Program-made: the position numbers and the translations under genes
Shown here: positions 1 to 64,000 of the stretch, in pieces
Position numbering within the stretch: the stretch's first letter is position 1
Layout of the letters: each line of letters starts with the position of its first letter
Notes under the pieces: generated by a model
Told to the model about the DNA's origin: nothing
What the model saw: the letters and a program-made list of their open reading frames with translations, nothing else
Database searches by the model: none
Source of the DNA: an uncultured Alphaproteobacteria bacterium
GTDB taxonomy: Bacteria; Pseudomonadota; Alphaproteobacteria; RF32; CAG-239
Assembly (NCBI GenBank): GCA_934270475.1
Contig: CAKQPS010000003.1
Coordinates: 128,318 to 192,317, forward strand
DNA: 64,000 bases
Reading direction: 5' to 3'

Positions 1-162
1 GGTTTTATTCAGCCGTCTTTGGGCGGAAAAGATGTTTTTGTGCATATCACAAAGTTAGAAGAAATTGGTTTGCGCCGTTTGTATGAAGGACAAAAAGTCG
101 GCTATGAACTATATGACGACCGCGGACGGACTGCAGCCGGAAATATTGTAATTTTACGCTAA
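1..162 (+). CDS. cold-shock protein (CspA family), 3' fragment; CDS starts upstream of the window
   Basis: Frame 1 gives GFIQPSLGGKDVFVHITKLEEIGLRRLYEGQKVGYELYDDRGRTAAGNIVILR*, matching the C-terminal half of a cold-shock domain; TAA at 160-162. Confidence 0.7.
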   Translation, partial: GFIQPSLGGKDVFVHITKLEEIGLRRLYEGQKVGYELYDDRGRTAAGNIVILR

Positions 163-179
163 AAAAATAAACAAAAAAC

Positions 180-208
180 TTGACAAATAAAAAGTGGTGT
201 GTTAATCA
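180..208 (+). promoter_or_regulatory. sigma70-like promoter candidate (TTGACA-17nt-TAATCA); a second TATAAT at 240-245
   Basis: TTGACA 180-185, 17-nt spacer, TAATCA 203-208; sits just upstream of the hairpin array and the ankyrin gene. Confidence 0.35.
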
Positions 209-258
209 TACATCACTTTTTAATTTTTATATTTTATTATATAATACCTAAAGCTGAC

Positions 259-676
259 TATTAGCACAGCTCAGTTCCATTGTGAAATGCAGCTTAGTCT
301 TGGAAAGTGGATGCATTTTGGAATCTTCATATACACATATTTTTTTGGTTACTGCCAAACTCCGTTGTGAAACGCGGTTTGGTTCTGCAATAGTGCATGT
401 TTCATACTAGAAACCGGCTATGTTTCGTTGTGAAACGGGACATAGCATTTTTCAAATGCGAAGTCTACATCGTGCAGATGTATTCAATATACTCTCTTTC
501 ATAATGTGAATTAGTCAGACTCCATTGTGAAATGCAGTTTGATTTATGTAGTAGAAATGTTAAGTTTGTATCAAGCGCAGCAGTTCAACCAAAATTGAGT
601 GAATAATGAAAAGTGTTGACGTTGTGCTGTATTAGTAAATGCTTTTGCCCTGTTGTGAAACACGGCGAAAGCATTT
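259..676 (+). repeat. tandem array of 5 related hairpins with a GUGA tetraloop and covarying stems (units about 259-288, 344-373, 407-436, 523-554, 637-676)
   Basis: Conserved core C-[YRTT]-GTGA-[AAYR]-C; inner stems CATT/AATG, CGTT/AACG, CGTT/AACG, CATT/AATG, TGTT/AACA; outer stems of 8-13 bp differ in sequence but keep pairing; G.T wobbles are consistent only with + strand RNA. Confidence 0.6.
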
Positions 677-756
677 TTTTTGTGTTGTGCAAATAGTTAT
701 TATTCGTTGATTTTTTGGGTATGAAGTGGTATTTTTTATGTAAAATATAAAAACAT

Positions 757-3633
757 TTGGGGATTTTTATGAGATTTTACTATTTTATTTTACCCGCTGC
801 ATTGGCTTGTATTCAGCCTTTGTATGCCCAAGAAAAAGAAGTGCAGCTGACCAACGCCGAAGAGCTGTTTTTTACTCAAAAGAATGATTTGGAAACTGTT
901 TATAACAAAGACGGCAGTTTATTTTCCGGTGCAGTGCGCAAAAAAGATGCCGAAGGGCGGAATTTTACTTATTTTTACCGCAACGGACTGCGTCACGGCG
1001 TCGCCAGAGCAAATTATGAAGACGGCAAAATAGAATGTGAAATCACCTATCGAAAAGGTCTGAAAGACGGCGAAGAAATTTACTTTTTAGAAAATGAAAA
1101 TCCTAAATTTAAGAAAACCTATAAAGAAAATGTGCTGAACGGCGAAGAATTGCTGTTTTATGAAAACGGCAAGCCGAAAGTACAAAATCATTATTTGAAT
1201 GGTAAACTGGACGGCGAAACAACCTATTTTGATGAAAACGGCAACCGTGTTAAAATAGAGCATTTTAAAAACGGAGTCAAAAACGGGTTGGAACATATTA
1301 TTGCCGACAATGTGCTTATAGAAGAAAATAACTATGCCGACGGAGTGCTGAACGGTATAACCAAAAAATATAGCAAAGATTATCAAACGGACGAGATTGC
1401 TTATAAAGACGGCAGAAAAAACGGAATGGCAAAGCATTTTAATACTGACGGTAGCATTATTGCAATTCCCTATGAAGATGATTTGAAAAACGGTACGGGA
1501 ACAGCATATTATCCCGATAATAAAATAGCCAACACGGCAGAATACGTTAATGATGAAAAAAATGGAATGAGTGTAAAGTTTTTTAAGGACGGCAAGCGTC
1601 AGCTTGCTGAAACTTATAAAAACGGCAAATTGGAAGGCGTTAGCCGAACTTTTGATAAAAACGGCAATCTGACAAAAGTCAGCTATTATGTTGACGGTAT
1701 GGAACTAGCCTCGGTTAACTTAGAGCAAAACACCGAATTGCGCGATATGATGTCGGCGCACAGATTGGGGCAGATTAGCAAATATTCCTCTAAAAAAATT
1801 TATTGGTATCCGCTGCTGTGGCTGGCTTTGAATACCGAAGATATGGCTATTTTGCAGGCGTTGGAAAAAGATATGAAAATGTACGGCGCCGAAATTGACG
1901 ATATGGCGGTATATCAGCGCGAAAGCAAAACAAAGTTTGCCGATTACACTCGTAATTTGTATTTTGGGCTGCTGCCGCTCAGCTATGCTGTTGATTTGTC
2001 GGCTCCGGTCGAAATTTTGCAAAAATTTGCCGCACCTAAGCAGTTAAACGCGCAGAACCCGCGCGGAGGAACGGCTTTGCAAGAAGCGGTCAGACTGAAT
2101 AACTTGGAAATGGTGCGCTTTTTACTGCTGCATAAAGCCGATGTTTCCGCGGTTAAAAATTCAAATATTTTGGCGCAGTCAATTAAAGAGAACGTTCGTT
2201 TGCCTATTCTTGAAGAATTGATAAAAGCCGGCGCCGATGTCAACGCGCCTGATAATGACGGAAAGCTGCCGGTTGTGCTGGCTGTTGATAAAAATGAGGT
2301 TAATTTGCTGAAATTATTGAAAAATAACGGAGCAGATTTGAACATAGAACTGCCCGACGGAAAAAATCTGCTGTTTTATGCTTATGAGCACGAGCGCGGC
2401 ACGCAAATTGCCGATTTTTTGCTGAGTTCCGGAGCCGATGCTAACCAGCCGGATAAAAACGGCGGATTGCTGATTTTAGAAGCTTTGAAAAAATATGATG
2501 AAACTATGCTGGGTAAATTATTAGAGCATGGAGCCGATGTAAATAAAGAAAATTCAACTGGTGAAAGCGCCGTGTCATATGTAATGGAAAATAAATATGA
2601 TACTGCGACAATCCAAAAAATATTGGCTCATAATGTTAATTATTCCGGCTTGTTTGGGGCAAAAAAACAACCACTTTGGCGGTTGGCGGCAGAAAATGAT
2701 GCCTCAGTGCTGAAACAAATCTTAGATAAAAACGGCGGGGCGGATAAAGCCGATGCGGCAGGTTTTGTGCCTCTGCAGATTTTGATAAATTGGAACGGCG
2801 GCGACTCTTCGGCGCTTAAAGAAACTTTGTTGTCATATCTTACTCCTGAATGGCTTAATGCGCATCCAAAATTTTGGCAGCAGGTATTGTTGGCAAAAAA
2901 TTTGGAAGTGTGGAATGATTTGGTTAAAATCGGTTTTGATGCAAATGTCAAAGACCAAAACGGGCAAACAGCTGCTTGGATTTTGCTGAAAAATAACTAT
3001 GAACCAGTTTGGTGGAGCTCGCTTAAAGAATTAAAACCGGATTTGAATATACCGGCTGAAAACGGCAAAACCTTGCTGCAATATGCCGTAGAAAATGACA
3101 GAGGGCTGTCGCTAACAAAATATTTGCTGCAAAACGGAGCGAACATCAAAACATTGGATTCTGCTTGTTTGGCAAAGCTGCATGGTGATAGGGCTGAACT
3201 TACGGAGCTGCTGCTGGATTATGGAGCAAATACCTCTTATGTTTCAGACAGCGGAGAAACACTGCTGATGTCCGCGGTGCAAAATCTGAACGGCGTATTA
3301 TTTGACTATTTGCTGGCGAACGGAGCCGATGTTAATGCGCGCGACAATAACGGAAATACCGCCTTGTTTTATGTCGCGGAAGCCGTTTTGGACAATCCGC
3401 AGGTTTCTAAAGATGAAATGTTGGTGCAGCTTGCCGAGGTAATTGCCAAACTCAAACAGCTTGGCGCCAATATAAACGAGCAGAACGGCAACGGCGAAAC
3501 CGTGCTGGTTTATTTAGCCAAAACTCAATCTCCGGCTTATGCCGAAATTGAAAAAATATTGCTGGAGCAGGGGGCTGATGAGACAATCAAAGACCAATAC
3601 GGCAGAACCGCCGCAAATTATAGGATAAAATAA
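757..3633 (+). CDS. secreted MORN/YwqK-type repeat plus ankyrin-repeat protein (ORF opens at TTG 757; likely ATG start at 769 with a GGGGA Shine-Dalgarno)
   Basis: N-terminal signal peptide MRFYYFILPAALACIQPLYA|QE; repeated YxNGKxxxxxxYxNGKLDGxxTYFDENG (MORN_2-like) units; C-terminal half has many ankyrin repeats (GxTALxxAVxxNNLEMVxxLLxxGADVN). Confidence 0.8.
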   Translation: MGIFMRFYYFILPAALACIQPLYAQEKEVQLTNAEELFFTQKNDLETVYNKDGSLFSGAVRKKDAEGRNFTYFYRNGLRHGVARANYEDGKIECEITYRKGLKDGEEIYFLENENPKFKKTYKENVLNGEELLFYENGKPKVQNHYLNGKLDGETTYFDENGNRVKIEHFKNGVKNGLEHIIADNVLIEENNYADGVLNGITKKYSKDYQTDEIAYKDGRKNGMAKHFNTDGSIIAIPYEDDLKNGTGTAYYPDNKIANTAEYVNDEKNGMSVKFFKDGKRQLAETYKNGKLEGVSRTFDKNGNLTKVSYYVDGMELASVNLEQNTELRDMMSAHRLGQISKYSSKKIYWYPLLWLALNTEDMAILQALEKDMKMYGAEIDDMAVYQRESKTKFADYTRNLYFGLLPLSYAVDLSAPVEILQKFAAPKQLNAQNPRGGTALQEAVRLNNLEMVRFLLLHKADVSAVKNSNILAQSIKENVRLPILEELIKAGADVNAPDNDGKLPVVLAVDKNEVNLLKLLKNNGADLNIELPDGKNLLFYAYEHERGTQIADFLLSSGADANQPDKNGGLLILEALKKYDETMLGKLLEHGADVNKENSTGESAVSYVMENKYDTATIQKILAHNVNYSGLFGAKKQPLWRLAAENDASVLKQILDKNGGADKADAAGFVPLQILINWNGGDSSALKETLLSYLTPEWLNAHPKFWQQVLLAKNLEVWNDLVKIGFDANVKDQNGQTAAWILLKNNYEPVWWSSLKELKPDLNIPAENGKTLLQYAVENDRGLSLTKYLLQNGANIKTLDSACLAKLHGDRAELTELLLDYGANTSYVSDSGETLLMSAVQNLNGVLFDYLLANGADVNARDNNGNTALFYVAEAVLDNPQVSKDEMLVQLAEVIAKLKQLGANINEQNGNGETVLVYLAKTQSPAYAEIEKILLEQGADETIKDQYGRTAANYRIK

Positions 3634-3653
3634 AAATTATCAAACAAAAGAAC

Positions 3654-3686
3654 AGCGATAAGGTTAAACTTTTCGCTATTTTTTTG
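3654..3686 (+). terminator. rho-independent terminator candidate after the ankyrin gene
   Basis: agcgataag/cttttcgct stem followed by a T7 run. Confidence 0.45.
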
Positions 3687-4064
3687 TATATTATGAACAA
3701 TTTGTCAGCCCCTATACTCTGGATATTGATGGTAAAAAGCAGGTCTTTTGGTATATTGAGTTCAGTACTAGGAAAGTTGTTAAGGAAAGCCTTAATGATA
3801 AAGAGCTTGCTTCAGCAGAGACAAAAAAGTCTCAGGAGTGGAGCTGTATGTATCATCTTGGTTGGGGGCAAAGCAGAAAAGCTATTGATTATGATACTTA
3901 TAAAAGAGCTGACGCAAATGGAGCTGTCGCGCTTGGCAAACACCGGTGTGCGCTTTATCAGTGATTTGGAAAACGGCAAGCCCGATGTGAGTCTGGCTAA
4001 GCTGCTTTCGGTGGTTTATGCGCTGGGTTTGGAACTCCGCATCGTAAATAAATGGAGCGACTGA
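3684..4064 (+). CDS. small HTH (XRE-family-like) DNA-binding protein; true start probably internal (ATG near 3797 or 3884)
   Basis: C-terminal LTQMELSRLANTGVRFISDLENGKPDVSLAKLLSVVYALGLEL resembles an XRE/Cro-type helix-turn-helix. Confidence 0.45.
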   Translation: MYIMNNLSAPILWILMVKSRSFGILSSVLGKLLRKALMIKSLLQQRQKSLRSGAVCIILVGGKAEKLLIMILIKELTQMELSRLANTGVRFISDLENGKPDVSLAKLLSVVYALGLELRIVNKWSD

Positions 4065-4147
4065 AAAAATTACCAGCAGCTTATTTAAATAGTGCTTGAT
4101 TTAAAATAAAATTCGGACTATATTATATATAACATTAAAGAGAAACG

Positions 4148-4183
4148 GCTGTGAAATAGAGATATTTCGCAGTCTGATTTTTT
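4148..4183 (+). terminator. hairpin plus T6 upstream of greA (terminator or attenuator candidate)
   Basis: ctgtgaaat/atttcgcag 9-bp stem (one G.U) followed by tttttt; shares the TGTGAAAT string with the 5' array core. Confidence 0.4.
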
Positions 4184-4231
4184 AACTTTTTTAAAAAGAA
4201 ATTTAGAAAATTTTGACTTTAGGAGGAAAAA

Positions 4232-4705
4232 ATGGATAAATTCCCATTGACTAAATTTGGTTATGAAATGCTGGAACAAGAACTGAAAAACCGCAAAGGC
4301 GTTGAGCGCCCTAACATTATTGCCGAAATTGCTGAAGCCCGCGCTAAAGGTGATTTGTCGGAAAATGCCGAATATTCCGCTGCTAAAGAAAAACAAAGTT
4401 TTAATGAAGGACGCATTCAGGAGCTGGAAGCAGTTATCAGCCGCGCTCAAGTAATTGACCCAACTAAAATGAGCGGTGATATTGTACGTTTCGGTGCAAC
4501 CGTTTTGGTGGCAAACACTGATACTGAGGAAGAAAATGAATATCAAATTGTCGGCGATTATGAAGCAGATATTGAAAAGAATAAAATTTCTTTGTCTTCT
4601 CCGCTGGCTCGTGCTTTGATTGGTAAAGAAATTGGCGATATTGCCGAATATTTTGCTCCGAGCGGCAAAAAATCTTATGAAATTATTGAAGTTAAGTGGC
4701 TCTAA
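4232..4705 (+). CDS. greA: transcription elongation factor GreA
   Basis: 157 aa; GreA signature DLSENAEYSAAKEKQ...RIQELE and C-terminal FKBP-like domain; AGGAGG Shine-Dalgarno. Confidence 0.9.
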   Translation: MDKFPLTKFGYEMLEQELKNRKGVERPNIIAEIAEARAKGDLSENAEYSAAKEKQSFNEGRIQELEAVISRAQVIDPTKMSGDIVRFGATVLVANTDTEEENEYQIVGDYEADIEKNKISLSSPLARALIGKEIGDIAEYFAPSGKKSYEIIEVKWL

Positions 4706-4789
4706 GTCCTTTAAACTTTTTGTAAAAGTCATATATAAAATCCAAGAGTTTGTGCTTTTGGATTTTATTTTTTTGCAAGGAGAAATGCT

Positions 4790-5026
4790 ATGACCAAAGA
4801 GAGATGCTTTTATGATTATGAGCATAAGTGCGATTGTTCTGAAGATGACAAATGCGGCTGCACCTATCCGAACAATATGAAACATAATGTGACTTGCGAG
4901 CCGGAACAGCCGTCCGTGGAAGATTTTGAAAATATGCCGCATGAAATCAGCTTGAAGAAAGGCGTAAAATTAGAACCGCCGGATTTTCATTGGAATGAAG
5001 AGCCGCAGTCGTTTGATGCGGATTAA
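4790..5026 (+). CDS. small Cys-rich hypothetical protein
   Basis: 78 aa with HKCDCSEDDKCGC; good RBS (AAGGAGA); no recognised family. Confidence 0.35.
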   Translation: MTKERCFYDYEHKCDCSEDDKCGCTYPNNMKHNVTCEPEQPSVEDFENMPHEISLKKGVKLEPPDFHWNEEPQSFDAD

Positions 5027-5041
5027 AATATTGTTAGCTCT

Positions 5042-5830
5042 TTGCTGAAAAAACTTTATCATTTTTTCTGTCGGTTTATACTTTATGTCAAGAGGATAGA
5101 AAAAATGACGATTTATGTTTTTGATTTAGATGGAACACTTACGCCGCCACGCTTGCCGATGCAGCCGGATTTTACGGTCAAATTTCTGCCGTGGCTGAAC
5201 ACGCATACGGCTTTTATCGCCACCGGCTCGAATTTAGCCAAAGTTTCGGAGCAAATGGACGCGCAAACCTTAAACGCGTTCGGCGGAATTTATTGTTCAA
5301 TGGGCAATGAATTTTGGCGCGGCGGCAAATATGTTTATCAAAACGCCTTTATTCCCGATAGCCGTTTAATTGCCAAGCTGGAGGAATTCCGGCAGCATAC
5401 CGCTTATCCCTATACTTTATATCCAAACTATATTGAGCTGCGCACCGGAATGTTGAATTTCAGCGTTTTAGGACGTGATTGCCCGTATGAAGAACGTTTG
5501 CGCTATCAAAAATGGGATTCGCAGCATCACGAACGCCTGCATATTAAAGAAGTATTGGAGCGTGAGTTTCCCAAATATGAATTTTCGGTCGGCGGCTCTA
5601 TCTCCATAGACATCAATCCTTGCGGCTGCAGCAAAGCGCAAATTGCCGGCAAACTGCGCCAAAGTTATCCTGAGGAAAAAATAGTTTTCTTTGGCGACCG
5701 CACAATGAAAGGCGGCAATGATTTTGAATTGGCAGAGGCATTGCGCCAGTTGCCGAATACTAAAATTGTGCAGGTGAACGGACCGGAAGAAGTTTTAACT
5801 TTGCTGCATTTGGAAGAAAAAAATGACTAA
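5042..5830 (+). CDS. eukaryotic-type phosphomannomutase (HAD-IIB PMM family); probable start ATG 5105
   Basis: MTIYVFDLDGTLTPPR HAD motif I and overall PMM-like pattern; AGGATAG Shine-Dalgarno before 5105; 8-nt overlap with folA. Confidence 0.65.
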   Translation: MLKKLYHFFCRFILYVKRIEKMTIYVFDLDGTLTPPRLPMQPDFTVKFLPWLNTHTAFIATGSNLAKVSEQMDAQTLNAFGGIYCSMGNEFWRGGKYVYQNAFIPDSRLIAKLEEFRQHTAYPYTLYPNYIELRTGMLNFSVLGRDCPYEERLRYQKWDSQHHERLHIKEVLEREFPKYEFSVGGSISIDINPCGCSKAQIAGKLRQSYPEEKIVFFGDRTMKGGNDFELAEALRQLPNTKIVQVNGPEEVLTLLHLEEKND

Positions 5831-6395
5831 AGTTGCAATTTGGTGCCGCCATGAGGGCGATAATATAATTGGTGTCGGGGCGGATATTCCATGGTGCGTG
5901 CCGTCGGACAGCAAGCGTTTCCGTAATTTGACTAAAGAAAAAACATTGGTTGTCGGCAAGAAAACATATGAGAGTTTTCCCAATCGCACTTTGCCGAACC
6001 GCAAGTTTATAGTTATAACCAGACAGGCGGATTATGAAGTTTCCGACCAGCAGAATCATGTTGTTATGTCGGATATAAAAAAGCTGAAAGACTACCCCGA
6101 AGATTTGTATATTTCCGGCGGCGCGGCAATTTATGACGCTTTTTTTGCGGATTCGGCGCTGCGTCCGGAAATTGTGGTGGATTGTGTTTATCACGGTGCG
6201 TTAAAAGGCGGATTGAACGGCGAGCCGGTGTCGGTTGATAAAAGCGTGGCGGTTTTGGAACAAAAGTATAAGCCTTTGCCGATTAGCTTTGAATTGGATA
6301 ACGTTACAACAACGGTTTGGCTATTAAAGGGCGCTTTTGTGGAACAAAGCGTTGTCAAAAAAATTCTGCAATATTTAGAAACGGAGGAAAAATAA
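5823..6395 (+). CDS. folA: dihydrofolate reductase
   Basis: IGxxxxIPW...VGKKTYESFP...RKFIVITR DHFR motifs; directly abuts thyA. Confidence 0.8.
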   Translation: MTKVAIWCRHEGDNIIGVGADIPWCVPSDSKRFRNLTKEKTLVVGKKTYESFPNRTLPNRKFIVITRQADYEVSDQQNHVVMSDIKKLKDYPEDLYISGGAAIYDAFFADSALRPEIVVDCVYHGALKGGLNGEPVSVDKSVAVLEQKYKPLPISFELDNVTTTVWLLKGAFVEQSVVKKILQYLETEEK

Positions 6396-7181
6396 ATGCA
6401 ACAATATTTGGATTTGCTGCGTGATGTTTTGGAAAACGGCGTGGATAAAATGGATAGAACCGGTGTCGGCACCCGCTCGGTGTTCGGTCGGCAAATGCGC
6501 TTTGATTTGAATAAAGGTTTTCCGCTGATGACCACCAAAAAAATGCACCTTAAAAGCATTATCTATGAGCTGTTGTGGTTTTTGAGAGGCGACACCAACG
6601 TAAAATATCTGCAGGAACACGGCGTGCGGATTTGGAACGAATGGGCGGACGAAAACGGTGATTTGGGACCGGTTTATGGTTCGCAGTGGCGTAACTGGAA
6701 CGGCGAGGGTATAGATCAAATTGCCGAAGTTATTGAAAAACTGAAAAAAACTCCGAATGACCGCCGTATGATTGTTTCGGCTTGGAATGTGGGAAAAATT
6801 GCGCAAATGCACTTGCCACCGTGCCATATGATGTTCCAATTTTATGTGGCGAACAACAAGCTGAGCTGTATGCTCTATCAGCGCAGCTGCGATATGTTTT
6901 TAGGCGTCCCGTTTAACATTGCTTCTTATGCCTTGCTGACAATGATGGTGGCGCAGGTTTGCGGCTATGAATTGGGCGAGTTTATTCACACTTTGGGCGA
7001 TACGCATATTTATCACAACCATTTTGAGCAGGTGCGCGAACAGCTTTCCCGTACTCCGTATGAACTGCCGCAAATGCGTATAAATCCGGATGTTAAAGAC
7101 ATCAACGATTTTAAATATGAAGATTTTGAGCTGCTCAATTATAAGAGTTATGAGGCAATAAAAGGCAAAGTCGCCGTATAA
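6396..7181 (+). CDS. thyA: thymidylate synthase
   Basis: 261 aa; [15 protein letters not shown]..., active-site region [16 protein letters not shown]. Confidence 0.95.
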
Positions 7182-7187
7182 GGAGAA

Positions 7188-7290
7188 AACTCGTCTAGCA
7201 GATACCAGCTAGACGAGTTTCCGAGAGTTTGAGGAAACTGCAAAAGAGAGAAATTCACGTACTTCAATGTACGCTAAAATTTTCTCTCTT
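7188..7290. terminator. compound hairpin region between convergent thyA and the histidine kinase gene (bidirectional terminator candidate)
   Basis: aaactcgtctagc/gctagacgagttt 13-bp stem, then agagagaaatt...aattttctctc with an inner cgtac/gtacg stem. Confidence 0.4.
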
Positions 7291-7306
7291 CTTGTTTTAA
7301 TGCTAT

Positions 7307-8725
7307 CTACTGCTTAACCGGAAGATAAACCGTAAAAGTTGTTCCGTTATAAGCGGTGGAGGCAACAGTTAAATTTCCGTGGTGATGCAGGACAATTTGC
7401 TTAGCAATTGCCAATCCCAAGCCTGTGCCGCGTATTTTCATATCTTTATGTATCTGCATACGGTAAAATTTTTCTGTCAGGCGGGCAAGGTCTTCTTTAG
7501 CAATTTTCGGACCTTTGTTGTTAATGGCGATGCTGACGGCTTTTTCCGCAGCCACATTTTGCCCGCTGCCCGCCGGAATTTCCGCCACGGTTTTTATATC
7601 CACCGTAATTTCTGAGTTTTCCTGAGCATATTTTATGGCATTATCCACAAGGTTTTGTAAAATTTGATGTATTTCTTGCTTGTCACCGATAATTTTAGGA
7701 ATACGACCTTGCTCCGAAACTTTTAAGTTTACGGAATGTTGAAACGCCTTGATTTTTAAGGCTTCGGTAACATCGTCTATCACTTCCGAAATATTGACTT
7801 TATCTTTTAGTTCTTTGTCTTGCGCCATTTCCAAACGCGAAAGCGACAGCAAATCTTCTATAAGGCTGGACATATAGTCGGCTTGCTCTTTCATAATGCT
7901 TAAAAAAGCCTCTCTGGCGTCAGCATCGTCTTTAGCCGAAGTTTGCAGAGTTTCAATAAATCCTGAAATCACCGACAGCGGCGTTCTCAGCTCGTGGCTG
8001 GCATTTGCCACAAAATCGGACTGCATTTTTTCCAAACTCAAAACTTTGCTAAGGTCATAGATAGAAACCACGGCAACGGCTCGTCCTTTAGAATACCACG
8101 GCAGTTTGGTAATGTGGGCATAAATGCGCTTGTTTATTTTGCCGCCGGCATGAAAAACCAAACTTTCAGATTCGCTTTTATCCTTTAAAACCTTCTCCAC
8201 CGAGGCAACAAAAATATTTACGCTGAAAACCGAGGCGATATTGCGTCCGGTAATCTCATCGCCCAGTAAATTGCGGGCAGAAAGATTGCTGCCGGTTATA
8301 ATTCCTTCGCCATCCAGCATCAAAATCGGGTCGGGAAGCGTATCTAAAACCGCCGCATCAGACATGGTTTGCGCTTTTAATGATGCAGCCTTAGATGTCC
8401 AAAAGCGATGAATGGAATTAACGGCATCGGCAATTTTTTGTGCATCTTTTTCAGAAAGGTTTAGTTTTGAACTGTCTTCTTGTTCGTTGGCAAGCGAATA
8501 AATATATTGCTTTAGCGATTGCATTTCATAGCTGAGCGGAAAAAGCGAAAACATATTGAAAATGATTATTATCGCATAGCAAATCAATGCCGTCAGCGGA
8601 GTTACCAAACCCATATATGCCAATAAGGCAAACAAAATCGCCGAAGGCAGCGATAAAATCAGCACCCGCGTAGAAAATGAAGAATCTTTTTCCAAGCCTA
8701 AAAGGCGTTTCATATTTTTCAGCAT
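7307..8725 (-). CDS. two-component sensor histidine kinase (2 TM segments, PAS, HisKA, HATPase_c)
   Basis: H-box SHELRTPL, N/G-box NLVDNAIKYA, G-box GTGLGLAIAK; no adjacent response regulator. Confidence 0.85.
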   Translation of the reverse strand: MLKNMKRLLGLEKDSSFSTRVLILSLPSAILFALLAYMGLVTPLTALICYAIIIIFNMFSLFPLSYEMQSLKQYIYSLANEQEDSSKLNLSEKDAQKIADAVNSIHRFWTSKAASLKAQTMSDAAVLDTLPDPILMLDGEGIITGSNLSARNLLGDEITGRNIASVFSVNIFVASVEKVLKDKSESESLVFHAGGKINKRIYAHITKLPWYSKGRAVAVVSIYDLSKVLSLEKMQSDFVANASHELRTPLSVISGFIETLQTSAKDDADAREAFLSIMKEQADYMSSLIEDLLSLSRLEMAQDKELKDKVNISEVIDDVTEALKIKAFQHSVNLKVSEQGRIPKIIGDKQEIHQILQNLVDNAIKYAQENSEITVDIKTVAEIPAGSGQNVAAEKAVSIAINNKGPKIAKEDLARLTEKFYRMQIHKDMKIRGTGLGLAIAKQIVLHHHGNLTVASTAYNGTTFTVYLPVKQ

Positions 8726-8818
8726 AGATGTTATCCCGTATGATAAAGTTAATAAAGTGCTAGACTTGATACAGAATTATTGTAGTATACAATAAGTTTA
8801 AATAGGTTTAATATCATA

Positions 8819-11491
8819 ATGACTGAAAAAAGTAATTTAACGCCGGCAATGATGCAGTATATGGAGCTGAAAAAGGCTCATCAGGACTATTTACTGTTTT
8901 ATCGTATGGGCGATTTTTATGAGCTGTTTTTTGACGATGCAATTACTGCATCAAAAGCTTTGGATATTGCTTTGACCAAGCGCGGCAAAGCTGACGGAAA
9001 AGACGTGCCGATGTGCGGCGTGCCTTTTCATGCGTATGAAAGCTATATGGCAAAGCTGATGAAACAGGGCTTTAAAGTGGCTATTTGTGAGCAAATGGAA
9101 GACCCTGCCGAAGCCAAAAAACGCGGCTATAAAGCCATAGTGCGGCGTGATGTGGTTCGTTTGGTGACCCCTGGAACTATTACTGAAGACACAATCTTAG
9201 ATTCCCGAAAAAATAACTATTTGCTGTGTGTGGCAAAAATAAGCGGGGAGTTTGGTTTGGCGTGGATAGACCTTTCTACCGGCGTGTTTTATACCCAGCT
9301 TTTGGAAGTTAACGCTCAAAATGAGGCGGCGGAACTGCATACGGCAATAGACCGGCTGGCGCCGAGTGAAATTTTGGTGGCGGACACGTTGCTGCAAAAC
9401 TCCGAACTGTTTCATTTGCTGAATGAATATAAAGAACAGCTTTCGGTTTTGCCGCAAGCACGCTTTAACAGCGGCAGCGCCGAAAAGCGTATTTTGGAAT
9501 TTTATCAGGTAAATACGCTGGATTCTTTCGGTAGTTTCAGCAAGCCGGAAATTTCTGCCGCCGGAATTTTGCTGGATTATGTTGAAAATACACAAAAAGG
9601 TAAAATGCCGCGTATTGCCCGTCCGGTAAAAATTTTAAGCAGTCAATATATGGAAATAGATGCGGCGACGCGTCATAATTTGGATTTGCTTGAAGGTCCG
9701 CGCGGCAGCACGCTTATTTCGGTGTTGGACAGAACTGTGAGCGGTGCTGGCGCTAGATTGCTTGCCAATCGTTTGGCTAATCCGCTTTTGAATGTAGATA
9801 AAATCAATCAGCGTTTAGATGTGGTGGAATTTTTCTTAAAACATCATGATGTGCGTGAAAAACTGCGGACCGTGCTGAAAAATTGCCCTGATGTTGAACG
9901 TGCTGTTTCAAGGCTGGGCGTAGGACGAGGCGGACCGCGCGATTTACTGGCTATCGGAGTGACTTTAGGCAGCTTGCCAAAGCTGAAAACTCTTATTGAA
10001 ACTTTTAAGCCGATTGATGTGGTGGACGAGCTGCCGCCAGCGGTGGCAAAAGTTTTGCAGCGATTCGGCGATCACTCTATGCTGGTTAATATGCTGGCAA
10101 ATTCCTTGTGGGTGGAAGACCGTACAAATGAGCTGCCTTTGCTGGCGCGCGACGGTGATTTTGTTAAAGCTGGTTACAGTCCGGAGCTTGACGCTGTGCG
10201 TGATTTGAAAAATAAGGGGCACAACTATATTTTGAACCTGCAAAGCAAATATGTGGAGCAAACCGGTATAGAGCATTTGAAGATAAAATATAACAACGTG
10301 ATTGGCTATTTTATAGAAATTCCCAATAAAGATGCTTCGCAAGTGCTTGGAAATCCGGAATTTATACACCGTCAGTCTGTTTTGAATGCGGCGCGTTTTA
10401 CCACAGTGGAATTAACCGATTTGGAAAATGAAATCCGCGGCGCTGCCGAAAAGGCGCTGGGCTTGGAGTTGGCGATTTTTGATGATTTGGTGCACAGTGT
10501 TTTGCTTGCCGCCGATGACATTACCCGCACCGCCAACGCCTTGGCAGAGCTTGATGTTGGGGCGGCTTTGGCTGATTTGGCACTGGAAAATAATTATTGT
10601 CGTCCGGAAATTGACGACAGTTATGCTTTTGAGGTTGAAGACGGTCGTCACCCTGTGGTGGAAGAGGCGATTCGCCGCAGCCATGAAGGCAGTTTTGTCG
10701 GCAATAATTGCAGTTTAGATGTCGAAAATAACCGAATTTGGCTGTTAACCGGTCCGAATATGGCTGGTAAATCGACATTTCTGCGGCAAAACGCCATTAT
10801 TGCCATTATGGCGCAGATGGGCTCGTATGTTCCGGCAAAGTCGGCGCATATCGGCTATGTTAATAAGGTGTTCTCGCGTGTCGGCGCTTCCGATGATTTG
10901 GCGCGCGGGCGTTCTACTTTTATGGTGGAAATGGTTGAAACCGCCTCTATTCTGAACCGTGCCGACAAGCGCTCTTTTGTGATTTTAGATGAAATCGGGC
11001 GCGGAACTGCAACTTTTGACGGACTTTCAATTGCTTGGGCTGTGGTTGAATATTTGCATGAAGTCAATAAATGCCGTGCTTTGTTTGCCACCCACTATCA
11101 TGAACTTACAGATTTGGTCGGGCGTTTGAAGGCCATGACTTTGCATTGTATGAAAATCAAGGAATTTAAGGGCGAAGTTATCTTTTTGCATGAAGTTATA
11201 GACGGCGCTGCCGACCGTTCGTATGGTATTCACGTGGCAAAACTTGCCGGTTTGCCGAGTGCGGTTTTAGACCGTGCCGAACAAGTGCTGGCTAAGCTGG
11301 AAAATGAAAATCAGCATAAAAAGCTGAATGGCTTAGATGATGAGCTGCCGCTGTTTTCATATGCGCCGAAAGAGGTTAAAAAATCACCGGTTGTCGAGGA
11401 ATTGGAAAAAATAAATCCCGATGATTTAACGGCTCGCGAGGCTTTGCAAAAACTATATGACTTAAAAGATTTACTGAATAAGGACGCTTAA
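8819..11491 (+). CDS. mutS: DNA mismatch repair protein MutS
   Basis: 890 aa; [11 protein letters not shown], Walker [17 protein letters not shown]. Confidence 0.95.
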
Positions 11492-11493
11492 AG

Positions 11494-11898
11494 ATGGAAG
11501 AAAAAGAATATTTTGCCGCATATCAGCGCTTTGTTGACGGCGTGACTTCGGAAACCGCCAAAAATGATGAGGTTTTTGCACAGAATTTTGCCAAGCTCTC
11601 TCAGCAGCTGAACGGCAATTACGCTAGATTAGACCATGCCATTTCCGGACTTTGTGGCGAGGTCGGCGAAGTTGATGACGTGTGGAAAAAAATCAAATTT
11701 ATGGGACTGAATTACACCGATGAAACCCGCGATATGTTTATAAAAGAGCTGGGCGATGTCTGCTGGTATATGTTCCAAGCCTGCATGGCGCTGAATATTC
11801 CGTTTGAAGAAGTTATCAATCGCAATATTGAAAAGCTGAAAAAACGTCACCCCAACGGTTATTCTCCGGAATATTTCCATCAAAAAAAAGGAGCTTAG
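11494..11898 (+). CDS. MazG-like nucleotide pyrophosphohydrolase domain protein
   Basis: EVGEVDD...ELGDVCWY...NIEKLKKRHP pattern typical of MazG/NTP-PPase all-alpha domains. Confidence 0.55.
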   Translation: MEEKEYFAAYQRFVDGVTSETAKNDEVFAQNFAKLSQQLNGNYARLDHAISGLCGEVGEVDDVWKKIKFMGLNYTDETRDMFIKELGDVCWYMFQACMALNIPFEEVINRNIEKLKKRHPNGYSPEYFHQKKGA

Positions 11899-11901
11899 GC
11901 T

Positions 11902-14073
11902 TTGTTAGTCGGAATTTTACTGCCGCTGCCGTTTAATCAGCCGTTTACCTATAAAACGGGGAAACCGCTTAAACTTGGGCAGCTGGTAGAAGTTCCGTTC
12001 GGGCGCGACAAACAAATCGGCGTGGTTTATGAGCTTTCGCCGCAAAATGATGTGCCGGCAGAAAAAATTAAAAGTATAAGCAAAGTCTATGATTTTCCGC
12101 CGCTTTCGGAAAAATTGCTGAAATTTATCGCTTGGGTGGCGCGTTACAATATGGCGCCGCTGGGGTTGGTTTTCAAAATGGCGGTAAGCGTCAAAGCTGC
12201 TTTTGAGCCTTCTCCGCTAACGGTTCTATATAAACTTTCCGGCAAAACTTTGGCAGAGGCTAAGCTTAAAAATTCTGACGCGCGCTGGCATGTTATGGAT
12301 TTGCTAAAGCATGCGCCTTATACAAGACAAGAAATTGCCAAAGGCGCTGGCGTGGGGCAGAGCGTGATAAAAACGCTGATAGACAGCGGCGTGCTGGAGC
12401 CGGTATATGTGGAAAATAAACGCGAGTTTTTGGAACCGGTCGGCGATTATATTAAAGTCAATTTGACGGCGGAACAGCAGCATGCGGCAGAATTGCTGTG
12501 CCAAAAAGTCGGCAGCGGTTTTTCGGTAACTTTGCTGGACGGTATCACTGGTTCCGGTAAAACCGAAGTCTATTTTGAAGCGGTGGCAAAAGCCTTGGAA
12601 AGCGGTAAGCAGGTGCTTATTTTGGTGCCGGAAATTTCTTTGACAACCCAATGGCTGGAGCGTTTTCAAAAAAGGTTCGGCGTGCGTCCGGCAAATTGGC
12701 ATTCCGGTTTGAGCTTGAAAGAGCGCGCCGATACGTGGAAAGCTATTGTTGAAGGTCGGGTGAAAGTGATTGTAGGGGCGCGCTCGGCACTGTTTTTGCC
12801 TTATACAAATTTAGGCTTGATTGTGATTGATGAAAGCCACGACCATTCGTTTAAGCAAGAAGATGTTGTTAATTATCAGGGGCGCGATATGGCGATTGTG
12901 CGGGCAAAAATAGAGCATCTGCCACTCATTCTTTCTACAGCTACACCGGATTTGGAAACCATGGTGAATGTGGAAGAAGGCAAATATGACTGCGTAAAGC
13001 TTAAAAGCCGCTATGCCAACGCCAGCCTTCCGGATATTAAAATTATAGACCTTAAAAAAGACAAACCGCAAAAAGGCGAGTGGGGTGTTTCTTGGCTGGC
13101 GCCGAGTTTGGTGCAGGCTTTAGCGCAGAATTTGGAACGCCGCGAGCAATCGGTTTTGTTTTTGAACCGCCGCGGCTATGCTCCGCTGATGATTTGCCGC
13201 GACTGCGGACATCGTATGCAATGCCCTAGCTGCAGCGCTTGGCTGACCGAACACAAAAAAGCGCATAAGCTTATGTGCCACCATTGCGGATATATTGAGG
13301 AAATTCCTGAAGTTTGCCCGCATTGCGGCTCGGCAGACGGCTTAACGGCATGCGGTCCAGGGGTGGAACGTGTGGCAGAAGAGGTAAAACATCGTTTTCC
13401 GTATGCCAAAACCGAGATACTTTCCAGCGATAATGCCGGTTCGTTTACGGCGGTGTCGCAAATTATCACCCGTATGGAGCGCCGCGAGATAGATATTTTG
13501 GTGGGAACGCAGATTATCGCCAAAGGTCACCATTTTCCTGATTTGACATTGGTTGGCATTGTGGACGCCGATTTAGGACTGATGGGCAGTGATTTGCGGG
13601 CGTCTGAGCAAACTTATCAGCTGTTGTCGCAGGTTTCGGGGCGTGCCGGCAGAGGTGAAAAGAAAGGCACCGTTTATTTGCAGACTCTATATCCTGAAAA
13701 CAATGTGTTAAAGGCTCTTTTAAATAATGACCGCGAAAGTTTTATGAATTTTGAAAAGCAGTCGCGTCAAATGCTGAAATATCCTCCCTATGGCAAACTT
13801 GCGGCTTTGATAATTTCCGGCACGGATCAAAAGCTTACCGGTTTGGTTGCTGCCGAATTTGGCAAAACCGCTCCGCACACAGATTATGTTTCGGTTTTGG
13901 GACCGGCACCGGCGCCGTTGTTTTTGCTGCGCGACCGCTATCGTTACCGCCTGATGCTGAAAACCGATAAAAATATCAATATCCAGCAAGTGCTGGCAAA
14001 GTGGTTGCAAATGGTCAAAGTTCCTTCGACTGTCAAAGTAGAAGTTGATATTGATCCATATTCTTTTATGTAA
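11902..14073 (+). CDS. priA: primosomal protein N' (PriA helicase); TTG start
   Basis: 723 aa; Walker A GITGSGKTEVY, DESH box, Cys-rich zinc-binding CRDCGHRMQCPSCSAWL...CHHCG...CPHCGS. Confidence 0.9.
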   Translation: MLVGILLPLPFNQPFTYKTGKPLKLGQLVEVPFGRDKQIGVVYELSPQNDVPAEKIKSISKVYDFPPLSEKLLKFIAWVARYNMAPLGLVFKMAVSVKAAFEPSPLTVLYKLSGKTLAEAKLKNSDARWHVMDLLKHAPYTRQEIAKGAGVGQSVIKTLIDSGVLEPVYVENKREFLEPVGDYIKVNLTAEQQHAAELLCQKVGSGFSVTLLDGITGSGKTEVYFEAVAKALESGKQVLILVPEISLTTQWLERFQKRFGVRPANWHSGLSLKERADTWKAIVEGRVKVIVGARSALFLPYTNLGLIVIDESHDHSFKQEDVVNYQGRDMAIVRAKIEHLPLILSTATPDLETMVNVEEGKYDCVKLKSRYANASLPDIKIIDLKKDKPQKGEWGVSWLAPSLVQALAQNLERREQSVLFLNRRGYAPLMICRDCGHRMQCPSCSAWLTEHKKAHKLMCHHCGYIEEIPEVCPHCGSADGLTACGPGVERVAEEVKHRFPYAKTEILSSDNAGSFTAVSQIITRMERREIDILVGTQIIAKGHHFPDLTLVGIVDADLGLMGSDLRASEQTYQLLSQVSGRAGRGEKKGTVYLQTLYPENNVLKALLNNDRESFMNFEKQSRQMLKYPPYGKLAALIISGTDQKLTGLVAAEFGKTAPHTDYVSVLGPAPAPLFLLRDRYRYRLMLKTDKNINIQQVLAKWLQMVKVPSTVKVEVDIDPYSFM

Positions 14074-14091
14074 GCTGTCTAAATCAGTTTG

Positions 14092-14307
14092 TTAACGCAA
14101 ATATAAAAAACAAACTAAAAGGCTGAGCAAAAACAACAGGTGCAAAGCGCCGGTGCCCACTATAATATTTTGATTTCCTACAACATTTATACCAAGGTTA
14201 AACGGAGTAGGCAGGGCGGCAAGTTGCGGTTTTGGTGCAGAATTATCATTTATCGGAGTATTTCTCATTAGAATATCCCGAATTTGCGCATCAATATCGT
14301 TGTCCAT
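14092..14307 (-). CDS. hypothetical small protein at the island edge
   Basis: 71-aa ORF with a hydrophobic C-terminus; weak support. Confidence 0.2.
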   Translation of the reverse strand: MDNDIDAQIRDILMRNTPINDNSAPKPQLAALPTPFNLGINVVGNQNIIVGTGALHLLFLLSLLVCFLYLR

Positions 14308-14333
14308 TATGGCATAGTCCTAAAAAAGTTTAA

Positions 14334-14777
14334 TTAGTTTACTTTACGGAATTCGTCGTAAATATCCATATAGTCTTTAATTTTAGCGTTGGCGTCATCT
14401 AAAGATTCGTTGCAGATTTTAGAATAAAGCAGGCGAATCAGCTCGGCTTTGTCATGCGGAGTCATTTTAGCTTCGCGTTTTTCCAGCCAAGATTCAACAT
14501 TTTCTATTACCAAACACAATACATCTTGATTAACGGTAGGAGCGAATCCCGAAGACACCTTTAGCGGCAGGTCGGTCAATTCCTGTTCGTCCACTTTTAG
14601 CAGGCGGGCTAATTTCTGACGTTCTACTTCACCCAAACGGCGTGGAGAACCATTTTTGATAAATTGCTGAATGTACGCAATATTTTTGCCCAAACTTAAA
14701 GAAACTTTGGCGAAATTCAAGCCGCGTTCGTTAATCAAGCGGGCTATTTTTCTTCTTATTTCTTCTGTATCATCCAT
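14334..14777 (-). CDS. phage repressor-like HTH DNA-binding protein
   Basis: N-terminal RRKIARLINERGLNFAKVSLSLGKNIAYIQQFIKNG (XRE-type HTH); divergently oriented from the downstream gene block. Confidence 0.55.
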   Translation of the reverse strand: MDDTEEIRRKIARLINERGLNFAKVSLSLGKNIAYIQQFIKNGSPRRLGEVERQKLARLLKVDEQELTDLPLKVSSGFAPTVNQDVLCLVIENVESWLEKREAKMTPHDKAELIRLLYSKICNESLDDANAKIKDYMDIYDEFRKVN

Positions 14778-14889
14778 TTTTATTACCTCTAAAGTTATTC
14801 TTTATAGAATTATATAATATATATCTTAGAAAGTAAAACGATATTTTTCTTATTGACTTTATAATATTTATCTTATATTTTTAAGAAAA

Positions 14890-15396
14890 ATGGAGGACAA
14901 AATGGTCGATGAAGAATATATATCAAAAGAAGAAGCTTTGAAAAAAGGCTACAGACGGCGCCGCGGTAAAGGATTATATAAACCGTCTGTATTGGAAAAA
15001 TACTATGAAAACGGGGTATTAGAGCTAAAAGGAAGCCCGTTCAGTGCGTTTGACCGCAAACAAGCCGGCGAACAGCTGGTAAAAGATTTTTATTTAGGAA
15101 ATTATAATAATTTGCAGACGGCACCGCTAATAAGAATCGGATCAGGTTTTGGTAAAAGAGAATATGCCTTAGTCTATCAAGAGCGCTATATAAAAGCAAT
15201 GCAGAGCATTCCAGAAGAGTTTTGGCACGTTGTCAGATATGTTTGTATTGAAGATAAAGAAATAAAAGCAGATAAGAATATTATGCCGCACAGTCTTTTA
15301 AGCAAACAAGTGGTGTATCATCTAAAATCCTTGCTGGTACTGGGTTTGGAAAGATTAGTAAAATATTATTTTCAAAAAAATGAAAAAAGTTCTTGA
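14890..15396 (+). CDS. phage hypothetical protein
   Basis: 168-aa ORF with a good RBS (AATGGAGGA); no recognisable family. Confidence 0.4.
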   Translation: MEDKMVDEEYISKEEALKKGYRRRRGKGLYKPSVLEKYYENGVLELKGSPFSAFDRKQAGEQLVKDFYLGNYNNLQTAPLIRIGSGFGKREYALVYQERYIKAMQSIPEEFWHVVRYVCIEDKEIKADKNIMPHSLLSKQVVYHLKSLLVLGLERLVKYYFQKNEKSS

Positions 15397-15430
15397 CATC
15401 AGGTGACCTGTGTGCTAATAAAATTACTAT
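15395..15430 (+). promoter_or_regulatory. promoter candidate with an embedded palindromic operator (CAGGTGACCTG)
   Basis: TTGACA-17nt-TAATAA; the spacer holds the perfect inverted repeat caggt-g-acctg. Confidence 0.3.
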
Positions 15431-15521
15431 GATGTAAAATTGTATTTAGAAAAAACTTACATTTTAGGGGATTAAGCTCAATATTCAGCTTAGTCTCTAT
15501 TTTTTTAGGAGAAATATAAAA

Positions 15522-15767
15522 ATGTTAAAAGCAATAGCAGACAGGCTTATTGTTAAGCCTGATAAAACTTTGCCGTCCGCTTTGATTGGCGTGGAAAATG
15601 AAAACAAGTTCACTAATCAGGGGGTGGTGCAAAGCATTGGCGGTAATGTAACTTTGGCAGCTGTCGGCGAACATATAATTTATCATCGCTTTGACGAACT
15701 GCCTTTGCCGCAGGACGATTTAATCGTTATCAGAGAAAACAGCCTTTTGGGCAAAATTTCGAAATGA
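15522..15767 (+). CDS. GroES-like (Cpn10) co-chaperonin, phage-encoded
   Basis: 81 aa; MLKAIADRLIVKP...GVVQSIG...VGEHIIY...DLIVIRENSLLGKI parallels the GroES beta-hairpin pattern; AGGAGAAAT Shine-Dalgarno. Confidence 0.5.
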   Translation: MLKAIADRLIVKPDKTLPSALIGVENENKFTNQGVVQSIGGNVTLAAVGEHIIYHRFDELPLPQDDLIVIRENSLLGKISK

Positions 15768-15832
15768 TTTAATATTTAATTATAATATTTTTTAACTTTG
15801 CAGACCGTGTAGCTTTACCGGTCTGTTTTTGT

Positions 15833-17584
15833 TTGGAGAAAACTATGGAAAAACAAAATAACAGTGAATTATACAGGGAGTGGCTTGCTAAAATCCGTTC
15901 CTCTGAAAAAAACTATGAAGATTATTATGCGCTGGTTGAGGAAATTCGTAAATATTACCGCAATGAGCGAAAACGCAATAAGCAAAGCATTTTTTGGTCA
16001 TCGGTAGAAACTTTGAAACCGTTTTTATATTTCAAACAGCCGCAACCTTTTATTATCCGCAGCAACAAAAAATCTGACGCGGTCGAAAACACTGCCTGCC
16101 GGATTTTGGAAAAAGCTTTGGAATGGGATATGAAACAATTTGACTTTGACAGCGTTGTCAAATACGCCCGCAACGATTTTTTACTTTCGGGTATGGGAAT
16201 TTTGTGGGAGCAATATCATTCCAGTTTCAAATATATCGGCAATGTCACCTTAAAAGACAAAGAGCAGGTAACCACTCAATATGTTAACCCCATGTCGTTT
16301 TTAGCCGATGTTGATAAGGTGAATGTGTGGGAAGATGTAGAATGGATTGCCCGTAAAACTTTTATGAACGTCAGCGAAATTTACAGTAATTTCGGCGAAG
16401 AGCTGGCAGATTATTTTTGGCAGCATAATTTTACCGATAAAAGTATTTCCGTCTATGAAATTTGGGATAAGAAAACCCGTAAAATTTATTATCTCAGTCC
16501 GGAATTGCCGGATACTTTTTTACAGATTAACGAAGATACTTTGCATTTGAGCGGATTTTTCCCGTGTCCTAAGCCGATTATGGCAACTCTGACCAATGAC
16601 GGAATTGTTCCGGTGCCAGATTATGTAGAAATCAAAAGCCTGCTTGACGAGCTGGACGGAGTTAACAGCCGTATGCGGCTGACTATGCAGGCGCTGAAAG
16701 TTTCCGGCTGCTATGATAATTCTTTTCCTGAATTGGCAAACATTTTGGACAAGGATATAACACTGATAGCCTTAAATGATTTTGACAAGCTTAAAGATGC
16801 CGGAGGTATCCGCGGAATTATCGACTTTGCGCCGATTGAACAATATATCAGCACCTTGCAGGTTTTGGCGGAGCGTCGCAAAATTCTGATTGATTCCATA
16901 TATGAAGTAACTGGTGTCAGTGACATTATGCGCGGCGCCTCAAATTCACAGGATACGGCAACGGCAGTGCTCAAAAAAACAAACTTCGGCACTTTGCGCA
17001 ATCAAGACCGCCAAAATGATATGCAGCGTTTTTTGAAAGATTTGCTGCGTATTAAAGCCGAGATTATCTGTGAACAATTTTCACCGGACAGACTGGCGGC
17101 TTTTGTTGCCGATGATATGGCGCAAAAGCCTGATGTGGTGGCGCAGGCTGTGAATTTGCTGAAAACTCAAAAACTCCGCGGTATGGTTATTGAGCTGGAA
17201 ACCGACGGCAGTTTTGACATTGTTAAGCAGGAAGAAAACGTTTTGCAGGTGTTGTCGCATATTCATGAAATGATAAGTCAGGCGTTTGGTGTTGTGTCGC
17301 AGCAGCCGGCGCTTTTGCCGTTATATCGTCAAATGATTGAAGCAGCGGCGGCAACTCTTTCTAACGCCCGACAGTTTGAAAATGTGCTGGAGCAGGTTTT
17401 TGATAAAATCAGCGCCGAATTGAATGCTCCCGACCCGCAGATGCAGCCGGCAGAAGACAAAATGGTGGCGCTGCAAACGCAAAAAATGCAGCAGGATTTT
17501 GCAATTAAACAAGAACAGAATCAAATCAAACGCGAAGAGCTGGATTTGAAAAAAATTACGGAATTAAACAAAATTTCTAAATAA
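15833..17584 (+). CDS. large phage structural protein (possibly portal or head-tail connector)
   Basis: 583 aa, coiled-coil C-terminus, position at the head of a structural-gene block; assignment tentative. Confidence 0.35.
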   Translation: MEKTMEKQNNSELYREWLAKIRSSEKNYEDYYALVEEIRKYYRNERKRNKQSIFWSSVETLKPFLYFKQPQPFIIRSNKKSDAVENTACRILEKALEWDMKQFDFDSVVKYARNDFLLSGMGILWEQYHSSFKYIGNVTLKDKEQVTTQYVNPMSFLADVDKVNVWEDVEWIARKTFMNVSEIYSNFGEELADYFWQHNFTDKSISVYEIWDKKTRKIYYLSPELPDTFLQINEDTLHLSGFFPCPKPIMATLTNDGIVPVPDYVEIKSLLDELDGVNSRMRLTMQALKVSGCYDNSFPELANILDKDITLIALNDFDKLKDAGGIRGIIDFAPIEQYISTLQVLAERRKILIDSIYEVTGVSDIMRGASNSQDTATAVLKKTNFGTLRNQDRQNDMQRFLKDLLRIKAEIICEQFSPDRLAAFVADDMAQKPDVVAQAVNLLKTQKLRGMVIELETDGSFDIVKQEENVLQVLSHIHEMISQAFGVVSQQPALLPLYRQMIEAAAATLSNARQFENVLEQVFDKISAELNAPDPQMQPAEDKMVALQTQKMQQDFAIKQEQNQIKREELDLKKITELNKISK

Positions 17585-17596
17585 AGGAGAATAGAA

Positions 17597-18364
17597 ATGC
17601 CATATGACAGCAACGGATTGTTTACTAGAATGCACAGCTGGGAAGATGACCGAAAAAATGAAATAGATATTGTGTCCGACCGACACGATGAAGAAGACGA
17701 TAATTTTGCCGACGGTTTGAGCGAGTGTTTACTGAAAGACGGTCGGGCGCCGATGAAAGGCGAACTGAAAATGGGCGGCTTTCAAATTAAAAATTTGGCA
17801 AAAGGCACTGCAGAAAAAGACGCGGTAAATAAAGAGCAGCTGGAAGAAACGGTAAAATTGCTTAAAGAGGCAATGAACATGTTTTTCGGCGTGGGCGACA
17901 TTAAGGCGTCGTTGCAAACTGCCAATTATGACAATTGGTTTTTATGCAACGGGCAGGAAGTCAGCCGTACGGCTTATCCCGAATTATTTGCTTTAATCGG
18001 CACAAGTTTCGGCGCCGGAGACGGTTCAACTACCTTTAATCTGCCGGATTACCGTGGTAAGTTTCTGCGCGGTTTGGGCGGCGATTCGGCGCAGGATATG
18101 CAGACAACGCAAAAAGAAGGTCTGCCGAACATTACCGGTCAATCGCAGGCGCAGGACGGTTATTTATATGGAGCTCCTCCCACCACAGGCGCTATCCGCA
18201 TGGTAAATCCGCGCACCGGCAACACTCGTTCCGGCGACGGCGGCGGAGCCTATTATTTTACATTTGATGCCAGTTTGTCAAATTCAATTTACGGTTCAAG
18301 CAGCCATGTAACGCCGATAAATCAGGCGGTTAATTATTTTATTAAAGTAAAAAAGGAGGAATAA
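17597..18364 (+). CDS. phage tail collar domain protein (short tail fibre-like)
   Basis: FLCNGQEVSRTAYPELFALIGTSFGAGDGSTTFNLPDYRGKFLRGLGG matches the phage tail collar domain consensus. Confidence 0.7.
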   Translation: MPYDSNGLFTRMHSWEDDRKNEIDIVSDRHDEEDDNFADGLSECLLKDGRAPMKGELKMGGFQIKNLAKGTAEKDAVNKEQLEETVKLLKEAMNMFFGVGDIKASLQTANYDNWFLCNGQEVSRTAYPELFALIGTSFGAGDGSTTFNLPDYRGKFLRGLGGDSAQDMQTTQKEGLPNITGQSQAQDGYLYGAPPTTGAIRMVNPRTGNTRSGDGGGAYYFTFDASLSNSIYGSSSHVTPINQAVNYFIKVKKEE

Positions 18365-18367
18365 GCG

Positions 18368-18727
18368 ATGACAGGAAGAATTTTGCCTAATGCGGATATT
18401 ATAGAAGTGCGTCAAGGCGACAGTTTTAATATAAAATTACGGTTTAAGGCAAAAAACAAGGCGCTTGATGTGTCTAAGCTGAAAGTGCTTATGCAGGTGC
18501 GTAAAACCGAAAACGATTCTCTGGTTTTTGAAAAAGAGGCAGAACCCGTGGAAGCCGCGCAGGGAATATATTTGCTGCGTTTGACGCCGGTCGAAACATC
18601 GGCTCCGGTCGGCAGCTATAAAACAGATATTCAGGTAACGTTTGCCAACGGCGAGATAAATACGATTTTTCCGCAGAGCGTGGCAAAAGTCGGGGTGTTT
18701 CGTTTAACTCCGCAAGTAACCAAGTGA
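18368..18727 (+). CDS. phage hypothetical protein (small beta-rich)
   Basis: 119-aa ORF tightly packed in the structural module. Confidence 0.35.
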   Translation: MTGRILPNADIIEVRQGDSFNIKLRFKAKNKALDVSKLKVLMQVRKTENDSLVFEKEAEPVEAAQGIYLLRLTPVETSAPVGSYKTDIQVTFANGEINTIFPQSVAKVGVFRLTPQVTK

Positions 18728-18734
18728 GGCGCTT

Positions 18735-19736
18735 ATGCAAGAAAATATGATAGCGGTTAATATTGCCGACACGCAGGCGATAGATGTGTATTGGCAAGAT
18801 GAAGTTGTTTTTGATTTAGATGTTCATCTGATGTGGGTAAGATCCGGACAGCAGGAAATCAGCAAATATGTGTCTGAAGTCTCACTGCCGAAAATAGAGG
18901 ATTTTGCTAATCAAAAAATGCAAGATTATAGAGCCGAAGCCGAAAAAGCGGCGGTTTCTGCCAAAGAGGCAATGACTGAAGCGCAAAAACAGGCTGAAAA
19001 TGCGGCAATAAATTGTGAACTGGCAGCAGGCAGCGCGGCGCAGGCGGCGGAGAGTGTAAATCAGGTGGCAGACAAAACCAAGCAGTCGCTGCAGGAAATT
19101 GCCGACTATGCCGATACGCTAAAAACAAAAATAGATGCATCGGCTGAAACTGCAAAAACATCAATTCAAAATGCGGCTGATGAATATGTAGGCGCCGCTA
19201 AAGAAAACTTGAATGATTATGTTGAGCAAACGCTTGAGCCTGAAATGCAGGTTTATATCGGCAAAGCTCAGAACCAAGCGGACACAGCGGCGGCAAGTGC
19301 GGCGGCAGCGGCGGAAAGCGCAGCAAAAGTTGCGGATAGTTTGAAGGATAAAGCTGATATTGATGCCGGCAATTTTTCGGTAGCCGGAAAAAACACAATA
19401 ACAACTTTGGGAACGCCTGATTACAATTCAGGAATAACTTTGACTTTCAGCAAAGTTTTTACCAATGCTGGCGAAAGCAAAACTATGGCAAAGTCCGGTT
19501 TATTTTGCTTTGAGTTTTTAGCTAATAATGTGATTTCCACCATCTGTTTTTATGTCAATAACCGTTTTGTCGGGAAAATCGGAAATTCACAGACTTCATT
19601 AGCTTTTTGGGACGAAATAAATTTTCCGGTTACAAAAGGCGATGTTGTGAAAGTTACGGCAGAAACCGTTGGCGGTTTTACCGCAGCCGCTGTTGAGTCG
19701 TATCTTTTTCCGTATAAAGGGAGTATGTATGAATGA
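18735..19736 (+). CDS. putative tail fibre or receptor-binding protein (Ala-rich coiled-coil stalk plus C-terminal beta domain)
   Basis: Central AAxSAxxA heptad-like Ala/Gln-rich region followed by a Gly/Thr/Asn-rich C-terminal domain. Confidence 0.45.
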   Translation: MQENMIAVNIADTQAIDVYWQDEVVFDLDVHLMWVRSGQQEISKYVSEVSLPKIEDFANQKMQDYRAEAEKAAVSAKEAMTEAQKQAENAAINCELAAGSAAQAAESVNQVADKTKQSLQEIADYADTLKTKIDASAETAKTSIQNAADEYVGAAKENLNDYVEQTLEPEMQVYIGKAQNQADTAAASAAAAAESAAKVADSLKDKADIDAGNFSVAGKNTITTLGTPDYNSGITLTFSKVFTNAGESKTMAKSGLFCFEFLANNVISTICFYVNNRFVGKIGNSQTSLAFWDEINFPVTKGDVVKVTAETVGGFTAAAVESYLFPYKGSMYE

Positions 19737-20098
19737 TTAAATATGCACAAATTATAAATGAACAAACCAAGCAATGCGAGGTCGGAATGGGCACAAATGC
19801 CGAGTTTTACCACTCTGTTGGTATGACAGAAATGGAAGTTGAGCAAGCCTATGACGGCGCTTGGTATGTTAAAGGCTATGCGCCGGAAAAGCCGGCGGAA
19901 ATTATGCAGCAGGAAATTCGTCTAGTGCGCAACGGATATTTGCAGGAAACCGACAAATATATGATTGTCGACTATCCGCTGACCGAGGAAGAAAGGCAAA
20001 AAGTCAAAGCCTATCGGGAATATCTGCGGGACTATACCTTAATCGAAAATTGGTGGCAAAACAAGCCGCAAGGCTTTGCCGATTGGAGCAAAGAATGA
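19733..20098 (+). CDS. phage hypothetical protein
   Basis: 121-aa ORF; ATGA stop/start overlap with the next gene. Confidence 0.35.
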   Translation: MIKYAQIINEQTKQCEVGMGTNAEFYHSVGMTEMEVEQAYDGAWYVKGYAPEKPAEIMQQEIRLVRNGYLQETDKYMIVDYPLTEEERQKVKAYREYLRDYTLIENWWQNKPQGFADWSKE

Positions 20099-20388
20099 TT
20101 GATGATTTAAAGACAATCGTACTGTTTGTGCTGATGGCGATTGCGTCAGCCTATATTCATTATAAAGGCTTTTTTCAAGCCACCATAGACGCTGTGCTGG
20201 CGTTTTGCATGGGATATATAATGTATTTGCTTTTAGATTATGCCGCACTTTCTGGAGCAACGAGAAGCGGCATTTCTTGTGTGGTAATTTTATTCAGCCG
20301 CGCTCTTTATGAGTGGGGCAACGAATTTATCAAAACTAAGTTATCGGCTTTGATAGCCGGAAAGGCAGAAAAAAATGACAGAGAATGA
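20050..20388 (+). CDS. putative holin (likely start ATG 20095)
   Basis: From MIDDLKTIVLFVLMAIASAYIHY: 2-3 predicted TM helices, charged C-terminus, immediately upstream of the endolysin. Confidence 0.4.
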   Translation: MVAKQAARLCRLEQRMIDDLKTIVLFVLMAIASAYIHYKGFFQATIDAVLAFCMGYIMYLLLDYAALSGATRSGISCVVILFSRALYEWGNEFIKTKLSALIAGKAEKNDRE

Positions 20389-20806
20389 TTTGCAGATTTT
20401 AGCGCGCACATTGTTCGGCGAAGCCCGCGGCGAAGGCGATGAGGGGCTGGAGGCGGTGGCGTGCGTGATTATAAATAGATTTAAAGCCAAAAAATGGTTT
20501 ACCGGCTATGAAATGCTTAACGGCAAAAAAGTTCCGAGCGTGGCGCAGACTTGTTTAAAAAAAGCGCAGTTCAGCTGCTGGAATAAAAATGACCCTAACT
20601 ATAAACTGCTGTGCCAAAAGACAATCACTGCTTACGGTTTTCAAAAATGTCTTCAGGTGGCGCAAAAAGCTCTGTCCGGTAATTTGCAGGATTTTACCAA
20701 CGGGGCGCTGTTTTATCATACAAAGCAGATAAAACCTAAATGGGCAATTGGTAAAACACCATGTTATATTGCCGGTAATCATTTGTTTTATAATGATATT
20801 AAGTAA
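20375..20806 (+). CDS. endolysin, cell-wall hydrolase SleB/Hydrolase_2 family
   Basis: LARTLFGEARGEGDEGLEAVACVIINR...AQFSCWN...ALFYH matches the SleB-type N-acetylmuramoyl-L-alanine amidase domain. Confidence 0.6.
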   Translation: MTENDLQILARTLFGEARGEGDEGLEAVACVIINRFKAKKWFTGYEMLNGKKVPSVAQTCLKKAQFSCWNKNDPNYKLLCQKTITAYGFQKCLQVAQKALSGNLQDFTNGALFYHTKQIKPKWAIGKTPCYIAGNHLFYNDIK

Positions 20807-20817
20807 GGATAATAATA

Positions 20818-21081
20818 ATGGTCAAAAAAAAATTACAAGCCTATTCTTTTGCCGAAAGTTTGGAAATGTTAAATCGTCTACAGCAAATGGCTGTTGATGA
20901 GGGAAATATCAATTTAGCTCTAAAGGCGGAAGAATTAAAATGTAAAATTGCCGCTATGCAAACCGATAAAGAAAGTTCGCAATCGGCGGAAAACTTAACA
21001 AAAATTTTGGTGGATTTTATAAATGACAAACAGAATGATAGCAAAAATACCGAAAATCTTTGCTCCGCTGATGAAACGTAA
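20818..21081 (+). CDS. phage hypothetical protein (position suggests a small terminase subunit)
   Basis: 87-aa helical protein directly upstream of, and overlapping, the large terminase. Confidence 0.25.
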   Translation: MVKKKLQAYSFAESLEMLNRLQQMAVDEGNINLALKAEELKCKIAAMQTDKESSQSAENLTKILVDFINDKQNDSKNTENLCSADET

Positions 21082-22348
21082 GTTCCGTTATAAGCTTTAT
21101 TATGGAGGGCGAGCCGGCGGAAAATCATATGCTTTTGCCGATAGTTTGCTTTTTTTGGGACGTATGAAAAAATTGCGGATAGCTTGTATGCGTGAAGTGC
21201 AAGACAGTATTAAAGATTCGGTGCATAAACTTTTGAGTGACCGCATTAACTTTTATGACTTAACTGATTATAAAATCAGCGAAACAAAGATTGTAAATCA
21301 GCTCAGCGGTACAACTTTTATATTTAAGGGTTTAAGAGAGCAAGATTCCGGCAACATAAAATCACTTGAGGGAATTGATATTGTCTGGCTGGAAGAAGCG
21401 CAAAAAATCAGCAAAAAAAGCTGGGAGATTTTGGACCCGACGATTCGTAAATCCGGTTCGGAAATTTGGATTTCTATGAACAGGGAAGAAGAAAACGACC
21501 CGGTTTGGCTGGCTGTCGGAGCAAATCCCGATGAGCGGACTTTGGTGGTTAAAGTAAACTATACCGATAATCCGTTTTGTCCGGAAGAAATGCGTTATTT
21601 GGCGCAAAAGTGCCAAAAAGAGAGTCCGGAAGATTATGAACATATTTGGCTTGGAGCGCCGGTTGCGGTGGGTAGTCATAAGCTGATTGCGCCTAAATTG
21701 GTGCGTCAGGCGTTTGAAACTAAGCTGGAAAATCCGTCTTCTCCGCTGATTATCGGGCTGGATGTGGCGCGTTTCGGCGATGATAAAAGCGTGTTTTGCT
21801 TTCGGCGCGGACGGGTGTGTTTGTTTTTTGAAAGCTATGCCCGTTTGGATAATGTGGAAGTGGCAAATCGAGCCACTTTTTTTATCCGCCAATATAAACC
21901 GGCGCGGGTGTTTGTTGATGCCGGCGGCGTGGGCGGCGGTGTGGTGGATATTTTGAACGACCGCGGTTTTAAGCGAGTTGTGCGGGCAGTAATGTTTGGA
22001 GCAAAGGCGCTGGCTGACGACCGCTATCACAACCGCCGCGCTGAGATGTGGGATGAGCTGCGGATATGGCTGAGCGGCGAGCAAAAAGTGGAACTGCCGA
22101 ATGATGAAAATTTGGCAAATGAGCTTTGCGCCGTTAACAAAAAATATGACAGCCGCGGACGTTTGCAGTTGGAAGAAAAAGAAGAAATTAAAAAGCGGTT
22201 GGGCAAGTCGCCGGATATGGCGGATGCTTTGGCGCTGACTTTTGCCGAGCCGGTTTTTGAGAGGTCAGACGAAGAGTGCGGACGTCTGCCGGGCGACAGC
22301 ATAGAAAGTATGTTTCGCGCCAATAAATCCACCGATGATAAATGGTAA
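21023..22348 (+). CDS. phage terminase large subunit
   Basis: Walker A YYGGRAGGKSYAF, Walker B-like DIVWLEEAQ, C-terminal nuclease-like acidic motifs (VFVDAGGVGGGVVD); 441 aa. Confidence 0.8.
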   Translation: MTNRMIAKIPKIFAPLMKRKFRYKLYYGGRAGGKSYAFADSLLFLGRMKKLRIACMREVQDSIKDSVHKLLSDRINFYDLTDYKISETKIVNQLSGTTFIFKGLREQDSGNIKSLEGIDIVWLEEAQKISKKSWEILDPTIRKSGSEIWISMNREEENDPVWLAVGANPDERTLVVKVNYTDNPFCPEEMRYLAQKCQKESPEDYEHIWLGAPVAVGSHKLIAPKLVRQAFETKLENPSSPLIIGLDVARFGDDKSVFCFRRGRVCLFFESYARLDNVEVANRATFFIRQYKPARVFVDAGGVGGGVVDILNDRGFKRVVRAVMFGAKALADDRYHNRRAEMWDELRIWLSGEQKVELPNDENLANELCAVNKKYDSRGRLQLEEKEEIKKRLGKSPDMADALALTFAEPVFERSDEECGRLPGDSIESMFRANKSTDDKW

Positions 22349-22560
22349 TTTTTTTAAGAGAAAGGATAAAATAAAATGAGTTACAAATCTAGAATAATGC
22401 GTGAAAACGAGGCTTACGGCTGGCTGCCGGAAGATGAGGCTTATGGCAGAGTTTCTAATGTTCCGACACAGCCGGAACCGGAAGACGAAAACATCTACAG
22501 CGACAACGAACTTGCTCCGGAAAGAAGCGAGGAAGAAATATAATTTGAAAGGATATAAAA

Positions 22561-22689
22561 ATGAGTATGTATAAAATAAATGAAAAAACTGGAATAGATG
22601 AATTTGGAATAGATCACTCTAATTTTTCTTTAAGAGATGAACTAGAATATAATATGATGAGAGCCAAACAATCTATGCCAAAACAATAA
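22561..22689 (+). CDS. small phage ORF (43 aa) paralogous to the N-terminus of the 29580 ORF
   Basis: MSMYKINEKTGIDEFGIDHSNFSLRDELEYNMMRAKQ versus MSLYDIDEKTQIDEYGVCHKDFSLRDELEYNAMRQN; below the length cut-off of the ORF track. Confidence 0.3.
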   Translation: MSMYKINEKTGIDEFGIDHSNFSLRDELEYNMMRAKQSMPKQ

Positions 22690-22725
22690 AGTGTTGTTAG
22701 ACAAGCAGTTGGGGCAATAAAAGAT

Positions 22726-23046
22726 ATGAATCGTAATTATTGGGATATGAAAAGAGATAATACCATTGGAAATGATGATTATTTTCATTGCAAAGCTAAT
22801 TATGAAGCTGCAGATAGAGGTGATTTAGGCAGATCAATAGCCCAGTGGTTAGGGGATAAAAAAGAAGATTTTGATTATTATAAAAATCAGCTTAGAGGAT
22901 TATCCGCTTTAGAAGCATCTTTAGATAGAATTCACGATAGAAATGTAAATAAAATAGGTAGACAACGAGCTCAAAGCGGTTTATATTCAAACTCACGAGA
23001 TGCCTGTGAATCTTTTAGAGTTAAAGGTATAAACGACGACTATTAA
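22726..23046 (+). CDS. serum amyloid A (SAA)-domain protein
   Basis: YWDMKRDNTIGNDDYFHCKANYEAADRGDLG aligns to SAA [31 protein letters not shown]; C-terminal ...FRVKGINDDY* parallels SAA ...FRPAGLPEKY*. Confidence 0.6.
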   Translation: MNRNYWDMKRDNTIGNDDYFHCKANYEAADRGDLGRSIAQWLGDKKEDFDYYKNQLRGLSALEASLDRIHDRNVNKIGRQRAQSGLYSNSRDACESFRVKGINDDY

Positions 23047-23064
23047 AATTAAGGAATAAAACAT

Positions 23065-23289
23065 ATGAAACTGGTATTTTATTTTGCAGCAGTATTTATC
23101 ATTTTGGCGGTTATTGGTTTTGCCGGATATTTGTTTTTTGATAAACAAGCCTATTGCTTGGATATTGGAAAAATCTATGATCCGGTGCAAAAAATCTGCC
23201 GTGATGACTGTTTGAGTTGGAACGACCAAACCGGCTGCGTGCCGATAACAGATGAAAACCGGCAGAAAAAAGCCGCCGGAAAACTATAA
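23065..23289 (+). CDS. small membrane-anchored or secreted Cys-containing protein
   Basis: N-terminal hydrophobic helix MKLVFYFAAVFIILAVIGFAGYLFF, 4 Cys in the soluble part. Confidence 0.35.
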   Translation: MKLVFYFAAVFIILAVIGFAGYLFFDKQAYCLDIGKIYDPVQKICRDDCLSWNDQTGCVPITDENRQKKAAGKL

Positions 23290-23373
23290 AAAAATAATTA
23301 TTGGCTTTATTGAGCAAAACGCTTTGTTGATATAAAAACAAGGCGTTTTTTTATACCCGAAATTTGGAGAAAT

Positions 23374-23604
23374 ATGATGACTTTCATCAGCAGACAATTC
23401 GCGGAAGAGGTGCTTCTTCCGGACGGATCTGTCGCGTCTTCGGTCGCGGACGTTGACAAGTATTTACACGCCACGGGTTTAGCCTTGGCGGGCGACTATT
23501 CACCCGAATATTATCAAAATATTCGCAATCAACAAGAAAGAGAACGGCAGCAGTCTTTGTTTGCCGATTTTCTTTATAACTACAAAAGGATGATATGGAA
23601 ATGA
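23374..23604 (+). CDS. phage hypothetical protein
   Basis: 76-aa ORF overlapping the start of the next gene. Confidence 0.25.
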   Translation: MMTFISRQFAEEVLLPDGSVASSVADVDKYLHATGLALAGDYSPEYYQNIRNQQERERQQSLFADFLYNYKRMIWK

Positions 23605-24473
23605 ATGATTTAAGAAAGGAAATTGAACGACAATTCAAAGCGTTCGGTTTATCTGAACCAGACGAAAAAGCCACAGGAGAGGATAGTTCTGCTGTCTCAA
23701 ATAATGAAGAAGATAGCGGGTTTATTGCAGCTCCTGCTGACTTTGAACCGGAATATGCGGCAGCGTTTAGCGAACTTTCGCCGAAATGGCAAAAGTATTT
23801 AAGCAAGCGTGAAGAAAAATTGAAAGCCGAACGTCAGGAGCTGTCTGCCAAAATAGGACTTTTAGACAGTCTGAAAAATTTGGACGGCGAATTTCAAAAA
23901 CGTAAAACCGAAAACAACATACACAGCTTGCGCGAATGGCTTGAAGGTTTGGCATATATTGACGAACAAATGCACAGCCGCCCTGTGGAAACCTTAAACG
24001 CCATCGCTCAGGTGTTTAAGGTCAAGGCGCAGTTTTCGGAAACTCCGCAAACCGAAATTTCTGATCGAATTTTAAAAAGGCTTAGCGATCTCGATTTGAG
24101 TTTTCACAGCCTGAGAGACTATTTGCAGCAAAGCGAGCAAAGAAGTTTTTACAGTCAAATACAAGCGTTCGGTTCACAAAAAGATGAATCCGGACATTTA
24201 CTGCACCCGTATTTTGACGCTGTTTTTAAACAAATGCAGGCTTTGTTGCAAAACGGACTGGCATCAAGCATTGAAGACGCCTACAAGCAGGCGGTTTGGC
24301 TCAATGCCGATGTCCGTAAAGAGTTGATTGCCAAGCAAATCGACTCTGACGCCGCTGAAGCGCAAAAAGCGCAGAAAGCGGCATTTTCCCCAAAGGGAAA
24401 AGCAAAAGCACCGGAAAGACCTCTGACCTTGCGGGAAGAGATTGAAAAAAATATGGCTGCTTTTTTGGATTAA
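23595..24473 (+). CDS. putative scaffolding protein
   Basis: Acidic, helix-rich 292-aa protein immediately upstream of the capsid-like gene; basic Lys-rich C-terminal tail. Confidence 0.35.
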   Translation: MEMNDLRKEIERQFKAFGLSEPDEKATGEDSSAVSNNEEDSGFIAAPADFEPEYAAAFSELSPKWQKYLSKREEKLKAERQELSAKIGLLDSLKNLDGEFQKRKTENNIHSLREWLEGLAYIDEQMHSRPVETLNAIAQVFKVKAQFSETPQTEISDRILKRLSDLDLSFHSLRDYLQQSEQRSFYSQIQAFGSQKDESGHLLHPYFDAVFKQMQALLQNGLASSIEDAYKQAVWLNADVRKELIAKQIDSDAAEAQKAQKAAFSPKGKAKAPERPLTLREEIEKNMAAFLD

Positions 24474-24497
24474 CTTAAAATTTTAAAAGGATAGAAA

Positions 24498-25463
24498 ATG
24501 ACAAATAAAAATTACAATGAAGTGTTTACCGTAACTTTGAACAATCGTTCAAAAGAAATGGCTGATAATATTTCTAAAAACAACGCGCTTTTAACCCGTC
24601 TGAAAGACAAAGGCAAAATGCGTCCGCTGACCGGTGGTGCCAAAATTTTGGAAGAACTGGAATACGGCGAGGGCGATATGGTGTGGTATTCCGGCTATGA
24701 TACCATTAACTATACTCCAAAGCAATTGTTTACAGCAGCGGAATATGCACTTAAATTGTGCGCTGTGCCGGTGGCTATTTCTGGTGAAGAATTGCTGATG
24801 AACAGCGGACCGGAACAAGTTATGGATTTGTTTGAAAAGCGTATTTCTAACGCCGAAAAAACTTTGAAAAATCAAATGTCTGCCGCTTTGTTCAGCGACG
24901 GCACCGGTTCAGCAGGCAAAGAAATCGGCGGCTTGGCTTTGCTGGTCGCAGACGATCCGACTTCCGGCACGGTCGGCGGTATTGACCGTTCGGCGGCTGG
25001 AAATGAATTTTGGCGCAACCAAAGCGTAAGCGCTGATATTGATTCTTCCAATATCCGTCAGATGATGAACAGCTTATATCACAAATGCTGCCGCAACGCC
25101 GATAAACCGGATTTAATTGTTTGCGATGATGCTTTGTATACGTTGTTTGATGAATCTTTGTCGGCTTTGCAGCGTTTTTCTGACCCTAAAATGGCGGATG
25201 CTGGTTTCACCAGTCTTAAATTTAAGGGTGCAGATGTGATTTTTGACGGCGGTCAAGGCGGCTATTGTCCGGAAAAACACATGTACTTTTTGAACACAAA
25301 CTACATTTATCTGCGCACTCATAAAGACCGCAATATGAAAATTATCGGCGGCGACAGATTGGCGATAAATCAGGATGCGTTATACCGTATCATTGGCTGG
25401 GCAGGCAATATGACTATGTCAAATGCGGCTGTTCAAGGCGTGTTGATTAACACTAAAGAATAA
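24498..25463 (+). CDS. putative major capsid protein
   Basis: 321 aa; position after the scaffold-like gene; segments resemble T7-like capsid patterns (DKPDLIVCDDALYTLF); strong RBS AAAGGATAG; tentative. Confidence 0.4.
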   Translation: MTNKNYNEVFTVTLNNRSKEMADNISKNNALLTRLKDKGKMRPLTGGAKILEELEYGEGDMVWYSGYDTINYTPKQLFTAAEYALKLCAVPVAISGEELLMNSGPEQVMDLFEKRISNAEKTLKNQMSAALFSDGTGSAGKEIGGLALLVADDPTSGTVGGIDRSAAGNEFWRNQSVSADIDSSNIRQMMNSLYHKCCRNADKPDLIVCDDALYTLFDESLSALQRFSDPKMADAGFTSLKFKGADVIFDGGQGGYCPEKHMYFLNTNYIYLRTHKDRNMKIIGGDRLAINQDALYRIIGWAGNMTMSNAAVQGVLINTKE

Positions 25464-25547
25464 TTGGTAAAAATTGAAAGGGAGTGAACTAAAATCACTC
25501 CTTTTCAATATGTTATAAAATCAAGATAAAGTAAAGGAATAAAAACT

Positions 25548-26132
25548 ATGGATATGGATTTTGCCTTGTTTCAACAAGTAATCGGCACAAAAGAAACAGA
25601 AAAAAACGTGGCGGCAAGATTTTATGATAAAGCGGTTAAAACTAACGAGGTTGCAGACAACGGTCTGCCGGTTTTTAAAAATGTTACTTATATAGAAATC
25701 CGTCTGAAAGATAACAATACCGAAGTGTTTGACCAGCCGGCGACCGCAGATAAAATCCGGCGCTTTCCGCAGGAATATGCCTTGTATAAGCTTTCTAAAA
25801 AGCAAACGGAAAACGGCACGCCGCTGGAGCAATTTGCATTTTTGACCGCGGCAGAAATTGCTACCTGCAAAAGCCGCGGCGTGTTTACGGTGGAAACTTT
25901 AGCGGGTTTGGATTTTGATAAGGTGCAAAGCCTTGGTTTGCAGGACGAACATGTTTTAGCGCAGATGTTTTTAGAAAAATCAGAAAATAACAAGATGTTA
26001 GATGATTTTGCCAAAAAGGAGCTTGAATATGAAAGAGAAATTGAAACTTTGCGCGAACAGCTGGCGGCTGTGCAAAGAGCTCTTAGTGAAGAGCGTAAAA
26101 AACATTCCGGCGCCAAAGCGGGAGAAAAATAA
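25548..26132 (+). CDS. phage hypothetical protein
   Basis: 194 aa with a C-terminal coiled coil; RBS AAAGGAATAA. Confidence 0.35.
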   Translation: MDMDFALFQQVIGTKETEKNVAARFYDKAVKTNEVADNGLPVFKNVTYIEIRLKDNNTEVFDQPATADKIRRFPQEYALYKLSKKQTENGTPLEQFAFLTAAEIATCKSRGVFTVETLAGLDFDKVQSLGLQDEHVLAQMFLEKSENNKMLDDFAKKELEYEREIETLREQLAAVQRALSEERKKHSGAKAGEK

Positions 26133-26854
26133 TGAAGACAATTTTAGAAATATGCCGCGAGGTTGCGGATTTAGCGGCGACAAAACGCCCAAATAATTTG
26201 TTTGACGCCAACAGCCAGCAGGAAAGTATTTTTTTAAGCGTGGCAAAATCGGCTCTCGACAGCCTGCTGCGCTACGGCGATTGGCAGGAACTGACCAAAG
26301 AAGGCTGTTTGCGCACGGTTGAAGGGCGCACTCAATACCCAATTTCCGAATTTTTGCCGGATTTTTTCTGCCTTTTGAATAACACGATTTTTATTAAAGA
26401 CAGTAAAGAGCGCATAATCGGCGCCATTACGCCGGAGCAGTGGATGAGGGAAAAATATTTTTCCAGTCCAAGCAATGAATTGAAATTCAAAATTCAAAAC
26501 GGGCGCTTTGTTTTTTTAACTCCGCCGGCAGGCGGTTTGCGGATTGTGTTTCAATATCGTTCCAACGGCGTGGTTTGGGATTTTGACACTTTTGAAGAAA
26601 AAAGCTCGCTCACCGCCAACACTGATGTTCCGGTTTTTGACGAATATTTGGTTAAGCTGAATATTTTGTGGCGATGGCTTAAACGCAGCGGGCTGGATTA
26701 TGGCGAAGAATATGATGAATTTCAGCGTGAATTAAAAAAGCGCTTTGGTTCCGAGCACGCCGCCGCCAACATAAATTTGGCAAAGTCGGATAATGGTTTG
26801 AGCGAAACAGGAGTAATAATCAATGAAATTAAAATCAGCAGCGCGGGGCACTAA
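26132..26854 (+). CDS. phage hypothetical protein
   Basis: 240-aa ORF, ATGA overlap with the upstream gene. Confidence 0.35.
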   Translation: MKTILEICREVADLAATKRPNNLFDANSQQESIFLSVAKSALDSLLRYGDWQELTKEGCLRTVEGRTQYPISEFLPDFFCLLNNTIFIKDSKERIIGAITPEQWMREKYFSSPSNELKFKIQNGRFVFLTPPAGGLRIVFQYRSNGVVWDFDTFEEKSSLTANTDVPVFDEYLVKLNILWRWLKRSGLDYGEEYDEFQRELKKRFGSEHAAANINLAKSDNGLSETGVIINEIKISSAGH

Positions 26855-28382
26855 GTCGGTAAGTTACACTTTGCCCGCGCCGATAAAGGGATTGAATGTG
26901 CGTGACAGTTTGGCGGATATGGACGCTGGTTACGCTGTTGTTATGGACAACTATATGCCGCTGGATACTAAAGTTGCTTTGCGCAAAGGCTATGTTGAAT
27001 ATGCGCAGCTGCCGGAAAAAGTGTGCACTTTAGCTGAATATAAAACCGGCAGCGGCAGCTATTTTATGGCGCTGTCCGGCGGAGCAGCCTATAATATCAG
27101 CTCGCGCAAAAATATTTACGCTTATGAAAATGTAAAATTTACCAACAGCTATTGCCGTACCCAGCAATATAAAAATTATTTGTATTTTGTAAACGGCAGC
27201 GACATTCCCAAAGTCTATTACCGCGATGACGACGGAATAGAACATTTTGAGGACTGGGGCTTCAGCGCCGAAAATTTGAATGCCACGCGCATTTCCGGCA
27301 TCGGGCTTTCCAAGCAGCGCTTATGGTTTATTGAAGGTGGCACTCTCAAAGTTTGGTATCCTGAAACCGCCGGCAATATCGCCGGTAAGCTGAATTGCTT
27401 TGATTTGGCGCAGGTGGCGCGGTTCGGCGGCGAGCTGATGGCGGTTGCCAACTGGACGCAGGACGGCGGTCAGGGTATTGATGATTTGACGGTGTTTATC
27501 ACTTCGGAAGGCGAAGCTTTAGTTTACGTTGGGTCAGACATTAACAATGCCGACAGCTGGCAGCTGAAGGGTTCCTACAAAATCAGCCGTCCGATTGGCT
27601 ATAATTGCTTGGTGCCGTATCAGGGCGATGTGGTTATAATTTCCGAAGACGGCTATATTCCGCTGTCCAAGGCTTTGCCGTTGGAACAAGCCAATGCGTC
27701 GCAAATAGCTTTCAGCGATGCCGTCCGCGGTTTGGTGCTGTCGCGGACTGCGCGTAATTTGAAACGTTACGGCTGGCAGGGAATAATTTACAGCCGCGGC
27801 GGTTACGGGCTGTTTAACGTACCGGTTTCCAATCAGTATGAACAGCATGTGATTAACGTAAACACCGGCGCTTGGTGCCGTTTTACTGGTATCCGCGCGC
27901 ATTGTTGGGGCTTGTATAATCAACGGCTTTATTTTGGCTCGGATCAAGGTGTTTATTTGTTTGATGAAAGCTATGCTGATAACGGAATGGAAATCAGCGG
28001 CTGCGTCGAGCAGGCATATAATGATTTGGGCAGCAACTGCGTTAAAAAAATTCAGCTGCTGAACCCGCGTACCAAATCCAGCTCCGGCTATACACTGGTA
28101 ATTTATACCAATATGGATATGGAAAGCCGTAAAATTGACTATCAGGAAAACTTATCGTCTTCAAACCTGCATAAGTGGAATGAAACCAAATGGTCAAGCT
28201 CGGCAGAACCGCTTGGCATAAAATGGGGCGCTGCCGACAGCACGTCTATCCGCAGCCAATGGATAGCTAATTCCGCCACAGGCTACAAAGCCAGCGTGGT
28301 GTTTAAAACCAAGACCAAAGGCAATTTGATAGAGTGGTTTGAAACCGGAATCCGCTATGAAGTCGGGAGCGGAGTGCTATGA
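26823..28382 (+). CDS. phage structural protein (519 aa; portal or tail component possible)
   Basis: Large beta-rich ORF in the late module; function not assignable by eye. Confidence 0.35.
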   Translation: MKLKSAARGTKSVSYTLPAPIKGLNVRDSLADMDAGYAVVMDNYMPLDTKVALRKGYVEYAQLPEKVCTLAEYKTGSGSYFMALSGGAAYNISSRKNIYAYENVKFTNSYCRTQQYKNYLYFVNGSDIPKVYYRDDDGIEHFEDWGFSAENLNATRISGIGLSKQRLWFIEGGTLKVWYPETAGNIAGKLNCFDLAQVARFGGELMAVANWTQDGGQGIDDLTVFITSEGEALVYVGSDINNADSWQLKGSYKISRPIGYNCLVPYQGDVVIISEDGYIPLSKALPLEQANASQIAFSDAVRGLVLSRTARNLKRYGWQGIIYSRGGYGLFNVPVSNQYEQHVINVNTGAWCRFTGIRAHCWGLYNQRLYFGSDQGVYLFDESYADNGMEISGCVEQAYNDLGSNCVKKIQLLNPRTKSSSGYTLVIYTNMDMESRKIDYQENLSSSNLHKWNETKWSSSAEPLGIKWGAADSTSIRSQWIANSATGYKASVVFKTKTKGNLIEWFETGIRYEVGSGVL

Positions 28383-28804
28383 GCGATGAATATGAAATTC
28401 TGCCAGATGAAAACAATATCATAGCCAAGTGGGTCTGTGATGGTTTGGGTGAAAATGCAGATTGGCTCGACACGCATACGACTTATGGCTTTGCCCAAGG
28501 CGGAAAAATGCTCGGCGGGCTGATTTTTCACAGTTACCGCCCCAATATAGAGGTTTGGTGGACAGTTTACACCGTTGACAAGCGTTGGTGTAACCGCCGT
28601 ATGCTTAGAGCTATGTTTGATTTGGCGTTTAACAAGCTAAAATGCCGGCGTATTTCGCTGCTGGTGAGCAAAAGCAACGCCGCCAGCTTAAATTTTGTAA
28701 AAAAACTCGGTTTTCAGCAAGAAGGAATGTTCAGGGCATATCGTGAAAACGGCGATGACTGCTGCATTTTCGGCATGCTGAAAAACGAATGTAAATGGAT
28801 ATAA
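28379..28804 (+). CDS. GNAT family N-acetyltransferase
   Basis: RRMLRAMFDLAFNKLKCRRISLLVSKSNAASLNFVKKLGFQQEG matches GNAT motifs A/B (acetyl-CoA binding). Confidence 0.55.
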   Translation: MSDEYEILPDENNIIAKWVCDGLGENADWLDTHTTYGFAQGGKMLGGLIFHSYRPNIEVWWTVYTVDKRWCNRRMLRAMFDLAFNKLKCRRISLLVSKSNAASLNFVKKLGFQQEGMFRAYRENGDDCCIFGMLKNECKWI

Positions 28805-28820
28805 AGAAAGGAAAAAAGAA

Positions 28821-29543
28821 ATGAGTAAATCTATAGGAAAAGTTTTTGCTAACTCTTCAACTAATAAATATGGTTATGAAAATAACTATTTGAATTATCT
28901 TGGTAATTATGATACTTCAAATTATGACAATACCTTAAAAAATATGACAGGGCAGGCGCTTAGCATGAGTCAAAATTTGGGCAGTATGCCGGAATATCAG
29001 TTTTCGGTTAACGGTTCGGACGAGGCTCGTCAGCGTGCGGAAAACGCTGTGTATCAATCGGCGGTGGATAAAATTACGCCGCAATATCAGCAGCTGCGGA
29101 CCGATTTGGAAACAAGTTTGGCAAACAAAGGAATCAGCGTTGGCAGCGAGGCTTATCAGCGGGCGATGAACGACCTGCAGCAAAAGCAAAATGAGGCGCT
29201 CAATCAAGCGGCATATCAAAGCATTGCAGCGGGACAGGGTGCATATAGCCAAAGTTTGAGCGACAATATCAACAGCGCAAATTTCAACAATAATTCGCAG
29301 CTGAATTATATTCAGCAAATTAAGGCGCTGCTGGAAGGTTCGGTTTCTGGCTATCAGAATCAGGCAAATTTGTACGGCATCAATAAAGATGTAGAAAACC
29401 GTTTGACCTCGGCGCGCCAAAGCGGCTGGGATAATATGTTCAAAACCGCGCAGACAATAGGACAGGTTGCCGGAGCTTTTTCCGGCGGCGGTACAAGTTT
29501 AGCCGCCAAACAGGCAGCTGAAAAAGCCCAAGAACAAAAATAA
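28821..29543 (+). CDS. Q/N/S-rich low-complexity phage protein
   Basis: 240 aa; N-terminal N/Y-rich stretch NKYGYENNYLNYLGNYDTSNYDN, then Gln/Asn/Ala-rich helical region. Confidence 0.4.
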   Translation: MSKSIGKVFANSSTNKYGYENNYLNYLGNYDTSNYDNTLKNMTGQALSMSQNLGSMPEYQFSVNGSDEARQRAENAVYQSAVDKITPQYQQLRTDLETSLANKGISVGSEAYQRAMNDLQQKQNEALNQAAYQSIAAGQGAYSQSLSDNINSANFNNNSQLNYIQQIKALLEGSVSGYQNQANLYGINKDVENRLTSARQSGWDNMFKTAQTIGQVAGAFSGGGTSLAAKQAAEKAQEQK

Positions 29544-29579
29544 AATGTAATGTAACTTAAAAAATCTAGGAGAATTAAA

Positions 29580-30038
29580 ATGTCATTATATGATATAGAT
29601 GAAAAAACACAAATTGATGAATATGGCGTTTGTCATAAAGATTTTTCTTTGCGTGATGAACTTGAGTACAATGCAATGAGACAAAATGAAAAGGAGCAGC
29701 AATCTCAAATCCAAAATGTTAAAACTCAACAATCTCATAATGTTAATAATGTGGACGATTTTATGAATAAATTAAGCAGTTTATATCAAGAATATTTTGG
29801 TGAAAGAAATTATCAAAATAGATACAGAAAAGGCTGTACACCAGAAAATATATTGTACAATACTATTTCTAATTATAAGATTTCACCAAACCCTAAACTT
29901 AATCCAATTGCTAGTTATGTTATATCAAAAGTTCCAACAGTTGATAAGCTGGTTAAAAGTTATGTTAAGGGAGAACAAATAGGTAACGGTGCGGCAAATG
30001 TGTTTAATGCTATGAATGAAGCAGGTTGTTTTAAATAA
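29580..30038 (+). CDS. phage hypothetical protein; N-terminal 40 aa paralogous to the 22561 ORF
   Basis: 152 aa; MSLYDIDEKTQIDEYGVCHKDFSLRDELEYNAMRQN; strong RBS AGGAGAA. Confidence 0.4.
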   Translation: MSLYDIDEKTQIDEYGVCHKDFSLRDELEYNAMRQNEKEQQSQIQNVKTQQSHNVNNVDDFMNKLSSLYQEYFGERNYQNRYRKGCTPENILYNTISNYKISPNPKLNPIASYVISKVPTVDKLVKSYVKGEQIGNGAANVFNAMNEAGCFK

Positions 30039-30129
30039 AATCATTATTCATAGTTATTTTGCTTGCATTTGTAATTATTTTGTTTTACTACTTAAATATG
30101 CTTAATTAACCATATCGGGAGAATGATAA

Positions 30130-30567
30130 ATGAAAATAAAAGATAAAGGGCTGGGCGTGCTTGCCGGATTGTATTTTACATCAGATTATCTGCTTACAGA
30201 GCTGGGACGTTGGATTGAATCTTTAGCGGCTCCTATTGAAACAATAACAGACGTTATGTTTTGGGTTTTTGTCGTTCTCCTGATTGCCGGTTTAATCCAA
30301 AAAGAGAGATTTAGCTTTTTACAGAGTTTTATCACAAAATTCCCAAAGTTTTCTGTATATATGCACTACATTGGCTGTATTTCTTTGCTTGTGTATATCG
30401 TAAGCGCGGTAATTGTGCCGCTTATACTGTCGGAAAGTGTTGGTTCGCTGTTAAAAGAATGTTTAGCTTGGGTATTGATTGTTTTGGGCTACGGCGGGGA
30501 AATTCTTGCTTTGGTTATTGCAACGTATAAAGTATTTTTCCAGCCGAAAACTTCAGAAAATCAATAA
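30130..30567 (+). CDS. integral membrane protein (4 predicted TM helices)
   Basis: 145 aa, hydrophobic segments throughout; followed by a strong terminator. Confidence 0.4.
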   Translation: MKIKDKGLGVLAGLYFTSDYLLTELGRWIESLAAPIETITDVMFWVFVVLLIAGLIQKERFSFLQSFITKFPKFSVYMHYIGCISLLVYIVSAVIVPLILSESVGSLLKECLAWVLIVLGYGGEILALVIATYKVFFQPKTSENQ

Positions 30568-30586
30568 AAAAACTGAATTAAGAAAA

Positions 30587-30618
30587 AACCGGAAGTTCAT
30601 ACTTCCGGTTTTTTCTTA
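30587..30618. terminator. bidirectional rho-independent terminator
   Basis: aaccggaagt-atga-acttccggtt perfect 10-bp stem flanked by A-run and T-run; serves the + strand ORF and the - strand tRNA-Ala. Confidence 0.65.
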
Positions 30619-30619
30619 T

Positions 30620-30695
<76 letters not shown>

Positions 30696-30793
30696 AATAA
30701 AAAGAGAATATCAACATAACGCACATTCAATAACATATAGTTTAAGCTTTGTCAAATTTATTTTTCAGTTTTTTAATATGGGGGTAAATTTAT

Positions 30794-31474
30794 TTATATC
30801 AATGTAAAGTTGTTATGTGCGGTCAAAGTTTCATCAGTCAAAATATCAAGATGCTGTCGGTTATTTTTTATATAATTTATATAGTTATAGAGGGTTTTGC
30901 GGTTACAGTTTAGCAGTTCGGCAATTCTGGAAATCGGGACGTCTTCATTAAGCAGTTCGACTATTTGCCGGAGATGTTTGTCCAAGTGTTTCTTTTGATT
31001 CCTGCTGCCGTTGGGACGCCCCAGCGGACGACCTTCATTGCGTACGCGGCTCAAAGCCTCTTTGGTGCGCTGAGAAATTAAATTGCGCTCAATCTCGGCA
31101 GAAAGCCCAAACGCAAAAGCCAAAACTTTGCTTTGAATATCGGCGCCCAAGCGATAATTGTCTTTAATTGTCCATACTTGCGTTTCTTTGTTTAAGCAAT
31201 CGTGTAAAATACTCATAACCTGCAGCAGATTGCGCCCTAATCTTGAAAGCTCGGTAGCAATCATGATGTCGCCTTTTTTCAAATTTTGTAGCAAACCCCA
31301 AAGCTTTCGTTTTTCCAAACATTGAGTGGCGTTGATTGTTTCCATAATCCAATGGTCTATTTTCATTTTATGGCGTTTACAGAATTGCTCAATTTCAAAT
31401 TTTTGGTTTTTAGTGTTTTGTTTGTCCGTGCTGACGCGGATATATCCGTATATCATTTTATCTCCTTTAAACAA
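30794..31474 (-). CDS. small serine recombinase (resolvase/invertase family; N-terminal catalytic domain, C-terminal HTH)
   Basis: MIYGYIRVSTDKQNTKNQ (catalytic Ser in YIRVST), ...LSRLGRN..., C-terminal HTH ISRIAELLNCNRKTLYNYI; 226 aa. Confidence 0.85.
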   Translation of the reverse strand: MFKGDKMIYGYIRVSTDKQNTKNQKFEIEQFCKRHKMKIDHWIMETINATQCLEKRKLWGLLQNLKKGDIMIATELSRLGRNLLQVMSILHDCLNKETQVWTIKDNYRLGADIQSKVLAFAFGLSAEIERNLISQRTKEALSRVRNEGRPLGRPNGSRNQKKHLDKHLRQIVELLNEDVPISRIAELLNCNRKTLYNYINYIKNNRQHLDILTDETLTAHNNFTLI

Positions 31475-31564
31475 TGTTGTGTGTAAAGGGGTATCATTTT
31501 AAATGATATGCAAAAAAGTTGCCAGCCGGAGATTGTAGGCGTATCAGAAAAATCAGAATTTAAA

Positions 31565-31597
31565 ATAAAAAAAAGACTGTTTTGCAACAGCCCTTTT
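31565..31597 (-). terminator. rho-independent terminator downstream of tRNA-Asn on the - strand
   Basis: Minus strand reads GGGCTGTTGCAAAACAGTC followed by TTTTTTTT. Confidence 0.5.
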
Positions 31598-31599
31598 AG

Positions 31600-31674
31600 T
31601 GGCTCCGACTATCTGATTCGAACAGATGACCGATCGGTTAACAGCCGATTGCTCTACCGCTGAGCTAAGTCGGA
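31600..31674 (-). tRNA. tRNA-Asn (anticodon GUU)
   Basis: Reverse complement TCCGACTTAGCTCAGCGGTAGAGCAATCGGCTGTTAACCGATCGGTCATCTGTTCGAATCAGATAGTCGGAGCCA; 7-bp acceptor stem, anticodon loop CUGUUAA, TPsiC loop TTCGAAT. Confidence 0.9.
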
Positions 31675-31681
31675 ATAATTT

Positions 31682-31756
31682 TGGAGGTCGGTACCGGAAT
31701 TGAACCGATATAAAAGGATTTGCAGTCCTCTGCATGAGCCATTCTGCCAACCGACC
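31682..31756 (-). tRNA. tRNA-Cys (anticodon GCA)
   Basis: Reverse complement GGTCGGTTGGCAGAATGGCTCATGCAGAGGACTGCAAATCCTTTTATATCGGTTCAATTCCGGTACCGACCTCCA; anticodon loop CUGCAAA; U73 discriminator typical of tRNA-Cys. Confidence 0.85.
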
Positions 31757-31934
31757 GGTTCGTACCTAAGTACCAAACTCATTTAACAAAGATCATATAT
31801 ACCGATTTTTTTTCAAACGTCAACACTTTTTTTTACTTTTTTTCATTTTTTTTATATCGGTGGAAAAAATACGTTTTTTTGTAGAGCATTTTTTCTGTTA
31901 TATTATATATTTGTGCCAACAATAGGAGAAAACA

Positions 31935-32363
31935 ATGAAAATAGCTATCGCGTCCGATCACGGCGGATTTGAATTGAAAGAACAGCTGAAACAGCATTAT
32001 GCTGATTTAAAAATGAATGATTTAGGCACTTATTCGGCAGAATCGGTAGACTATCCCGATATTGCTGATAAAATGGCGCAGGAAATCCTTGATAAAAAAG
32101 CTGATTTGGGCATTTTAATCTGCGGTACCGGAATTGGTATTTCAATTGCCGCTAACCGCCATAAAGGGATTCGCGCCGCTTTGCTCTATAGCGTCGAAGT
32201 AGCTAAATTGGCAAAACAGCATAACAACGCCAATGTAATTGTTTTTGGCGGGCGCACCATGAAATTTGCCGATGTAACAGCGGAAATTGACGCCTTTTTA
32301 GCGGCAGAATATGAAGGGGGACGCCATCAGCGCCGTTTAGATAAATTAGATAAGGGGGAATAA
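31935..32363 (+). CDS. rpiB: ribose-5-phosphate isomerase B
   Basis: 142 aa; [18 protein letters not shown]...[15 protein letters not shown]...[10 protein letters not shown] matches the RpiB/LacAB family. Confidence 0.85.
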
Positions 32364-32364
32364 T

Positions 32365-33621
32365 ATGGATTTTGAGCAGAGTTTACAGACAGAAGACCGC
32401 GATGTTTATGATATTATTCAAAAAGAACTTAAACGCCAGCGCGAACAAGTAGAGCTGATTGCCAGCGAAAACATAGTTTCACGCGCGGTTATGGAGGCGC
32501 AGGGTTCCGTCTTGACCAATAAATATGCCGAAGGCTATCCTGCCCATCGCTATTATTGCGGCTGTGAATTTATTGATAAAGTGGAATCTTTAGCGCAGGA
32601 ACGGGCTAAAAAAATATTCAAAGCTCAATATGTTAATGTGCAGCCTCATTCCGGCTCGCAAGCCAATATGGCGGTTTATTTTGCCTTGCTTACCCCTGGC
32701 GATACAATTATGGGTATGAGCTTGGACGCTGGCGGACACCTGACTCACGGTGCCAAAGTTTCAATGTCCGGTAAATTGTTTAAGGCTGTGCAATACGGCG
32801 TGCGTAAAGACACCGGCTTAATTGATTATGATGAAACAGAATGCTTGGCTTTGGACTGCAAGCCGAAATTGATTGTTGCCGGCGGTTCGGCTTATCCGCG
32901 ACAGATAAATTTTGCCCGTTTCCGTGAAATTGCCGACCGTGTAGGTGCTTATTTAATGGTTGATATGGCGCATTTTGCTGGTTTGGTTGCCGGCGGACAA
33001 CACCCGAACCCGCTGGATTTTGCCGATGTTGTCACCACAACAACTCACAAAACACTGCGCGGACCTCGCGGCGGTATGATTTTAACAAACAACGCCGATA
33101 TTTATAAAAAGGTTAATTCGGCAGTGTTCCCAGGGTCTCAGGGCGGACCGCTGGAGCATGTGATTGCCGGTAAAGCTGTTTGCTTTGGCGAGGCTTTGAC
33201 GCCGCAGTTTCAAGAATATGCTAAGCAGGTTATCGTCAACGCCAAAGTTTTGGGCAACACTTTGATAAAACGCGGCTTAGATTTGGTATCGGGCGGAACT
33301 GACACTCATTTGGTGCTGGTAGATTTGCGCCCAAAGAAACTGACTGGCGATGTGGTTACGACCGCTTTGGAAAAATCGCATATAACCTGCAATAAAAATG
33401 CCATACCATTTGACCCGCAGCCTCCTAAGGTTACTTCCGGCGTGCGCTTGGGAACTCCGGCAGGCACTACCCGTGGTTTCAAAGAGGCTGAATTTGAGCT
33501 CATCGGCAACTGCATCGGCGATGTGGTTGACGCTTTGGCTCAAGGAAACGCCGATGCGGTGATTGAGCAAACTAAAAATAAAATTATTAAACTTTGTAAC
33601 AACTTTCCAATTTATGAGTAA
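32365..33621 (+). CDS. glyA: serine hydroxymethyltransferase
   Basis: 418 aa; [33 protein letters not shown]-lysine region [14 protein letters not shown]. Confidence 0.95.
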
Positions 33622-33633
33622 AGGATTGAAAAT

Positions 33634-34053
33634 ATGATTAAAAGCTTTTTTAATGAATTTAAAAAATTTGCAATGCGCGGCAATGTTATGGATATGGCTG
33701 TCGGTATCATCATTGGTGCTGCGTTTGGTAAAATTGTCGATTCTATGGTAAAAGATATTATGATGCCGCCAATAGGTCTGCTTTTGGGTAAAGTTGATTT
33801 TTCTGATTTGAAATGGAAAATCGCCGATGATGTTTCAATCAACTATGGTGTTTTCTTAAACAACGTTATCAGCTTTATCATTGTGGCTTTTGCTGTATTT
33901 GTTTTAATCAAAGCCGTAAATAAACTGCAAGAAAAAATGATAAAAGAGGAAGAGGCTGCTCCAACCACCAAAAAGTGTCCGTATTGCTGTGAGGAAATTC
34001 CTTTGGCTGCAGTAAAATGCCCGCATTGCACCTCGGATTTACCAAAAAAATAA
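33634..34053 (+). CDS. mscL: large-conductance mechanosensitive channel MscL with a C-terminal Cys4 extension
   Basis: [27 protein letters not shown]...MPPIGLLLG typical of MscL; extra tail [24 protein letters not shown]. Confidence 0.8.
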
Positions 34054-34151
34054 TAATCTGAAAAGCAATAATTTTAAACGCTGGTCTAAAAAGCCGGCGT
34101 TTTTATTATCTTTTTTAGTGATTTTTTAGCAAAAATCCGCTAATATCGCTA

Positions 34152-35513
34152 TTGATATTTGAAAGGTGCTTTAAAATGAATAAAATCAGAATTATTGTTT
34201 CAGCAATGCTTTGTAGTGTGATGCTGCTTGCGGGCAGTATGGCTTGCGCTGCGCCAAAAGCTAAAAACACTCCGCCTAAGGAATGGACGGTGTGGCTGGA
34301 AAGTTTAAAGCGCGAGATGATTTCTAAAGGCATTTCTCAAAAAACTATTGATGAGGCTTATAAAGGCAAAAACTATTATCACCCGCTGCCGGAAGTGGTG
34401 CGGCTTGATAAAAAACAGACCGAGCTGGTGCTGACAACCTGCGCTTATATAAATCGTTTGGTTACCGAAAAAAGAGTTAAAGATGCTAGAGAGCATAATT
34501 CTAAATTAACTAAAAAATATAAAAAAATAGAAAAAGAATATGGAGTTCCTATGCCGTATTTAACGGCGTTTTGGGCGGTGGAAACCAATTTTGGGCAAAA
34601 TAAAGGCACCTATCACCTGATAGACAGCCTGACTAATTTAAGCTATAAAAACCGCCGTTCCAAGTTTTTTAAAAACGAACTGTATCAAGTTTTGAAAATT
34701 ATGGATAAAACCAAGCTCAGTGAAGATAAAATGCTGGGTTCTTGGGCGGGTGCCATGGGGCATTTTCAGTTTATGCCGTCCACTTACAACAGCTATGCCG
34801 TGGACTTTGACGGCGACGGCGTGCCGGATATTTGGAATTCGTTTGATGATGCTATTGCTTCTGCCGCCAACTATTTGGGCTCTTTGGGCTGGAAAAAAGA
34901 CGAGCCGTGGGGCATGCGTGTTTCTTTGCCGTGGAACTTTGATTTTAGTCAGGTCGGTCGCCAAACCACCAAAAAAGTCGGAGAATGGAAAAAAATCGGC
35001 GTCAAAACCTATTACGGCTATAATCTGCCATTTGACTCCGAGCTTAAAGGTTCGGTAATACTGCCTGACGGGCGCAAAGGTCCGGCGTATCTCGTGTTTG
35101 GCAACTTTAAGCGCGTGATGATATGGAATCGCTCCGATAACTATGCTTTGGCGATTGTCAGTCTTGCCGATTATATTAAAAGCCCAAAGAAAAAATGGAC
35201 TCCGGTTCATGCCGCCGAGCAATATGTAATGAACAGCGATGAAATTAAAATCATTCAGCGGTTTTATAACAAGTTTGTACGCAACAAAATTAAAGAAGAC
35301 GGCAAACTTGGCAGCGATACGCGTAAAGCCGTAAAATTTTTGCAGCACAAAGCCAAACTGCCGGAAGACGGCTATCCTGACTATCAATTGCTGACCAAAA
35401 TTAAAAATTATAATCCGAAAATTGGGTTTGGTGTGCCGGTTCCGGTGGATAAAAAACCGTCGCTGCACAAAAAAGCTCAAGCCGTTCCGGCAAAAAAGGC
35501 TAAGCATAAATGA
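34152..35513 (+). CDS. lytic murein transglycosylase (MltB/Slt35-like) with a C-terminal peptidoglycan-binding domain
   Basis: Lipoprotein-like signal peptide; TAFWAVETNFGQNKGTYHLIDSLTNLSY, GSWAGAMGHFQFMPSTY (SLT domain 2 motifs); C-terminal PG_binding_1-like IIQRFYNKF...DGKLGSDTRKAVKFLQ. Confidence 0.8.
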   Translation: MIFERCFKMNKIRIIVSAMLCSVMLLAGSMACAAPKAKNTPPKEWTVWLESLKREMISKGISQKTIDEAYKGKNYYHPLPEVVRLDKKQTELVLTTCAYINRLVTEKRVKDAREHNSKLTKKYKKIEKEYGVPMPYLTAFWAVETNFGQNKGTYHLIDSLTNLSYKNRRSKFFKNELYQVLKIMDKTKLSEDKMLGSWAGAMGHFQFMPSTYNSYAVDFDGDGVPDIWNSFDDAIASAANYLGSLGWKKDEPWGMRVSLPWNFDFSQVGRQTTKKVGEWKKIGVKTYYGYNLPFDSELKGSVILPDGRKGPAYLVFGNFKRVMIWNRSDNYALAIVSLADYIKSPKKKWTPVHAAEQYVMNSDEIKIIQRFYNKFVRNKIKEDGKLGSDTRKAVKFLQHKAKLPEDGYPDYQLLTKIKNYNPKIGFGVPVPVDKKPSLHKKAQAVPAKKAKHK

Positions 35514-35573
35514 ATAATAATGCTTGCCGATATCAAAAAATCAGAGTAGGGTGGTTTAACTTAAAATTTTAAG

Positions 35574-36692
35574 ATGAATAACAGAATGAACAGTATTAAA
35601 CTATTTTTTGCTTTGCTGATTTGCGCCGGCGCGCTTAGCTCTTGTTCAAGCGGAACTCCTGAATTGTCCGGTTTATCTCCGCAGGCGCAGGCGGAAATAA
35701 TCAAAAATTACGGCGGAATATATAAGGTTGGAAATCCGTATAAAATTGCCGGAAAATGGTATTATCCGAAAGAAGACTACAGCTATTCGGAAGTTGGTAC
35801 GGCGTCATGGTACGGCGAAGATTTTAACGGCAAGCCGACCGCCAACGGCGAACGCTATAATATGAACACTTTAACTGCGGCGCACCGCACCTTGCCGCTG
35901 CCTAGTATTGTGCGCGTAACCAATTTGCAAAACGGGCGCTCCATAATTTTGCGCGTAAATGACCGCGGACCATATGTAAAAGACCGTATTATAGACCTTT
36001 CCAAGCGCGGAGCGCAGCTTTTGGGATATATGGGACAGGGCACCACCCGAGTAAAAGTTGAAGTTATGCCTAAAGAAAGCAAGGCGTTGAAAGAAGCGTT
36101 GCTGAATTTGTCTTCGGCAAAAGGCAAAGCTTTGGCAGCCAGCTCAACTCCGGCGCCGTCTTTGTATGAATCCTCTGCCGAACGCATAGAAATTTCCGAG
36201 CATGTTGCCGAACAGGCTGATGTTTATGCCAGCGCCGGCGGCAAAACTTACAGCACCGGTACCTACACGCCGACCGGAACAACAGATGAACCAGCGGTTT
36301 ACGGAAGTGCGGCTTCTGCCGGCGGAGAACGTAAAACTGGTGCGCTGGGCACTGCCGGAACAGTCAAATCTGCTGATAACAGCGGTATATACGGCGTTGC
36401 CGCCAAAAATCCGGAAAAAGGCGATACGCGTGCTGTCAGCGGACGCGGCTATCAATATTTGTCGGGATATTATTACATTCACGCCGGAGCATTCACGCAA
36501 TATGACAAGGCGCATGTTTTAATGGTTCGGCTAAAAGAATACGGCAGCAGCCATATTGTTAAAATTGATGTCAGCGGAACGACTTACTATCGGGTGTCGG
36601 TTGGTCCGTACAGCCGTGTGGAAGAGGCTAAAGTGGCACAGGCTAAGTTAAAGTATTATGGTGTGAGCGACACCAGAATTGAAAAGAAATAG
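35574..36692 (+). CDS. rlpA: septal ring lytic transglycosylase RlpA family protein (DPBB domain plus C-terminal SPOR domain)
   Basis: Lipobox LSSCSS; ASWYGEDFNGKPTANGERYNMNTLTAAHRTLPLPSIVRVTNLQNGRSIILRVNDRGPY (DPBB); C-terminal SPOR-like YYIHAGAFTQYDKAHVLMVRLKEYG...YRVSVGPY. Confidence 0.8.
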   Translation: MNNRMNSIKLFFALLICAGALSSCSSGTPELSGLSPQAQAEIIKNYGGIYKVGNPYKIAGKWYYPKEDYSYSEVGTASWYGEDFNGKPTANGERYNMNTLTAAHRTLPLPSIVRVTNLQNGRSIILRVNDRGPYVKDRIIDLSKRGAQLLGYMGQGTTRVKVEVMPKESKALKEALLNLSSAKGKALAASSTPAPSLYESSAERIEISEHVAEQADVYASAGGKTYSTGTYTPTGTTDEPAVYGSAASAGGERKTGALGTAGTVKSADNSGIYGVAAKNPEKGDTRAVSGRGYQYLSGYYYIHAGAFTQYDKAHVLMVRLKEYGSSHIVKIDVSGTTYYRVSVGPYSRVEEAKVAQAKLKYYGVSDTRIEKK

Positions 36693-36702
36693 GAGATAAA
36701 AG

Positions 36703-37848
36703 ATGAAGTTTAATAAAATTGGATTGACTGTTTTGTTATGCAGCACGGTTTACGGCTTTAACGCAATGTCTTTTGAAACTGCCGCGCGCAACGCAATTTT
36801 GATGGACTATGACACCGGCGAATATCTGTTTACTAAAAATATGGACGAGAGCGTGCCTCCGGCATCTATGAGCAAGCTGATGACCGTGTATATTTTAATG
36901 AGCAAAATCAAAGACGGGACAATTAAACTTGACGATACTTTTTCGGTTAGCGAAAACGCTTGGCGCAAAGGCGGAGCTGCAACCGGCGGTTCTACCATGT
37001 TCCTTTCTATCGGCGACAATGTCAGTGTCGAAAATTTGATTAAAGGCATTGTAATTCAGTCCGGCAACGACGCCTGCATTGTGGTAGCCGAAAATGTTGC
37101 CGGTTCGGAAGATGATTTTGTGATTTTGATGAATAAAACCGCTAAAAAGCTGGGCTTGAAAAACAGCCATTTTGAAAACGCTACCGGTTTGCCGCATCCG
37201 GACCACAGAATGTCTATGGAAGATTTAGCAATTCTTTCCCGCCATATTATCAGCGAATTTCCGGAACTTTATCATTATTTCAGCCAAAAAGAATTTGTTT
37301 ATAACAACATTAAGCAGGGCAACCGCAATCCGCTGTTATATACCATGAAAGGCGCCGACGGTCTGAAAACCGGACATACCGAAGAAGCCGGATTCTGTTT
37401 GGCTGCGTCAGCAACAAAAGGCGATCGCCGCTTGATTGAGGTTATGAGCGGAATGAGCAGCAACCGTGAGCGTTCGGAAGAAGCAGAGCGCCTGATGAGC
37501 TGGGGCTTTAGAGAGTTTAACAATTTCAAAATCTTTAACAAGGGACAAAATATTGCCGCGGCTAAAGTTTGGTACGGCAAGGACAAAACCGTTAATTTGA
37601 CGGTTGCGGACGATGTGTTGAAAACCGTTCACCGCAGCCAGCAGGAAAATGTTGAAGTTACGGCAGAATTCGACGAGCCGGTGAAAGCTCCGATTAAAGC
37701 CGGTCAAAAAATCGGTGACATCAAAATAGAAATAGAAGGTCAGCCAATGCTGAATGTTCCCTTGGTGGCAGCTGACGATGTGGCAGAAACCGGAATGCTT
37801 GGCAAACTGTGGGCAAATATAAAATATTTTGTATTCGGAGTTAAATAA
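36703..37848 (+). CDS. D-alanyl-D-alanine carboxypeptidase (peptidase S11, PBP5/6-like)
   Basis: Signal peptide; SxxK motif PPASMSKLMT, SGN motif (IQSGNDA), KTG motif (GLKTGHT); C-terminal PBP5_C-like domain. Confidence 0.85.
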   Translation: MKFNKIGLTVLLCSTVYGFNAMSFETAARNAILMDYDTGEYLFTKNMDESVPPASMSKLMTVYILMSKIKDGTIKLDDTFSVSENAWRKGGAATGGSTMFLSIGDNVSVENLIKGIVIQSGNDACIVVAENVAGSEDDFVILMNKTAKKLGLKNSHFENATGLPHPDHRMSMEDLAILSRHIISEFPELYHYFSQKEFVYNNIKQGNRNPLLYTMKGADGLKTGHTEEAGFCLAASATKGDRRLIEVMSGMSSNRERSEEAERLMSWGFREFNNFKIFNKGQNIAAAKVWYGKDKTVNLTVADDVLKTVHRSQQENVEVTAEFDEPVKAPIKAGQKIGDIKIEIEGQPMLNVPLVAADDVAETGMLGKLWANIKYFVFGVK

Positions 37849-38492
37849 TGCGCGGCAAATATATCACGCTGGAAGGCGGTGAGGGCTGCGGAAAATCAAC
37901 GCAAGTCAGGCTGCTGGCACAGTATCTTGAGCAAAACGGCATTGCCTGCGTGCAAAGCAAAGAACCGGGGAGCACAGAAGAAGGCAAAATAATCCGCAGC
38001 TTGTTGGTTACCGGCGATAAGGATAAATTTGACGCCATAAGCGAATGTTTGCTCTACTATGCCGACCGGCGCTGTGATTTAACCAAGGTGGTATGGCCTG
38101 CGCTTGATGCCGGAAAATGGGTGATAAGCGACCGATATGCCGATTCGACCGAAGCCTATCAATATTACGGTTATGATAAACGTGTCCCGCTGGAAACTCT
38201 GCAAAATTTATACAAAATTGTTGCCGGAGATTTTAAGCCGGATTTGACCATTATTTTAGATATTGAACCGGAAGTCGGTATGCGCCGTTCCTATGCTAAA
38301 GCCGAAACAATGGCGGTAAAAGAGCTGCGTTTTGAGAGCCGTCAGTTGGAATTTCACAATAATCTGCGCCGCGGCTTTTTAGAAATTGCCAAACGCGAGC
38401 CGGAGCGCTGCGTGGTTTTGAATGCCGACACCGATATTGAAACTTTGCACAAACAAATTGTGGAAACCGTAAAAGAAAGGCTGGGCTGCTGA
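37848..38492 (+). CDS. tmk: thymidylate kinase
   Basis: MRGKYITLEGGEGCGKSTQ P-loop; DRY motif (ISDRYADST); TAATG overlap with the upstream gene. Confidence 0.9.
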   Translation: MRGKYITLEGGEGCGKSTQVRLLAQYLEQNGIACVQSKEPGSTEEGKIIRSLLVTGDKDKFDAISECLLYYADRRCDLTKVVWPALDAGKWVISDRYADSTEAYQYYGYDKRVPLETLQNLYKIVAGDFKPDLTIILDIEPEVGMRRSYAKAETMAVKELRFESRQLEFHNNLRRGFLEIAKREPERCVVLNADTDIETLHKQIVETVKERLGC

Positions 38493-39544
38493 TGGCGGAC
38501 GAAATAAACATCTCGCCGCGCAATAACAGCTTTTTGCTTGGGCAAACGCAGGCGGAAGAAGTTTTTTTGAAAGCTTGGAAAAATCAGACCATGCACCACG
38601 CTTGGATTTTGAGCGGACCCAAAGGTATCGGTAAAGCCACTTTAGCCTATCGTATCGCCCGTTTTTTGTTATGGGCAGATGAAAGCAAAAAAAATGCATA
38701 TAATTCCTTGAATGTTCCCGAAGATTCTCCGGTTTTTAAGCAGGTCGCCACCGGTTCGCATTTGGATTTAATGGTGGTGGAGCGCGATTATATCGAAACC
38801 GACCGCAAAAAAATTATTAAAGCCATTCAAAAAGGCGAAGCGCCAGATGAAGAAGAATTAAGCTCTCTGAAAAAATCGGCGTTTATCCGCGTAGATGATG
38901 TGCGTAAGGTCAATGAGTTTTTATCTAAAACCTCGTTTAATAATAATTGGCGCGTGGTGATTATTGACAGCGCCGATGATATGAATAAAAACGCCGCCAA
39001 TGCTTTGCTGAAAATTTTGGAAGAGCCGCCGGCGCATACGGTTTTACTGCTTATCAGCCATAATGCCGGAATGTTGCTGCCAACTATCCGCTCCCGCTGC
39101 GCCAAACTGCCGCTGCAAATGCTTGATGTCAACACAACAGCCAGCTTGCTGCGCCGCTATCGTCCGCATTTGAACGAGGCGATGATAAGCAAAGTGGCGG
39201 AAATGTGTCCGCAAAGCGTGGGGCAGGCAATTATGTATGCCGATTTGGACGCGGTCGGAATGTATGACAGCTTATGCAAAATTCTTTATTCCAAACAAAA
39301 ATTTTCGTTGAGCGAATTGCTGGATTTTTGCACTGAGGCTGTGACAACTCCGGATAGTTTTGATTTGCTGCAAGAGCTGATTTTGAAGTTTATCCGCGAA
39401 AATATGCCGCAAAGTCAAGATGTTGAAGCACTATATGCCTGCTGGGACGAAACAAATAAAATGTTTGCCGACTGCCAAAATATCAATATGGATAAAAAGC
39501 AGATGTTAATTAAACTTTTGACTAAAATTTGCAAGGTGCTGTAA
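38492..39544 (+). CDS. holB: DNA polymerase III subunit delta'
   Basis: AWILSGPKGIGKATLAYRIARFLL..., LLKILEEPPAHTVLLLISHN, SRC motif TIRSRCAKLPL; TGATG overlap with tmk. Confidence 0.75.
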   Translation: MADEINISPRNNSFLLGQTQAEEVFLKAWKNQTMHHAWILSGPKGIGKATLAYRIARFLLWADESKKNAYNSLNVPEDSPVFKQVATGSHLDLMVVERDYIETDRKKIIKAIQKGEAPDEEELSSLKKSAFIRVDDVRKVNEFLSKTSFNNNWRVVIIDSADDMNKNAANALLKILEEPPAHTVLLLISHNAGMLLPTIRSRCAKLPLQMLDVNTTASLLRRYRPHLNEAMISKVAEMCPQSVGQAIMYADLDAVGMYDSLCKILYSKQKFSLSELLDFCTEAVTTPDSFDLLQELILKFIRENMPQSQDVEALYACWDETNKMFADCQNINMDKKQMLIKLLTKICKVL

Positions 39545-39545
39545 A

Positions 39546-40328
39546 ATGTTTACAGATAGTCATTGCCATATTAACGCCTCCGATTTTGATAAAGACCGCG
39601 AAGAAACGGTTTTGCGGGCGCGGGAAATGCAGGTCGATTATATTTTAGATGTTTGCGATGATATAGCGGATATGCCGCGGCTGCTTGATTTTTGTCAAAG
39701 CCGTAAGCATATTTATACCACTGCCGGCGTGCACCCTGAATTGGCTGATAAATATCAGAATTTGACGGCGGCACAGATTTTAGAGTTGGCAAAATCGCAA
39801 AAGGTTGTCGGTATCGGCGAATGCGGTTTGGATTATTATTATAACTCCGACATAAAAGAACAGCAGCTCAAAGTACTGTCGGAACATATTAAAGCGGCGC
39901 AGAAAAGCGGCTTGCCGCTGATTATACATAACCGCGATTCCGATGATGATATGATTACTTTGCTTGGCGAAGCTTATAAAAAGCAAAAATTTAAAGGTGA
40001 GCTGCATTGTTTTTCATCATCTGAAAAATTGTTGGAATTTGCGCTTTCGATTGGCTTTTATATTTCCGCTTCCGGTATTATTACTTTTAAAAAAAGCGAA
40101 GATTTGCAGCATATGTTTAAAAATGTGCCGAATGAAAAATTGCTGATTGAAACGGATTCTCCCTATTTGGCTCCGGTTCCGCACCGCGGGCAGCGCAACG
40201 AGCCTGCTTTTGTGGTGAACACGGCGCAGGTTCTTGCCGAGCTGAAAGGATTAAGTGTTGCCGAACTGGCAGATTTAACCACCCGTAACTTTTTAACATT
40301 GTTCAGCAAGGTAAACCCTGATGAGTAA
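39546..40328 (+). CDS. TatD family hydrolase/deoxyribonuclease
   Basis: MFTDSHCHIN..., GECGLDYYY, PLIIHNRD, ETDSPYLAPVPHRGQRNEPAFV. Confidence 0.85.
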   Translation: MFTDSHCHINASDFDKDREETVLRAREMQVDYILDVCDDIADMPRLLDFCQSRKHIYTTAGVHPELADKYQNLTAAQILELAKSQKVVGIGECGLDYYYNSDIKEQQLKVLSEHIKAAQKSGLPLIIHNRDSDDDMITLLGEAYKKQKFKGELHCFSSSEKLLEFALSIGFYISASGIITFKKSEDLQHMFKNVPNEKLLIETDSPYLAPVPHRGQRNEPAFVVNTAQVLAELKGLSVAELADLTTRNFLTLFSKVNPDE

Positions 40329-41106
40329 ATTGATAATTTTAGGCAGCGGAGCCGCCCCAGGAGTTCCGTCAGTTTCCGGCGGCTGGGGAGCCTGCAATCC
40401 GAACAATCCCAAAAACCGCAGGCAGCGTGCCGGAATATATTTAACCGACGGAACAACGCAGATTTTGGTTGATACCTCGCCGGATTTGAAAAATCAGCTT
40501 ATTGCCAACAACATAACAGCCGTTGACGGAGTGCTGTATACACACACGCATGCCGACCATCTGCACGGAATTGACGATTTGCGGGGAATTACACGCAACA
40601 TCAAGCGCAGCTTAAATTTTTATGCCACGAAGCCGCAGATAGCCGAAATTAAGGAGCGTTTCAGCTATGCTTTTTCAAATGTTGAGCATTGGGATATAAC
40701 CAATCACCCCGAGCTTTTACCGGTTGAAATAAAATACGGAGAAAAGTTTGAAATCGGCACTTTTGATATTATGCCGCTGGAGTTCGGCGGGCATACAATG
40801 ATAACCACCGGCTATTGTTTTAAGGGCGGACAAGTGGTGCTTGTGCCTGATTTTAAGTCTATTCCGCCGCAAACTTTGGACTATTTACAAAAAATTGATG
40901 TTGATGTTTTGATTATGCCCTTGACTATGCTGCGTGAGGGCAGGTATCATGCCGGTATTGATATTATTTTGGACAGCGCATCAAAAATTGCCGCCAAAAG
41001 AGTTTTTTTGACCCATATGGCGACCGAATGTGATTTTGATGAAGTCAACCATTTGACGCCGGATAATATGCAGCCGGCTTTTGATAATATGATGATAGAG
41101 TTTTAA
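40321..41106 (+). CDS. MBL-fold metallo-hydrolase (PhnP/GPP-like)
   Basis: HTHADHLHGIDDL HxHxDH motif; 8-nt overlap with the tatD-family gene. Confidence 0.8.
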   Translation: MSKLIILGSGAAPGVPSVSGGWGACNPNNPKNRRQRAGIYLTDGTTQILVDTSPDLKNQLIANNITAVDGVLYTHTHADHLHGIDDLRGITRNIKRSLNFYATKPQIAEIKERFSYAFSNVEHWDITNHPELLPVEIKYGEKFEIGTFDIMPLEFGGHTMITTGYCFKGGQVVLVPDFKSIPPQTLDYLQKIDVDVLIMPLTMLREGRYHAGIDIILDSASKIAAKRVFLTHMATECDFDEVNHLTPDNMQPAFDNMMIEF

Positions 41107-41117
41107 GGAGTGTATAA

Positions 41118-41999
41118 ATGCTGTGTATTTACCACATTGCCGACCACGATGGGAAAGGTTCGGCGGCGATTGTAAAAAGTAAATTTCCGGAAATTGAGCT
41201 TATGGGTTTGAACCATGATATGGAAATTCCGTATGAAGAAATAGAAAAACACGACAAACTGGTAATTTGCGATATTGCTTTGCCGGTTAAATATATGCTT
41301 GAACTCAACAAAAAAGTTGACTTGACTTGGATTGACCACCATGTTTCGGTTATCAAAGAATATGACGAATTGATGAAAACCGGCGAATATGAACCGATTA
41401 AGGGTGTGCGCAAAGTCGGTACTGCCGCCATTGTTTTGACATGGGGCTATTTCTATCCTGAAAAAGAACTTCCGGAAGGTATCCGCCTGCTGGGGCTGAA
41501 TGATATTTATGATTTGCGAGACCGTAGAGTCCGTCCGTTTGAATATGCTATTCAAACTTTTGGCGTTAATCGTCCGACAGATAAAATTTGGACGCAGTTA
41601 ATGAACAATGAAGTAGACATCAAAGCCATGGTAGAAAAAGGCTCGGCGATTTTATCATGGGTGCGCCATCGCAACTATCGTTTGGTGCGCGGCATGGGCT
41701 TTGAAAGCGAGTATAAAGGAATGCGCTGCATCTGTGCCAATATGGCTCAAGGTCAGTCCGAATTTTTTGATTCGCTGGAAAATATCAAGGATTTTGATTT
41801 TATGGTAATTTTCTTTATGAACAAGAAAAATTTGTGGAATATGACATTTTACACCGCTAAAAGCAATGTTGATGTTTCGCTGATAGCCAAGGAATTCGGC
41901 GGCGGCGGTCATGCTAAAGCGGCTGGAGCTTCCTCATTAAAAGAGCTGCCGGACTTTTTGAAAAACGGCAAGCCGTGGAGCAAACCTCAGCAAAATTAA
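41118..41999 (+). CDS. DHH-DHHA1 family phosphoesterase (NrnA-like)
   Basis: DHDGKGSAAI (motif I-II), WIDHHVS (DHH motif), GGGGHAKAAG (DHHA1 GGGH motif). Confidence 0.6.
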   Translation: MLCIYHIADHDGKGSAAIVKSKFPEIELMGLNHDMEIPYEEIEKHDKLVICDIALPVKYMLELNKKVDLTWIDHHVSVIKEYDELMKTGEYEPIKGVRKVGTAAIVLTWGYFYPEKELPEGIRLLGLNDIYDLRDRRVRPFEYAIQTFGVNRPTDKIWTQLMNNEVDIKAMVEKGSAILSWVRHRNYRLVRGMGFESEYKGMRCICANMAQGQSEFFDSLENIKDFDFMVIFFMNKKNLWNMTFYTAKSNVDVSLIAKEFGGGGHAKAAGASSLKELPDFLKNGKPWSKPQQN

Positions 42000-42099
42000 A
42001 AATCGTTTCCATTAAAAAAATCATTTTTGCTTAATAAAAAGGATTTTTTTTTGCATCATACTTGACAAAATTTGTAAAAATGCTAAACTAAAGCAGTTT

Positions 42100-42600
42100 T
42101 TGTATTATTCAGTTATAATTTTAATTTTTAGGCTTATGGAAAATACAGCTGAGAAAATTGCGTTGGAACATTGCCGCTTAGGCTATGTTGATAAGACCGG
42201 TAATCTTGAAATTTTATCGGTTTTGGATTTGTCTAGAAAAGACGAAATAAAGTGGATTGAGTGCGGTCATACGTTTGTCGCCCTCAAAAACTCAGGTTTC
42301 GGCAGATGGGACACCGTTATGCACCGCGAAAAGCCGCTTTTGACCAAAGGCAGAGTTTCGTTGCCTCTCGTTGGAGGATTGGCAGACTGCTTTGTTAACC
42401 GCTTCAAGTTCAAGCAGACTGTGCGTCTTTTGCGCGCACACGGCGTAGATGCCGATGATTGGCTTGAGGGCTGGTATTGGTCTTGCGAGGAACTAGGCTA
42501 CGACGGCAATCAGATTCACACATTTGAGATGTCCAGCGGAGCGTACTCTGTGCACGACCGCCTTGACACAAACGGTTTTGTCCGTTACGCGCTGCTCTAA
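42100..42600 (+). CDS. hypothetical protein (start possibly ATG 42136)
   Basis: 166-aa ORF followed by a clear terminator; no family recognised. Confidence 0.4.
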   Translation: MYYSVIILIFRLMENTAEKIALEHCRLGYVDKTGNLEILSVLDLSRKDEIKWIECGHTFVALKNSGFGRWDTVMHREKPLLTKGRVSLPLVGGLADCFVNRFKFKQTVRLLRAHGVDADDWLEGWYWSCEELGYDGNQIHTFEMSSGAYSVHDRLDTNGFVRYALL

Positions 42601-42610
42601 AACAAGGAAA

Positions 42611-42645
42611 AGCCGGTAAAGTTTTTAACTTTGCCGGTTTTTAGT
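42611..42645 (+). terminator. rho-independent terminator
   Basis: aaagccggtaaag-tttttaa-ctttgccggttttt; 9-bp stem with one G.U, then T5. Confidence 0.6.
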
Positions 42646-42710
42646 GAGTGATAAAATAAAGCCAATGCCGTGCTTTATAAGTTGTTTAATCCTATAGTTT
42701 TTTTATTTTT

Positions 42711-43052
42711 ATGGAAAAATTCTTAATTCACACGCCATGTGCATTGCTTTTGTTTGATGAGCAAAAGTGTGCATTGTCGGCGGTATCGACTTTTGATGCG
42801 GAAGTCCGCAAAAAAGTTCAGGCAGTTGTTTGCGATGGCTTTGTCTTTGCCTTAAACAGGTTTGGCAACCGGCTATTGACTGAGTTGTCTTTAGACGAGG
42901 CTTGTTTGAAAGCCATTGCCCCCAAGGACATGGCGCAGGCTGAAAAAGCCAAAAACAACAGCCTGCTGAAAAAAACGATTGCAATGCTGCGCTCTCATTG
43001 CGAGATTGATGACGGCGTAGTGATGTCACCTCTGCTCATTTGGCAGAAATAA
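42711..43052 (+). CDS. hypothetical protein
   Basis: 113-aa ORF; no recognisable motifs. Confidence 0.3.
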   Translation: MEKFLIHTPCALLLFDEQKCALSAVSTFDAEVRKKVQAVVCDGFVFALNRFGNRLLTELSLDEACLKAIAPKDMAQAEKAKNNSLLKKTIAMLRSHCEIDDGVVMSPLLIWQK

Positions 43053-43076
43053 CCGAAAAATCCCCTTAAAAATCAG

Positions 43077-44342
43077 TTGTTTTTAAGGGGATTTTTGTAT
43101 ATAGTGCTTGAACAGATAAGGAGAAAACAAATGCAGCTCAGTGCCAAATATCAAGCCGTTTTAGAAGTTATTACGCAGATTTTTCAAGACAAATATCCTG
43201 CTGATAACATTTTGAAAGAATATCTGCGCAATCGTAAATATATTGGTTCCAAAGACCGGAAGTTTATCACCAACACGGTGTGGGATATTATTCGTCATCG
43301 CAGCCGTTTGGAGTTTGACTGTGAAAGCACAGAGCCTCGTTTGCTGCTGCTTGCTTATTTAAAAGACGAGGATTTTGATGTGATTGCCTCCGGTTCGGAA
43401 TATGGCTTGAAACCGCTGACTAAAGACGAAAAATATAAATTGGCGCATTTAAGAGAAGATGTCTATCCGGAATATGTTGAAAAAGAATGTCCGCAGTGGC
43501 TCTATGAAAAAATCGGTGATGCGGCATTGGCGGCAAGCTTGAATACCACTGCGCCGGCAGATGTGCGCGCTAATTTCATCAGTCGGGAAGAGGCTAAAAA
43601 TAAGCTGCAGAAAGAGGGGCTTTTCTTTTCATTTACGCCGTATTCGCCTTATGGTCTGCGTTCGGCGGAAAGAGTGAATCTGCAAAATTGCGTGGCGTAT
43701 CAAAACGGCGATATTGAAGTGCAGGACGAAGCATCGCAACTGGGAGCGATTCTCTGTGATGTGCGCAGCAATCACCATATTATTGACTATTGCTGCGGCG
43801 GAGGCGGAAAAAGCCTGCTGCTGGGTGCAATTCTGCATAACGACGGCTTGATTTATGCGCATGACAAAAACTTTAACCGTATGGACGGCTTAAAGGCAAG
43901 AGCCGATCGTTTGGGCATTAAAAATATTAAAATAATCCGTGAAATCGCTGCTGGAGATAAATTTGACCGCTTTATTGTTGATGCGCCGTGTTCGGGCAGC
44001 GGTACATGGCGGCGCTCGCCTGATGCAAAATACCGCTTGACCGCGAACCATCTGAAAACAATTGAAAAAGCGCAAGCCGAGATTTTGGATATTGCCGCAA
44101 AACATATTGCCGATAATGGTCGGATTATTTATATGACCTGCTCCGTTTTGCCGGAAGAAAATGAGCGGCAGATAGAAAAGTTTTTGCAAAATCATTCGGA
44201 TTTTTCAACAGTGAATATGAAAAATTTGTGGGAGCGGAAACTGGAGCAAAATTATCCGTTTGCTGAAACCCGCTGGCTGAAATGCTCGCCTATTTTAACC
44301 GGTACGGACGGTTTCTTTGTCTGTGCTTTGCAAAAGAAATAA
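43077..44342 (+). CDS. rsmB: 16S rRNA (cytosine967-C5)-methyltransferase RsmB/Sun family; probable start ATG 43131
   Basis: N-terminal NusB-like domain; SAM-binding DYCCGGGGKS; catalytic DAPCSGSGTWRR and MTCS motifs; AAGGAGAAAA Shine-Dalgarno before 43131. Confidence 0.8.
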   Translation: MFLRGFLYIVLEQIRRKQMQLSAKYQAVLEVITQIFQDKYPADNILKEYLRNRKYIGSKDRKFITNTVWDIIRHRSRLEFDCESTEPRLLLLAYLKDEDFDVIASGSEYGLKPLTKDEKYKLAHLREDVYPEYVEKECPQWLYEKIGDAALAASLNTTAPADVRANFISREEAKNKLQKEGLFFSFTPYSPYGLRSAERVNLQNCVAYQNGDIEVQDEASQLGAILCDVRSNHHIIDYCCGGGGKSLLLGAILHNDGLIYAHDKNFNRMDGLKARADRLGIKNIKIIREIAAGDKFDRFIVDAPCSGSGTWRRSPDAKYRLTANHLKTIEKAQAEILDIAAKHIADNGRIIYMTCSVLPEENERQIEKFLQNHSDFSTVNMKNLWERKLEQNYPFAETRWLKCSPILTGTDGFFVCALQKK

Positions 44343-44357
44343 ACTGTAACGTTTTGT

Positions 44358-45230
44358 GTGTTGCAATCTGCCGCCGCTAAGTCTAGTCTTGCGGTTAACA
44401 GATATTTTAAATTTTTTAAGAGGATTAAAAATATGGCTAAAATTCATGCTACTGCTGTTGTTGAAGACGGCGCGCAAATTGCAGACAGCGCAGAAATCGG
44501 ACCATTCTGCTGGGTAAGTTCCCAAGCTAAAATCGGCGAAAACGTACGTTTGCTGGGGCAAGTTACCATTTATGGCGATACCACAATCGGCGAAGGGACT
44601 GTTGTTTTCCCTGGTGCCAGACTGGGTTGCGGACCGCAGGATCACGGCAATGAATTTCAGCCGGGGGCGCGCCTGATTATCGGCAAGCGCAATGTAATCC
44701 GTGAAAACGTGACAATGCACGCCGGAACTCCGAAAGAACATCTGACAACCGTTGTCGGTGATGATGGTATGTTTATGATTAACTCGCACGTTGCGCATGA
44801 CTGCGTGGTCGGCAACAATGTAATTATGACCAACAATGCCGTAATCGGTGGACACGTTCATTTGGGCGACGGCGTGATTTTGGGCGGCAATTGCGCTGTG
44901 CACCAGTTTGTACATATTGGGCGCAAAGCTATGGTCGGCGGCGTTTCAGGCATTGCCCGCGACATTATTCCGTTTGGTATTGCCAATGGTATGCCGGCGC
45001 ACCTGCGCGGTTTGAATGTTATCGGTTTGAAACGCAGCGGTTTGGAAGAAAGTGTTATCAAATCTTGCACCCGTGCCTTTATGTTTATTTTTAAGGGTTC
45101 TAACGGCACTTTTGAAGAACGTGTCGCGCAGGCTGCGGAAAAATATAAAGACAATAAAATGGTTATGGAACAAATCAAATTTATCCAAGAGTCTTTGGCT
45201 GGCAAGCGTAATTTGACAATTGCCGACTGA
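44358..45230 (+). CDS. lpxA: acyl-ACP--UDP-N-acetylglucosamine O-acyltransferase; probable start ATG 44433
   Basis: MAKIHATAVVEDGAQIADSAEIGPFCWV hexapeptide repeats throughout, then the LpxA C-terminal helical domain; AAGAGGA Shine-Dalgarno. Confidence 0.85.
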   Translation: MLQSAAAKSSLAVNRYFKFFKRIKNMAKIHATAVVEDGAQIADSAEIGPFCWVSSQAKIGENVRLLGQVTIYGDTTIGEGTVVFPGARLGCGPQDHGNEFQPGARLIIGKRNVIRENVTMHAGTPKEHLTTVVGDDGMFMINSHVAHDCVVGNNVIMTNNAVIGGHVHLGDGVILGGNCAVHQFVHIGRKAMVGGVSGIARDIIPFGIANGMPAHLRGLNVIGLKRSGLEESVIKSCTRAFMFIFKGSNGTFEERVAQAAEKYKDNKMVMEQIKFIQESLAGKRNLTIAD

Positions 45231-45329
45231 TAACATCAGTTAAATTCAAATTTTTTTAGAGCTTCTTTATATAAGAGGCTCCTTTTTTGTATAATAATTT
45301 TACAAATAAACAAAATTTGACAAATTTTT

Positions 45330-46814
45330 TTGTTGCACAGTTTGAAAAAATATGGTTTAATAAGGCAAAATAATTTATTAGCAAGGATGATGCCCATGTC
45401 TGAAGATTTGAATAATGCAACCGAACAAAATGCTGAAGAGCAGCAAGAGCAAAACAACGAACAGCCTCAGCCGAATGTTGCTCAAAACATAAACGAAATC
45501 GAGCCTTTGGATGAAGATGTGTTTCGTGAAAAGCTGCTGCAGGATTTATTTACTAAGCCTGAAAACAGTCCTGAAAAAATATGGCTTGATGACGAGGTTA
45601 GAGAGTGGTTTGAAAGTCAAGGCACTCCGCTGAATGACAACTCTCTTGATATGGAAGTTGATATTCACAGCGAAATGGGTGAAAAAATCTATCAGGATTA
45701 TTTGGATACTATTTGCTATAAGGTCAAAACAGATACTTTTTCTTTGAATGCCGATAAGGTCAACAGTGCGTTTGAAACTATGTATGATTTTGCGGCTGTG
45801 CGGTTTGCAAATGAACTCAGCATCGGTAAAATGGATAAAGTGATAAAAGCTCGTTTCGAGACAATACCGCAGCTGGACGAAGCCTATTTTGTGGCAACAA
45901 TCGGGCGAGATTTATACGGAATGATGAATAGCAATGAGGTGAAAACTTCTCAGATAGAAGTGGAAAATAAAATCCAAACTTTGGAGGATTTGCATGACGT
46001 CAATGTTATCGACAACGAGCAAATGGCGCTGGGCTATCATAATATTGCAATTGTGCTGGAACGTATGTCCCGTAACAAAAGCGAAGGTTCCGGTACCAAT
46101 AAAGAGCGTTTGGCGTCGTATGACTATATGAGCAAGGCTTTGCGCTTAACCGCCGACCCACAGCTGATTAAAACCTGTTACGAATATTTACCGAATACGC
46201 AGGGCAATAAGATGCTGTATGTTCGTGAAGCGTGCGACAGAGCTTTGGTGGCAAATGACTGCGATAAAACAGCTTTGTATAAAATTCACACCATTTACAG
46301 CAAAACTTTGGAAATTGAAAATAACACCTCGCACTTTACCCTTGTGTCAGATGAAAACTATGCCGAGGCAATGTATCATTATCAAGAAGCTTTTGCAAAT
46401 GCCAACACTAAGGAACGCCAAGCAAAAGTGCTGCGCAATATGGCAAAATTGCAAAAGAACGCCGATAAGGCGGCATCGTATGTCACCCGTGCCGAACTGG
46501 CAGAGCATTATTTAACCGGCAAAGCTAAAGTTCGCGAATTGCTGCGTTTGGCGTCAGATGTTTCTAAGCCTGAAACTAAACAGGCTTTGTACGAAAGCGC
46601 CGCAAATGAGCTTATTGACAGTGCGGAAATTAAAAACGGCGAAAAATCTTTGCTATTGTCCAATGTAATTCATCATTTGCGCCCGCTCTACGGCAACAAT
46701 AAAACCAAACTGGATAATTTGGATAAATTAGAAAAACAATATTGCACCAAGCCTAAAAATAAAGAATTTTCATTGCTGCGTGCGTCATCAAAAGGAAATG
46801 ATTATTTTAACTAA
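45330..46814 (+). CDS. hypothetical protein with an acidic Gln/Glu-rich N-terminus (start probably ATG about 45387)
   Basis: 494-aa ORF; EEQQEQNNEQPQPN low-complexity region then a helical body; no family recognised. Confidence 0.4.
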   Translation: MLHSLKKYGLIRQNNLLARMMPMSEDLNNATEQNAEEQQEQNNEQPQPNVAQNINEIEPLDEDVFREKLLQDLFTKPENSPEKIWLDDEVREWFESQGTPLNDNSLDMEVDIHSEMGEKIYQDYLDTICYKVKTDTFSLNADKVNSAFETMYDFAAVRFANELSIGKMDKVIKARFETIPQLDEAYFVATIGRDLYGMMNSNEVKTSQIEVENKIQTLEDLHDVNVIDNEQMALGYHNIAIVLERMSRNKSEGSGTNKERLASYDYMSKALRLTADPQLIKTCYEYLPNTQGNKMLYVREACDRALVANDCDKTALYKIHTIYSKTLEIENNTSHFTLVSDENYAEAMYHYQEAFANANTKERQAKVLRNMAKLQKNADKAASYVTRAELAEHYLTGKAKVRELLRLASDVSKPETKQALYESAANELIDSAEIKNGEKSLLLSNVIHHLRPLYGNNKTKLDNLDKLEKQYCTKPKNKEFSLLRASSKGNDYFN

Positions 46815-46827
46815 ATAAATCTCAACT

Positions 46828-46860
46828 AGAAAAATAAACCGAAACTGCTGAAGTTCTGGT
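46828..46860. terminator. bidirectional terminator between convergent genes
   Basis: aaaccgaaact-gctgaag-ttctggttt hairpin followed by T-run. Confidence 0.5.
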
Positions 46861-46888
46861 TTATTTTTTTGTTGGTTGAAATGGCTTA

Positions 46889-47755
46889 TTACAAGGTGTT
46901 GCTTTTAGTAAGTTTTAAGGCGCTATGCATAACTTTAGGTCGAGTTGGCGCCGGTGCGGCGGTTGATGTTTGTTCCGGTTGCTGATGTTGAATTTTAGCC
47001 CGCAATTCGGCTAGTTTTTCATCTACTTTGACAGCGCCGGATTTGCCTTCAAGTTTCATTCTGGCGATTTCTTTTTCTTTCATTTCTTTATGAAACGCCG
47101 TAGGTTTGCCGTTAAACATAATATTGTGCATATAGTCTGTTTTTGCGTCAAACCAAAATTTATTCAATTTTCCTTCATAAATAGTCGTGTCTGGCGATAT
47201 TTTGTTGCCTTTTTTATCATAAAAGGCAACAAATCTTGATATACTGTCGTTTGTGCTTTTTTGAACCCATTTCCCATGGATTTTTCCTTTGCGGTACCAG
47301 CCGTAAGAAACTGTTTTGCCGTCATCGGAATAACGCAGGCAAGGACCGTCCAAACGTCCGTTCTTATCAACGACACTGCGGCTCATCAGCTTGGTTTTTG
47401 CCGAATCATAATAGTTTTCCTGCAGCCGATGTCCGTCATTGTTGCAAGATTTCAGATAGCGTTCAAAAGCATTTAGATTTTGTTTTTTGGGCGCGGTGAT
47501 TTGCGCTTTTTCAGTATCGGGCAAGGCTGAATGTAAAAACATATACACGTTAATAAAGCGTTTTCTCAGCCCAAAGCTGCTGTCTCTATAAAATCGTGCC
47601 GGAGTTTTTGCTTGCAATGCGCTGTTTTCAGAAAACATTTGTCCCTCCACGCTAGAGTATTTATATAAATATAGTATAGCAATTTTGTACAAAATAACAA
47701 GATTTTTTTGAGATTTTTGGGTGATTTTATAAATATTCCTTGCAAATAGCCGCAA
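46889..47755 (-). CDS. MORN/YwqK-type repeat protein (start uncertain)
   Basis: YSDDGKTVSYGWYRKGKIHGKWVQ and FYDKKGNKISPDTTIYEGKLNKFWF repeat-like units similar to the N-terminus of the 757 protein. Confidence 0.45.
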   Translation of the reverse strand: MRLFARNIYKITQKSQKNLVILYKIAILYLYKYSSVEGQMFSENSALQAKTPARFYRDSSFGLRKRFINVYMFLHSALPDTEKAQITAPKKQNLNAFERYLKSCNNDGHRLQENYYDSAKTKLMSRSVVDKNGRLDGPCLRYSDDGKTVSYGWYRKGKIHGKWVQKSTNDSISRFVAFYDKKGNKISPDTTIYEGKLNKFWFDAKTDYMHNIMFNGKPTAFHKEMKEKEIARMKLEGKSGAVKVDEKLAELRAKIQHQQPEQTSTAAPAPTRPKVMHSALKLTKSNTL

Positions 47756-47901
47756 AACGGAATAAAATAAAATTGCATATAATAAGTATTGTGGATGTGA
47801 TTGTGAAAATTTCAGTTTTTTTCATGCTCTTTTTTTTGAAGAGAAAATATCCGCAGACTTTATTGTTTTTTCGAGTTGTCTAATCATTAAAAATTACAGG
47901 T

Positions 47902-48252
47902 ATGAAAAAGACTTTGTTCAGTGTTATAGTGCTCGTTGCTGCGTTTGTTACAATTATGTTGGTGGGTGCTAAGTCTAACAACGTTGTTGTGAATTTGGAT
48001 AGCGGAGATGGTATTCAGTACATGCTTTACGCCGCTTTGTCGGTTGGCTGTGCTTTGTGTGCCTCTGCTTATTTCAAAACAAACCGCAAAAAGTGCGCAA
48101 TACTTGCGTTGCTTGCCGCACTGATTCCTGCTCTTGCCGGAGTAACAACATTTATTGTTGCCGGTTTGTTCAGCGGAATCATCGCTGTGGCTACAGATGC
48201 AAGCGTTACGGAGTGGTTCAAGAACTTGTCTGCTCCCGAAACTGAGGAATAA
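47902..48252 (+). CDS. small membrane protein (3 predicted TM helices)
   Basis: 116-aa hydrophobic ORF followed by a strong terminator. Confidence 0.4.
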   Translation: MKKTLFSVIVLVAAFVTIMLVGAKSNNVVVNLDSGDGIQYMLYAALSVGCALCASAYFKTNRKKCAILALLAALIPALAGVTTFIVAGLFSGIIAVATDASVTEWFKNLSAPETEE

Positions 48253-48297
48253 CACGAAAACACCGTTATCTTGTATAGAGATAACGGTGTTTTTTTG
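48252..48297 (+). terminator. rho-independent terminator
   Basis: aaacaccgttatct-cttgtatag-agataacggtgttttttt; 12-bp perfect stem plus T7. Confidence 0.65.
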
Positions 48298-48347
48298 TAC
48301 GGCTATGTGCATAACCTGCCGTAAATTTTTGAAAAATACAGTGTTTA

Positions 48348-49544
48348 TTGTATAATACAGCAAATTTAAATTGTACTGTACAGGTGAAGAGTATGGAAAA
48401 TCAAGAGAATAAAAAAATTGTTGTGCTGCAGGTTTTGCCTGAATTGGGGCAGGGCGGAGTAGAGCTCGGCACCATTGAAATTGCTTCAGAGCTGCAAAAA
48501 CGCGGTATTGAAAACTATGTCGCCTCAGAAGGTGGACGTATGGAATATAATTTGGAACGTATCAAAGTTAAGCATTTTACGTTGCCGCTGAAAACTAAAA
48601 ATATATTTAAAATGTATCTGAATTCGCTGCGTTTGGCGCGGATTATCAAAAAATACGGCATTACCATTGTGCATGCCCGTTCGCGCGCTCCGGCTTGGAG
48701 TGCTTATTGGGCGGCAAAACGCTGCGGCGTGCATTTTGTAACCACCTTTCACGGCACCTATGGCTTGGGTCCGTGGGGTATTAAGAAATTTTACAACAAA
48801 ATAATGACTTACGGCGAACAGGTGATTGCTATTTCCAACCACATCAAGCAGCATATTTTGAAAAATTATAAAACGGATGAAAGCAAGATTCGCTTGATTC
48901 ACCGCTGCGTGAATATGGAAAATTTCAATGTGGAAACCACTTCCGCCGAACGAATGATTAAGTATTTGGAAGATAATCATATTCCGGAAGATAAGCCGAT
49001 TGTTACATTGATTGGTCGTCTGACAAATTGGAAAGGGCAAAAACTGCTGATTGAAGCCTTGCATCTGATTGATGATGAAGATTTTTTCTGCGTGATAATC
49101 GGCGACGACCAAGGACGCAAAAAATATTCGGCGGAATTGCGCAAAATGATTGACAACTATAATATGACAGACCGCTTCTTATTTATCCGCAATGTCAAGG
49201 ATATTCCGGCGGCAATGATGGTTTCGGACGTTGTGCTTTCAACCTCTATTGAGCCGGAGGCTTTCGGTCGCATTGCGATTGAAGGGCAGGCTATGGGCAG
49301 AGTCGTAGTTGCTTCCAATATCGGCGGTTCGGTAGAAACCGTGATAGACGGCGTGACCGGCAGGCTTTATGAAAGCACCAGCGCTAAGGCTTTGGCAGAG
49401 GCTATTAAATGGGCTTTGCATCTTTCGACCGAAGAAAGAGAAAAAATCGGCGCTGCCGGTATAAAAAATGTAAAAGAACATTTTACAAAACAAATTATGT
49501 GTGATAAAACGATTGAGGTTTATAAAGAATTGATAAACTTATAG
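48348..49544 (+). CDS. glycosyltransferase family 4 (RfaG-like); probable start ATG 48393
   Basis: N-terminal GGVE motif (GQGGVELGTIEIASEL), C-terminal EAFGRIAIEGQAMGRVVVASNIGG (E-x7-E GT4 motif). Confidence 0.8.
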   Translation: MYNTANLNCTVQVKSMENQENKKIVVLQVLPELGQGGVELGTIEIASELQKRGIENYVASEGGRMEYNLERIKVKHFTLPLKTKNIFKMYLNSLRLARIIKKYGITIVHARSRAPAWSAYWAAKRCGVHFVTTFHGTYGLGPWGIKKFYNKIMTYGEQVIAISNHIKQHILKNYKTDESKIRLIHRCVNMENFNVETTSAERMIKYLEDNHIPEDKPIVTLIGRLTNWKGQKLLIEALHLIDDEDFFCVIIGDDQGRKKYSAELRKMIDNYNMTDRFLFIRNVKDIPAAMMVSDVVLSTSIEPEAFGRIAIEGQAMGRVVVASNIGGSVETVIDGVTGRLYESTSAKALAEAIKWALHLSTEEREKIGAAGIKNVKEHFTKQIMCDKTIEVYKELINL

Positions 49545-49575
49545 TGAACTTTTTAATAGTGAAAAGGTAGATAAA

Positions 49576-51507
49576 ATGGTTAAAATTAAATTGCCTGATG
49601 GCAGTATATTAGATGAAAAAGACGGCGTTTCCGGCTTGGAAATCGCCAATAAAATCAGTACAAGTTTGGGAAAAGCCGCTTTGGCTGTTTCCGTTAATGA
49701 CAAATTACAGGACTTAACCGCTCCGATAACCACCGATTCTACAGTCACTATTATCACCGCCAAAGACAAAGACGGTTTACAAATTTTGCGTCACTCTTGT
49801 TCTCACGTTATGGCTCAAGCTGTTAAAGAATTGTGGCCTGATGCTCAAGTAACAATCGGTCCGGCTATTGAAAACGGTTTTTATTATGATTTTTCGTGCA
49901 AAGAAAACTTTACAACGGAAGATTTTGCTAAAATAGAAGCTAAAATGCACGAAATTGTTAAACGTGATGAAAAAATTGAACGTATTGTAATGTCGCGTCA
50001 GGAAGCAATCGAGTTTTTCAAAAAGCTAGGTGAACATTATAAAGTGCAAATTATTGAAGATTTGCCTGAAGATGAAACAATTACTTTATATCGTCAAGGC
50101 AATTATACCGATTTGTGCCGCGGTCCACACGTTCCGTCAACCGGTAAAATCGGCGACGCATTCAAAATTACTAAAGTTGCCGGTGCTTATTGGCGCGGTG
50201 ATGCCAAAAATGAAATGCTGCAACGTTTGTATGCAACCGCATGGCCGACTAAAAAGGAATTGGACGCTTATTTAACTATGCTTGAAGAAGCCGCTAAGCG
50301 CGACCATCGTAAAATCGGTAAGGAAATGGATTTGTTCCATTTTGAACCGGAATATGCTCCGGGCGCTGTTTTTTGGCATGACAAAGGATATAGAGTATAT
50401 CGCAAGCTGATTGAATATATGCGCAACCGCCAAGAGCATAACGGTTATGAAGAGATTTCTACACCGCGTATTATGGATAAATGCTTGTGGGTTACCTCCG
50501 GTCACTGGGATAAATATGGTGCGCATAACTATTCCGGCAAAACCGAAGACGGCAAAGAATTTTGCGTTAAACCAATGAACTGCCCTGGCGGATTGCTGGT
50601 TTATAAACAAGGCGTTAAGTCTTATCGTGATTTGCCGCTGCGTATGGCTGAATTTGGTAAGGTAAACCGTTATGAGGCTTCGGGCTCTTTGATGGGCTTG
50701 ATGCGTGTGCGTGAATTTACGCAAGATGATGCGCACATTTTCTGCACTCCGGAACAAATGGAAGATGAGTGCATTCGTACGATGAAACTGATTTTTGATA
50801 TTTATAAAGACTTTGGCTTTGATAACATCAAAATTTATTTGTCGACTCGTCCGGACAGCATTTATCGTATCGGTTCTGATGAAATTTGGGATTTGTGCGA
50901 AAATTCTTTGGCACACGCTTTGGAAAAACACGGCTATAAATATGAAATCAACGCAGGCGAGGGTGCTTTCTACGGACCTAAATTGGAATTTATTTTGCGT
51001 GACGCTATTGGTCGTGAGTGGCAATGTGGTACAATTCAGGTTGATATGAACTTGCCTCAGCGCTTTGATATTTCGTATATCGGCGAAGACGGTGAAAAAC
51101 ATCAGCCGGTTATGCTGCACCGCGCTTTGTTTGGCTCTATTGAACGTTTCTTGGGTATTTTGATTGAACATCACGCCGGTAAACTGCCTTTGTGGCTGTC
51201 ACCTGAACAAGTTGTGGTTGCTCCGATTGTCAGCGAATTTGACGACTATGCAAAAGAGGTTGCCGCTGCTTTGACTAAGGCTGGTTTGACAGCTGAAACA
51301 GATTTGCGTAACGAAAAAATCAACTACAAAGTTCGTGAACATTCTTTGGCAAAAATTCCGGTGATTGCTGTCGTCGGCGCTAAAGAAAAAGAAAACCGCA
51401 CGGTGACAGTCCGCCGCTTGGGTTCTGAAAAACAAGAAGTTATGGCTTTGGACGACTTTGTAGCTATGCTGCAAAAAGAAGCTGAAATGCCTCACAGATT
51501 TGAATAG
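49576..51507 (+). CDS. thrS: threonine--tRNA ligase
   Basis: 643 aa; TGS domain, editing-domain motifs (HSCSHVMAQA), class II core (FCTPEQ, RVREFTQDDAHIF), anticodon-binding domain. Confidence 0.95.
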   Translation: MVKIKLPDGSILDEKDGVSGLEIANKISTSLGKAALAVSVNDKLQDLTAPITTDSTVTIITAKDKDGLQILRHSCSHVMAQAVKELWPDAQVTIGPAIENGFYYDFSCKENFTTEDFAKIEAKMHEIVKRDEKIERIVMSRQEAIEFFKKLGEHYKVQIIEDLPEDETITLYRQGNYTDLCRGPHVPSTGKIGDAFKITKVAGAYWRGDAKNEMLQRLYATAWPTKKELDAYLTMLEEAAKRDHRKIGKEMDLFHFEPEYAPGAVFWHDKGYRVYRKLIEYMRNRQEHNGYEEISTPRIMDKCLWVTSGHWDKYGAHNYSGKTEDGKEFCVKPMNCPGGLLVYKQGVKSYRDLPLRMAEFGKVNRYEASGSLMGLMRVREFTQDDAHIFCTPEQMEDECIRTMKLIFDIYKDFGFDNIKIYLSTRPDSIYRIGSDEIWDLCENSLAHALEKHGYKYEINAGEGAFYGPKLEFILRDAIGREWQCGTIQVDMNLPQRFDISYIGEDGEKHQPVMLHRALFGSIERFLGILIEHHAGKLPLWLSPEQVVVAPIVSEFDDYAKEVAAALTKAGLTAETDLRNEKINYKVREHSLAKIPVIAVVGAKEKENRTVTVRRLGSEKQEVMALDDFVAMLQKEAEMPHRFE

Positions 51508-51526
51508 TCAAAGATTCAGATGCTAT

Positions 51527-51567
51527 AAAAAATATCTCCGGTTTTGTTAATCGGAGATATTTTTTTG
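51527..51567 (+). terminator. thrS rho-independent terminator
   Basis: aaaaatatctccg-gttttgttaat-cggagatattttttt. Confidence 0.65.
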
Positions 51568-51995
51568 AAATTACTTGTAATTCAGGCGGATATCTTTTTG
51601 CGACTGTCCGCAATTGCGCCTTGAGTTGAATGATTTGCAGAGAAAATGAGAACACTTTTTGGCAAATTTTAAATCTGCCTGTGTATCGTTTACATCATAG
51701 CTCATTTCTCCTTCGACCTGTTCTACATAATGATTAACTACAACAGGCAAGCCTGCGCAATCAACTCCAATCACATAACCAATGGTTTTAACATTAACTT
51801 TCATAATAATAAAAATTAAAATTATAACTAAATTATTTAACACTAAGCTATATAATACAAAATATTTGCTACTTTTCAATAGAATTTTATGTAAAATGCT
51901 TAATGATTGAAAATATCTTGACAAAAATAGGTAAAAATGCTTTTCTATTAAACAGAGTTAAGTATAATTTTGTTTAATTTTTAAATTTTATTGTT

Positions 51996-52718
51996 ATGTA
52001 TGGAGGATTTGTAACTTTACTTATGCTTGCCGGAATAGTTGTTATTATTGCTCTGGTTCCGTCAATGTCTAAGCCGTTATTGCTAAAAAATATTGGAAAA
52101 TCGGAATTAAGAAAGAAAAGCCGATACATTGATATTTATTTTCTGATTGTTTTCCTATATTTTTTCATTCCAATCTTATCACTTGAGTGGAAAGAAAATT
52201 GGGAGATAGTCGCGGGGGCTGCTGTTTTTTGTGTGGATTTGGCGACTTTTTGGCAGTGTAAACATCATTGTTTTTGTTATGTGCTTTTGTTTGAGCAGTC
52301 AAGAAGATGGAAAAAGCACAATAGAAAACGGTTGAAAAAATTGTCAGAGCCGAATATCACCGATGACGATTGGTTGGATTGGCGCTTCCATAAAGGCTTA
52401 TATAATGATAAGTATCCTAATCAAGAAGAATTGGATTATCACGATATGTGTTTAATCTGTATGGTGATATGTGCTGCAATGTGTGTACTTTTCACGCTTG
52501 GTGTTTGCGGTGCTCTTATTGGATTTGGCACTATTTTTGCCGGAGTCTATAAATTTTGGTGTTCTGCACCGGAGATTCTTTGGTACAATCTGCATCATAT
52601 TGAGGAATTGCCGCTGAATATCTGGTTTTATATTGCCATTGCCGGCTGTGCGGTTTTACTGTTTTTAGTGCTTACAAGCATTTGTAATTATGTTAAAAAG
52701 GCTGTGAAAAAGTCTTGA
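51996..52718 (+). CDS. integral membrane hypothetical protein
   Basis: 240 aa, 5-6 hydrophobic helices, Cys/Trp-rich loops; no family recognised. Confidence 0.4.
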   Translation: MYGGFVTLLMLAGIVVIIALVPSMSKPLLLKNIGKSELRKKSRYIDIYFLIVFLYFFIPILSLEWKENWEIVAGAAVFCVDLATFWQCKHHCFCYVLLFEQSRRWKKHNRKRLKKLSEPNITDDDWLDWRFHKGLYNDKYPNQEELDYHDMCLICMVICAAMCVLFTLGVCGALIGFGTIFAGVYKFWCSAPEILWYNLHHIEELPLNIWFYIAIAGCAVLLFLVLTSICNYVKKAVKKS

Positions 52719-52728
52719 ATATTCAAAA

Positions 52729-52766
52729 AAGAGACCCACGCGTTTTACGCGTGGGTCTCTTTTTTT
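52729..52766. terminator. bidirectional terminator between the convergent membrane-protein and PFOR genes
   Basis: aaaagagacccacgcg-tttt-acgcgtgggtctcttttttt. Confidence 0.65.
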
Positions 52767-52783
52767 TGCGCTAAGCTCGCATA

Positions 52784-55700
52784 CTATTTATATTGGCTCA
52801 TATATTCCAATAAAGTATGTTTGTCGTTAACGTTTTTCTGAGCTTTTTCCAGCAATTCTTCATAACGCGCCGGGTTCATCTTGTTGACAACCTGGAAACG
52901 TGTTTCGCTGGACATAAACTCAGCCAAAGGTTTAGACGGAGCCTTAGAATCCAATGTCAACGGAGCTTTGCCTGCTGTTTCGTTTACTGGATTGAAACGG
53001 AACAAAGGCCAGCTACCGGTTTCTACGGCATTCTTTTGGTGAGACAAACCGTCTGCCATATTCAAACCTTGGTTGATGCATGGGCAGTAAGCAATAATCA
53101 AAGACGGACCGTCATAGGCTTCAGCTTCGTTCATAGCTTTAATAACCTGCATATCATTGGCACCCATAGCAACCTGAGCCACATAAACATTGCCGTAAGA
53201 CATAGCAATCATTGCCAAATCTTTCTTAGGCAATTCTTTGCCTGCTGTAGCAAATTTAGCGGAAGCGCCCATTGGGGTGGCTTTGGATTGCTGACCGCCG
53301 GTGTTAGAATATACGCCGGTATCCACAACCAAAATATTTACATTGCGACCGGAAGCGATAACGTGGTCAACACCGCCGAAACCAATATCATAAGCCCAAC
53401 CGTCACCACCGATAATCCATACTGATTTTTTAATCAGATAGTCGGCAATATCGCTCAAGTGTTTAGCTTCTTCGCTGTTCATTGTTGCCAATTTAGCGCG
53501 CAAAGCAGCCACATTGTCGCGTTGAGCGTCAATTTCCATATCATTAGACTGAGGATTGCTCAAAATCTTTTCAGCAACTTCGCCCAATTCTGCTTTCATA
53601 GCTTCCAGCAAGGTTTTGGCAGTAACTTCTTCGTGGTCGATAGAAATACGCATACCCAAACCAAATTCGGCGTTGTCTTCAAACAAAGAGTTAGCCCAAG
53701 CCGGACCATGACCTTTTTCATCTTTGCAATAAGGTGTAGTCGGCAAGTTACCGGAATAAATTGAAGAGCAACCTGTTGCGTTAGCCACAACCATGCGGTC
53801 ACCAAATAGTTGAGTCAGCAATTTGATGTATGGAGTTTCACCGCAGCCGGCGCAAGCACCGGAGAATTCAAACAAAGGTTGAATCATTTGCGTTGTCTTC
53901 GGCAAGTTTTTAGCCACTTCGGTTCTCTTTACATAAGGCAATGTTTCAAAGAACTTCCAGTTAGCTTTTTCAGCTTCCAAATGGTTTTCAATATGATCCA
54001 TATTGATTGCGTGCAATTCTGGATTTTCTTTGTTTTTAGCCGGACAAGCAGTTACGCATACGCCGCAGCCTGTGCAGTCTTCCGGAGAAATTTGCAGCAT
54101 AAATTTCTTGCCGGCAAATTCCTTGCCTTTATAGTCGGCAGTTTTCAAAGTAGCCGGAGCATTCTTCAATTCTTCTTCCGAAGCTACTTTCATACGAATA
54201 ACGCCGTGCGGGCAAACGATTGAGCATTTACCGCATTGAATACAAGTGCTAGCGTCCCAAACTGGAACTTCGGTGGCAATGCAGCGTTTTTCATATTGAG
54301 TTGTAGCTGTCGGCCAAGTACCGTCAACAACTTCCTGCAAATCAGAAGTTTTAATGCTGTCGCCGTTGTCGGCAATCAAAGTAGCGGTCAAGCCTTGAAC
54401 AAACTTAGGAGCGTCTGCCGGAACCGGAGCTTGACGATGGAATGTAGATGTAACATGGTCCGGATAAGAAACCTCAAACAAGTGTTCCAAAGAAGCGTCA
54501 ACAGCGGCATAGTTCTTTTGTACAATAGCGTCGCCTTTTTTGCTGTAAGTCTTTTTAATAGCGGCTTTAATCTGTGCAATAGCTTCGTCTTTCGGCAAAA
54601 TGTTGGAAATTGCAAAGAAGCAAGTCTGCATAACTGTGTTAATGCGCTGTCCCATACCGGTAGCACGGGCAACTTCCACGGCGTTAATGGTGTAGAATTT
54701 CAGGTGCTTAGCCAAAATTTCTTCTTGAACTTCAATCGGCAGATGATTCCAAACTTCATCAGCTTTGTAAGGTGCGTTCAGCAAAAATGTCGCACCATCT
54801 TTAGCAATGCGCAGAATATCCACTTTGTTCATAAATTGGAATTGGTGGCAAGCTACAAAATCTGCCGAAGTAATCAAATAAGCCGAACGAATCGGATTAT
54901 CAGAAAAACGCAGGTGAGATGTGGTCATAGAGCCTGATTTGCGTGAATCGTAAACAAAGTAGCCTTGACCGTATTTGCCAGCGTCTTCAGCAATAATTTT
55001 AATAGAGTTTTTGTTGGCGCCGACTGTACCGTCTGCACCCAAGCCAAAGAATACGGCACGTACAACATCGTCCGGTTCAACATCAAATTTAGCGTCATAA
55101 GCCAAAGATTTGTGAGTCAAATCATCGTTAATGCCAACGGTAAAGCCGTTAATCGGAGCAGCAGAAATGGCGTTGTCAAACACAGCTTTAGCCATAGCCG
55201 GTGTAAATTCTTTAGAAGACAAGCCGTAGCGTCCGCCGTAAATTTTCGGCAGGCTTGCCAATTTGCCGTTTGAAAAGGCTTGAGACAAAGCGGTAACAAC
55301 GTCCAAATACAAAGGTTCGCCCAAAGAGCCGGATTCTTTTGTTCTGTCCAAAACAGAAACGGTTTTAACGGTTTTCGGCAAAGCTTTCAAGAAAGATTCG
55401 GTAGGGAACGGACGATACAAATGAACTTTCAAAACGCCCAATTTAGCGCCGTGAGCGTTCAAATATTCAATAGCTTCTTCAACTGTTTCAGCACCTGACC
55501 CCATAACAACGATAACGTTCTCAGCATCTTTGGCGCCTACATAGTCAACAACGTGATATTGACGACCGCTGATTTTGGCGAATTTATCCATTTCTTCTTG
55601 AACAATGCCTTCAACTTTATCATAATAAATGTTAGCGGCTTCACGACCTTGGAAGAACACGTCAGGATTTTGCGCAGTACCGCGGATAACCGGATTTTCC

Positions 55701-56332
55701 GGACGCAGAGCGTGCTCGGCGTTAAATTTGTAATTAACGTCTTTCAGCATTGCGCGCAAATCATCGTCAGACAGCAGCTTAATCTTTTTAATTTCGTGAG
55801 AAGTTCTGAAACCGTCAAAGAAATGTAAAAACGGAACGCGTGAACGCAAAGTAGAAGTTTGCGCAATGGCAGCCATATCATGAGCTTCTTGCACGGAGTT
55901 TGAGCAAAGCATTGCAAAACCGGTTTGGCGGCAGCCCATAACATCGGAGTGGTCGCCGTAAATTGACAAAGCGTGATAGGCAAGCGAGCGAGCGGCAACA
56001 TGCATAACAAACGGCATCAATTCGCCGGCAATTTTATACATGTTCGGAATCATCAACAAAAGACCTTGAGAAGCCGTAAATGTGGTGGTTAAAGCACCGG
56101 CTTGCAAAGAACCGTGGCAAGCACCGGCAGCACCAGCTTCAGACTGCATTTCCTGCACCTGAGGAATTACACCCCACAGATTCTTCTGTTTTGCGGCAGA
56201 CCACGCATCAGCCCATTCGCCCATCGGAGAAGACGGAGTAATCGGGTAAATAACGCAGACTTCGTTCATGCGGTGTGCAACAGAAGAACACGCTTCGTTG
56301 GCATCCATCATTTTCATTTTTACATCTGACAT
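52784..56332 (-). CDS. nifJ: pyruvate:ferredoxin (flavodoxin) oxidoreductase, homodimeric NifJ/YdbK type
   Basis: 1182 aa; two 4Fe-4S ferredoxin motifs (CIQCGKCSIVCP, CTGCGVCVTACP); TPP-binding domain (GGDGWAYDIGFGG) near the C-terminus; domain order I-II-III-ferredoxin-VI as in PFOR. Confidence 0.9.
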   Translation of the reverse strand: MSDVKMKMMDANEACSSVAHRMNEVCVIYPITPSSPMGEWADAWSAAKQKNLWGVIPQVQEMQSEAGAAGACHGSLQAGALTTTFTASQGLLLMIPNMYKIAGELMPFVMHVAARSLAYHALSIYGDHSDVMGCRQTGFAMLCSNSVQEAHDMAAIAQTSTLRSRVPFLHFFDGFRTSHEIKKIKLLSDDDLRAMLKDVNYKFNAEHALRPENPVIRGTAQNPDVFFQGREAANIYYDKVEGIVQEEMDKFAKISGRQYHVVDYVGAKDAENVIVVMGSGAETVEEAIEYLNAHGAKLGVLKVHLYRPFPTESFLKALPKTVKTVSVLDRTKESGSLGEPLYLDVVTALSQAFSNGKLASLPKIYGGRYGLSSKEFTPAMAKAVFDNAISAAPINGFTVGINDDLTHKSLAYDAKFDVEPDDVVRAVFFGLGADGTVGANKNSIKIIAEDAGKYGQGYFVYDSRKSGSMTTSHLRFSDNPIRSAYLITSADFVACHQFQFMNKVDILRIAKDGATFLLNAPYKADEVWNHLPIEVQEEILAKHLKFYTINAVEVARATGMGQRINTVMQTCFFAISNILPKDEAIAQIKAAIKKTYSKKGDAIVQKNYAAVDASLEHLFEVSYPDHVTSTFHRQAPVPADAPKFVQGLTATLIADNGDSIKTSDLQEVVDGTWPTATTQYEKRCIATEVPVWDASTCIQCGKCSIVCPHGVIRMKVASEEELKNAPATLKTADYKGKEFAGKKFMLQISPEDCTGCGVCVTACPAKNKENPELHAINMDHIENHLEAEKANWKFFETLPYVKRTEVAKNLPKTTQMIQPLFEFSGACAGCGETPYIKLLTQLFGDRMVVANATGCSSIYSGNLPTTPYCKDEKGHGPAWANSLFEDNAEFGLGMRISIDHEEVTAKTLLEAMKAELGEVAEKILSNPQSNDMEIDAQRDNVAALRAKLATMNSEEAKHLSDIADYLIKKSVWIIGGDGWAYDIGFGGVDHVIASGRNVNILVVDTGVYSNTGGQQSKATPMGASAKFATAGKELPKKDLAMIAMSYGNVYVAQVAMGANDMQVIKAMNEAEAYDGPSLIIAYCPCINQGLNMADGLSHQKNAVETGSWPLFRFNPVNETAGKAPLTLDSKAPSKPLAEFMSSETRFQVVNKMNPARYEELLEKAQKNVNDKHTLLEYMSQYK

Positions 56333-56553
56333 AGATAGTATCCTTAAAAGTTTAAATTAAAATTACAAAACATCAAAGGCTTAAAGCCCAAGGTTTTGTA
56401 TGGGTTACAAAACAATAATGTTTATGGCGAATTTATAGCATATCGCCCATAAAAATCAAGTTTTTAAAAGCAGTTTTACCACCGGATTGTTAAGATACCG
56501 ATGTGGAATTTACGGAATAAAAAGACAAAAAATAATTTTTTTTAAAAAAGTTG

Positions 56554-56567
56554 TTGACTTTTGTCAA
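56554..56567. promoter_or_regulatory. FNR/FixK (Crp-Fnr family) box candidate TTGACTTTTGTCAA
   Basis: Perfect TTGAC-N4-GTCAA dyad (fits TTGA-N6-TCAA) in the divergent intergenic region between PFOR and the M16-like gene. Confidence 0.35.
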
Positions 56568-56634
56568 AAATAGCCATATATATAAAGTTATCAGTTAATT
56601 ATTTAAGTATTATTCACTCTAAAATTATTTCAGT

Positions 56635-57891
56635 ATGAAGAAGATTTTAGCTAACGGTTTAACCGTGTTGTGTTCAATCTCTAACAATCAGGAAGTGTCT
56701 CTGACCTTCAAGTGTGGACATGTTAACGAGCCTAAGCTCGGCCTTGCCGCTGTTTACGAGAATATCGTGGCTCAGAATTCAAGCAACTTGGGCTCTGTTT
56801 GCGGCGGTTCGCTCACGTCTTTTGTTACCGGTGTAAAGAGTTCTATCACCGTGGCTATCAAGAGCTTGTTTGACAACTGTTACAACACAGCTGTTACACC
56901 AAAGGCTCTCAAGAACGCAATCGCTGACATTGTCAAGCATACTCAGGATTTGGCTCCGCTTCCAAAGCGTCAGGCAAAGCTCGCTTACAAGCACACGGCT
57001 TTCGGCAAGAATGAGGTGTTCTGGAGACCTGAAGATTACATCTCTCGTCTTTCAGAGTTGACCGTCGCAGACGTCAAGGACTACATCGTCAGCAATTTCG
57101 TCGGCAGCAACCTGGTTATCAGCTACCGCGGTCACAAGGAGGACTTTGAGACTGTTGTGGAGATTGCAGAAAGATACTTCGGCTCATTCGACAAGGGTAA
57201 GCGCGCAGACATCAATCTGGAGTATACCGGTGGTTTTTCTGTTATAGAGGGTAACGGCGCTCTGCAGCTCGCGCTTTTTGGCTGGGACATCTCAAAGGGA
57301 TGTAACACCGCCGAGGTAAACGTGTTGCTCAGCTTGCTTTCGGGTCGCATGGAGCGCTCGCTTGGTGAAGCCGGTCTCGCCGCAGAATCTGAAGTTAAGA
57401 TTGCAGGCTACTTTGGTCTTCGCACCTTGCGCATCGGCGTTTCTTGCGCCAGCAAAAGCGACTTCAGCAAGTGCATAACGATTGTTTGTGATAACGTTAA
57501 GCGCTTGCAGCTTGGTCTTGCATCTGACCGTCGTATGGAAACATCTCGTCAGCGCGCCATGACTGAGCGTCTCGCAATCTCTAATGAGGCTCTTCCTCGT
57601 TCGGTTGAGGCAGCTTGGGCTTTGCTCGGTCGCAACATTGACTATGACAATGATCGTGCGATTGCCAATATCTGGGAAGTTTCAGCCAGCGATGTTCGCT
57701 ACGCCGCTCAGGATATTTTCTCAAAGAAGATGACTTGTGTGCTTTACACCAACAAGCCGTATCCGACGGAAGATGTCATTCTCAAGGCAATGTCTCCTGA
57801 GCCAAAGGTTGCATCCGCGCCTGAAAAGCCGGTCTTTTCAAGTTCCGAGCGCGCCGCAATGGATCGAGTAGACGCTCTGAACGCAGACTAA
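56635..57891 (+). CDS. peptidase M16 family protein, probably non-catalytic (lacks HxxEH); atypical codon usage
   Basis: MKKILANGLTVLCS...GLAAVYENIV aligns to the M16 N-terminal domain but lacks the zinc-binding HxxEH; strong preference for AAG/GAG/CTC/C-ending codons unlike neighbours. Confidence 0.45.
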   Translation: MKKILANGLTVLCSISNNQEVSLTFKCGHVNEPKLGLAAVYENIVAQNSSNLGSVCGGSLTSFVTGVKSSITVAIKSLFDNCYNTAVTPKALKNAIADIVKHTQDLAPLPKRQAKLAYKHTAFGKNEVFWRPEDYISRLSELTVADVKDYIVSNFVGSNLVISYRGHKEDFETVVEIAERYFGSFDKGKRADINLEYTGGFSVIEGNGALQLALFGWDISKGCNTAEVNVLLSLLSGRMERSLGEAGLAAESEVKIAGYFGLRTLRIGVSCASKSDFSKCITIVCDNVKRLQLGLASDRRMETSRQRAMTERLAISNEALPRSVEAAWALLGRNIDYDNDRAIANIWEVSASDVRYAAQDIFSKKMTCVLYTNKPYPTEDVILKAMSPEPKVASAPEKPVFSSSERAAMDRVDALNAD

Positions 57892-58004
57892 ATAACCTAA
57901 TCTTCTAAAATCAAAGAGGTACGTTTTTATAACGTACCTCTTTCTTTTATGCTTGCATTTTGCGGCGTCATAAACTATATGACTCCTAAAAGGAGACAGC
58001 CGCT

Positions 58005-58853
58005 ATGTGGGATATGCTTGCAGAAACTCTGCTTGATAATATTAAAATTTTTCCGTTTTTATTTGTTACTTATTTGTTTTTAGAATATTTGGAGCGCAAG
58101 ACTTCAGATAAAACCACTGCTGCCATTCAAAAAGCAAACAAAGCCGGACCGCTTATCGGCGGAGCGCTTGGAGTTTTGCCGCAATGCGGATTCTCTGTTG
58201 TTGCTGCCAATTTATTTGCCGCCCGCGTAATCACTTTGGGCACGTTAATTGCCATTTTTCTTTCTACTTCTGATGAATTGCTGCCGATTCTAATTTCCTA
58301 TGACGCTCCGTTTTCGGTGATTGCCGTCATTATCGGTTATAAGGCTGCCTGCGGAGTTGTTTTTGGCTATTTGATTGATTTTACGTTTAAAAAGCATCAT
58401 TCTTTGCCAGAACCTGATGTTGAAACTCTGTGTCAAAACGAGCATTGCCATTGTGAAGAAGATGAGCCGCTTTGGAAACCTGCACTTTACCATTCAGTAC
58501 GCATTACTCTGTTTATTTTGGCAGTCAGTCTGATTTTGAATATCTGTCTGCACTATTACGGCAGTTCGGACAAATTGCCGCAGCTGTTGCAATATCCATT
58601 GTTAGGCGAGATGCTCAGCGCTGTAATCGGGCTTATTCCAAATTGCTCTGCCTCAGTGATTTTAACCCAAATGTATATTCTGAATTATATTGATTTCAGT
58701 ACCATGATGAGCGGCAGCTTGGTCAGCGGCGGAGTAGGGCTGTTGGTACTGTTCAGGGTAAACCGCCCCTTAAAGCAAAACCTTAAAATTGTCGCTTTGC
58801 TTTATATCTGCGGCTTGCTCGGCGGCTTATGCAGCAATTTGCTGGAATTTTAA
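58005..58853 (+). CDS. polytopic membrane permease (ArsP/DUF318-like putative transporter)
   Basis: About 8 TM helices; two Cys-containing motifs in helices (LPQCGFSVV, IPNCSASVI), reminiscent of ArsP-type permeases; tentative. Confidence 0.35.
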   Translation: MWDMLAETLLDNIKIFPFLFVTYLFLEYLERKTSDKTTAAIQKANKAGPLIGGALGVLPQCGFSVVAANLFAARVITLGTLIAIFLSTSDELLPILISYDAPFSVIAVIIGYKAACGVVFGYLIDFTFKKHHSLPEPDVETLCQNEHCHCEEDEPLWKPALYHSVRITLFILAVSLILNICLHYYGSSDKLPQLLQYPLLGEMLSAVIGLIPNCSASVILTQMYILNYIDFSTMMSGSLVSGGVGLLVLFRVNRPLKQNLKIVALLYICGLLGGLCSNLLEF

Positions 58854-59074
58854 TTCACATATTGTCATTGCGAGGAGAATCTAACAGGAGGCATTAAGCT
58901 AACGTTTTTTGCACCAGTTATTCTATGCCCCGTGCATAGAATCTTGTGGCAACAAGTAACTAACCTAGTCAATAAATTTTCATTATATCACGCCTGATTT
59001 TTATGGGCATATCAAGCAAGATTTGGTTAGTTACAAAACAAATGCTTAAAATTTTAGCTTAAACATCTTTAAGG

Positions 59075-59827
59075 TTAAAACTTTACAGCAATAGAACAAA
59101 GTTTTTGTTCGGCACAAAAGTTGCAGGAATCTCTTATGTCGCTTAAAGATACATTTCTGAGACATTTTTGAGACTTCGTTGTATCGCAAGTGGTGTTACC
59201 ATAATAAGTAGCAAAATGTATTTTTTTGGCTATTGTAACATATATTATCTTAATACTGTTACTTAACGGCTTTAATGTATTGTTGAATAAATCGTTACAT
59301 AATTTGTCTGTAGTTGAGTATTTTTCTGAGTTTTGAAAGACATAATCAATAGAAAGCTCTGTTTTGTTAGCAAAAATCTGTACAATGTTTCCCATATCAT
59401 CTCTTAGATTGAAGTTATTTTCTTTTTTCCAGGTTGCAGGAATAAGTCCAGCTGCTTCGGCAATCATTGTCATGCCTGTATTTGTTTGTTTAGCTAAATT
59501 TTTTGTTTCAATAACATAATCAAGCATGCCTAGAACTAAGTAATTATAATGTTCTAACGTTCTGTTAACCTTAAATTTTTCCATAGCTTTGGAATAACCG
59601 GCAATCCCGCCAGCCGTCAGCACCCCGATAATAGCCAGCACCCCAAGCATTTCTATCATACTCCGCCCTAGCGGGTTTGTCTGTCGGGTCACTACTTGCG
59701 CTTTTCTCACTCGTGTACTGCTTTGTACACCACGTTCAAAAAGTGCTTCGTATTGACGCGTGACATTCAAACCCTTTAATAATATGGATATTATACCAGG
59801 GATGACTTTGAGAGTAATGTGTTTCAA
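59075..59827 (-). CDS. prepilin-type N-terminal cleavage/methylation-domain protein (type IV pilin or pseudopilin-like); start ambiguous (TTG 59827, GTG 59692, ATG 59659)
   Basis: ...NPLG|RSMIEMLGVLAIIGVLTAGGIAGYS: Gly then Glu at +5 and a hydrophobic helix typical of class III signal peptides; strong GGAG RBS before ATG 59659. Confidence 0.45.
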   Translation of the reverse strand: MKHITLKVIPGIISILLKGLNVTRQYEALFERGVQSSTRVRKAQVVTRQTNPLGRSMIEMLGVLAIIGVLTAGGIAGYSKAMEKFKVNRTLEHYNYLVLGMLDYVIETKNLAKQTNTGMTMIAEAAGLIPATWKKENNFNLRDDMGNIVQIFANKTELSIDYVFQNSEKYSTTDKLCNDLFNNTLKPLSNSIKIIYVTIAKKIHFATYYGNTTCDTTKSQKCLRNVSLSDIRDSCNFCAEQKLCSIAVKF

Positions 59828-59908
59828 AACGCATGGTGATTTAATAAACCCTGCAAAAACGCGCTGGACGGCAGAAAAAGCGCCTTTAATCAGATGTATA
59901 GGATTTGC

Positions 59909-59923
59909 AGAGAGAGAGAGAGA
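59909..59923. repeat. (AG)7 dinucleotide tract about 82 bp upstream of the pilin-like gene
   Basis: cagagagagagagagac at 59908-59924. Confidence 0.5.
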
Positions 59924-60096
59924 CCTTTGGATTGCTTATTTTTCATCTTTCTTTCCTCATTTTAATGTTGATTATTACACTTAATTTAAGTCTGCAAACT
60001 GCAAATGTCAAATAATAAATTACAAACATCAAGTGTGGCATAAACAGAAAAGGAGATGTTTTGAACATCTCCTTTTGCAAACAATTTACCAAACGA

Positions 60097-60579
60097 TTAA
60101 CGTTTAGAGAATTGGTAAGAACGACGAGCTTTAGCTTTACCGTATTTTTTACGTTCTACAACACGATCATCACGTGTCAAGAAACCAGCTTGTTTCAAAA
60201 CTGTTCTCAATTCAGGCTCATATTCGTTCAAAGCTTTAGCGATACCATGTTTGATAGCGCCTGCTTGACCAGACAAACCGCCGCCTTTAACTGTGCAGAC
60301 AACGTCAAATTCATTTTCACGGTTGGCAACAACAAACGGCTGATTGATAACCATTTTCAAAACCGGACGGGCAAAGTATTCGTCCATAGATTTGTCGTTA
60401 ATGGTGATGTTGCCTTTACCAGGCATAACCCATACTCTAGCAACAGCGTCTTTTCTTTTACCGGTAGCATAAGAGCGACCTTTTTTGTCTTTTACAGACT
60501 TACGAGGAGCTTTAGCTTCTGTGTTAGCAGCAGTAGCAGCTTTAATATCTTGCAAAGATTCGATTTTTTTAGTAGCCAT
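60097..60579 (-). CDS. rpsI: 30S ribosomal protein S9
   Basis: C-terminal ...[16 protein letters not shown]; 160 aa. Confidence 0.95.
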
Positions 60580-61097
60580 TACAAAGCACTCCTTTTATTT
60601 TTAGGGTTTTGAGAAGCAATATCCAAAACAATCGGATTTTGCGCAGTATGAGGGTGGTTTTCACCAGCATATACTTTTAATTTTGTCATCATCTGACGAC
60701 CCAGCGGATTGCGGGAAATCATACGTTCAACAGCTTTTTGAATAACTCTTTCAGGGAAACGGCTGTTCAAAATTTTACCAGCTGTAGTATCTTTTACGCT
60801 GCCAATAAAGCCAGTGTGCTGATAATAGTGTTTATCAGTCAATTTTTTACCCGTTAATTTAACTTTGTCTGCGTTAATAACAACAACATAGTCGCCGCAG
60901 TCCAAGTTCGGAGTAAAATAAGGTTTGTTCTTTCCGCGGAGAATCTTAGCGATTTCAGCAGAAAGTCTGCCCAAAATAACACCGCTGGCATCAACAATAT
61001 ACCATTTTCTTTCGATGTCGGCAGGTTTTGTAGAATGTGTAGAAATCATTTTTATCTCTTTCTTAAAAATGTTATTAAATTCGCTCTTAATATACAC
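60579..61097 (-). CDS. rplM: 50S ribosomal protein L13 (probable start ATG 61049)
   Basis: [40 protein letters not shown] matches the L13 N-terminus; AAGAGAG RBS. Confidence 0.95.
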
Positions 61098-61264
61098 AAA
61101 CTTTATGCGTTGTCAACCTAAAAAATATACATTTTTCAATATTTTATTTTAATGGTATTATATTACCGTATTGGTAACTGATTGAAAAATAAAGATAAAA
61201 TAAAGCAGTAAAAATAAAATCCTTGAAAACTCAAGGATTTATAAGGTTTGCGGCAAAGTGCCTG

Positions 61265-62161
61265 TCAGGACTTAAAGTTTAGCCCCCAGTCGCTGTAGCG
61301 GGCAGGGTCATTGCCCCAGTTTTCACGAACTTTTACAAATAAAAACAAATGGATACGCTCTTCCAACAGCTCTTCCAGCTCCAAACGCGCGGCTTGTCCG
61401 ATTTTTTTTATCATCGCGCCGTTGTGACCAATGATTATGGTTTTATGACCTTCGCGCTCCACATAAATTGTCATTTCCGCGCGGATAGAACCGTCCGGCT
61501 TATGCTCCCATAATTCCGGTTCAACCGTCAGTGCATAGGGCAGTTCTTGGCGTAGATTTAAAAACAATTTTTCGCGCACGATTTCCGCCGCCAGCAGTTT
61601 CAGCGGCATATCCGACATCTGTTCTTCAGGATAATACCACGGACTTTCCGGCAGATTCTCGGCTAAATATTCATAAAAATCGGTTATATGGTCGCCTGAC
61701 TGAGCCGAAAACATAAACACGGCGTCAAAGTGAAACAGATTCTCAAACTCTTCTTTCAGCTCGTCCAAACGTTCTTGCGATACCAAATCCGTTTTGTTAA
61801 AAGCTAACACCGCATGAGCATCTCTTTTAATCAATTCATCAATAATCGCTGATGTTTCCTCATTCATACCGCGTTTGGCGTCAACCACCAAAACATTTAT
61901 ATCCGCATCGCCAAAACCATTCCAAGCCGATGCGACCATAGCTCTGTCCAAGCGGCGTTTCGGCACAAAAATCCCCGGCGTGTCAAAAAAAATTATTTGC
62001 GTATTGTCATAAATGCCAATGCCTTTAATGGTGGTGCGGGTGGTTTGCGCTTTAGGCGACACAATAGAAACTTTTGAGCCGACAAAGTTGTTGGTTATGG
62101 TCGATTTTCCGGCATTCGGCGCGCCAATCAAAGCAACAAATCCACAGCGAGTTTTTTTCAT
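61265..62161 (-). CDS. era: GTPase Era
   Basis: G1 GAPNAGKST, G3 DTPG, G4 NKTD, C-terminal KH domain; 298 aa. Confidence 0.9.
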   Translation of the reverse strand: MKKTRCGFVALIGAPNAGKSTITNNFVGSKVSIVSPKAQTTRTTIKGIGIYDNTQIIFFDTPGIFVPKRRLDRAMVASAWNGFGDADINVLVVDAKRGMNEETSAIIDELIKRDAHAVLAFNKTDLVSQERLDELKEEFENLFHFDAVFMFSAQSGDHITDFYEYLAENLPESPWYYPEEQMSDMPLKLLAAEIVREKLFLNLRQELPYALTVEPELWEHKPDGSIRAEMTIYVEREGHKTIIIGHNGAMIKKIGQAARLELEELLEERIHLFLFVKVRENWGNDPARYSDWGLNFKS

Positions 62162-62162
62162 G

Positions 62163-62816
62163 CTATTTATCCATTATTTCTAAAAGATTGTGAGCCGCTT
62201 GTTGTTCGGCAGCTTTTTTGTTTTTACCTTGTCCAAAGGCAAATTTTTCATCATTCAGCGCAACTTTAACCTTAAACATAGGCTCATGCTCGCTGCCTTC
62301 TTTGGCTATCAGTTCATAAACTGGTGAAGGTTGGCGCAAGGCGTGGAATTTTTCCTGCAAGCTGGTTTTGAAGTCTTTTTGCGAACCGGAAGCGGATTGG
62401 TCTATCATATCTTTCCAGTTGTGCTCCACAAAAGCAATTGCCTGCTCAATGTCGGAGTCAATATAAATAGCGCCGATAACAGCTTCACCCACATCGCATA
62501 AAACGTTTACGCTTTTGATGGTTTCTTTGTCTTTGGCAATTATATAGTCATTTAAGTGCAGTTTTCTAGCCACTTCGGCAACAGCGTCGGCGCAAACTAG
62601 TTTAACATGGCGCTGCGAGAGCTGACCTTCGCGGTCGTCGGGAAACATTTTAAACAGCAAATGCGCCATGGTCATACCCAGCACGCGGTCGCCTAAAAAT
62701 TCCAAACGCTCATAGTTGCGGTGCTCGTTGTTGGTAACACTGCTGTGCGTCAGCGCTTGTGTCAGCAGGCGCGGATTGTTAAAGTGATATTGCAAAATAT
62801 CTTCAAGCTGCGGCAT
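62163..62816 (-). CDS. rnc: ribonuclease III
   Basis: RNase III signature ERLEFLGDRVLGM; C-terminal dsRBD (GQGKNKKAAEQQAAHNLL). Confidence 0.9.
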   Translation of the reverse strand: MPQLEDILQYHFNNPRLLTQALTHSSVTNNEHRNYERLEFLGDRVLGMTMAHLLFKMFPDDREGQLSQRHVKLVCADAVAEVARKLHLNDYIIAKDKETIKSVNVLCDVGEAVIGAIYIDSDIEQAIAFVEHNWKDMIDQSASGSQKDFKTSLQEKFHALRQPSPVYELIAKEGSEHEPMFKVKVALNDEKFAFGQGKNKKAAEQQAAHNLLEIMDK

Positions 62817-62819
62817 TTT

Positions 62820-63650
62820 CTAGTAAATTCCTTTAAAAAAGCGATTCCAGCGAATAGCCTTGAACCATGTCCACGGCTCATAAATTTCGCCTTTATCATT
62901 GTGAGAAAAGAAAATAAAACGGGCTTTGCCGACTAAATTTTCTTTTGGCACAAAACCAACGCTTATACGGCTGTCATCCGAACGGTCGCGGTTATCGCCC
63001 ATCATAAAAAATGAATCTTCAGGCACTACAAAAACATCAGTATTGTCCACAATGCGTTCATTGTCTGAAATTTCAATAATTTTATGCTGCTTTCCTTCCG
63101 GCAAAGTTTCGGTGTATTGATGATAGAATTCCGGAATTTCCACATATTCATCAATCATATAACGTTCTGTTTCTTTGCGGTCAATAAGCTGGTCGTTAAT
63201 ATATAAGCGACCTTCTTTAACTTGCACTCTGTCCCCCGGTAAGCCGACAATGCGTTTAATAAAATCCGTATCCGGCTTTTTGGTTGGTCTAAAAACCACC
63301 ACATCGCCGCGTTGCGGCTGGTCGTACCAAATGCGTCCTTCAAACAGCGGCAGTCCCGCCGGAAAAGAATAGCGCGAATAGCCGTAGGTGTATTTGCTGA
63401 CAAACAAATAGTCGCCAACCCGCAAAGTGGGATACATTGAGCCGGACGGAATACGGAAAGGCTCAAACAAAAAACTACGTATGATTAACGCAATAAAAAT
63501 TGCTAAAAATACGGTTTTTATATTTTCGGAAAACGAGTTTCCATTTTCATCAAAGGTTGGAACGGCAGGTTGATTTTTTGCGGGTAGAAAAACATTCTTA
63601 ATAATTTCTCGCACTTTTTTATTCCTCATTGTCAAAATCATCGCTGTCAT
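62820..63650 (-). CDS. lepB: signal peptidase I
   Basis: Box B IPSGSMYPTL (catalytic Ser), box D RGDVVVF, box E FMMGDNRDRSDDSR; N-terminal TM segment. Confidence 0.9.
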   Translation of the reverse strand: MTAMILTMRNKKVREIIKNVFLPAKNQPAVPTFDENGNSFSENIKTVFLAIFIALIIRSFLFEPFRIPSGSMYPTLRVGDYLFVSKYTYGYSRYSFPAGLPLFEGRIWYDQPQRGDVVVFRPTKKPDTDFIKRIVGLPGDRVQVKEGRLYINDQLIDRKETERYMIDEYVEIPEFYHQYTETLPEGKQHKIIEISDNERIVDNTDVFVVPEDSFFMMGDNRDRSDDSRISVGFVPKENLVGKARFIFFSHNDKGEIYEPWTWFKAIRWNRFFKGIY

Positions 63651-64000
63651 CAGCGCTGTTATCTAAAATATCGTCTTCTTCCGGACCGTCCAGCAGCAAA
63701 TCGTCTTCCATATCCGATTTTTTGCGCCGACCGCGGCGTTTTTGTAGCGGTGAACGGTGCTGTAAGGCGCTGATAACATATTGCCCACTGACTTTGTATA
63801 AGTCACCCAAGTGGTTGTTATACATATGGTCGGCGTCTTCAATCAAGGCAAAATCTATGTCGACATTGCGCTGCTGATTGAGTTTGTGCGCCATACTTTC
63901 AACCATTGCTGGAGATGCAATTTCATCTCTTCCGCCCTGTACAATCAAGCCGGAAGCCGGACACGGAGCTAAAAATGAAAAGTCTTTTTCGTTTGCCGGA
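63619..64000 (-). CDS. alpha/beta hydrolase (dienelactone hydrolase/peptidase S9-like) C-terminal fragment with an acidic tail; 5' end outside the window
   Basis: ...LIVQGGRDEIASPAMVESMAHKL...DADHMY (catalytic Asp/His region), then DDLLLDGPEEDDILDNSADDSDDFDNEE; the frame stays open to the window edge. Confidence 0.5.
   Translation of the reverse strand, partial: PANEKDFSFLAPCPASGLIVQGGRDEIASPAMVESMAHKLNQQRNVDIDFALIEDADHMYNNHLGDLYKVSGQYVISALQHRSPLQKRRGRRKKSDMEDDLLLDGPEEDDILDNSADDSDDFDNEE

What the first reader, a model, noticed from the sequence alone, without database searches (positions are those of the whole stretch)
180..769. Long structured leader between a sigma70-like promoter and a secreted ankyrin/MORN protein gene; units 3 and 5 look like intrinsic terminators
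The promoter is TTGACA-17-TAATCA at 180-208. The hairpin array lies between it and the ATG at 769, giving a leader of about 550 nt. Unit 5 (637-676) is followed directly by T8 and unit 3 by ATTTTT, so they resemble rho-independent terminators or attenuators. A separate hairpin with a GTGCA loop sits at 466-482. This arrangement suggests conditional read-through control (attenuation, RNA thermometer or a protein-dependent antiterminator) of a probable host-interaction protein. Alternatively the array yields several small RNAs ending at these terminators.
Basis: partly seen in the sequence, partly recalled or inferred. Interest (0 to 1): 0.55.

Follow-up and report, generated by a model that had tools for sequence, protein, structure and literature searches.

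The report
Array of conserved-loop RNA hairpins
Between a cold-shock gene and an ankyrin gene of an uncultured gut alphaproteobacterium lie five copies of one undescribed RNA hairpin type, also found in crAss-like and Bacteroidales gut phages, and it looks like a separate noncoding RNA rather than a leader controlling the ankyrin gene.

Summary
Window 267-676 holds five + strand hairpins with one anatomy: a variable lower stem, a U.G/U-A pair, a pyrimidine.C mismatch, two covarying pairs, and the cap UU-GNRA-AA (TTGTGAAA). Nothing else in about 73 kb matches. Four to five units recur in six orthologous csp-ank spacers, 96.8% paired, with compensatory changes at 9 of 12 pairs.

The "long leader of the ankyrin gene" reading is poorly supported. 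Three more distant orthologues lack the array entirely. All seven aligned orthologues keep an extended -10 promoter (TTGATT-17-TGnTAnnnT, window 707-735) between the array and the ATG. The last unit is always a strong terminator. In another bacterial contig, L154, a similar array faces a convergent gene.

The same hairpin type occurs in crAss-like phages and in Bacteroidales temperate-phage early regions. Rfam 15 and the literature searches give no match.

Best reading, at confidence 0.42: an accessory noncoding RNA of about 0.47 kb that offers several copies of a protein-binding hairpin. It starts either at the conserved TTGACA at 180 or by read-through from csp, and ends at unit 5. The binding partner and the function are unknown.

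The parts
1..162 (+). 3' part of a cold-shock protein gene (csp, 68 aa in full), stop codon at 160-162
   Evidence: Pfam CSD, E 4e-12. The full gene is seen in L001.
180..208 (+). Candidate sigma70-type promoter of the array: TTGACA 180-185, 17-nt spacer, TAATCA 203-208, preceded by an A-rich tract
   Evidence: Listed by the scan. AAAAAACTTGACAA and the 17-nt spacing to a TA-starting hexamer are conserved in six loci. The same style is seen upstream of tRNA-Ala and upstream of the L154 arrays. The -10 lacks the usual final T, so it is unproven.
188..235 (+). Intrinsic terminator of csp: hairpin 188-222, then a T-rich tail. It overlaps the candidate promoter.
   Evidence: dG -15.6, z -6.3. The stem covaries between orthologues.
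267..300 (+). Hairpin unit 1 (orthologous unit A), loop motif at 280-287, C.C mismatch
   Evidence: R1 38.5 bits. Alignment A1. Weak as an isolated fold.
352..385 (+). Hairpin unit 2 (orthologous unit B), loop motif at 365-372, C.C mismatch
   Evidence: R1 42.8 bits. dG -14.2.
415..452 (+). Hairpin unit 3, loop motif at 428-435, U.G in place of the mismatch, followed by ATTTTT. Window-specific insertion and possible internal terminator.
   Evidence: R1 39 bits. Terminator scan. dG -18.3. Absent from the other arrays.
466..482 (+). Small 6-bp hairpin with a GTGCA loop, part of the same window-specific insertion
   Evidence: dG -6.3, z -2.3. Not conserved as a hairpin in the orthologues.
512..545 (+). 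Hairpin unit 4 (orthologous unit C), loop motif at 525-532, C.C mismatch
   Evidence: R1 41.6 bits. dG -11.5. A-U to G-C compensatory change versus L003.
637..681 (+). Hairpin unit 5 (orthologous unit D), loop motif at 653-660, C.C mismatch, T8 at 674-681. Terminator of the array transcript.
   Evidence: R1 41.1 bits. dG -21.6, z -5.4. A T-run follows unit D in all six arrays.
684..693 (+). Conserved block GTTGTGCAAA upstream of the ank promoter; candidate operator of unknown role
   Evidence: Conserved in the window, L003, L004 and the array-less L009.
707..735 (+). Promoter of the ankyrin/MORN gene itself: -35 TTGATT 707-712, 17-nt spacer, extended -10 TGg TATTTT 727-735
   Evidence: Invariant TTGATTTT and TG-TA-T-T columns in seven orthologues, including three without the array.
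769..3633 (+). Gene for a secreted MORN-repeat/ankyrin-repeat protein (954 aa), SD GGGGA at 759-763
   Evidence: Pfam Ank_2 at 1.6e-43 and MORN_2 at 4.6e-15. Orthologues are named 'Alphaproteobacteria bacterium' MAGs.

Best explanation
The 5-hairpin array is an accessory noncoding RNA locus inserted between the csp terminator and the ankyrin gene's own promoter. It is not that gene's leader.

Proposed transcript: it begins about 7 nt after the TAATCA at 203-208, near position 215, inside the 3' arm of the csp terminator, so that hairpin cannot form in the new RNA. Alternatively it arises by read-through of the csp terminator. It runs through units 1-5 and ends at the unit-5 terminator near 681, giving about 0.47 kb. 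A shorter form of about 0.24 kb is possible, ending at unit 3 near 452.

What selection preserves is the hairpin itself: 5'-U Y N N UU GNRA AA N' N' C R-3' on top of a free-to-vary helix. That pattern is typical of a site read by a protein through the loop and a helix irregularity.

I infer that the RNA presents 4-5 copies of such a site and acts as a multivalent binder, either as a sponge or as an RNP scaffold. The partner is unidentified. It also recognises the same hairpin in early transcripts of crAss-like and Bacteroidales phages.

Shown: the structure, the strand, conservation with covariation, unit turnover, dispensability, the separate ank promoter motif, terminal terminators, and presence in phages.
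Inferred: the transcription start, the transcript ends, protein binding, and the sponge function.
For: Structure:
- In 18 units from four loci, 96.8% of cells are paired. Nine of 12 pairs show changes on both sides. No shuffle in 500 reaches the observed score. Slid registers give 41-44% pairing.

Strand:
- MFE is -167 kcal/mol on + versus -129 on -.
- R1 scores 38-43 bits on + versus at most 15 on -.
- In 92 unique candidate hairpins passing a loop-motif and pairing filter (a few are tandem-repeat or terminator false positives), G.U-type pairs number 141 against 5 A.C-type.

Conserved irregularity (not imposed by the filter used):
- The third pair from the UU/AA cap is C.C in 49 and U.C in 13 of the 92.
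- The fourth pair is U.G in 41.

Noncoding:
- No ORF is conserved across the arrays.

Not a leader:
- The ank promoter motif is invariant in seven orthologues, three of them array-less.
- Spacers of about 150-210 nt without any unit occur in L006, L009 and L010.
- Unit D always carries a T-run, and five of six arrays have a second terminator.

Own promoter:
- AAAAAACTTGACAA plus a fixed 17-nt spacing occurs in six loci.
- The same A-rich-TTGACA style occurs upstream of tRNA-Ala.
- It also occurs upstream of both L154 arrays. One of those faces a convergent gene, and the other lies antisense between two minus-strand genes.

Accessory and dynamic:
- Units are gained and lost between close relatives.

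Same module elsewhere:
- R1 was built from alphaproteobacterial units only, yet it hits hairpins at 20-41 bits in crAss-like phage loci, Bacteroidales temperate-phage-like loci and other contigs.
- The core CTCCGTTGTGAAACGCGG is identical in window unit 2 and in L140 and L187.
Against: - No expression data exist, so the start, the ends and even transcription of the array are inferred.
- The -10 candidates (TAATCA, TATAAG, TAAATA, TATATA, TACATA) all lack the usually conserved final T and lie in a hairpin loop.
- TGACAA is also kept in array-less L006, so its conservation may have another cause.
- No candidate binding protein was found. The flanking proteins differ between contexts and have no Pfam or PHROG RNA-binding hit.
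- A GNRA loop with U-A closing pairs also caps ordinary terminators here (window 32414). Several non-array hits are plain terminators, as in L170 and L189.
- Selection on a single-stranded DNA form of the + strand cannot be excluded. The + strand carries G>C skew across the region. By the usual rule, which is my own inference, that makes it the leading-strand sequence and therefore the lagging-strand template.
- Only 19 of the 92 hairpins have a T-rich tail, so a termination role is not general.
Confidence: 0.42

Rival explanations
1. The array is a long 5' leader of the ankyrin/MORN mRNA. Units 3 and 5 are attenuators whose read-through is controlled by an antiterminator protein, by temperature, or by Csp-type RNA melting.
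For: - The array is co-oriented with ank and lies directly upstream of it.
- Units 3 and 5 have terminator form.
- In the phage contexts the hairpins sit inside co-directional operons just upstream of genes, for example before recT in L187 and L275. A cis role on downstream expression is plausible there.
- A csp gene lies just upstream. From my own knowledge, not tested here, Csp proteins are known antiterminators in E. coli.
Against: - An invariant extended -10 promoter lies between the array and the ATG in seven orthologues. Three of them have no array.
- Unit 5 is strong (dG -21.6 plus T8), and five of six arrays add a second terminator.
- L154 has an array with a convergent downstream gene.
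- The SD and start codon are not part of any hairpin.
Confidence: 0.12
2. The hairpins are passive RNA-level punctuation. They would be a stack of terminator or 3'-end stabiliser hairpins that insulate ank from the highly expressed csp gene and protect the csp mRNA from 3' exonucleases, as REP sequences do in E. coli. The shared cap would reflect only a favoured stable loop.
For: - The array sits in a 3' intergenic position after csp here, and after a formate-tetrahydrofolate-ligase-like gene in L154.
- Some units carry T-runs.
- Ordinary terminators with a UU-GNRA-AA cap exist at window 32414, in L170 and in L189.
- The array is dispensable.
Against: - A strong csp terminator already precedes the array.
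- Most units lack a T-run: only 19 of 92 have one.
- A destabilising Y.C mismatch at a fixed position, with U.G beside it, is conserved across unrelated contexts. A stability-only role does not predict that.
- The 16-18 nt apical sequence is identical between an alphaproteobacterium and Bacteroidales phage-like contigs.
Confidence: 0.2
3. The element works as single-stranded DNA. On the transiently single-stranded + strand the hairpins would be recognition sites for a DNA enzyme such as an HUH or tyrosine transposase, a recombinase, or a primase or origin factor. This would make it a REP/BIME-like or attC-like mobile or recombination element shared with phages.
For: - Units are gained and lost between close relatives.
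- The element occurs in phages and in an accessory chromosomal spot near a tRNA gene and an XRE-type gene.
- Strand bias alone does not separate RNA from ssDNA. The + strand has G>C skew, and by my inference it is therefore the lagging-strand template.
- L154 carries near-identical recent copies.
Against: - There is only one cluster in about 73 kb. From my own knowledge, REP families are dispersed in hundreds of copies.
- All units have the same orientation.
- Stems are not conserved in sequence.
- No flanking guide tetranucleotide is conserved, and no R'/R'' attC boxes are present.
- No transposase or integrase is adjacent.
- Outside the second L154 mini-array, the arrays examined are co-oriented with transcription. 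That mini-array lies antisense between two minus-strand genes but has its own TTGACA upstream.
Confidence: 0.1
4. The array encodes several separate small RNAs. Each would have a variable 5' region acting as a seed and a shared 3' hairpin as a handle. They would be made from internal promoters or by processing, like tandem sRNA clusters.
For: - Variable spacers of 55-120 nt precede each conserved hairpin.
- A conserved TTTCATAATGT-like block (a possible -10) lies 12-20 nt upstream of unit C in all arrays.
- Some internal units carry T-runs (units 3, and in L003 and L004).
- In L154 the first unit looks like a promoter, about 110 nt, then a hairpin with T6.
Against: - Spacers are poorly conserved between sublineages. 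That argues against seed function.
- No consistent internal -35/-10 pairs are present.
- Most internal units lack a U-tail.
Confidence: 0.1

Closest known systems
Tandem 'cuckoo'/CcsR-type sRNA arrays of Alphaproteobacteria (e.g. CcsR1-4 downstream of a small DUF1127 gene in Rhodobacter). From my own knowledge, not checked in a paper here.
   Same: - Alphaproteobacterial host.
- Several homologous hairpin units in direct tandem, downstream of a small gene.
- The conserved loop carries the information, the stems vary, and the copy number varies between relatives.
   Different: - The cuckoo loops carry the anti-SD-like CCUCCUCCC motif for base pairing.
- Here the loop is a 4-nt GNRA tetraloop, too short to pair, with a conserved Y.C mismatch.
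- There is no sequence similarity.
- The present motif also occurs in Bacteroidales and crAss-like phages.
CsrB/RsmZ/RsmY protein-sponge sRNAs
   Same: One noncoding RNA made of many similar hairpins whose loops are the conserved part, ending in an intrinsic terminator. The proposed action is multivalent titration of a protein.
   Different: - The defining GGA loop motif is absent. The loops are GUGA, with rare GGGA and GCGA.
- No CsrA-type partner was identified.
- The sponge function here is inference only.
REP/BIME elements of enterobacteria and pseudomonads
   Same: Imperfect palindromes with a fixed mismatch, clustered in intergenic 3' regions, transcribed, dispensable, and variable in copy number.
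   Different: - REPs are dispersed genome-wide, have conserved stem sequence and a flanking GTAG-type tetranucleotide, and alternate in orientation.
- Here there is one cluster in about 73 kb, with variable stems, a conserved apex and uniform orientation.
boxB hairpins of lambdoid nut sites (N-dependent antitermination)
   Same: A GNRA-type loop closed by U-A on a hairpin in phage early transcripts. The loop is read by a protein, and the position lies between immediate-early and recombination/replication genes in the Bacteroidales phage-like loci.
   Different: - boxB has a 5-bp stem and a pentaloop, comes with a boxA element, and occurs once per operon.
- Here the stems are 11-15 bp with an internal mismatch, no conserved boxA follows or precedes them, and there are 3-8 copies.
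RNase III processing hairpins between phage T7 early genes
   Same: A family of similar irregular hairpins placed between co-transcribed early phage genes.
   Different: - T7 sites are about 20-bp two-helix substrates with a central internal loop.
- These are shorter, with the irregularity 4 bp below the loop.
- Cleavage was not tested.
RAGATH-6 RNA (Rfam RF02686)
   Same: A small GUGA-capped hairpin followed by a long hairpin, in phage-like regions rich in self-cleaving ribozymes. The third crAss hairpin plus its neighbour align weakly to it.
   Different: The score is 20.6 bits against a gathering score of 170. There is no match at all in the window.

Membership tests
Any Rfam 15 family | Match to a curated covariance model at its gathering score | tested here: not met
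   The whole window gives only three tRNAs at gathering score. At E<=10 over 100-900 there are only chance-level hits, none on the hairpin units as a class. Phage arrays give none either.
   A conserved TTGATT-17-TGnTAnnnT lies between the array and the ATG in seven orthologues. The array is absent from three of them.
   Units 3 and 5 have stem plus T-run. No conserved alternative pairing was seen. The global fold pairs distant parts only weakly and non-conservedly.
CsrB/RsmZ-type sponge sRNA | GGA (ANGGA) motifs in most hairpin loops | tested here: not met
   Loop motifs among the 92 candidates: TTGTGAAA 84, GCGA 3, GCAA 2, GGGA 1, others 2.
Cuckoo/CcsR sRNA arrays | CCUCCUCCC-type loop motif | tested here: not met
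   The loop is UUGUGAAA in all five window units.
REP/BIME | Many dispersed copies per genome with a conserved stem sequence | tested here: not met
   There is no further copy in 64 kb plus 9.4 kb. The stems differ between units and covary.
REP/BIME | Cognate RAYT transposase in the genome | not testable with these tools
   Only about 73 kb of the genome was available.
CRISPR array / type III antitoxin RNA array | Near-identical direct repeats at regular spacing | tested here: not met
   Unit spacing is 85, 63, 97 and 128 nt. Identity outside the 8-nt cap is low. No cas or toxin gene is adjacent.
Lambdoid nut site (boxA + boxB) | A boxA-like sequence at a fixed distance from a 5-bp-stem GNRA-like pentaloop hairpin | tested here: not met
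   The aligned flanks of 91 hairpins show no conserved block. The stems are 11-15 bp.
Integron attC | R''/R' boxes (RYYYAAC ... GTTRRRY) at the base of the hairpin, with extrahelical bases | tested here: not met
   The hairpin bases are not conserved. The conserved part is apical.
rRNA/tRNA mimic (autoregulatory ribosomal-protein site, anticodon-arm decoy) | The same hairpin present in rRNA or tRNA | tested here: inconclusive
   R1 finds nothing above 9.3 bits in an E. coli rrn operon with its tRNAs. The organism's own rRNA was not available. The cap is 8 nt or a tetraloop, not a 7-nt anticodon loop.

The most novel reading that the evidence does not exclude
The hairpin is a previously undescribed, sequence- and shape-specific RNA module shared by gut phages (Crassvirales and Bacteroidales temperate phages) and by chromosomes of gut Alphaproteobacteria. 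The chromosomal arrays would be RNA decoys in a phage-host conflict. They could titrate a phage early RNA-binding regulator that normally reads these hairpins in phage early transcripts. Conversely, the phage copies could titrate a host factor. Unit turnover and dispensability would reflect an arms race.
Probability: 0.1. Interest if true: 0.8.

Novelty: new variant of a known kind. Interest (0 to 1): 0.55.

Why it matters
If the reading holds, this is a new structured-RNA class with unusually clean covariation. It is found both in the most abundant human gut phages (crAss-like) and in uncultured gut Alphaproteobacteria.

A conserved apex with a fixed C.C mismatch gives a concrete bait for finding an unknown RNA-binding protein.

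The phage occurrences lie in early regions, among small genes of unknown function in the crAss-like phage record and just before the recombination genes in the temperate-phage-like loci. A ligand for the hairpin could therefore help explain how these phages regulate early expression.

For annotation, the practical lesson is that the ankyrin/MORN gene has its own conserved promoter. It should not be described as controlled by this 550-nt region.

Tried and rejected
1. Genome-contig scan with three TTGTGAAA loops.
2. About half of the metagenome pattern hits are unrelated direct or tandem repeats.
3. Rfam at permissive thresholds gave nothing relevant. This covers the window, the Bacteroidales phage array and the crAss region. 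The only lead was a sub-threshold resemblance to RAGATH-6.
4. Literature searches found no description. They covered the loop sequence, the 12-mers, crAss-like hairpins or promoters, and GUGA tetraloops in phages. The crAss-like vRNAP preprint reports no common motif upstream of early transcripts and does not mention hairpins.
5. Search for a shared neighbouring protein across contexts. All-vs-all BLASTP of flanking ORFs links only loci of the same lineage in the 25 largest clusters printed. Pfam and PHROGs give no RNA-binding hit for the flanking small proteins.
6. Coding potential: no ORF is conserved across the arrays.
7. Replication-related position: GC skew is flat and positive over the region.
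8. rRNA/tRNA mimicry: no hit in an E. coli rrn operon.
9. Ideas considered and dropped on anatomy alone:
   - tRNA-His anticodon-arm or TGT-substrate mimic. The loop register does not fit, and GCGA/GGGA variants break the UGU.
   - SECIS, IRE-like elements, group II intron domain V, attC, N4-type hairpin promoters.
10. The look-up meant to extend the genome 10 kb beyond the window's 3' end failed because the protein is not on record.

Full report
**What is there**

The window starts inside a 68-aa cold-shock gene (CSD domain), with its stop codon at 160-162. Next comes a strong hairpin at 188-222 (dG -15.6 kcal/mol, z -6.3) with a T-rich tail, which is the csp terminator.

Five hairpins follow on the + strand. 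Their loop motif TTGTGAAA starts at 280, 365, 428, 525 and 653. A small hairpin with a GTGCA loop sits at 466-482. T8 lies at 674-681. The ATG of a 954-aa secreted MORN/ankyrin protein is at 769.

**More than chance**

The remaining ~63.6 kb holds three TTGTGAAA on both strands together, which is about the shuffle expectation. The five clustered copies all have flanking complementarity. A covariance model of the unit (R1) scores them at 38-43 bits. The next hit in the window scores 19.6 bits and is an ordinary terminator. The 9.4 kb upstream of the window contains no further copy.

**Anatomy of the unit**

Reading outward from the loop:

- a GNRA tetraloop (GUGA; GGGA and GCGA in orthologues);
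- two U-A pairs;
- two pairs that covary freely (G-C/A-U, then C-G/U-A);
- a non-Watson-Crick position;
- a U.G, C-G or U-A pair;
- 6-9 further pairs of unconstrained sequence.

The non-Watson-Crick position is C.C in four of the five window units. It is U.C, A.C, C.A or A.A in orthologous units, and U.G in window unit 3 and one orthologous unit.

**Organism and orthologous loci**

The ankyrin protein's relatives, and the 90%-identity cluster of the window's GreA, are named only "Alphaproteobacteria bacterium" MAGs. The contigs come from human gut samples. The neighbourhood is core chromosome: ftsQAZ, S1, greA, folA, thyA, mutS and priA.

I fetched the csp-ank spacer from relatives at several identities:

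- 80% ankyrin identity: L003.
- 60-61% identity: L004/L005, L008, L143 and L228.
- 49-52% identity: L006/L007, L009 and L010.

The first six loci carry four or five units. In an alignment of 18 units, 96.8% of cells pair and 9 of 12 pairs show changes on both sides. No shuffle in 500 reaches the observed covariation. Sliding the partner by 1-3 columns drops pairing to 41-44%.

The spacer alignment shows four orthologous units, A to D. The window has one extra unit (unit 3, together with the GTGCA hairpin), and L003 has a different extra unit. Units are therefore gained and lost between close relatives.

L006, L009 and L010 have spacers of only about 150-210 nt with no unit at all. The array is dispensable for both flanking genes.

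**Strand and molecule**

- The + strand folds at -167 kcal/mol and the - strand at -129.
- R1 gives at most 15 bits on the - strand.
- In 92 unique candidate hairpins from all contexts, G.U-type pairs outnumber A.C-type pairs by 141 to 5.

Selection therefore acts on the single-stranded + strand. RNA is the natural reading. A single-stranded DNA form cannot be excluded. The + strand carries G>C skew, which by the usual rule makes it the lagging-strand template.

No ORF is conserved across the arrays.

**Why it is probably not the ankyrin gene's leader**

Between the last unit and the ATG lies TTGATT (707-712), a 17-nt spacer, TGg, and TATTTT (727-735). This is an extended -10 promoter.

In an alignment of seven orthologues, the columns TTGATTTT and TG-TA-T-T are invariant while the spacer between them varies freely. 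Three of the seven have no array, and one of those (L010) has a different upstream gene. This footprint says the ankyrin gene is transcribed from its own promoter, with a leader of about 25 nt.

Unit D is followed by a T-run in all six arrays (dG -21.6 plus T8 in the window). Five arrays add a second strong terminator before the ank promoter, which the window has lost. The layout looks built to stop transcription before ank, not to modulate entry into it.

**How the array may be transcribed**

The distance to a TA-starting hexamer in the loop of the csp terminator is always 17 nt: TAATCA, TATAAG, TAAATA, TATATA, TACATA. Meanwhile the terminator stem itself covaries.

A start about 7 nt further on would fall in the 3' arm of that hairpin. 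The new transcript would therefore not contain the csp terminator.

The same A-rich-TTGACA-AA style occurs 17 nt before a TATTGA upstream of tRNA-Ala in this window.

The promoter is plausible but not shown, for two reasons:

- The -10 candidates all lack the usual final T.
- TGACAA is also kept in array-less L006.

Read-through from csp is the alternative source.

**The same hairpin elsewhere**

A two-loop pattern scan of metagenome contigs and of IMG/VR returned 153 loci, of which 77 carry at least two true hairpins. The rest are unrelated repeats. Only two of the 77 are csp-ank loci.

1. About 56 loci are one crAss-like lineage. L144 matches uncultured phages cr50_1 and cr10_1; the cr50_1 record is classified Crassvirales, Suoliviridae.
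   - They carry two hairpins 96-98 nt apart, and many loci have a third about 645-655 nt further on, between small co-oriented genes.
   - The site is about 1.5 kb from the point where gene orientation switches.
   - A Hatchet ribozyme and a RAGATH-22 RNA lie nearby.
2. Two groups of Bacteroidales temperate-phage-like contigs carry arrays of 5-8 hairpins, many with T-runs.
   - L187 has a Cro/CI-type repressor gene upstream. In both groups the array is followed by genes for RecT, an exonuclease and a helicase.
   - The array fills a noncoding gap of about 700-840 nt just before recT.
3. L154 is an AT-rich bacterial contig.
   - One array of 4-5 units begins after aaaaaagaaCTTGACAaaaaa, downstream of a gene for a formate-tetrahydrofolate-ligase-like protein (named from the sequence; not run against a profile library). 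It ends in a strong terminator facing a convergent gene.
   - A second two-unit array, also preceded by TTGACA, lies antisense between two minus-strand genes.
   - Neither can be a 5' leader.

R1 was built from alphaproteobacterial units only, yet it scores these foreign hairpins at 20-41 bits. The Y.C mismatch and the neighbouring U.G recur there: C.C in 49, U.C in 13 and U.G in 41 of the 92. My filter did not require these features.

The 18-nt apex CTCCGTTGTGAAACGCGG is identical in window unit 2 and in L140 and L187.

**Interpretation**

A conserved apex and a fixed helix irregularity on a freely covarying stem are the signature of a site read by a protein. Four to eight copies on one RNA suggest multivalent binding, either as a sponge or as a scaffold.

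I therefore favour an accessory noncoding RNA of about 0.47 kb, possibly with a 0.24-kb form ending at unit 3. This step is inference.

I found no partner:

- Flanking proteins differ between contexts.
- They have no recognisable RNA-binding domain.
- An E. coli rrn operon contains no look-alike that would point to a ribosomal protein.

The rivals are:

- passive terminator or stabiliser hairpins, given that ordinary terminators capped UU-GNRA-AA exist;
- a single-stranded DNA recognition element;
- a cluster of separate small RNAs.

**Comparison with known systems**

The architecture works like tandem hairpin sRNA arrays: the cuckoo/CcsR family in Alphaproteobacteria, and CsrB/RsmZ sponges. 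It fails their defining loop motifs.

It shares features with other systems but fails the tested defining features of each:

- REP/BIME: irregular palindromes in 3' intergenic clusters.
- Lambdoid boxB: a GNRA-type loop closed by U-A in early phage RNA.
- T7 RNase III sites.

Rfam 15 has no model for it. Seven literature searches found no description.

**Verdict**

- The leader/attenuation interpretation is only partly supported. The terminators and perhaps the promoter are real; control of ank is unlikely.
- The feature is best filed as a new reiterated-hairpin RNA motif of unknown partner.
- Its notable property is that it is shared between gut Alphaproteobacteria and crAss-like and Bacteroidales phages.

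Noticed in passing
window 684-693: The block GTTGTGCAAA lies about 15 nt upstream of the ank -35. It is conserved in L003, L004 and the array-less L009. It differs by one base from the hairpin apex GTTGTGAAAC. It may be an operator, and the resemblance is unexplained.
   Followed up: partly
window 30748-30760 (minus strand): An A-rich tract followed by TTGACA-17-TATTGA lies upstream of tRNA-Ala (30620-30695). It has the same style as the candidate promoter at 175-208. AAAAHTTGACAAA-like sites are enriched in the window, with 9 found against 2.4 expected.
   Followed up: partly
L001 1718-2394 (upstream of window position 1): A 126-aa protein with no Pfam or PHROG match is always found just before csp. 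The p126-csp-ank synteny holds in all loci except L010. A tRNA gene on the opposite strand and an XRE-type HTH gene lie further upstream. In L004 the upstream gene is instead a RhuM-family gene, so the area upstream is variable.
   Followed up: partly
L144 3447-3573 and 6182-6348: The crAss-like phage region that carries the hairpins also holds a Hatchet ribozyme (100 bits) and a RAGATH-22 RNA (192 bits). The third hairpin plus a neighbouring long hairpin weakly resemble RAGATH-6, at 20.6 bits against a gathering score of 170.
   Followed up: partly
L154 2590-3100 (minus strand of the locus): In this AT-rich bacterial contig the array units share an almost identical stem (GGAACTTTCGC/GCGAAAGTTCC). 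One extra copy has the same stem but an unrelated loop (cuuuuucuaaag). This suggests recent local duplication and loop replacement.
   Followed up: no
L187 3790-3990: Beyond the five canonical units, the Bacteroidales phage array continues with three GC-rich hairpins. Their caps are variants: CUGCGACAG, CCGCGAUGG and GUUGUUUGAAAC. The family may therefore be broader than the TTGNRAAA pattern used.
   Followed up: no
L131, L140, L187, L275 arrays: In the Bacteroidales phage arrays most hairpins are followed by TTTT(T)AACCAAAAA. This faintly recalls an rrn-type boxA (UUUAACAA) placed after a boxB-like hairpin. It is not seen in the alphaproteobacterial or crAss copies.
   Followed up: no
window 22349-23594: A 1.2-kb stretch between larger genes holds only a string of small ORFs. 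The R1 hit at 23314-23351 there is an ordinary terminator.
   Followed up: partly
window 32414 region (minus strand): This is an ordinary intrinsic terminator capped UUGCAAAA (GGGCUG-UUGCAAAA-CAGUCU, then U8). It shows that the UU-GNRA-AA cap is also used on plain terminators in this genome.
   Followed up: no

Follow-up and report, generated by a model that had tools for sequence, protein, structure and literature searches.

The window, by which we mean the whole 64-kb stretch of DNA analysed here, begins inside csp, a gene for a cold-shock domain (CSD) protein that ends at position 162. Downstream, starting at position 769, lies the gene for a 954-aa secreted MORN/ankyrin-repeat protein. The 600-nt spacer between the two carries five hairpins on the + strand (Table 1) and contains no ORF longer than 42 aa. 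Small peptides starting at the GUG of the hairpin loops were rejected as products of the spacer: they span 8-42 codons, lack a Shine-Dalgarno sequence and are unconserved. No transposase or integrase gene is adjacent to the array.

The host is an uncultured gut alphaproteobacterium; the thymidylate synthase encoded in the window is identical to MCI5634026.1, a protein from an alphaproteobacterial MAG. The window sequence is also present in a contig of the Hadza gut metagenome (L001), where csp is preceded by a gene for a helical 126-aa protein with no Pfam domain on record. By eye, we noticed a tRNA-like sequence upstream of that gene, on the minus strand of L001 (473-548). Farther along the window, positions ~14900-30000 hold a prophage-like block with Collar/YadA-stalk tail-fibre domains, Phage_tail_APC and a cell-wall hydrolase, and the annotation of L001 adds a terminase large subunit. 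A megablast search of this region against a phage collection gave no match.

Table 1. Positions of the hairpin units and of the elements around them in the window, and of related elements on other contigs. R1, bit score against a covariance model of the hairpin module; ΔG, folding energy; z, folding energy relative to shuffled sequences.
Feature	Sequence	Position	Strand	R1 (bits)	ΔG (kcal/mol)	z	Remarks
Putative array promoter	window	179-209	+				conserved element; CTTGAC (179-184), N17, TTAATC (202-207)
csp intrinsic terminator	window	188-222	+				from a terminator scan; 15-bp stem, then T-run; kept in all relatives
Unit 1	window	269-298	+	37.8	-6.9	-0.75	GTGA loop 282-285; apex CC-AUUGUGAAAU-GC; inner stem CAUU/AAUG; C·C mismatch; outer stem short, interrupted
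Unit 2	window	354-383	+	44.4	-14.2	-3.9	GTGA loop 367-370; inner stem CGUU/AACG; C·C mismatch; 8-bp outer stem including a U·G pair
Unit 3	window	417-446	+	44.2	-18.3	-6.0	GTGA loop 430-433; inner stem CGUU/AACG; continuous 13-bp stem; terminator-like, then T5 (448-452)
Small extra hairpin	window	466-482	+				UACAUC-GUGCA-GAUGUA; between units 3 and 4; in the MFE and centroid folds
Unit 4	window	510-547	+	43.6	-11.5	-4.6	GTGA loop 527-530; inner stem CAUU/AAUG; C·C mismatch; 9-bp outer stem
Unit 5	window	637-676	+	47.1	-21.1	-7.6	GTGA loop 655-658; inner stem UGUU/AACA; C·C mismatch; 13-bp outer stem; then T8 (674-681)
MORN/ankyrin gene promoter	window	706-734	+				TTGATT-N17-TATTTT; just upstream of the start
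Extra plain terminator	L122	1560-1600
Extra plain terminator	L123	2880-2915
Extra plain terminator	L125	1505-1535
Extra plain terminator	L202	~3340-3385
Tandem mini-genes	L132	2870-3115
Tandem mini-genes	L187	6745-6990	minus
Tandem mini-genes	L182	100-240	minus
Tandem mini-genes	L155	570-700	minus
Tandem mini-genes	L188	5590-5740

Covariation and folding strand of the hairpins

A search of the 64-kb window for CYRTTGTGAAAYRS with at most one mismatch returned five matches, all on the + strand (at 277, 362, 425, 522 and 650); shuffles gave an expectation of 0.69 ± 0.94 matches, and none of 100 reached five. All five units share the core YR-UU-GUGA-AA-YR on this strand. The constant part extends to an 18-nt tip, 5′-C-U-(N)-Y-R-U-U-[GUGA]-A-A-Y-R-(N)-R-G-3′, which consists of a GNRA-type tetraloop on a 4-bp inner stem, then a 1x1 non-Watson-Crick pair and, below it, a pair that is mostly U·G. 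The outer stems vary fully between units and still pair, while the tip is invariant. Over 29 nt the units are 66-83% identical, and they are alike only over the 12-18 nt of the tip. The 9-nt tails of units 1, 2 and 4 contain only two or three T and no U-tract; units 3 and 5 have the make-up of an intrinsic terminator, a stem-loop followed directly by a U-tract, and unit 3 was also picked up by the terminator scan. The stem of unit 3 is continuous because a U·G pair replaces the mismatch.

The original prediction had described a tandem array of five covarying GUGA hairpins. All five units are real, but the positions given for units 1-4 were about 10 nt off: units 1-3 (259-288, 344-373 and 407-436) had been placed too far to the left and ended just past the loop, and unit 4 (523-554) too far to the right. 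Unit 5 was exact. The compensatory changes reported for the inner stems and the C·C mismatch reported for four of the five units (1, 2, 4 and 5) are both present as described. Outer stems of 8-13 bp were likewise confirmed for units 2-5, but unit 1, the weakest of the array, forms a far weaker hairpin than described and folds no better than its shuffles.

We quantified the covariation on an ungapped alignment of 19 units from four species, anchored on the GUGA loop (A1). In the 14-pair helix, 88.3% of cells are standard pairs, against 69.6% after column shuffling and 38-48% after the 3′ partners have been displaced by 1-3 columns. Changes on both sides occur in 10 of the 14 pairs, in a total of 68 cells (24 in shuffles). 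The alignment has a covariation score of 0.717, compared with 0.318 for shuffled alignments, and none of 500 shuffles reaches its score. Both U-A pairs that abut the loop are invariant, and the next two pairs outward covary, the first as C-G or U-A and the second as G-C, A-U or G·U. Columns 14/27 are non-standard in 17 of the 19 units (seven U·C, six C·C, two C·A, one A·C and one A·A); columns 13/28 are U·G in 12 units and U-A in five, and columns 12-13 and 28-29 are kept as C-U/R-G. The 19 units are partly non-independent, as they include orthologs with a shared history; the stems are wholly different among the units of one array, however, so the covariation signal is not merely inheritance.

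Direct comparison of orthologs gives the same picture. Unit 4 reads CAUU/AAUG in the window and CGUU/AACG in the closest relative (L122), a compensatory double change, and unit 3 of the window shows the reverse double change relative to L122. The hairpin structure is kept by compensating mutations in related species and is hence real, and the compensatory changes between orthologs argue for selection. Thus, the claim of covariation stands, with a strong signal both within the array and between orthologous arrays.

The 19 units contain 35 G·U pairs and only three A·C pairs, which identifies the + strand as the folding strand and supports the left-to-right direction that the original prediction had read from its wobble pairs. 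On the minus strand, R1 has a single weak match (20 bits, at unit 5). Folding of the whole region 240-700 gives z = -4.45 for the + strand and z = -3.45 for the minus strand.

Distribution and boundaries of the array

Within the sequence searched, the hairpin module is confined to one locus. With filters off, the best R1 match on the + strand of the window outside the five units scores only 16 bits, in keeping with the original statement that the module is not seen elsewhere in the window. Dispersed copies were found neither in the window nor in ~190 kb of related alphaproteobacterial contigs, where the matches of R1 are restricted to orthologous arrays; the many identical copies at gene ends that were to tell against the original prediction are therefore absent from both. 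Likewise, ~250 kb of related sequence contains no single module in a 5′ UTR. Positions 100-800 match no Rfam 15 family, whether at the gathering thresholds or with the limit relaxed to E ≤ 10. The array had no BLASTN match in phage or plasmid collections, and the literature yielded nothing relevant on either the motif or terminator hairpins with a GUGA loop. Together with the covariation and the strand asymmetry, the lack of dispersed copies and of an Rfam match supports the original reading as a structured RNA family; its assertion that the array is neither CRISPR nor iterons nor plain REP elements also survived testing.

Several known tandem-hairpin systems were compared with the array. A CRISPR array was ruled out, since only the tip is shared and the units are irregularly spaced (85, 63, 97 and 128 nt). 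A type III toxin-antitoxin locus was ruled out as well: ToxI-like repeats are near-identical units of ~36 nt, which these are not, and there is no toxN-like gene among the neighbours, which encode the CSD and MORN/ankyrin proteins. The guanidine-II (mini-ykkC) riboswitch resembles the array in its tandem small hairpins with covarying stems and an invariant tetraloop with its closing pairs. However, it has two hairpins with ACGR loops in the 5′ UTR of transporter genes, whereas here there are three to six with GUGA loops; these loops, the position of the array upstream of the next gene's promoter and the lack of an Rfam match exclude it. Cuckoo and CcsR RNAs are alphaproteobacterial RNAs with tandem repeated hairpins and a conserved loop motif, encoded downstream of a small protein gene. 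The array shares its host class, its repeated tandem hairpins and its place behind a small protein gene with them, but their loops carry CCUCCUCCC anti-Shine-Dalgarno seeds, whereas the GNRA loop here, closed and 4 nt long, does not suit pairing by a seed.

Orthologs of the MORN/ankyrin protein are encoded on other gut-metagenome contigs at 80, 61, 60 and 52% identity, and most of these contigs keep the order of 126-aa protein, CSD protein, spacer and MORN/ankyrin protein. Arrays of 3-6 units occupy the csp-to-MORN/ankyrin spacer in another four lineages of this clade of gut Alphaproteobacteria: six units in L122 (80% identity), four in L123, L124 and L139 (61%), four in L125 and L175 (60%), and three in L202 and L207 (~60%). 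In all five lineages with an array, it lies 3′ of csp. The lineage with the most divergent ortholog (L126, 52%) has the same gene order, a 191-nt spacer and no array; csp, the 126-aa protein and the MORN/ankyrin protein thus remain together without it. MORN/ankyrin homologs in other genomic contexts (L127-L129) also lack the array, and 20 loci with csp homologs (84-85% identity) have gene-poor spacers of ~0.5 kb downstream with no R1 match. These 20 loci indicate that the array is tied to csp by position alone, and in one clade only; with L126, they led us to reject a functional coupling of the array to csp. In more distantly related alphaproteobacterial lineages, the 0.5-kb gap behind csp holds another conserved G+C-rich segment (L208 2880-3060, L211 2880-3050), which could be another non-coding RNA, unrelated to the GUGA module.

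In a five-species alignment (A2), the spacers between units are poorly conserved across lineages; the small extra hairpin between units 3 and 4 is kept in L122 with a different loop. The first unit has the lowest or nearly the lowest R1 score in L123 (39.8 bits) and L125 (39.7 bits), whereas in L122 (46.5 bits) it is neither. About 13 of 22 units end in T-rich tails. A T-run stands behind the last unit in four of the five lineages (the window, L122, L123 and L125; not L202); T-runs behind internal units are not kept between orthologs. Furthermore, L122, L123, L125 and L202 each carry one more plain terminator (AAACTTCCCGC...GCCGGAAGTTTTTTT), located past the last unit and ahead of the MORN/ankyrin promoter; the window has lost this terminator.

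The csp terminator is the left boundary of the array. Overlapping it, with its -10 element inside the terminator loop, is the putative array promoter, which a promoter scan reads as TTGACA-18-AATCAT (10/12). In A2, CTTGAC/TTGACAA and G(C/T)TA are invariant in this flank, and the consensus is CTTGAC-N17-CTAnAn. The element reads CTTGAC-N17-CTATAT in L125, which equals the rhizobial sigma-70 consensus, and CTTGAC-N17-CTAAAT in L123; the -10 element of the window is the poorest among the five species. On the other side, the predicted MORN/ankyrin promoter would form the right boundary. Its CGTTGATTTTT...TA-T-TTT is invariant in A2 and is present even in the array-less L126, which argues that the array is not the leader of that gene. 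As homologs of the gene elsewhere also do without the array, we rejected a 5′ UTR of the MORN/ankyrin gene as an explanation.

Judging by these sequence elements, a separate promoter for the downstream gene and CTTGAC-N17 across the csp terminator, the array appears to be an independent RNA of ~460 nt (215-681, + strand). Unit 5 and its T8 are likely to be the 3′ terminator of this putative RNA. The interior of the arrays shows no enrichment of sigma-70-like promoters, and separate promoters for the units were rejected on this ground. Taken with the unconserved internal T-runs, this would favour a single transcript, on which some internal units might act as leaky stops.

GUGA hairpins with similar tops on Bacteroidetes-like and phage contigs

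One metagenome scan and one viral scan returned further contigs with tandem, similarly topped hairpins (L132, L187, L182/L155 and L188); these score 18-37 bits against R1, compared with 36-50 bits for the alphaproteobacterial units, and part of their similarity was imposed by the search pattern. On these contigs, two or three mini-genes stand in tandem, each consisting of a TAnnTTTG box, ~50 nt that include UUUCAUA, a hairpin with the top C-Y-N-YRUUGUGAAAYR-N-G-G, and a T-run. The TAnnTTTG box corresponds to the Bacteroidetes -7 promoter element. In L132, the mini-genes are located after phage lysis-type genes. Like the alphaproteobacterial units, they are tandem hairpins with a similar top and often a pyrimidine-pyrimidine mismatch at the same place; unlike them, each has its own promoter box, UUUCAUA and U-tract. 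Because the pattern imposed part of the resemblance, we do not claim a single family. The L132-type mini-genes may be an undescribed phage-borne sRNA family.

The L132 units also score 35.1 bits against BTnc231 (RF04180), far from its gathering score of 80.4 bits; the window has no match to RF04180 at E ≤ 10. BTnc231 is a Northern-validated Bacteroides sRNA (PMC7366714). It likewise has two GUGA-loop hairpins, but their loops are closed by C-G.

A looser pattern, three TTGTGAAA 50-80 nt apart, mostly found CRISPR-like or tandem repeats and chance matches among the matches listed, of which only L005 resembled the motif. In this Paraprevotella MAG, three successive terminator-like hairpins with UUUGUGAAAA tips follow a gene end (750-925; R1 27 bits), and GUGA-tipped terminators may be common in Bacteroidetes. 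On a Pseudomonas contig (L082 7160-7400), hairpins of nearly the same sequence (cacaggtttctgttGTGAaaytggaatctgtg) follow one another at distances of 63 and 126 nt; they look like a tandem repeat rather than the covarying module.

Possible functions of the array

The array is a structured RNA locus that lacks annotation, is restricted to one lineage and shows strong covariation. Bacteria build decoys for global RNA-binding regulators from hairpin tips that are repeated and closely conserved. We tentatively propose that the array may be a multivalent decoy or scaffold RNA for a putative hairpin-binding factor, built like CsrB and RsmZ (probability about 0.4). The RNA would start near 215, from the promoter-like CTTGAC-N17 element overlapping the csp terminator, and end at the T8 behind unit 5. 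Each tip would be the binding site for one partner that is specific for sequence and shape, most likely an RNA-binding protein. The array would then titrate or assemble several copies of this partner, as CsrB and RsmZ do for CsrA and RsmA with a different motif. The argument for a decoy rests on the constant 18-nt tip with its kept irregularities, the free-running stems and the copy number of 3-6. In particular, the conserved mismatch (17 of 19 units) and the U·G pair (12 of 19) are not needed by a bare terminator and are expected of a recognition site, and variable copy number with a constant tip is also found in known sponge RNAs. Against a decoy count the absence, from the ~250 kb of related sequence searched, of the lone modules in 5′ UTRs expected under a regulon model, the T-rich tails, which make many units resemble plain terminators, and the poor -10 element of the window. 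The flanking genes stay together in L126 and csp homologs occur without the array, so nothing ties the array to a particular protein.

The likeness to CsrB, RsmZ and RsmY is one of architecture. All are stand-alone intergenic RNAs of a few hundred nucleotides with a variable number of hairpins, one invariant tip motif and a terminator at the end, and in all of them the copy number differs between species. However, the motif of the known RNAs is GGA in the loop, whereas the array has UU-GUGA-AA with a mismatch below, and its host is alphaproteobacterial. The conserved tip contains no GGA motif, all five loops being GUGA, and this, with the lack of an Rfam match, excludes membership in the CsrB/RsmZ family. 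The array is therefore of a kind already known; its motif and putative partner are new.

The five units could instead act in cis, as a stack of successive intrinsic terminators or attenuators that insulates a strongly expressed csp from the next gene, an explanation that we regard as possible but doubtful. Tandem intrinsic terminators are likewise stable stem-loops with GNRA tetraloops, the array sits between two co-directional genes, always behind csp in five lineages, and T-runs follow units 3 and 5 and many units of the relatives, which carry a further plain terminator past the last unit. The tip might then aid fast nucleation of the hairpin, or it might be the target of an antitermination factor that permits conditional read-through, for example a cold-shock-domain protein holding the tip single-stranded; CspA-family proteins of E. 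coli reportedly are transcription antiterminators, according to work by Bae et al. in 2000. Against this, csp already has a strong, conserved terminator of its own upstream of the array, and csp homologs of neighbouring lineages lack such a stack. Three of the five units in the window (1, 2 and 4) have no U-tract, and the downstream gene, which has its own promoter, manages without the array in L126. The invariant 8-nt tip, the mismatch and the U·G pair, none of which termination needs, are also left unexplained. If the array is merely a terminator stack, it is a minor curiosity.

Less probable, in our view, is a cluster of short RNAs arising from separate starts or from processing of a precursor, in which the conserved hairpin would be a terminator and a handle for stability or a chaperone, and the variable spacers would be base-pairing seeds. 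The similar tops of tandem units in L132, L187, L182 and L188, the weak resemblance of L132 to BTnc231 (35 bits) and the T-rich tails of many alphaproteobacterial units would suit such a cluster. However, the alphaproteobacterial arrays show no enrichment of sigma-70-like promoters, spacers so poorly conserved between lineages are unlike seed regions, the window array has no BTnc231 match at all, and the Bacteroidetes resemblance was partly forced by the search pattern. We consider it very improbable that the hairpins dock with one another, the GUGA loop of one in the C-U/R-G step of another, to form a protein-free particle or multimer. According to Michel, Westhof and Costa, GUGA loops of group I and II introns favour 5′-CU:AG-3′ as their helical receptor, and columns 12-13/28-29 are indeed kept as C-U/R-G, but the receptor step has the U-A pair in only five of 19 units and U·G in 12.

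Most improbable of all are hairpins that act as DNA, whether REP/BIME, attC-like or transposase-recognised single-strand structures, or a neutral remnant of duplications. The units are imperfect palindromes of 30-40 nt clustered in an intergenic region, as REP/BIME are, and an excess of G·T over A·C is also compatible with single-stranded DNA. However, REP/BIME elements are dispersed, conserved in their stems and often alternating, whereas the units occupy one locus in one orientation with variable stems; five copies at a single locus on the + strand, with none in related contigs outside the orthologous locus, rule them out. Integron attC sites were ruled out because R′′/R′ boxes (RYYYAAC...GTTRRRY) are expected at the base, where the stems here are unrelated; it is the tip that is conserved, and no cassette ORFs lie between the units. 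The lack of an adjacent transposase or integrase, and the compensatory changes between orthologs, which suggest selection, also speak against a role as DNA.

The decoy reading can be extended. The 18-nt top (GUGA tetraloop, UU/AA closing pairs, covarying YR pairs, pyrimidine-pyrimidine mismatch and U·G step) might be the recognition element of a new RNA-binding regulator of gut bacteria, with the alphaproteobacterial array as its sponge and the Bacteroidetes-phage units as mobile versions that use or hijack the same code; we think this unlikely, slightly more so than the cluster of short RNAs. If it is true, there would be a new sponge-regulator pair in a lineage without cultured members, linked to phage small RNAs across phyla. 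To our knowledge, gut Alphaproteobacteria of this clade are uncultured and their post-transcriptional control is wholly undescribed. If the array is a decoy, the hairpin could be used as bait for the regulator and the covariance model to look for mRNA targets. The array is a clean new candidate family, absent from Rfam and with covariation that is strong for so few lineages.

Some features concern individual units. Just upstream of unit 4, UUUCAUAAUG (497-506) can pair over 10 bp with 523-532 (CAUUGUGAAA, the 5′ half and loop of the hairpin). This pairing is kept in L122 (~1213-1222 and 1239-1248) and could form an alternative structure at unit 4 only. More generally, an upstream UUUCAUA(AUG) reaches 9-10 bp with the tip in units 3 and 4 of the window and in unit 4 of L122, but for all units together such pairing is no better than with shuffled upstream sequence, and we rejected an alternative structure or pseudoknot of this kind. 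Units 1 and 4 (282-290 and 527-535) read GUGAAAUGC, which matches letter for letter a stretch of the conserved 690 loop of 16S rRNA (GCGGUGAAAUGCG); the identity is probably a coincidence, since the other units read GUGAAACGC or GUGAAACAC.

What the first reader, a model, noticed from the sequence alone, without database searches (positions are those of the whole stretch)
22726..23046. Serum amyloid A (SAA)-domain homologue encoded inside the prophage
The 106-aa product aligns along its whole length with vertebrate SAA: DMKRDNTIGNDDYFHCKANYEAADRGDLG versus [29 protein letters not shown]. The C-terminal ...FRVKGINDDY parallels SAA ...FRPAGLPEKY, with roughly 40% identity in the core. SAA is an acute-phase, lipid- and retinol-binding apolipoprotein of animals. 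A phage-borne copy in a likely host-associated bacterium suggests a eukaryote-like moron gene. Next to it are a small Cys-containing membrane or secreted protein (23065-23289) and the 43-aa paralogous module (22561-22689).
Basis: partly seen in the sequence, partly recalled or inferred. Interest (0 to 1): 0.7.

Follow-up and report, generated by a model that had tools for sequence, protein, structure and literature searches.

The report
Broken bacterial SAA-like toxin with immunity gene
The ORF is a true relative of animal serum amyloid A, but it is the tail of a bacterial "prok-SAA" toxin gene cut by a stop codon, paired with its membrane immunity gene inside a phage-derived element, which is a recently described kind of system and not a gene borrowed from animals.

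Summary
ORF 22726..23046 matches Pfam SAA (E=3.7e-16, 59.8 bits against a cut-off of 30.8). A model of the intact allele superposes on mouse SAA3 and human SAA1 crystal structures (TM 0.76-0.82).

- **One gene, not two.** The 106-aa ORF and the "43-aa module" (22561..22689) are one 161-codon gene, split here by a CAA->TAA nonsense codon at 22687-22689. Intact alleles sit at the same place in the same element elsewhere.
- **A partner gene.** The next gene (23065..23289, one membrane helix plus four invariant Cys) follows SAA homologues in about 55 of 71 genome loci. It fits the published "Imm-SAA" immunity protein.
- **Bacterial, not animal.** The protein scores 95 bits against a prokaryotic SAA profile and 56 against an animal one. 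It keeps the predicted catalytic residues and has no signal peptide.

The N-terminal module also heads proteins with peptidoglycan-degrading domains, including a second low-GC cassette in this window (29580..30567).

Best reading: a prok-SAA (Lipocone) toxin-immunity cassette carried as a low-GC moron in a 16-kb podovirus-derived element of a gut alphaproteobacterium. The toxin is probably inactive here and the immunity gene is retained. This is a known kind (Burroughs et al. 2025). The undescribed N-terminal module is the only new element.

The parts
22561..23046 (+). Ancestral 161-codon toxin gene (N-terminal 'N42' module, linker, prok-SAA domain), interrupted in this window
   Evidence: Both ORFs share one frame. 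Homologues P0009, P0022 and P0160-P0173 are uninterrupted proteins of 159-163 aa, 96-99% identical. The intact allele sits at the same position in the same element in L091.
22561..22689 (+). 5' fragment: 42-aa ORF encoding the N42 module (IDEFGIDHSNFSLRDELEYNxMR)
   Evidence: The module recurs at the N-terminus of 167 protein clusters, whose C-termini carry varied cell-wall-targeting domains.
22687..22689 (+). TAA nonsense codon replacing Gln43 (CAA) in the linker RAKQSMPKQQN
   Evidence: Translations of 11 near-identical loci. The window allele has Q43*. A second lineage has an independent Q37*. Other alleles read Q at both sites.
22726..23046 (+). 3' fragment: the 106-aa ORF of the finding. 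It holds the SAA domain from mid-helix 1 to the C-terminus.
   Evidence: Pfam SAA E=3.7e-16. Conserved H21, E47, D50, D71, N75, G78, R79 in ORF numbering correspond to H76, E102, D105, D126, N130, G133, R134 of the intact protein.
23065..23289 (+). Candidate immunity gene (Imm-SAA type): N-terminal membrane helix followed by a small domain with four invariant Cys (C31, C45, C49, C58)
   Evidence: A homologue lies immediately downstream of SAA homologues in about 55 of 71 genome loci, down to about 30% identity. AF2 predicts a TM helix at 2-24, four strands at 37-60 and a helix at 63-70. This fits the published description.
23316..23352 (+). Intrinsic-terminator-like hairpin (13-bp stem, 8-nt loop, U run) closing the cassette
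   Evidence: RNA fold gives -19.1 kcal/mol, z = -4.07 against shuffles.
22959..22987 (+). Promoter-like site (TAGACA, 17 nt, TATATT) inside the toxin gene, 78 nt upstream of the immunity gene. This is a hint only.
   Evidence: Consensus scan, 10 of 12 matches. No functional evidence.
29580..30038 (+). Second N42-headed protein of the element (152 aa) with an unrelated, unannotated C-terminal domain
   Evidence: The N42 region is 58% identical to 22561..22689, E=2e-14. No Pfam match. The C-terminal domain is shared with L085_255.
30130..30567 (+). Multi-pass membrane protein (145 aa), candidate immunity partner of the second cassette
   Evidence: Homologues follow the same toxin domain in L085 and lie in the toxin island of L083. 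GC of this cassette is 0.324.
14334..30567 (+). Podovirus-derived structural and lysis gene cluster that carries both cassettes
   Evidence: PHROGs and Pfam identify portal, tail fibre, endolysin, large terminase, major head and tail proteins. The same element occurs in many gut metagenome contigs.

Best explanation
The locus is a two-gene toxin-immunity cassette of the prok-SAA / Imm-SAA type (Lipocone superfamily). It was acquired as a low-GC moron by a podovirus-derived element of an uncultured gut alphaproteobacterium. The ancestral toxin has 161 aa: a 42-aa N-terminal module (N42) that this lineage also attaches to peptidoglycan-degrading toxin domains, a Gln/Lys-rich linker, and a soluble five-helix SAA-fold domain. 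By analogy with the related enzyme TelC, that domain is predicted to cut phosphate-linked head groups of envelope lipid carriers such as lipid II, outside the cytoplasm. The 74-aa partner is anchored in the inner membrane with its disulfide-stabilised domain in the periplasm, where it would neutralise incoming toxin. In this window the toxin gene carries a nonsense codon (Q43*) between N42 and the SAA domain. The 106-aa ORF is therefore a remnant lacking N42 and half of helix 1 and is probably inactive, while the immunity gene is intact. Shown: homology, fold, the gene split, the conserved pairing, modular N42 usage, the GC island and the terminator. Inferred: enzymatic activity and substrate, periplasmic site of action, the neutralising role of the partner, and the export or delivery route.
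For: Homology and fold. Gene split, with intact alleles in the same element. Prokaryotic rather than animal affiliation. The subfamily is already listed as prok-SAA in PMC12419801. The residues proposed there as the active site (His in H2, Glu in H3, an acidic residue at the end of H3, Asp and sNxxGR in H4) are invariant or nearly so here: H76, E102, D105, D126, N130, G133, R134. Pairing: among all ORFs of 71 genome loci, only the SAA cluster (66 loci) and the four-Cys cluster (59 loci) recur. Every other neighbour family occurs in at most 7 loci. Extra tandem copies of the four-Cys gene occur in L066 (5 copies), L012 (3), L037, L047, L048 and L070, as is typical of immunity genes. The partner's predicted TM helix plus four strands and four invariant Cys fits 'TM+Imm-SAA'. 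In that paper's network the gene upstream of Imm-SAA is Prok-SAA in 75 cases. N42 heads 167 protein clusters. Of 89 members scanned, C-terminal domains include GH108 (8 members), SAA (7), PG_binding_3 (4), VgrG3-like_C (3), Tlde1 (2), YkuD (2), SLT (2) and GH46 (1), all aimed at the cell wall. Two invariant Cys in the toxin (C77, C149) and four in the partner suggest an oxidising, extracytoplasmic site of action. Moron anatomy: GC 0.309 against 0.418 and a terminator. Toxin decay with immunity retention: Q43*, Q37* and deletion alleles all keep an intact 74-aa gene in L072-L077, L079, L080, L092 and L093.
Against: No prok-SAA protein has been assayed; the activity is extrapolated from TelC and PTDSS. 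The toxin has no signal peptide or recognised secretion-system domain, and N42 has no Pfam match, so the way out of the producer and into a target is unknown. Many homologues are bare SAA domains with no N-terminal extension at all. I identified the partner with the published Imm-SAA from a verbal description and domain labels, not by comparing sequences. The Cys4 model is only moderately confident (pLDDT 78.6, pTM 0.39) and has no structural match in the PDB. I could not measure whether C77 and C149 are close in the model. Re-initiation at M56 could still give a partly active protein. In three loci the partner gene is also frameshifted (L078, L081, L082), so the whole cassette may simply be decaying.
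Confidence: 0.7

Rival explanations
1. Particle-associated entry enzyme plus superinfection exclusion. N42 would target small cell-wall or lipid-carrier enzymes into or onto the phage-like particle. They would be ejected into the recipient's periplasm to help penetration or to kill non-lysogens, and the membrane partner in the lysogen would block them and thereby exclude related particles.
For: The element carries two N42-headed genes. Related elements carry up to six, directly after the endolysin gene (L031, L033). N42 partners include GH108, SLT and VgrG3-type lysozymes, typical of virion-associated wall hydrolases. The proteins are small, helical and lack signal peptides. MuF-linked, phage-delivered prok-SAA toxins are already catalogued.
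Against: N42 toxins also sit in plain chromosomal contexts with no phage gene within 8 kb: next to rplK/rplA/rplJ, the suf operon, OmpH and a sulfatase. Phage-borne SAA genes in L009, L025 and L026 lack N42. None of the 41 IMG/VR relatives of this phage family contains N42. Most SAA/four-Cys pairs are not next to phage genes.
Confidence: 0.12
2. Eukaryote-like moron. The gene would be a mimic of animal SAA, acquired from or converging on the host protein, that acts on the animal host through lipid, retinol or HDL binding or by triggering innate immune receptors.
For: The homology and fold match to SAA1 and SAA3 are real, including the retinol-bound SAA3 structure 6py0. All close relatives come from gut or rumen bacteria.
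Against: The protein scores higher against prokaryotic than animal SAA profiles, 95 against 56 bits, and prokaryotic sequences fill the top 19 BLAST ranks. It has no signal peptide for secretion. It is obligatorily paired with a bacterial membrane protein. Its N-terminal module is shared with peptidoglycan hydrolases. Relatives occur in non-host-associated predators such as Archangium and Pseudobdellovibrionaceae. Published phylogeny has animals acquiring SAA from bacteria. The gene is broken in this window and in many other copies.
Confidence: 0.04
3. Housekeeping-type envelope enzyme with a membrane partner. The SAA domain and the four-Cys protein would cooperate in remodelling the producer's own envelope lipids or polysaccharide carriers, for example to change the surface and block phage adsorption, with no toxin-antidote relationship.
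For: Many Lipocone families are metabolic enzymes of envelope lipids. Bare SAA domains without export signals are common. Some loci neighbour glycosyltransferase, GtrA and PMT_2 genes (L085).
Against: Tandem arrays of the four-Cys gene without matching SAA genes fit immunity better than a stoichiometric partner. So do the repeated loss of the SAA gene with retention of the partner, the modular swapping of N42 onto lysozymes and L,D-transpeptidase-like toxins, and the scattered, non-syntenic genomic positions.
Confidence: 0.08

Closest known systems
prok-SAA family with Imm-SAA immunity proteins (Lipocone superfamily, SAA-Wnt clade; Burroughs, Nicastro and Aravind, eLife 2025, PMC12419801; also Zamocky and Ferianc 2023 as cited there)
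   Same: Same domain, with the same conserved H/E/D/sNxxGR positions and the same two-gene layout: a membrane-anchored four-Cys partner immediately downstream. Sequences of this very subfamily are in their prok-SAA list, for example MBR3675759.1, MBQ9034887.1 and MBR1600814.1.
   Different: Their listed delivery contexts are T6SS, MuF, PGBD fusions and a metallopeptidase-vWD architecture. The N42 N-terminal module, the podovirus-derived carrier element and the recurrent nonsense alleles are not mentioned in the text I read.
Animal serum amyloid A (SAA1, SAA3; PDB 4ip8, 4ip9, 4q5g)
   Same: Four long helices, a short fifth helix and a C-terminal tail. About 30% identity over about 115 columns, TM 0.76-0.82. 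The YFH, RE and NxxGR motifs are shared.
   Different: The animal proteins have a signal peptide, no conserved Cys pair, no partner gene and no N42. The window protein fits the prokaryotic profile better. The H3-H4 connection is longer here.
TelC / TipC of Streptococcus intermedius (a lipid II phosphatase toxin with a membrane-associated immunity protein)
   Same: Same superfamily according to PMC12419801. It is the only assayed relative. [quoted passage not shown] This is the template for the proposed mechanism.
   Different: It belongs to a different Lipocone family, is exported by a type VII system through an LXG domain, comes from a Gram-positive host, and its immunity protein is unrelated.
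Colicin M / Cmi and pesticin / Pim (my own knowledge, not tested here)
   Same: The logic matches. A toxin without a signal peptide attacks lipid II or peptidoglycan in the target's periplasm. A small immunity protein is anchored by an N-terminal helix with its domain in the periplasm. A short N-terminal region handles import.
   Different: The folds are unrelated. No TonB box or receptor-binding domain has been shown in N42. The resemblance is functional analogy only.
MuF polymorphic toxins of temperate phages (Jamet et al. 2017, recalled from memory; MuF is named as a prok-SAA context in PMC12419801)
   Same: Toxin-immunity pairs encoded inside the head-morphogenesis region of prophages.
   Different: There is no MuF domain here. 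N42 has only 42 aa and also occurs outside phages.

Membership tests
Pfam SAA domain (PF00277) | Profile score above the curated gathering threshold | tested here: met
   59.8 bits against 30.8, E=3.7e-16, for the 106-aa ORF. 69.2 bits over profile positions 4-102 for the intact homologue P0039.
Pfam SAA domain (PF00277) | SAA fold: a cone of four helices plus a short fifth helix and C-terminal tail | tested here: met
   AF2 of the intact allele gives pLDDT 90.1, with helices at 45-65, 73-84, 88-111, 116-139 and 145-148. The only Foldseek PDB matches are SAA1 and SAA3, TM 0.76-0.82. The window ORF itself lacks residues 45-55 of helix 1.
prok-SAA (Lipocone, SAA-Wnt clade) | Conserved predicted active site: His in H2, Glu in H3, an acidic residue at the end of H3, Asp and sNxxGR in H4 | tested here: met
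   H76, E102, D105 and N130 are invariant in both alignments. R134 is invariant in both, G133 is invariant in 12 sequences and at least 90% conserved in 32, and D126 likewise. The motif here reads V-N-K-I-G-R.
prok-SAA (Lipocone, SAA-Wnt clade) | Closer to prokaryotic than to animal SAA sequences | tested here: met
   95.2 against 56.3 bits for the window ORF, and 100.7 against 63.1 for the intact allele, using HMMs built from the paper's own sequence lists with this subfamily left out. The top 19 BLAST hits are prokaryotic.
prok-SAA (Lipocone, SAA-Wnt clade) | Catalytic activity on phosphate-linked lipid head groups | not testable with these tools
   No member of this family has been assayed. 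The activity is inferred from TelC and PTDSS1/2.
Imm-SAA immunity protein (for ORF 23065..23289) | TM or lipoprotein anchor, plus a small domain combining a helix with four strands held by four absolutely conserved Cys, encoded next to prok-SAA | tested here: met
   AF2 predicts a TM helix at 2-24, strands at 37-39, 44-46, 49-53 and 57-60, and a helix at 63-70. The four Cys are invariant or nearly so. Adjacency is seen in about 55 of 71 loci. The match is to the published description only; no Imm-SAA sequence was available for comparison.
Imm-SAA immunity protein (for ORF 23065..23289) | Binds and neutralises the cognate toxin | not testable with these tools
   No complex prediction or experiment was possible.
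Polymorphic toxin system | A constant N-terminal region joined to varied C-terminal toxin domains, each with its own adjacent immunity gene | tested here: met
   N42 lies at the N-terminus of 167 clusters carrying SAA, GH108, VgrG3-like, Tlde1, YkuD, SLT, GH46 or unknown domains. The window has two such genes with different partners. L031 holds six N42 genes.
Polymorphic toxin system | A recognised trafficking domain (PAAR, RHS, LXG/WXG, MuF, VirD4-binding, T9SS signal or signal peptide) | tested here: not met
   Neither N42 nor the linker has a Pfam or PHROG match. The N-terminus is hydrophilic. No secretion-system genes appear among annotated neighbours.
Animal (Met-)SAA apolipoprotein | A secreted protein with an N-terminal signal peptide and best fit to the animal SAA profile | tested here: not met
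   No hydrophobic N-terminal segment is present in any allele. The score against the animal profile is lower than against the prokaryotic one.
Phage moron | An insert of deviant composition between conserved phage genes, absent from relatives, with its own transcription signals | tested here: met
   GC is 0.309 against 0.418. IMG/VR relatives show large terminase, portal, orf76, scaffold and major head protein in that order, with no cassette there. In related elements the cassette sits elsewhere (L009, L031, L033, L101). A terminator is present. The promoter is only a consensus match.

The most novel reading that the evidence does not exclude
N42 may be an undescribed trafficking module that defines a new family of short, signal-less polymorphic toxins in gut and rumen Alphaproteobacteria. 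These would act on the cell wall and lipid carriers. Release or delivery would be coupled to a phage-derived particle or its lysis cassette, so that the 16-kb structural-genes-only element would work as a toxin-dispensing, GTA- or tailocin-like device and not as a replicating prophage.
Probability: 0.15. Interest if true: 0.65.

Novelty: new member of a known kind. Interest (0 to 1): 0.35.

Why it matters
The case shows how a striking "animal gene in a phage" signal resolves into a bacterial conflict system. The SAA fold is a bacterial toxin domain that animals later acquired, not the reverse. The locus offers a compact, tractable pair for the first biochemical test of prok-SAA activity: a 161-aa toxin and a 74-aa immunity protein, with natural intact, nonsense and deletion alleles. 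Such a test would also bear on the still-unsettled molecular function of human SAA. The N42 module links SAA domains to known peptidoglycan hydrolases. That is independent contextual support for a cell-envelope target, and it points to an uncharacterised export or import route in gut Alphaproteobacteria.

Tried and rejected
- Megablast of 20300-25500 against 50,697 GenBank phage records found no match.
- PHROGs gave nothing for the SAA ORF, the four-Cys protein, N42, orf55 or orf76.
- Pfam gave nothing for the second toxin or its partner.
- A pattern scan of IMG/VR with the SAA alignment found no relative. A tblastn of loci fetched through the major head protein did find one degraded SAA plus Imm-SAA-like pair (L101) and one weak, divergent hit (L099).
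- Foldseek of the four-Cys model against the PDB found nothing meaningful. The afdb50 library was unavailable.
- I looked for a conserved gene upstream of N42 toxins that could be an adaptor or carrier. The upstream proteins (window 240 aa, L085 226 aa, L083 194 aa) are unrelated to each other.
- I considered stop-codon recoding or read-through of the TAA and rejected it. Other genes in the element end in ordinary stops, no suppressor tRNA is present, two different Gln codons are hit in two lineages, and intact alleles are common. Ordinary C-to-T nonsense mutations explain this.
- The standard terminator scan missed the hairpin after the cassette; direct folding found it.
- Model coordinates are not exposed, so I could not measure the C77-C149 distance or how N42 docks on the domain.

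Full report
**1. The observation**

It matches Pfam PF00277 (SAA) at E=3.7e-16 and 59.8 bits, against a curated cut-off of 30.8. The match covers the whole ORF and profile positions 14-102 of 102. PHROGs has no family for it. phmmer against all PDB sequences returns only serum amyloid A chains, with human SAA1 at E=6e-9.

**2. The ORF is a fragment of a longer gene**

The two are separated by one TAA (22687-22689) and 12 sense codons.

The 5.8-billion-protein search returned 78 relatives. Many are 159-163 aa long and read ...RAKQSMPKQ-Q-NVVRQAVGAIKDMNRNYWDM... without interruption.

I translated 11 near-identical loci from gut metagenomes. This showed several alleles of one gene:
- The window allele carries Q43->TAA. 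It is seen on 14-18 contigs.
- A second, independent allele carries Q37->TAA. Its protein, P0002, is on 70 contigs.
- Deletion alleles (P0064, P0068, P0140) fuse upstream sequence to the middle of the SAA domain.
- Intact alleles are common. Their cluster has 47 members, one of them on 33 contigs.

One intact allele lies at the same position in the same element (L091). The ATG of the 106-aa ORF is Met56 of the ancestral protein and falls in the middle of SAA helix 1 (residues 45-65 in the model). Consistent with this, the intact homologue P0039 matches the Pfam profile from position 4 at 69.2 bits. No suppressor tRNA is present.

I conclude that this window holds a recent nonsense allele. Any product starting at Met56 would lack the N-terminal module and half of helix 1.

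**3. Structure**

AlphaFold2 on the intact allele with 32 homologues gave pLDDT 90.1 and pTM 0.80. It predicts helices at 45-65, 73-84, 88-111 and 116-139, and a short one at 145-148. A further helix at 24-36 belongs to the N-terminal module.

Foldseek against the PDB returns only mouse SAA3 and human SAA1 with meaningful scores: probability 1.00, TM 0.76-0.82 normalised to the target, rmsd 2.4-4.0 Å and about 30% identity. Everything else has E above 4.

**4. The neighbour is a conserved partner**

A scan of one genome per species (GTDB) found 71 loci with relatives. Nearly all are gut or rumen MAGs labelled Alphaproteobacteria. One is Archangium and one Pseudobdellovibrionaceae.

tblastn with the 74-aa protein of 23065..23289 finds a homologue directly downstream of the SAA gene in about 55 of these loci, even where identity falls to about 30%. 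The shared motif is C-L-D-x-G-x-[IV]-[YW]-D-x3-K-x-C-R-x-D-C-L-x-W-x4-G-C, and the four Cys never vary.

I clustered all 1,200 ORFs of these loci. Only two families recur: SAA in 66 loci and the four-Cys protein in 59. No other family exceeds 7 loci. Neighbours include tsf, rpsB, rplK/rplA/rplJ, the suf operon and efflux pumps. The pair is therefore an autonomous, mobile two-gene cassette.

Several loci hold extra tandem copies of the four-Cys gene: L066 has 5 and L012 has 3, and L037, L047, L048 and L070 also have extras.

The AF2 model of the 74-aa protein (pLDDT 78.6) has a TM helix at 2-24, four short strands at 37-60 and a terminal helix. Homologues carry Lys-rich N-termini ahead of the TM helix. 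By the positive-inside rule this puts the Cys domain in the periplasm. The model has no PDB fold match.

**5. What the literature says**

Burroughs, Nicastro and Aravind (eLife 2025, PMC12419801) define the Lipocone superfamily. Its SAA-Wnt clade contains prokaryotic prok-SAA, which they infer gave rise to animal SAA.

They propose an active site of His (H2), Glu (H3), an acidic residue at the end of H3, and Asp with an sNxxGR motif in H4. The proposed chemistry acts on phosphate-linked lipid head groups. It is modelled on TelC, which cleaves lipid II and is active only outside the cytoplasm.

They list prok-SAA among toxin tips of polymorphic toxins. [quoted passage not shown] Their tables name it Imm-SAA. 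Its upstream partners are Prok-SAA (75), RHS (17) and MuF (14).

Their prok-SAA sequence list contains members of this very subfamily, for example MBR3675759.1, MBQ9034887.1, MBR1600814.1 and MBS5833706.1.

In my alignments H76, E102, D105 and N130 are invariant, and D126, G133 and R134 are invariant or at least 90% conserved. The motif here reads V-N-K-I-G-R.

**6. Prokaryotic or animal?**

I built HMMs from 24 animal SAA and 25 prok-SAA sequences taken from the paper's supplement, leaving out this subfamily.
- The window ORF scores 95.2 bits against the prokaryotic model and 56.3 against the animal model.
- The intact allele scores 100.7 and 63.1.
- In a joint BLAST the first 19 hits are prokaryotic.

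No allele has a signal peptide. A recent acquisition from an animal host is not supported.

**7. The N-terminal module (N42)**

The module has a second copy in the window at 29580..29729 (58% identity, E=2e-14). It heads a 152-aa protein with an unrelated C-terminus.

Related loci carry arrays of such genes: six in L031, three in L033 and two each in L004 and L023.

A profile of eight N42 copies searched against 1.84 billion representative proteins found 167 clusters (E<=1e-3). The match was within the first 110 residues in every listed case and started in the first 20 in most.

Pfam scanning of 89 members of at least 120 aa gave Glyco_hydro_108 (8), SAA (7), PG_binding_3 (4), VgrG3-like_C (3), Tlde1 (2), YkuD (2), SLT (2), GH46 (1) and PG_binding_1 (1). 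The other members had no match, and no family covers N42 itself. Every recognised partner domain attacks peptidoglycan. This places the SAA domain among periplasm-acting cell-wall toxins and gives independent contextual support for an envelope target.

N42 is not tied to phages. N42-Tlde1 and N42-SAA genes lie in ordinary chromosomal neighbourhoods. Phage-borne SAA genes in L009, L025 and L026 lack N42. None of 41 IMG/VR relatives of this phage family contains N42.

How these signal-less proteins leave the producer and reach a target periplasm remains open. Release through the element's lysis genes, followed by N42-mediated uptake in the manner of colicin M or pesticin, is my preferred guess. 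Loading into particles is the alternative.

**8. The carrier element and moron anatomy**

PHROGs and Pfam identify these genes:
- portal, 15833..17584
- tail fibre / collar, 17597..18364
- fibre assembly, 19733..20098
- endolysin, 20375..20806
- large terminase, 21023..22348
- major head protein, 24498..25463
- tail protein, 26132..26854
- a 519-aa protein
- a GNAT acetyltransferase

The cassette lies between the terminase and orf76/scaffold. Its GC is 0.309, against 0.418 for the element and 0.42-0.43 for the flanks. The second cassette has GC 0.324.

A 13-bp hairpin with a U run follows the immunity gene (-19.1 kcal/mol, z=-4.07). A promoter-like site lies within the toxin gene upstream of the immunity gene, but this is a consensus match only.

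In IMG/VR relatives the order is large terminase, portal, orf76, scaffold and major head protein, with no cassette between them. In related elements the cassette sits after the endolysin (L009, L031, L033) or before the terminase (L101, where the SAA part is degraded and the Imm-SAA-like gene is intact). These are the marks of a moron.

**9. Verdict**

The SAA homology is confirmed. The thing itself is a prok-SAA/Imm-SAA toxin-immunity cassette, a recently described kind. It is carried by a phage-derived element, and its toxin gene is broken in this window. The "eukaryote-like" interpretation is not supported.

What may be new:
- the N42 module and its family of short cell-wall toxins
- the recurrent inactivation of the toxin with retention of the immunity gene
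- the nature of the 16-kb carrier element

Enzymatic activity, neutralisation by the partner and the delivery route are all inferred, not shown.

Noticed in passing
window 29580..30567: A second low-GC (0.324) cassette lies at the end of the element. It holds a 152-aa protein with the same N42 head and an unannotated C-terminal domain with two conserved Cys, followed by a 145-aa multi-pass membrane protein. The same toxin domain and membrane partner occur together in L085-L087, next to an SAA/four-Cys pair. This is probably an unrelated toxin-immunity pair with an unknown toxin fold.
   Followed up: partly
window 14334..30567 (compare L092, L094-L134): The 'prophage' is only about 16 kb and holds structural and lysis genes. 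No integrase, replication or repressor family is recognised. Related IMG/VR phages are 31-35 kb and have a different gene order. The element sits next to priA in a strain that is only 77-88% identical at the DNA level. It could be a defective prophage or a domesticated GTA- or tailocin-like particle cluster.
   Followed up: partly
L031 7959..16260 and L033 8000..11420: Arrays of up to six N42-headed genes lie directly downstream of the endolysin gene of a related element. Their C-termini differ: SAA, GH108 lysozyme, a second Lipocone-like domain and unknowns. Several are truncated, like a polymorphic-toxin 'cassette graveyard'.
   Followed up: partly
L078, L081, L082 (about 20 nt after the SAA stop): In part of the Q37* lineage the immunity gene is also frameshifted by a short deletion near its start, so some copies have lost both genes.
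   Followed up: partly
window 28379..28804: A GNAT acetyltransferase is conserved inside the structural module, between the 519-aa protein and the 240-aa Asn/Gln-rich protein. It is present in this element and in nearly all IMG/VR relatives, which is unusual for a head-tail gene block. Its role is unknown.
   Followed up: no
window 30620..31756: A cluster of tRNA-Ala(GGC), tRNA-Asn and tRNA-Cys genes on the minus strand brackets a small serine recombinase (resolvase plus HTH, 30794..31474) right after the element. This block is absent from the syntenic locus L092, so it may be a separate small insertion or the site of rearrangement.
   Followed up: no
window 22376..22543: A 55-aa, very acidic ORF (orf55) sits between the large terminase and the toxin gene. 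It is conserved in all close copies of the element but has no family match. Deletion alleles of the toxin (P0064, P0068) fuse an alternative frame of this region to the SAA domain.
   Followed up: no
L089 1214..2377: A 387-aa protein with a long form of the N42 region (YxSPxGY...IDSYGVNHSGF...NYPQxGTNFWG...NNYGFG) has a faint pesticin-like lysozyme match. It shows that the 42-aa module in the window is the short version of an N-terminal region of about 90 aa with Gly/Asn/Tyr-rich repeats.
   Followed up: no
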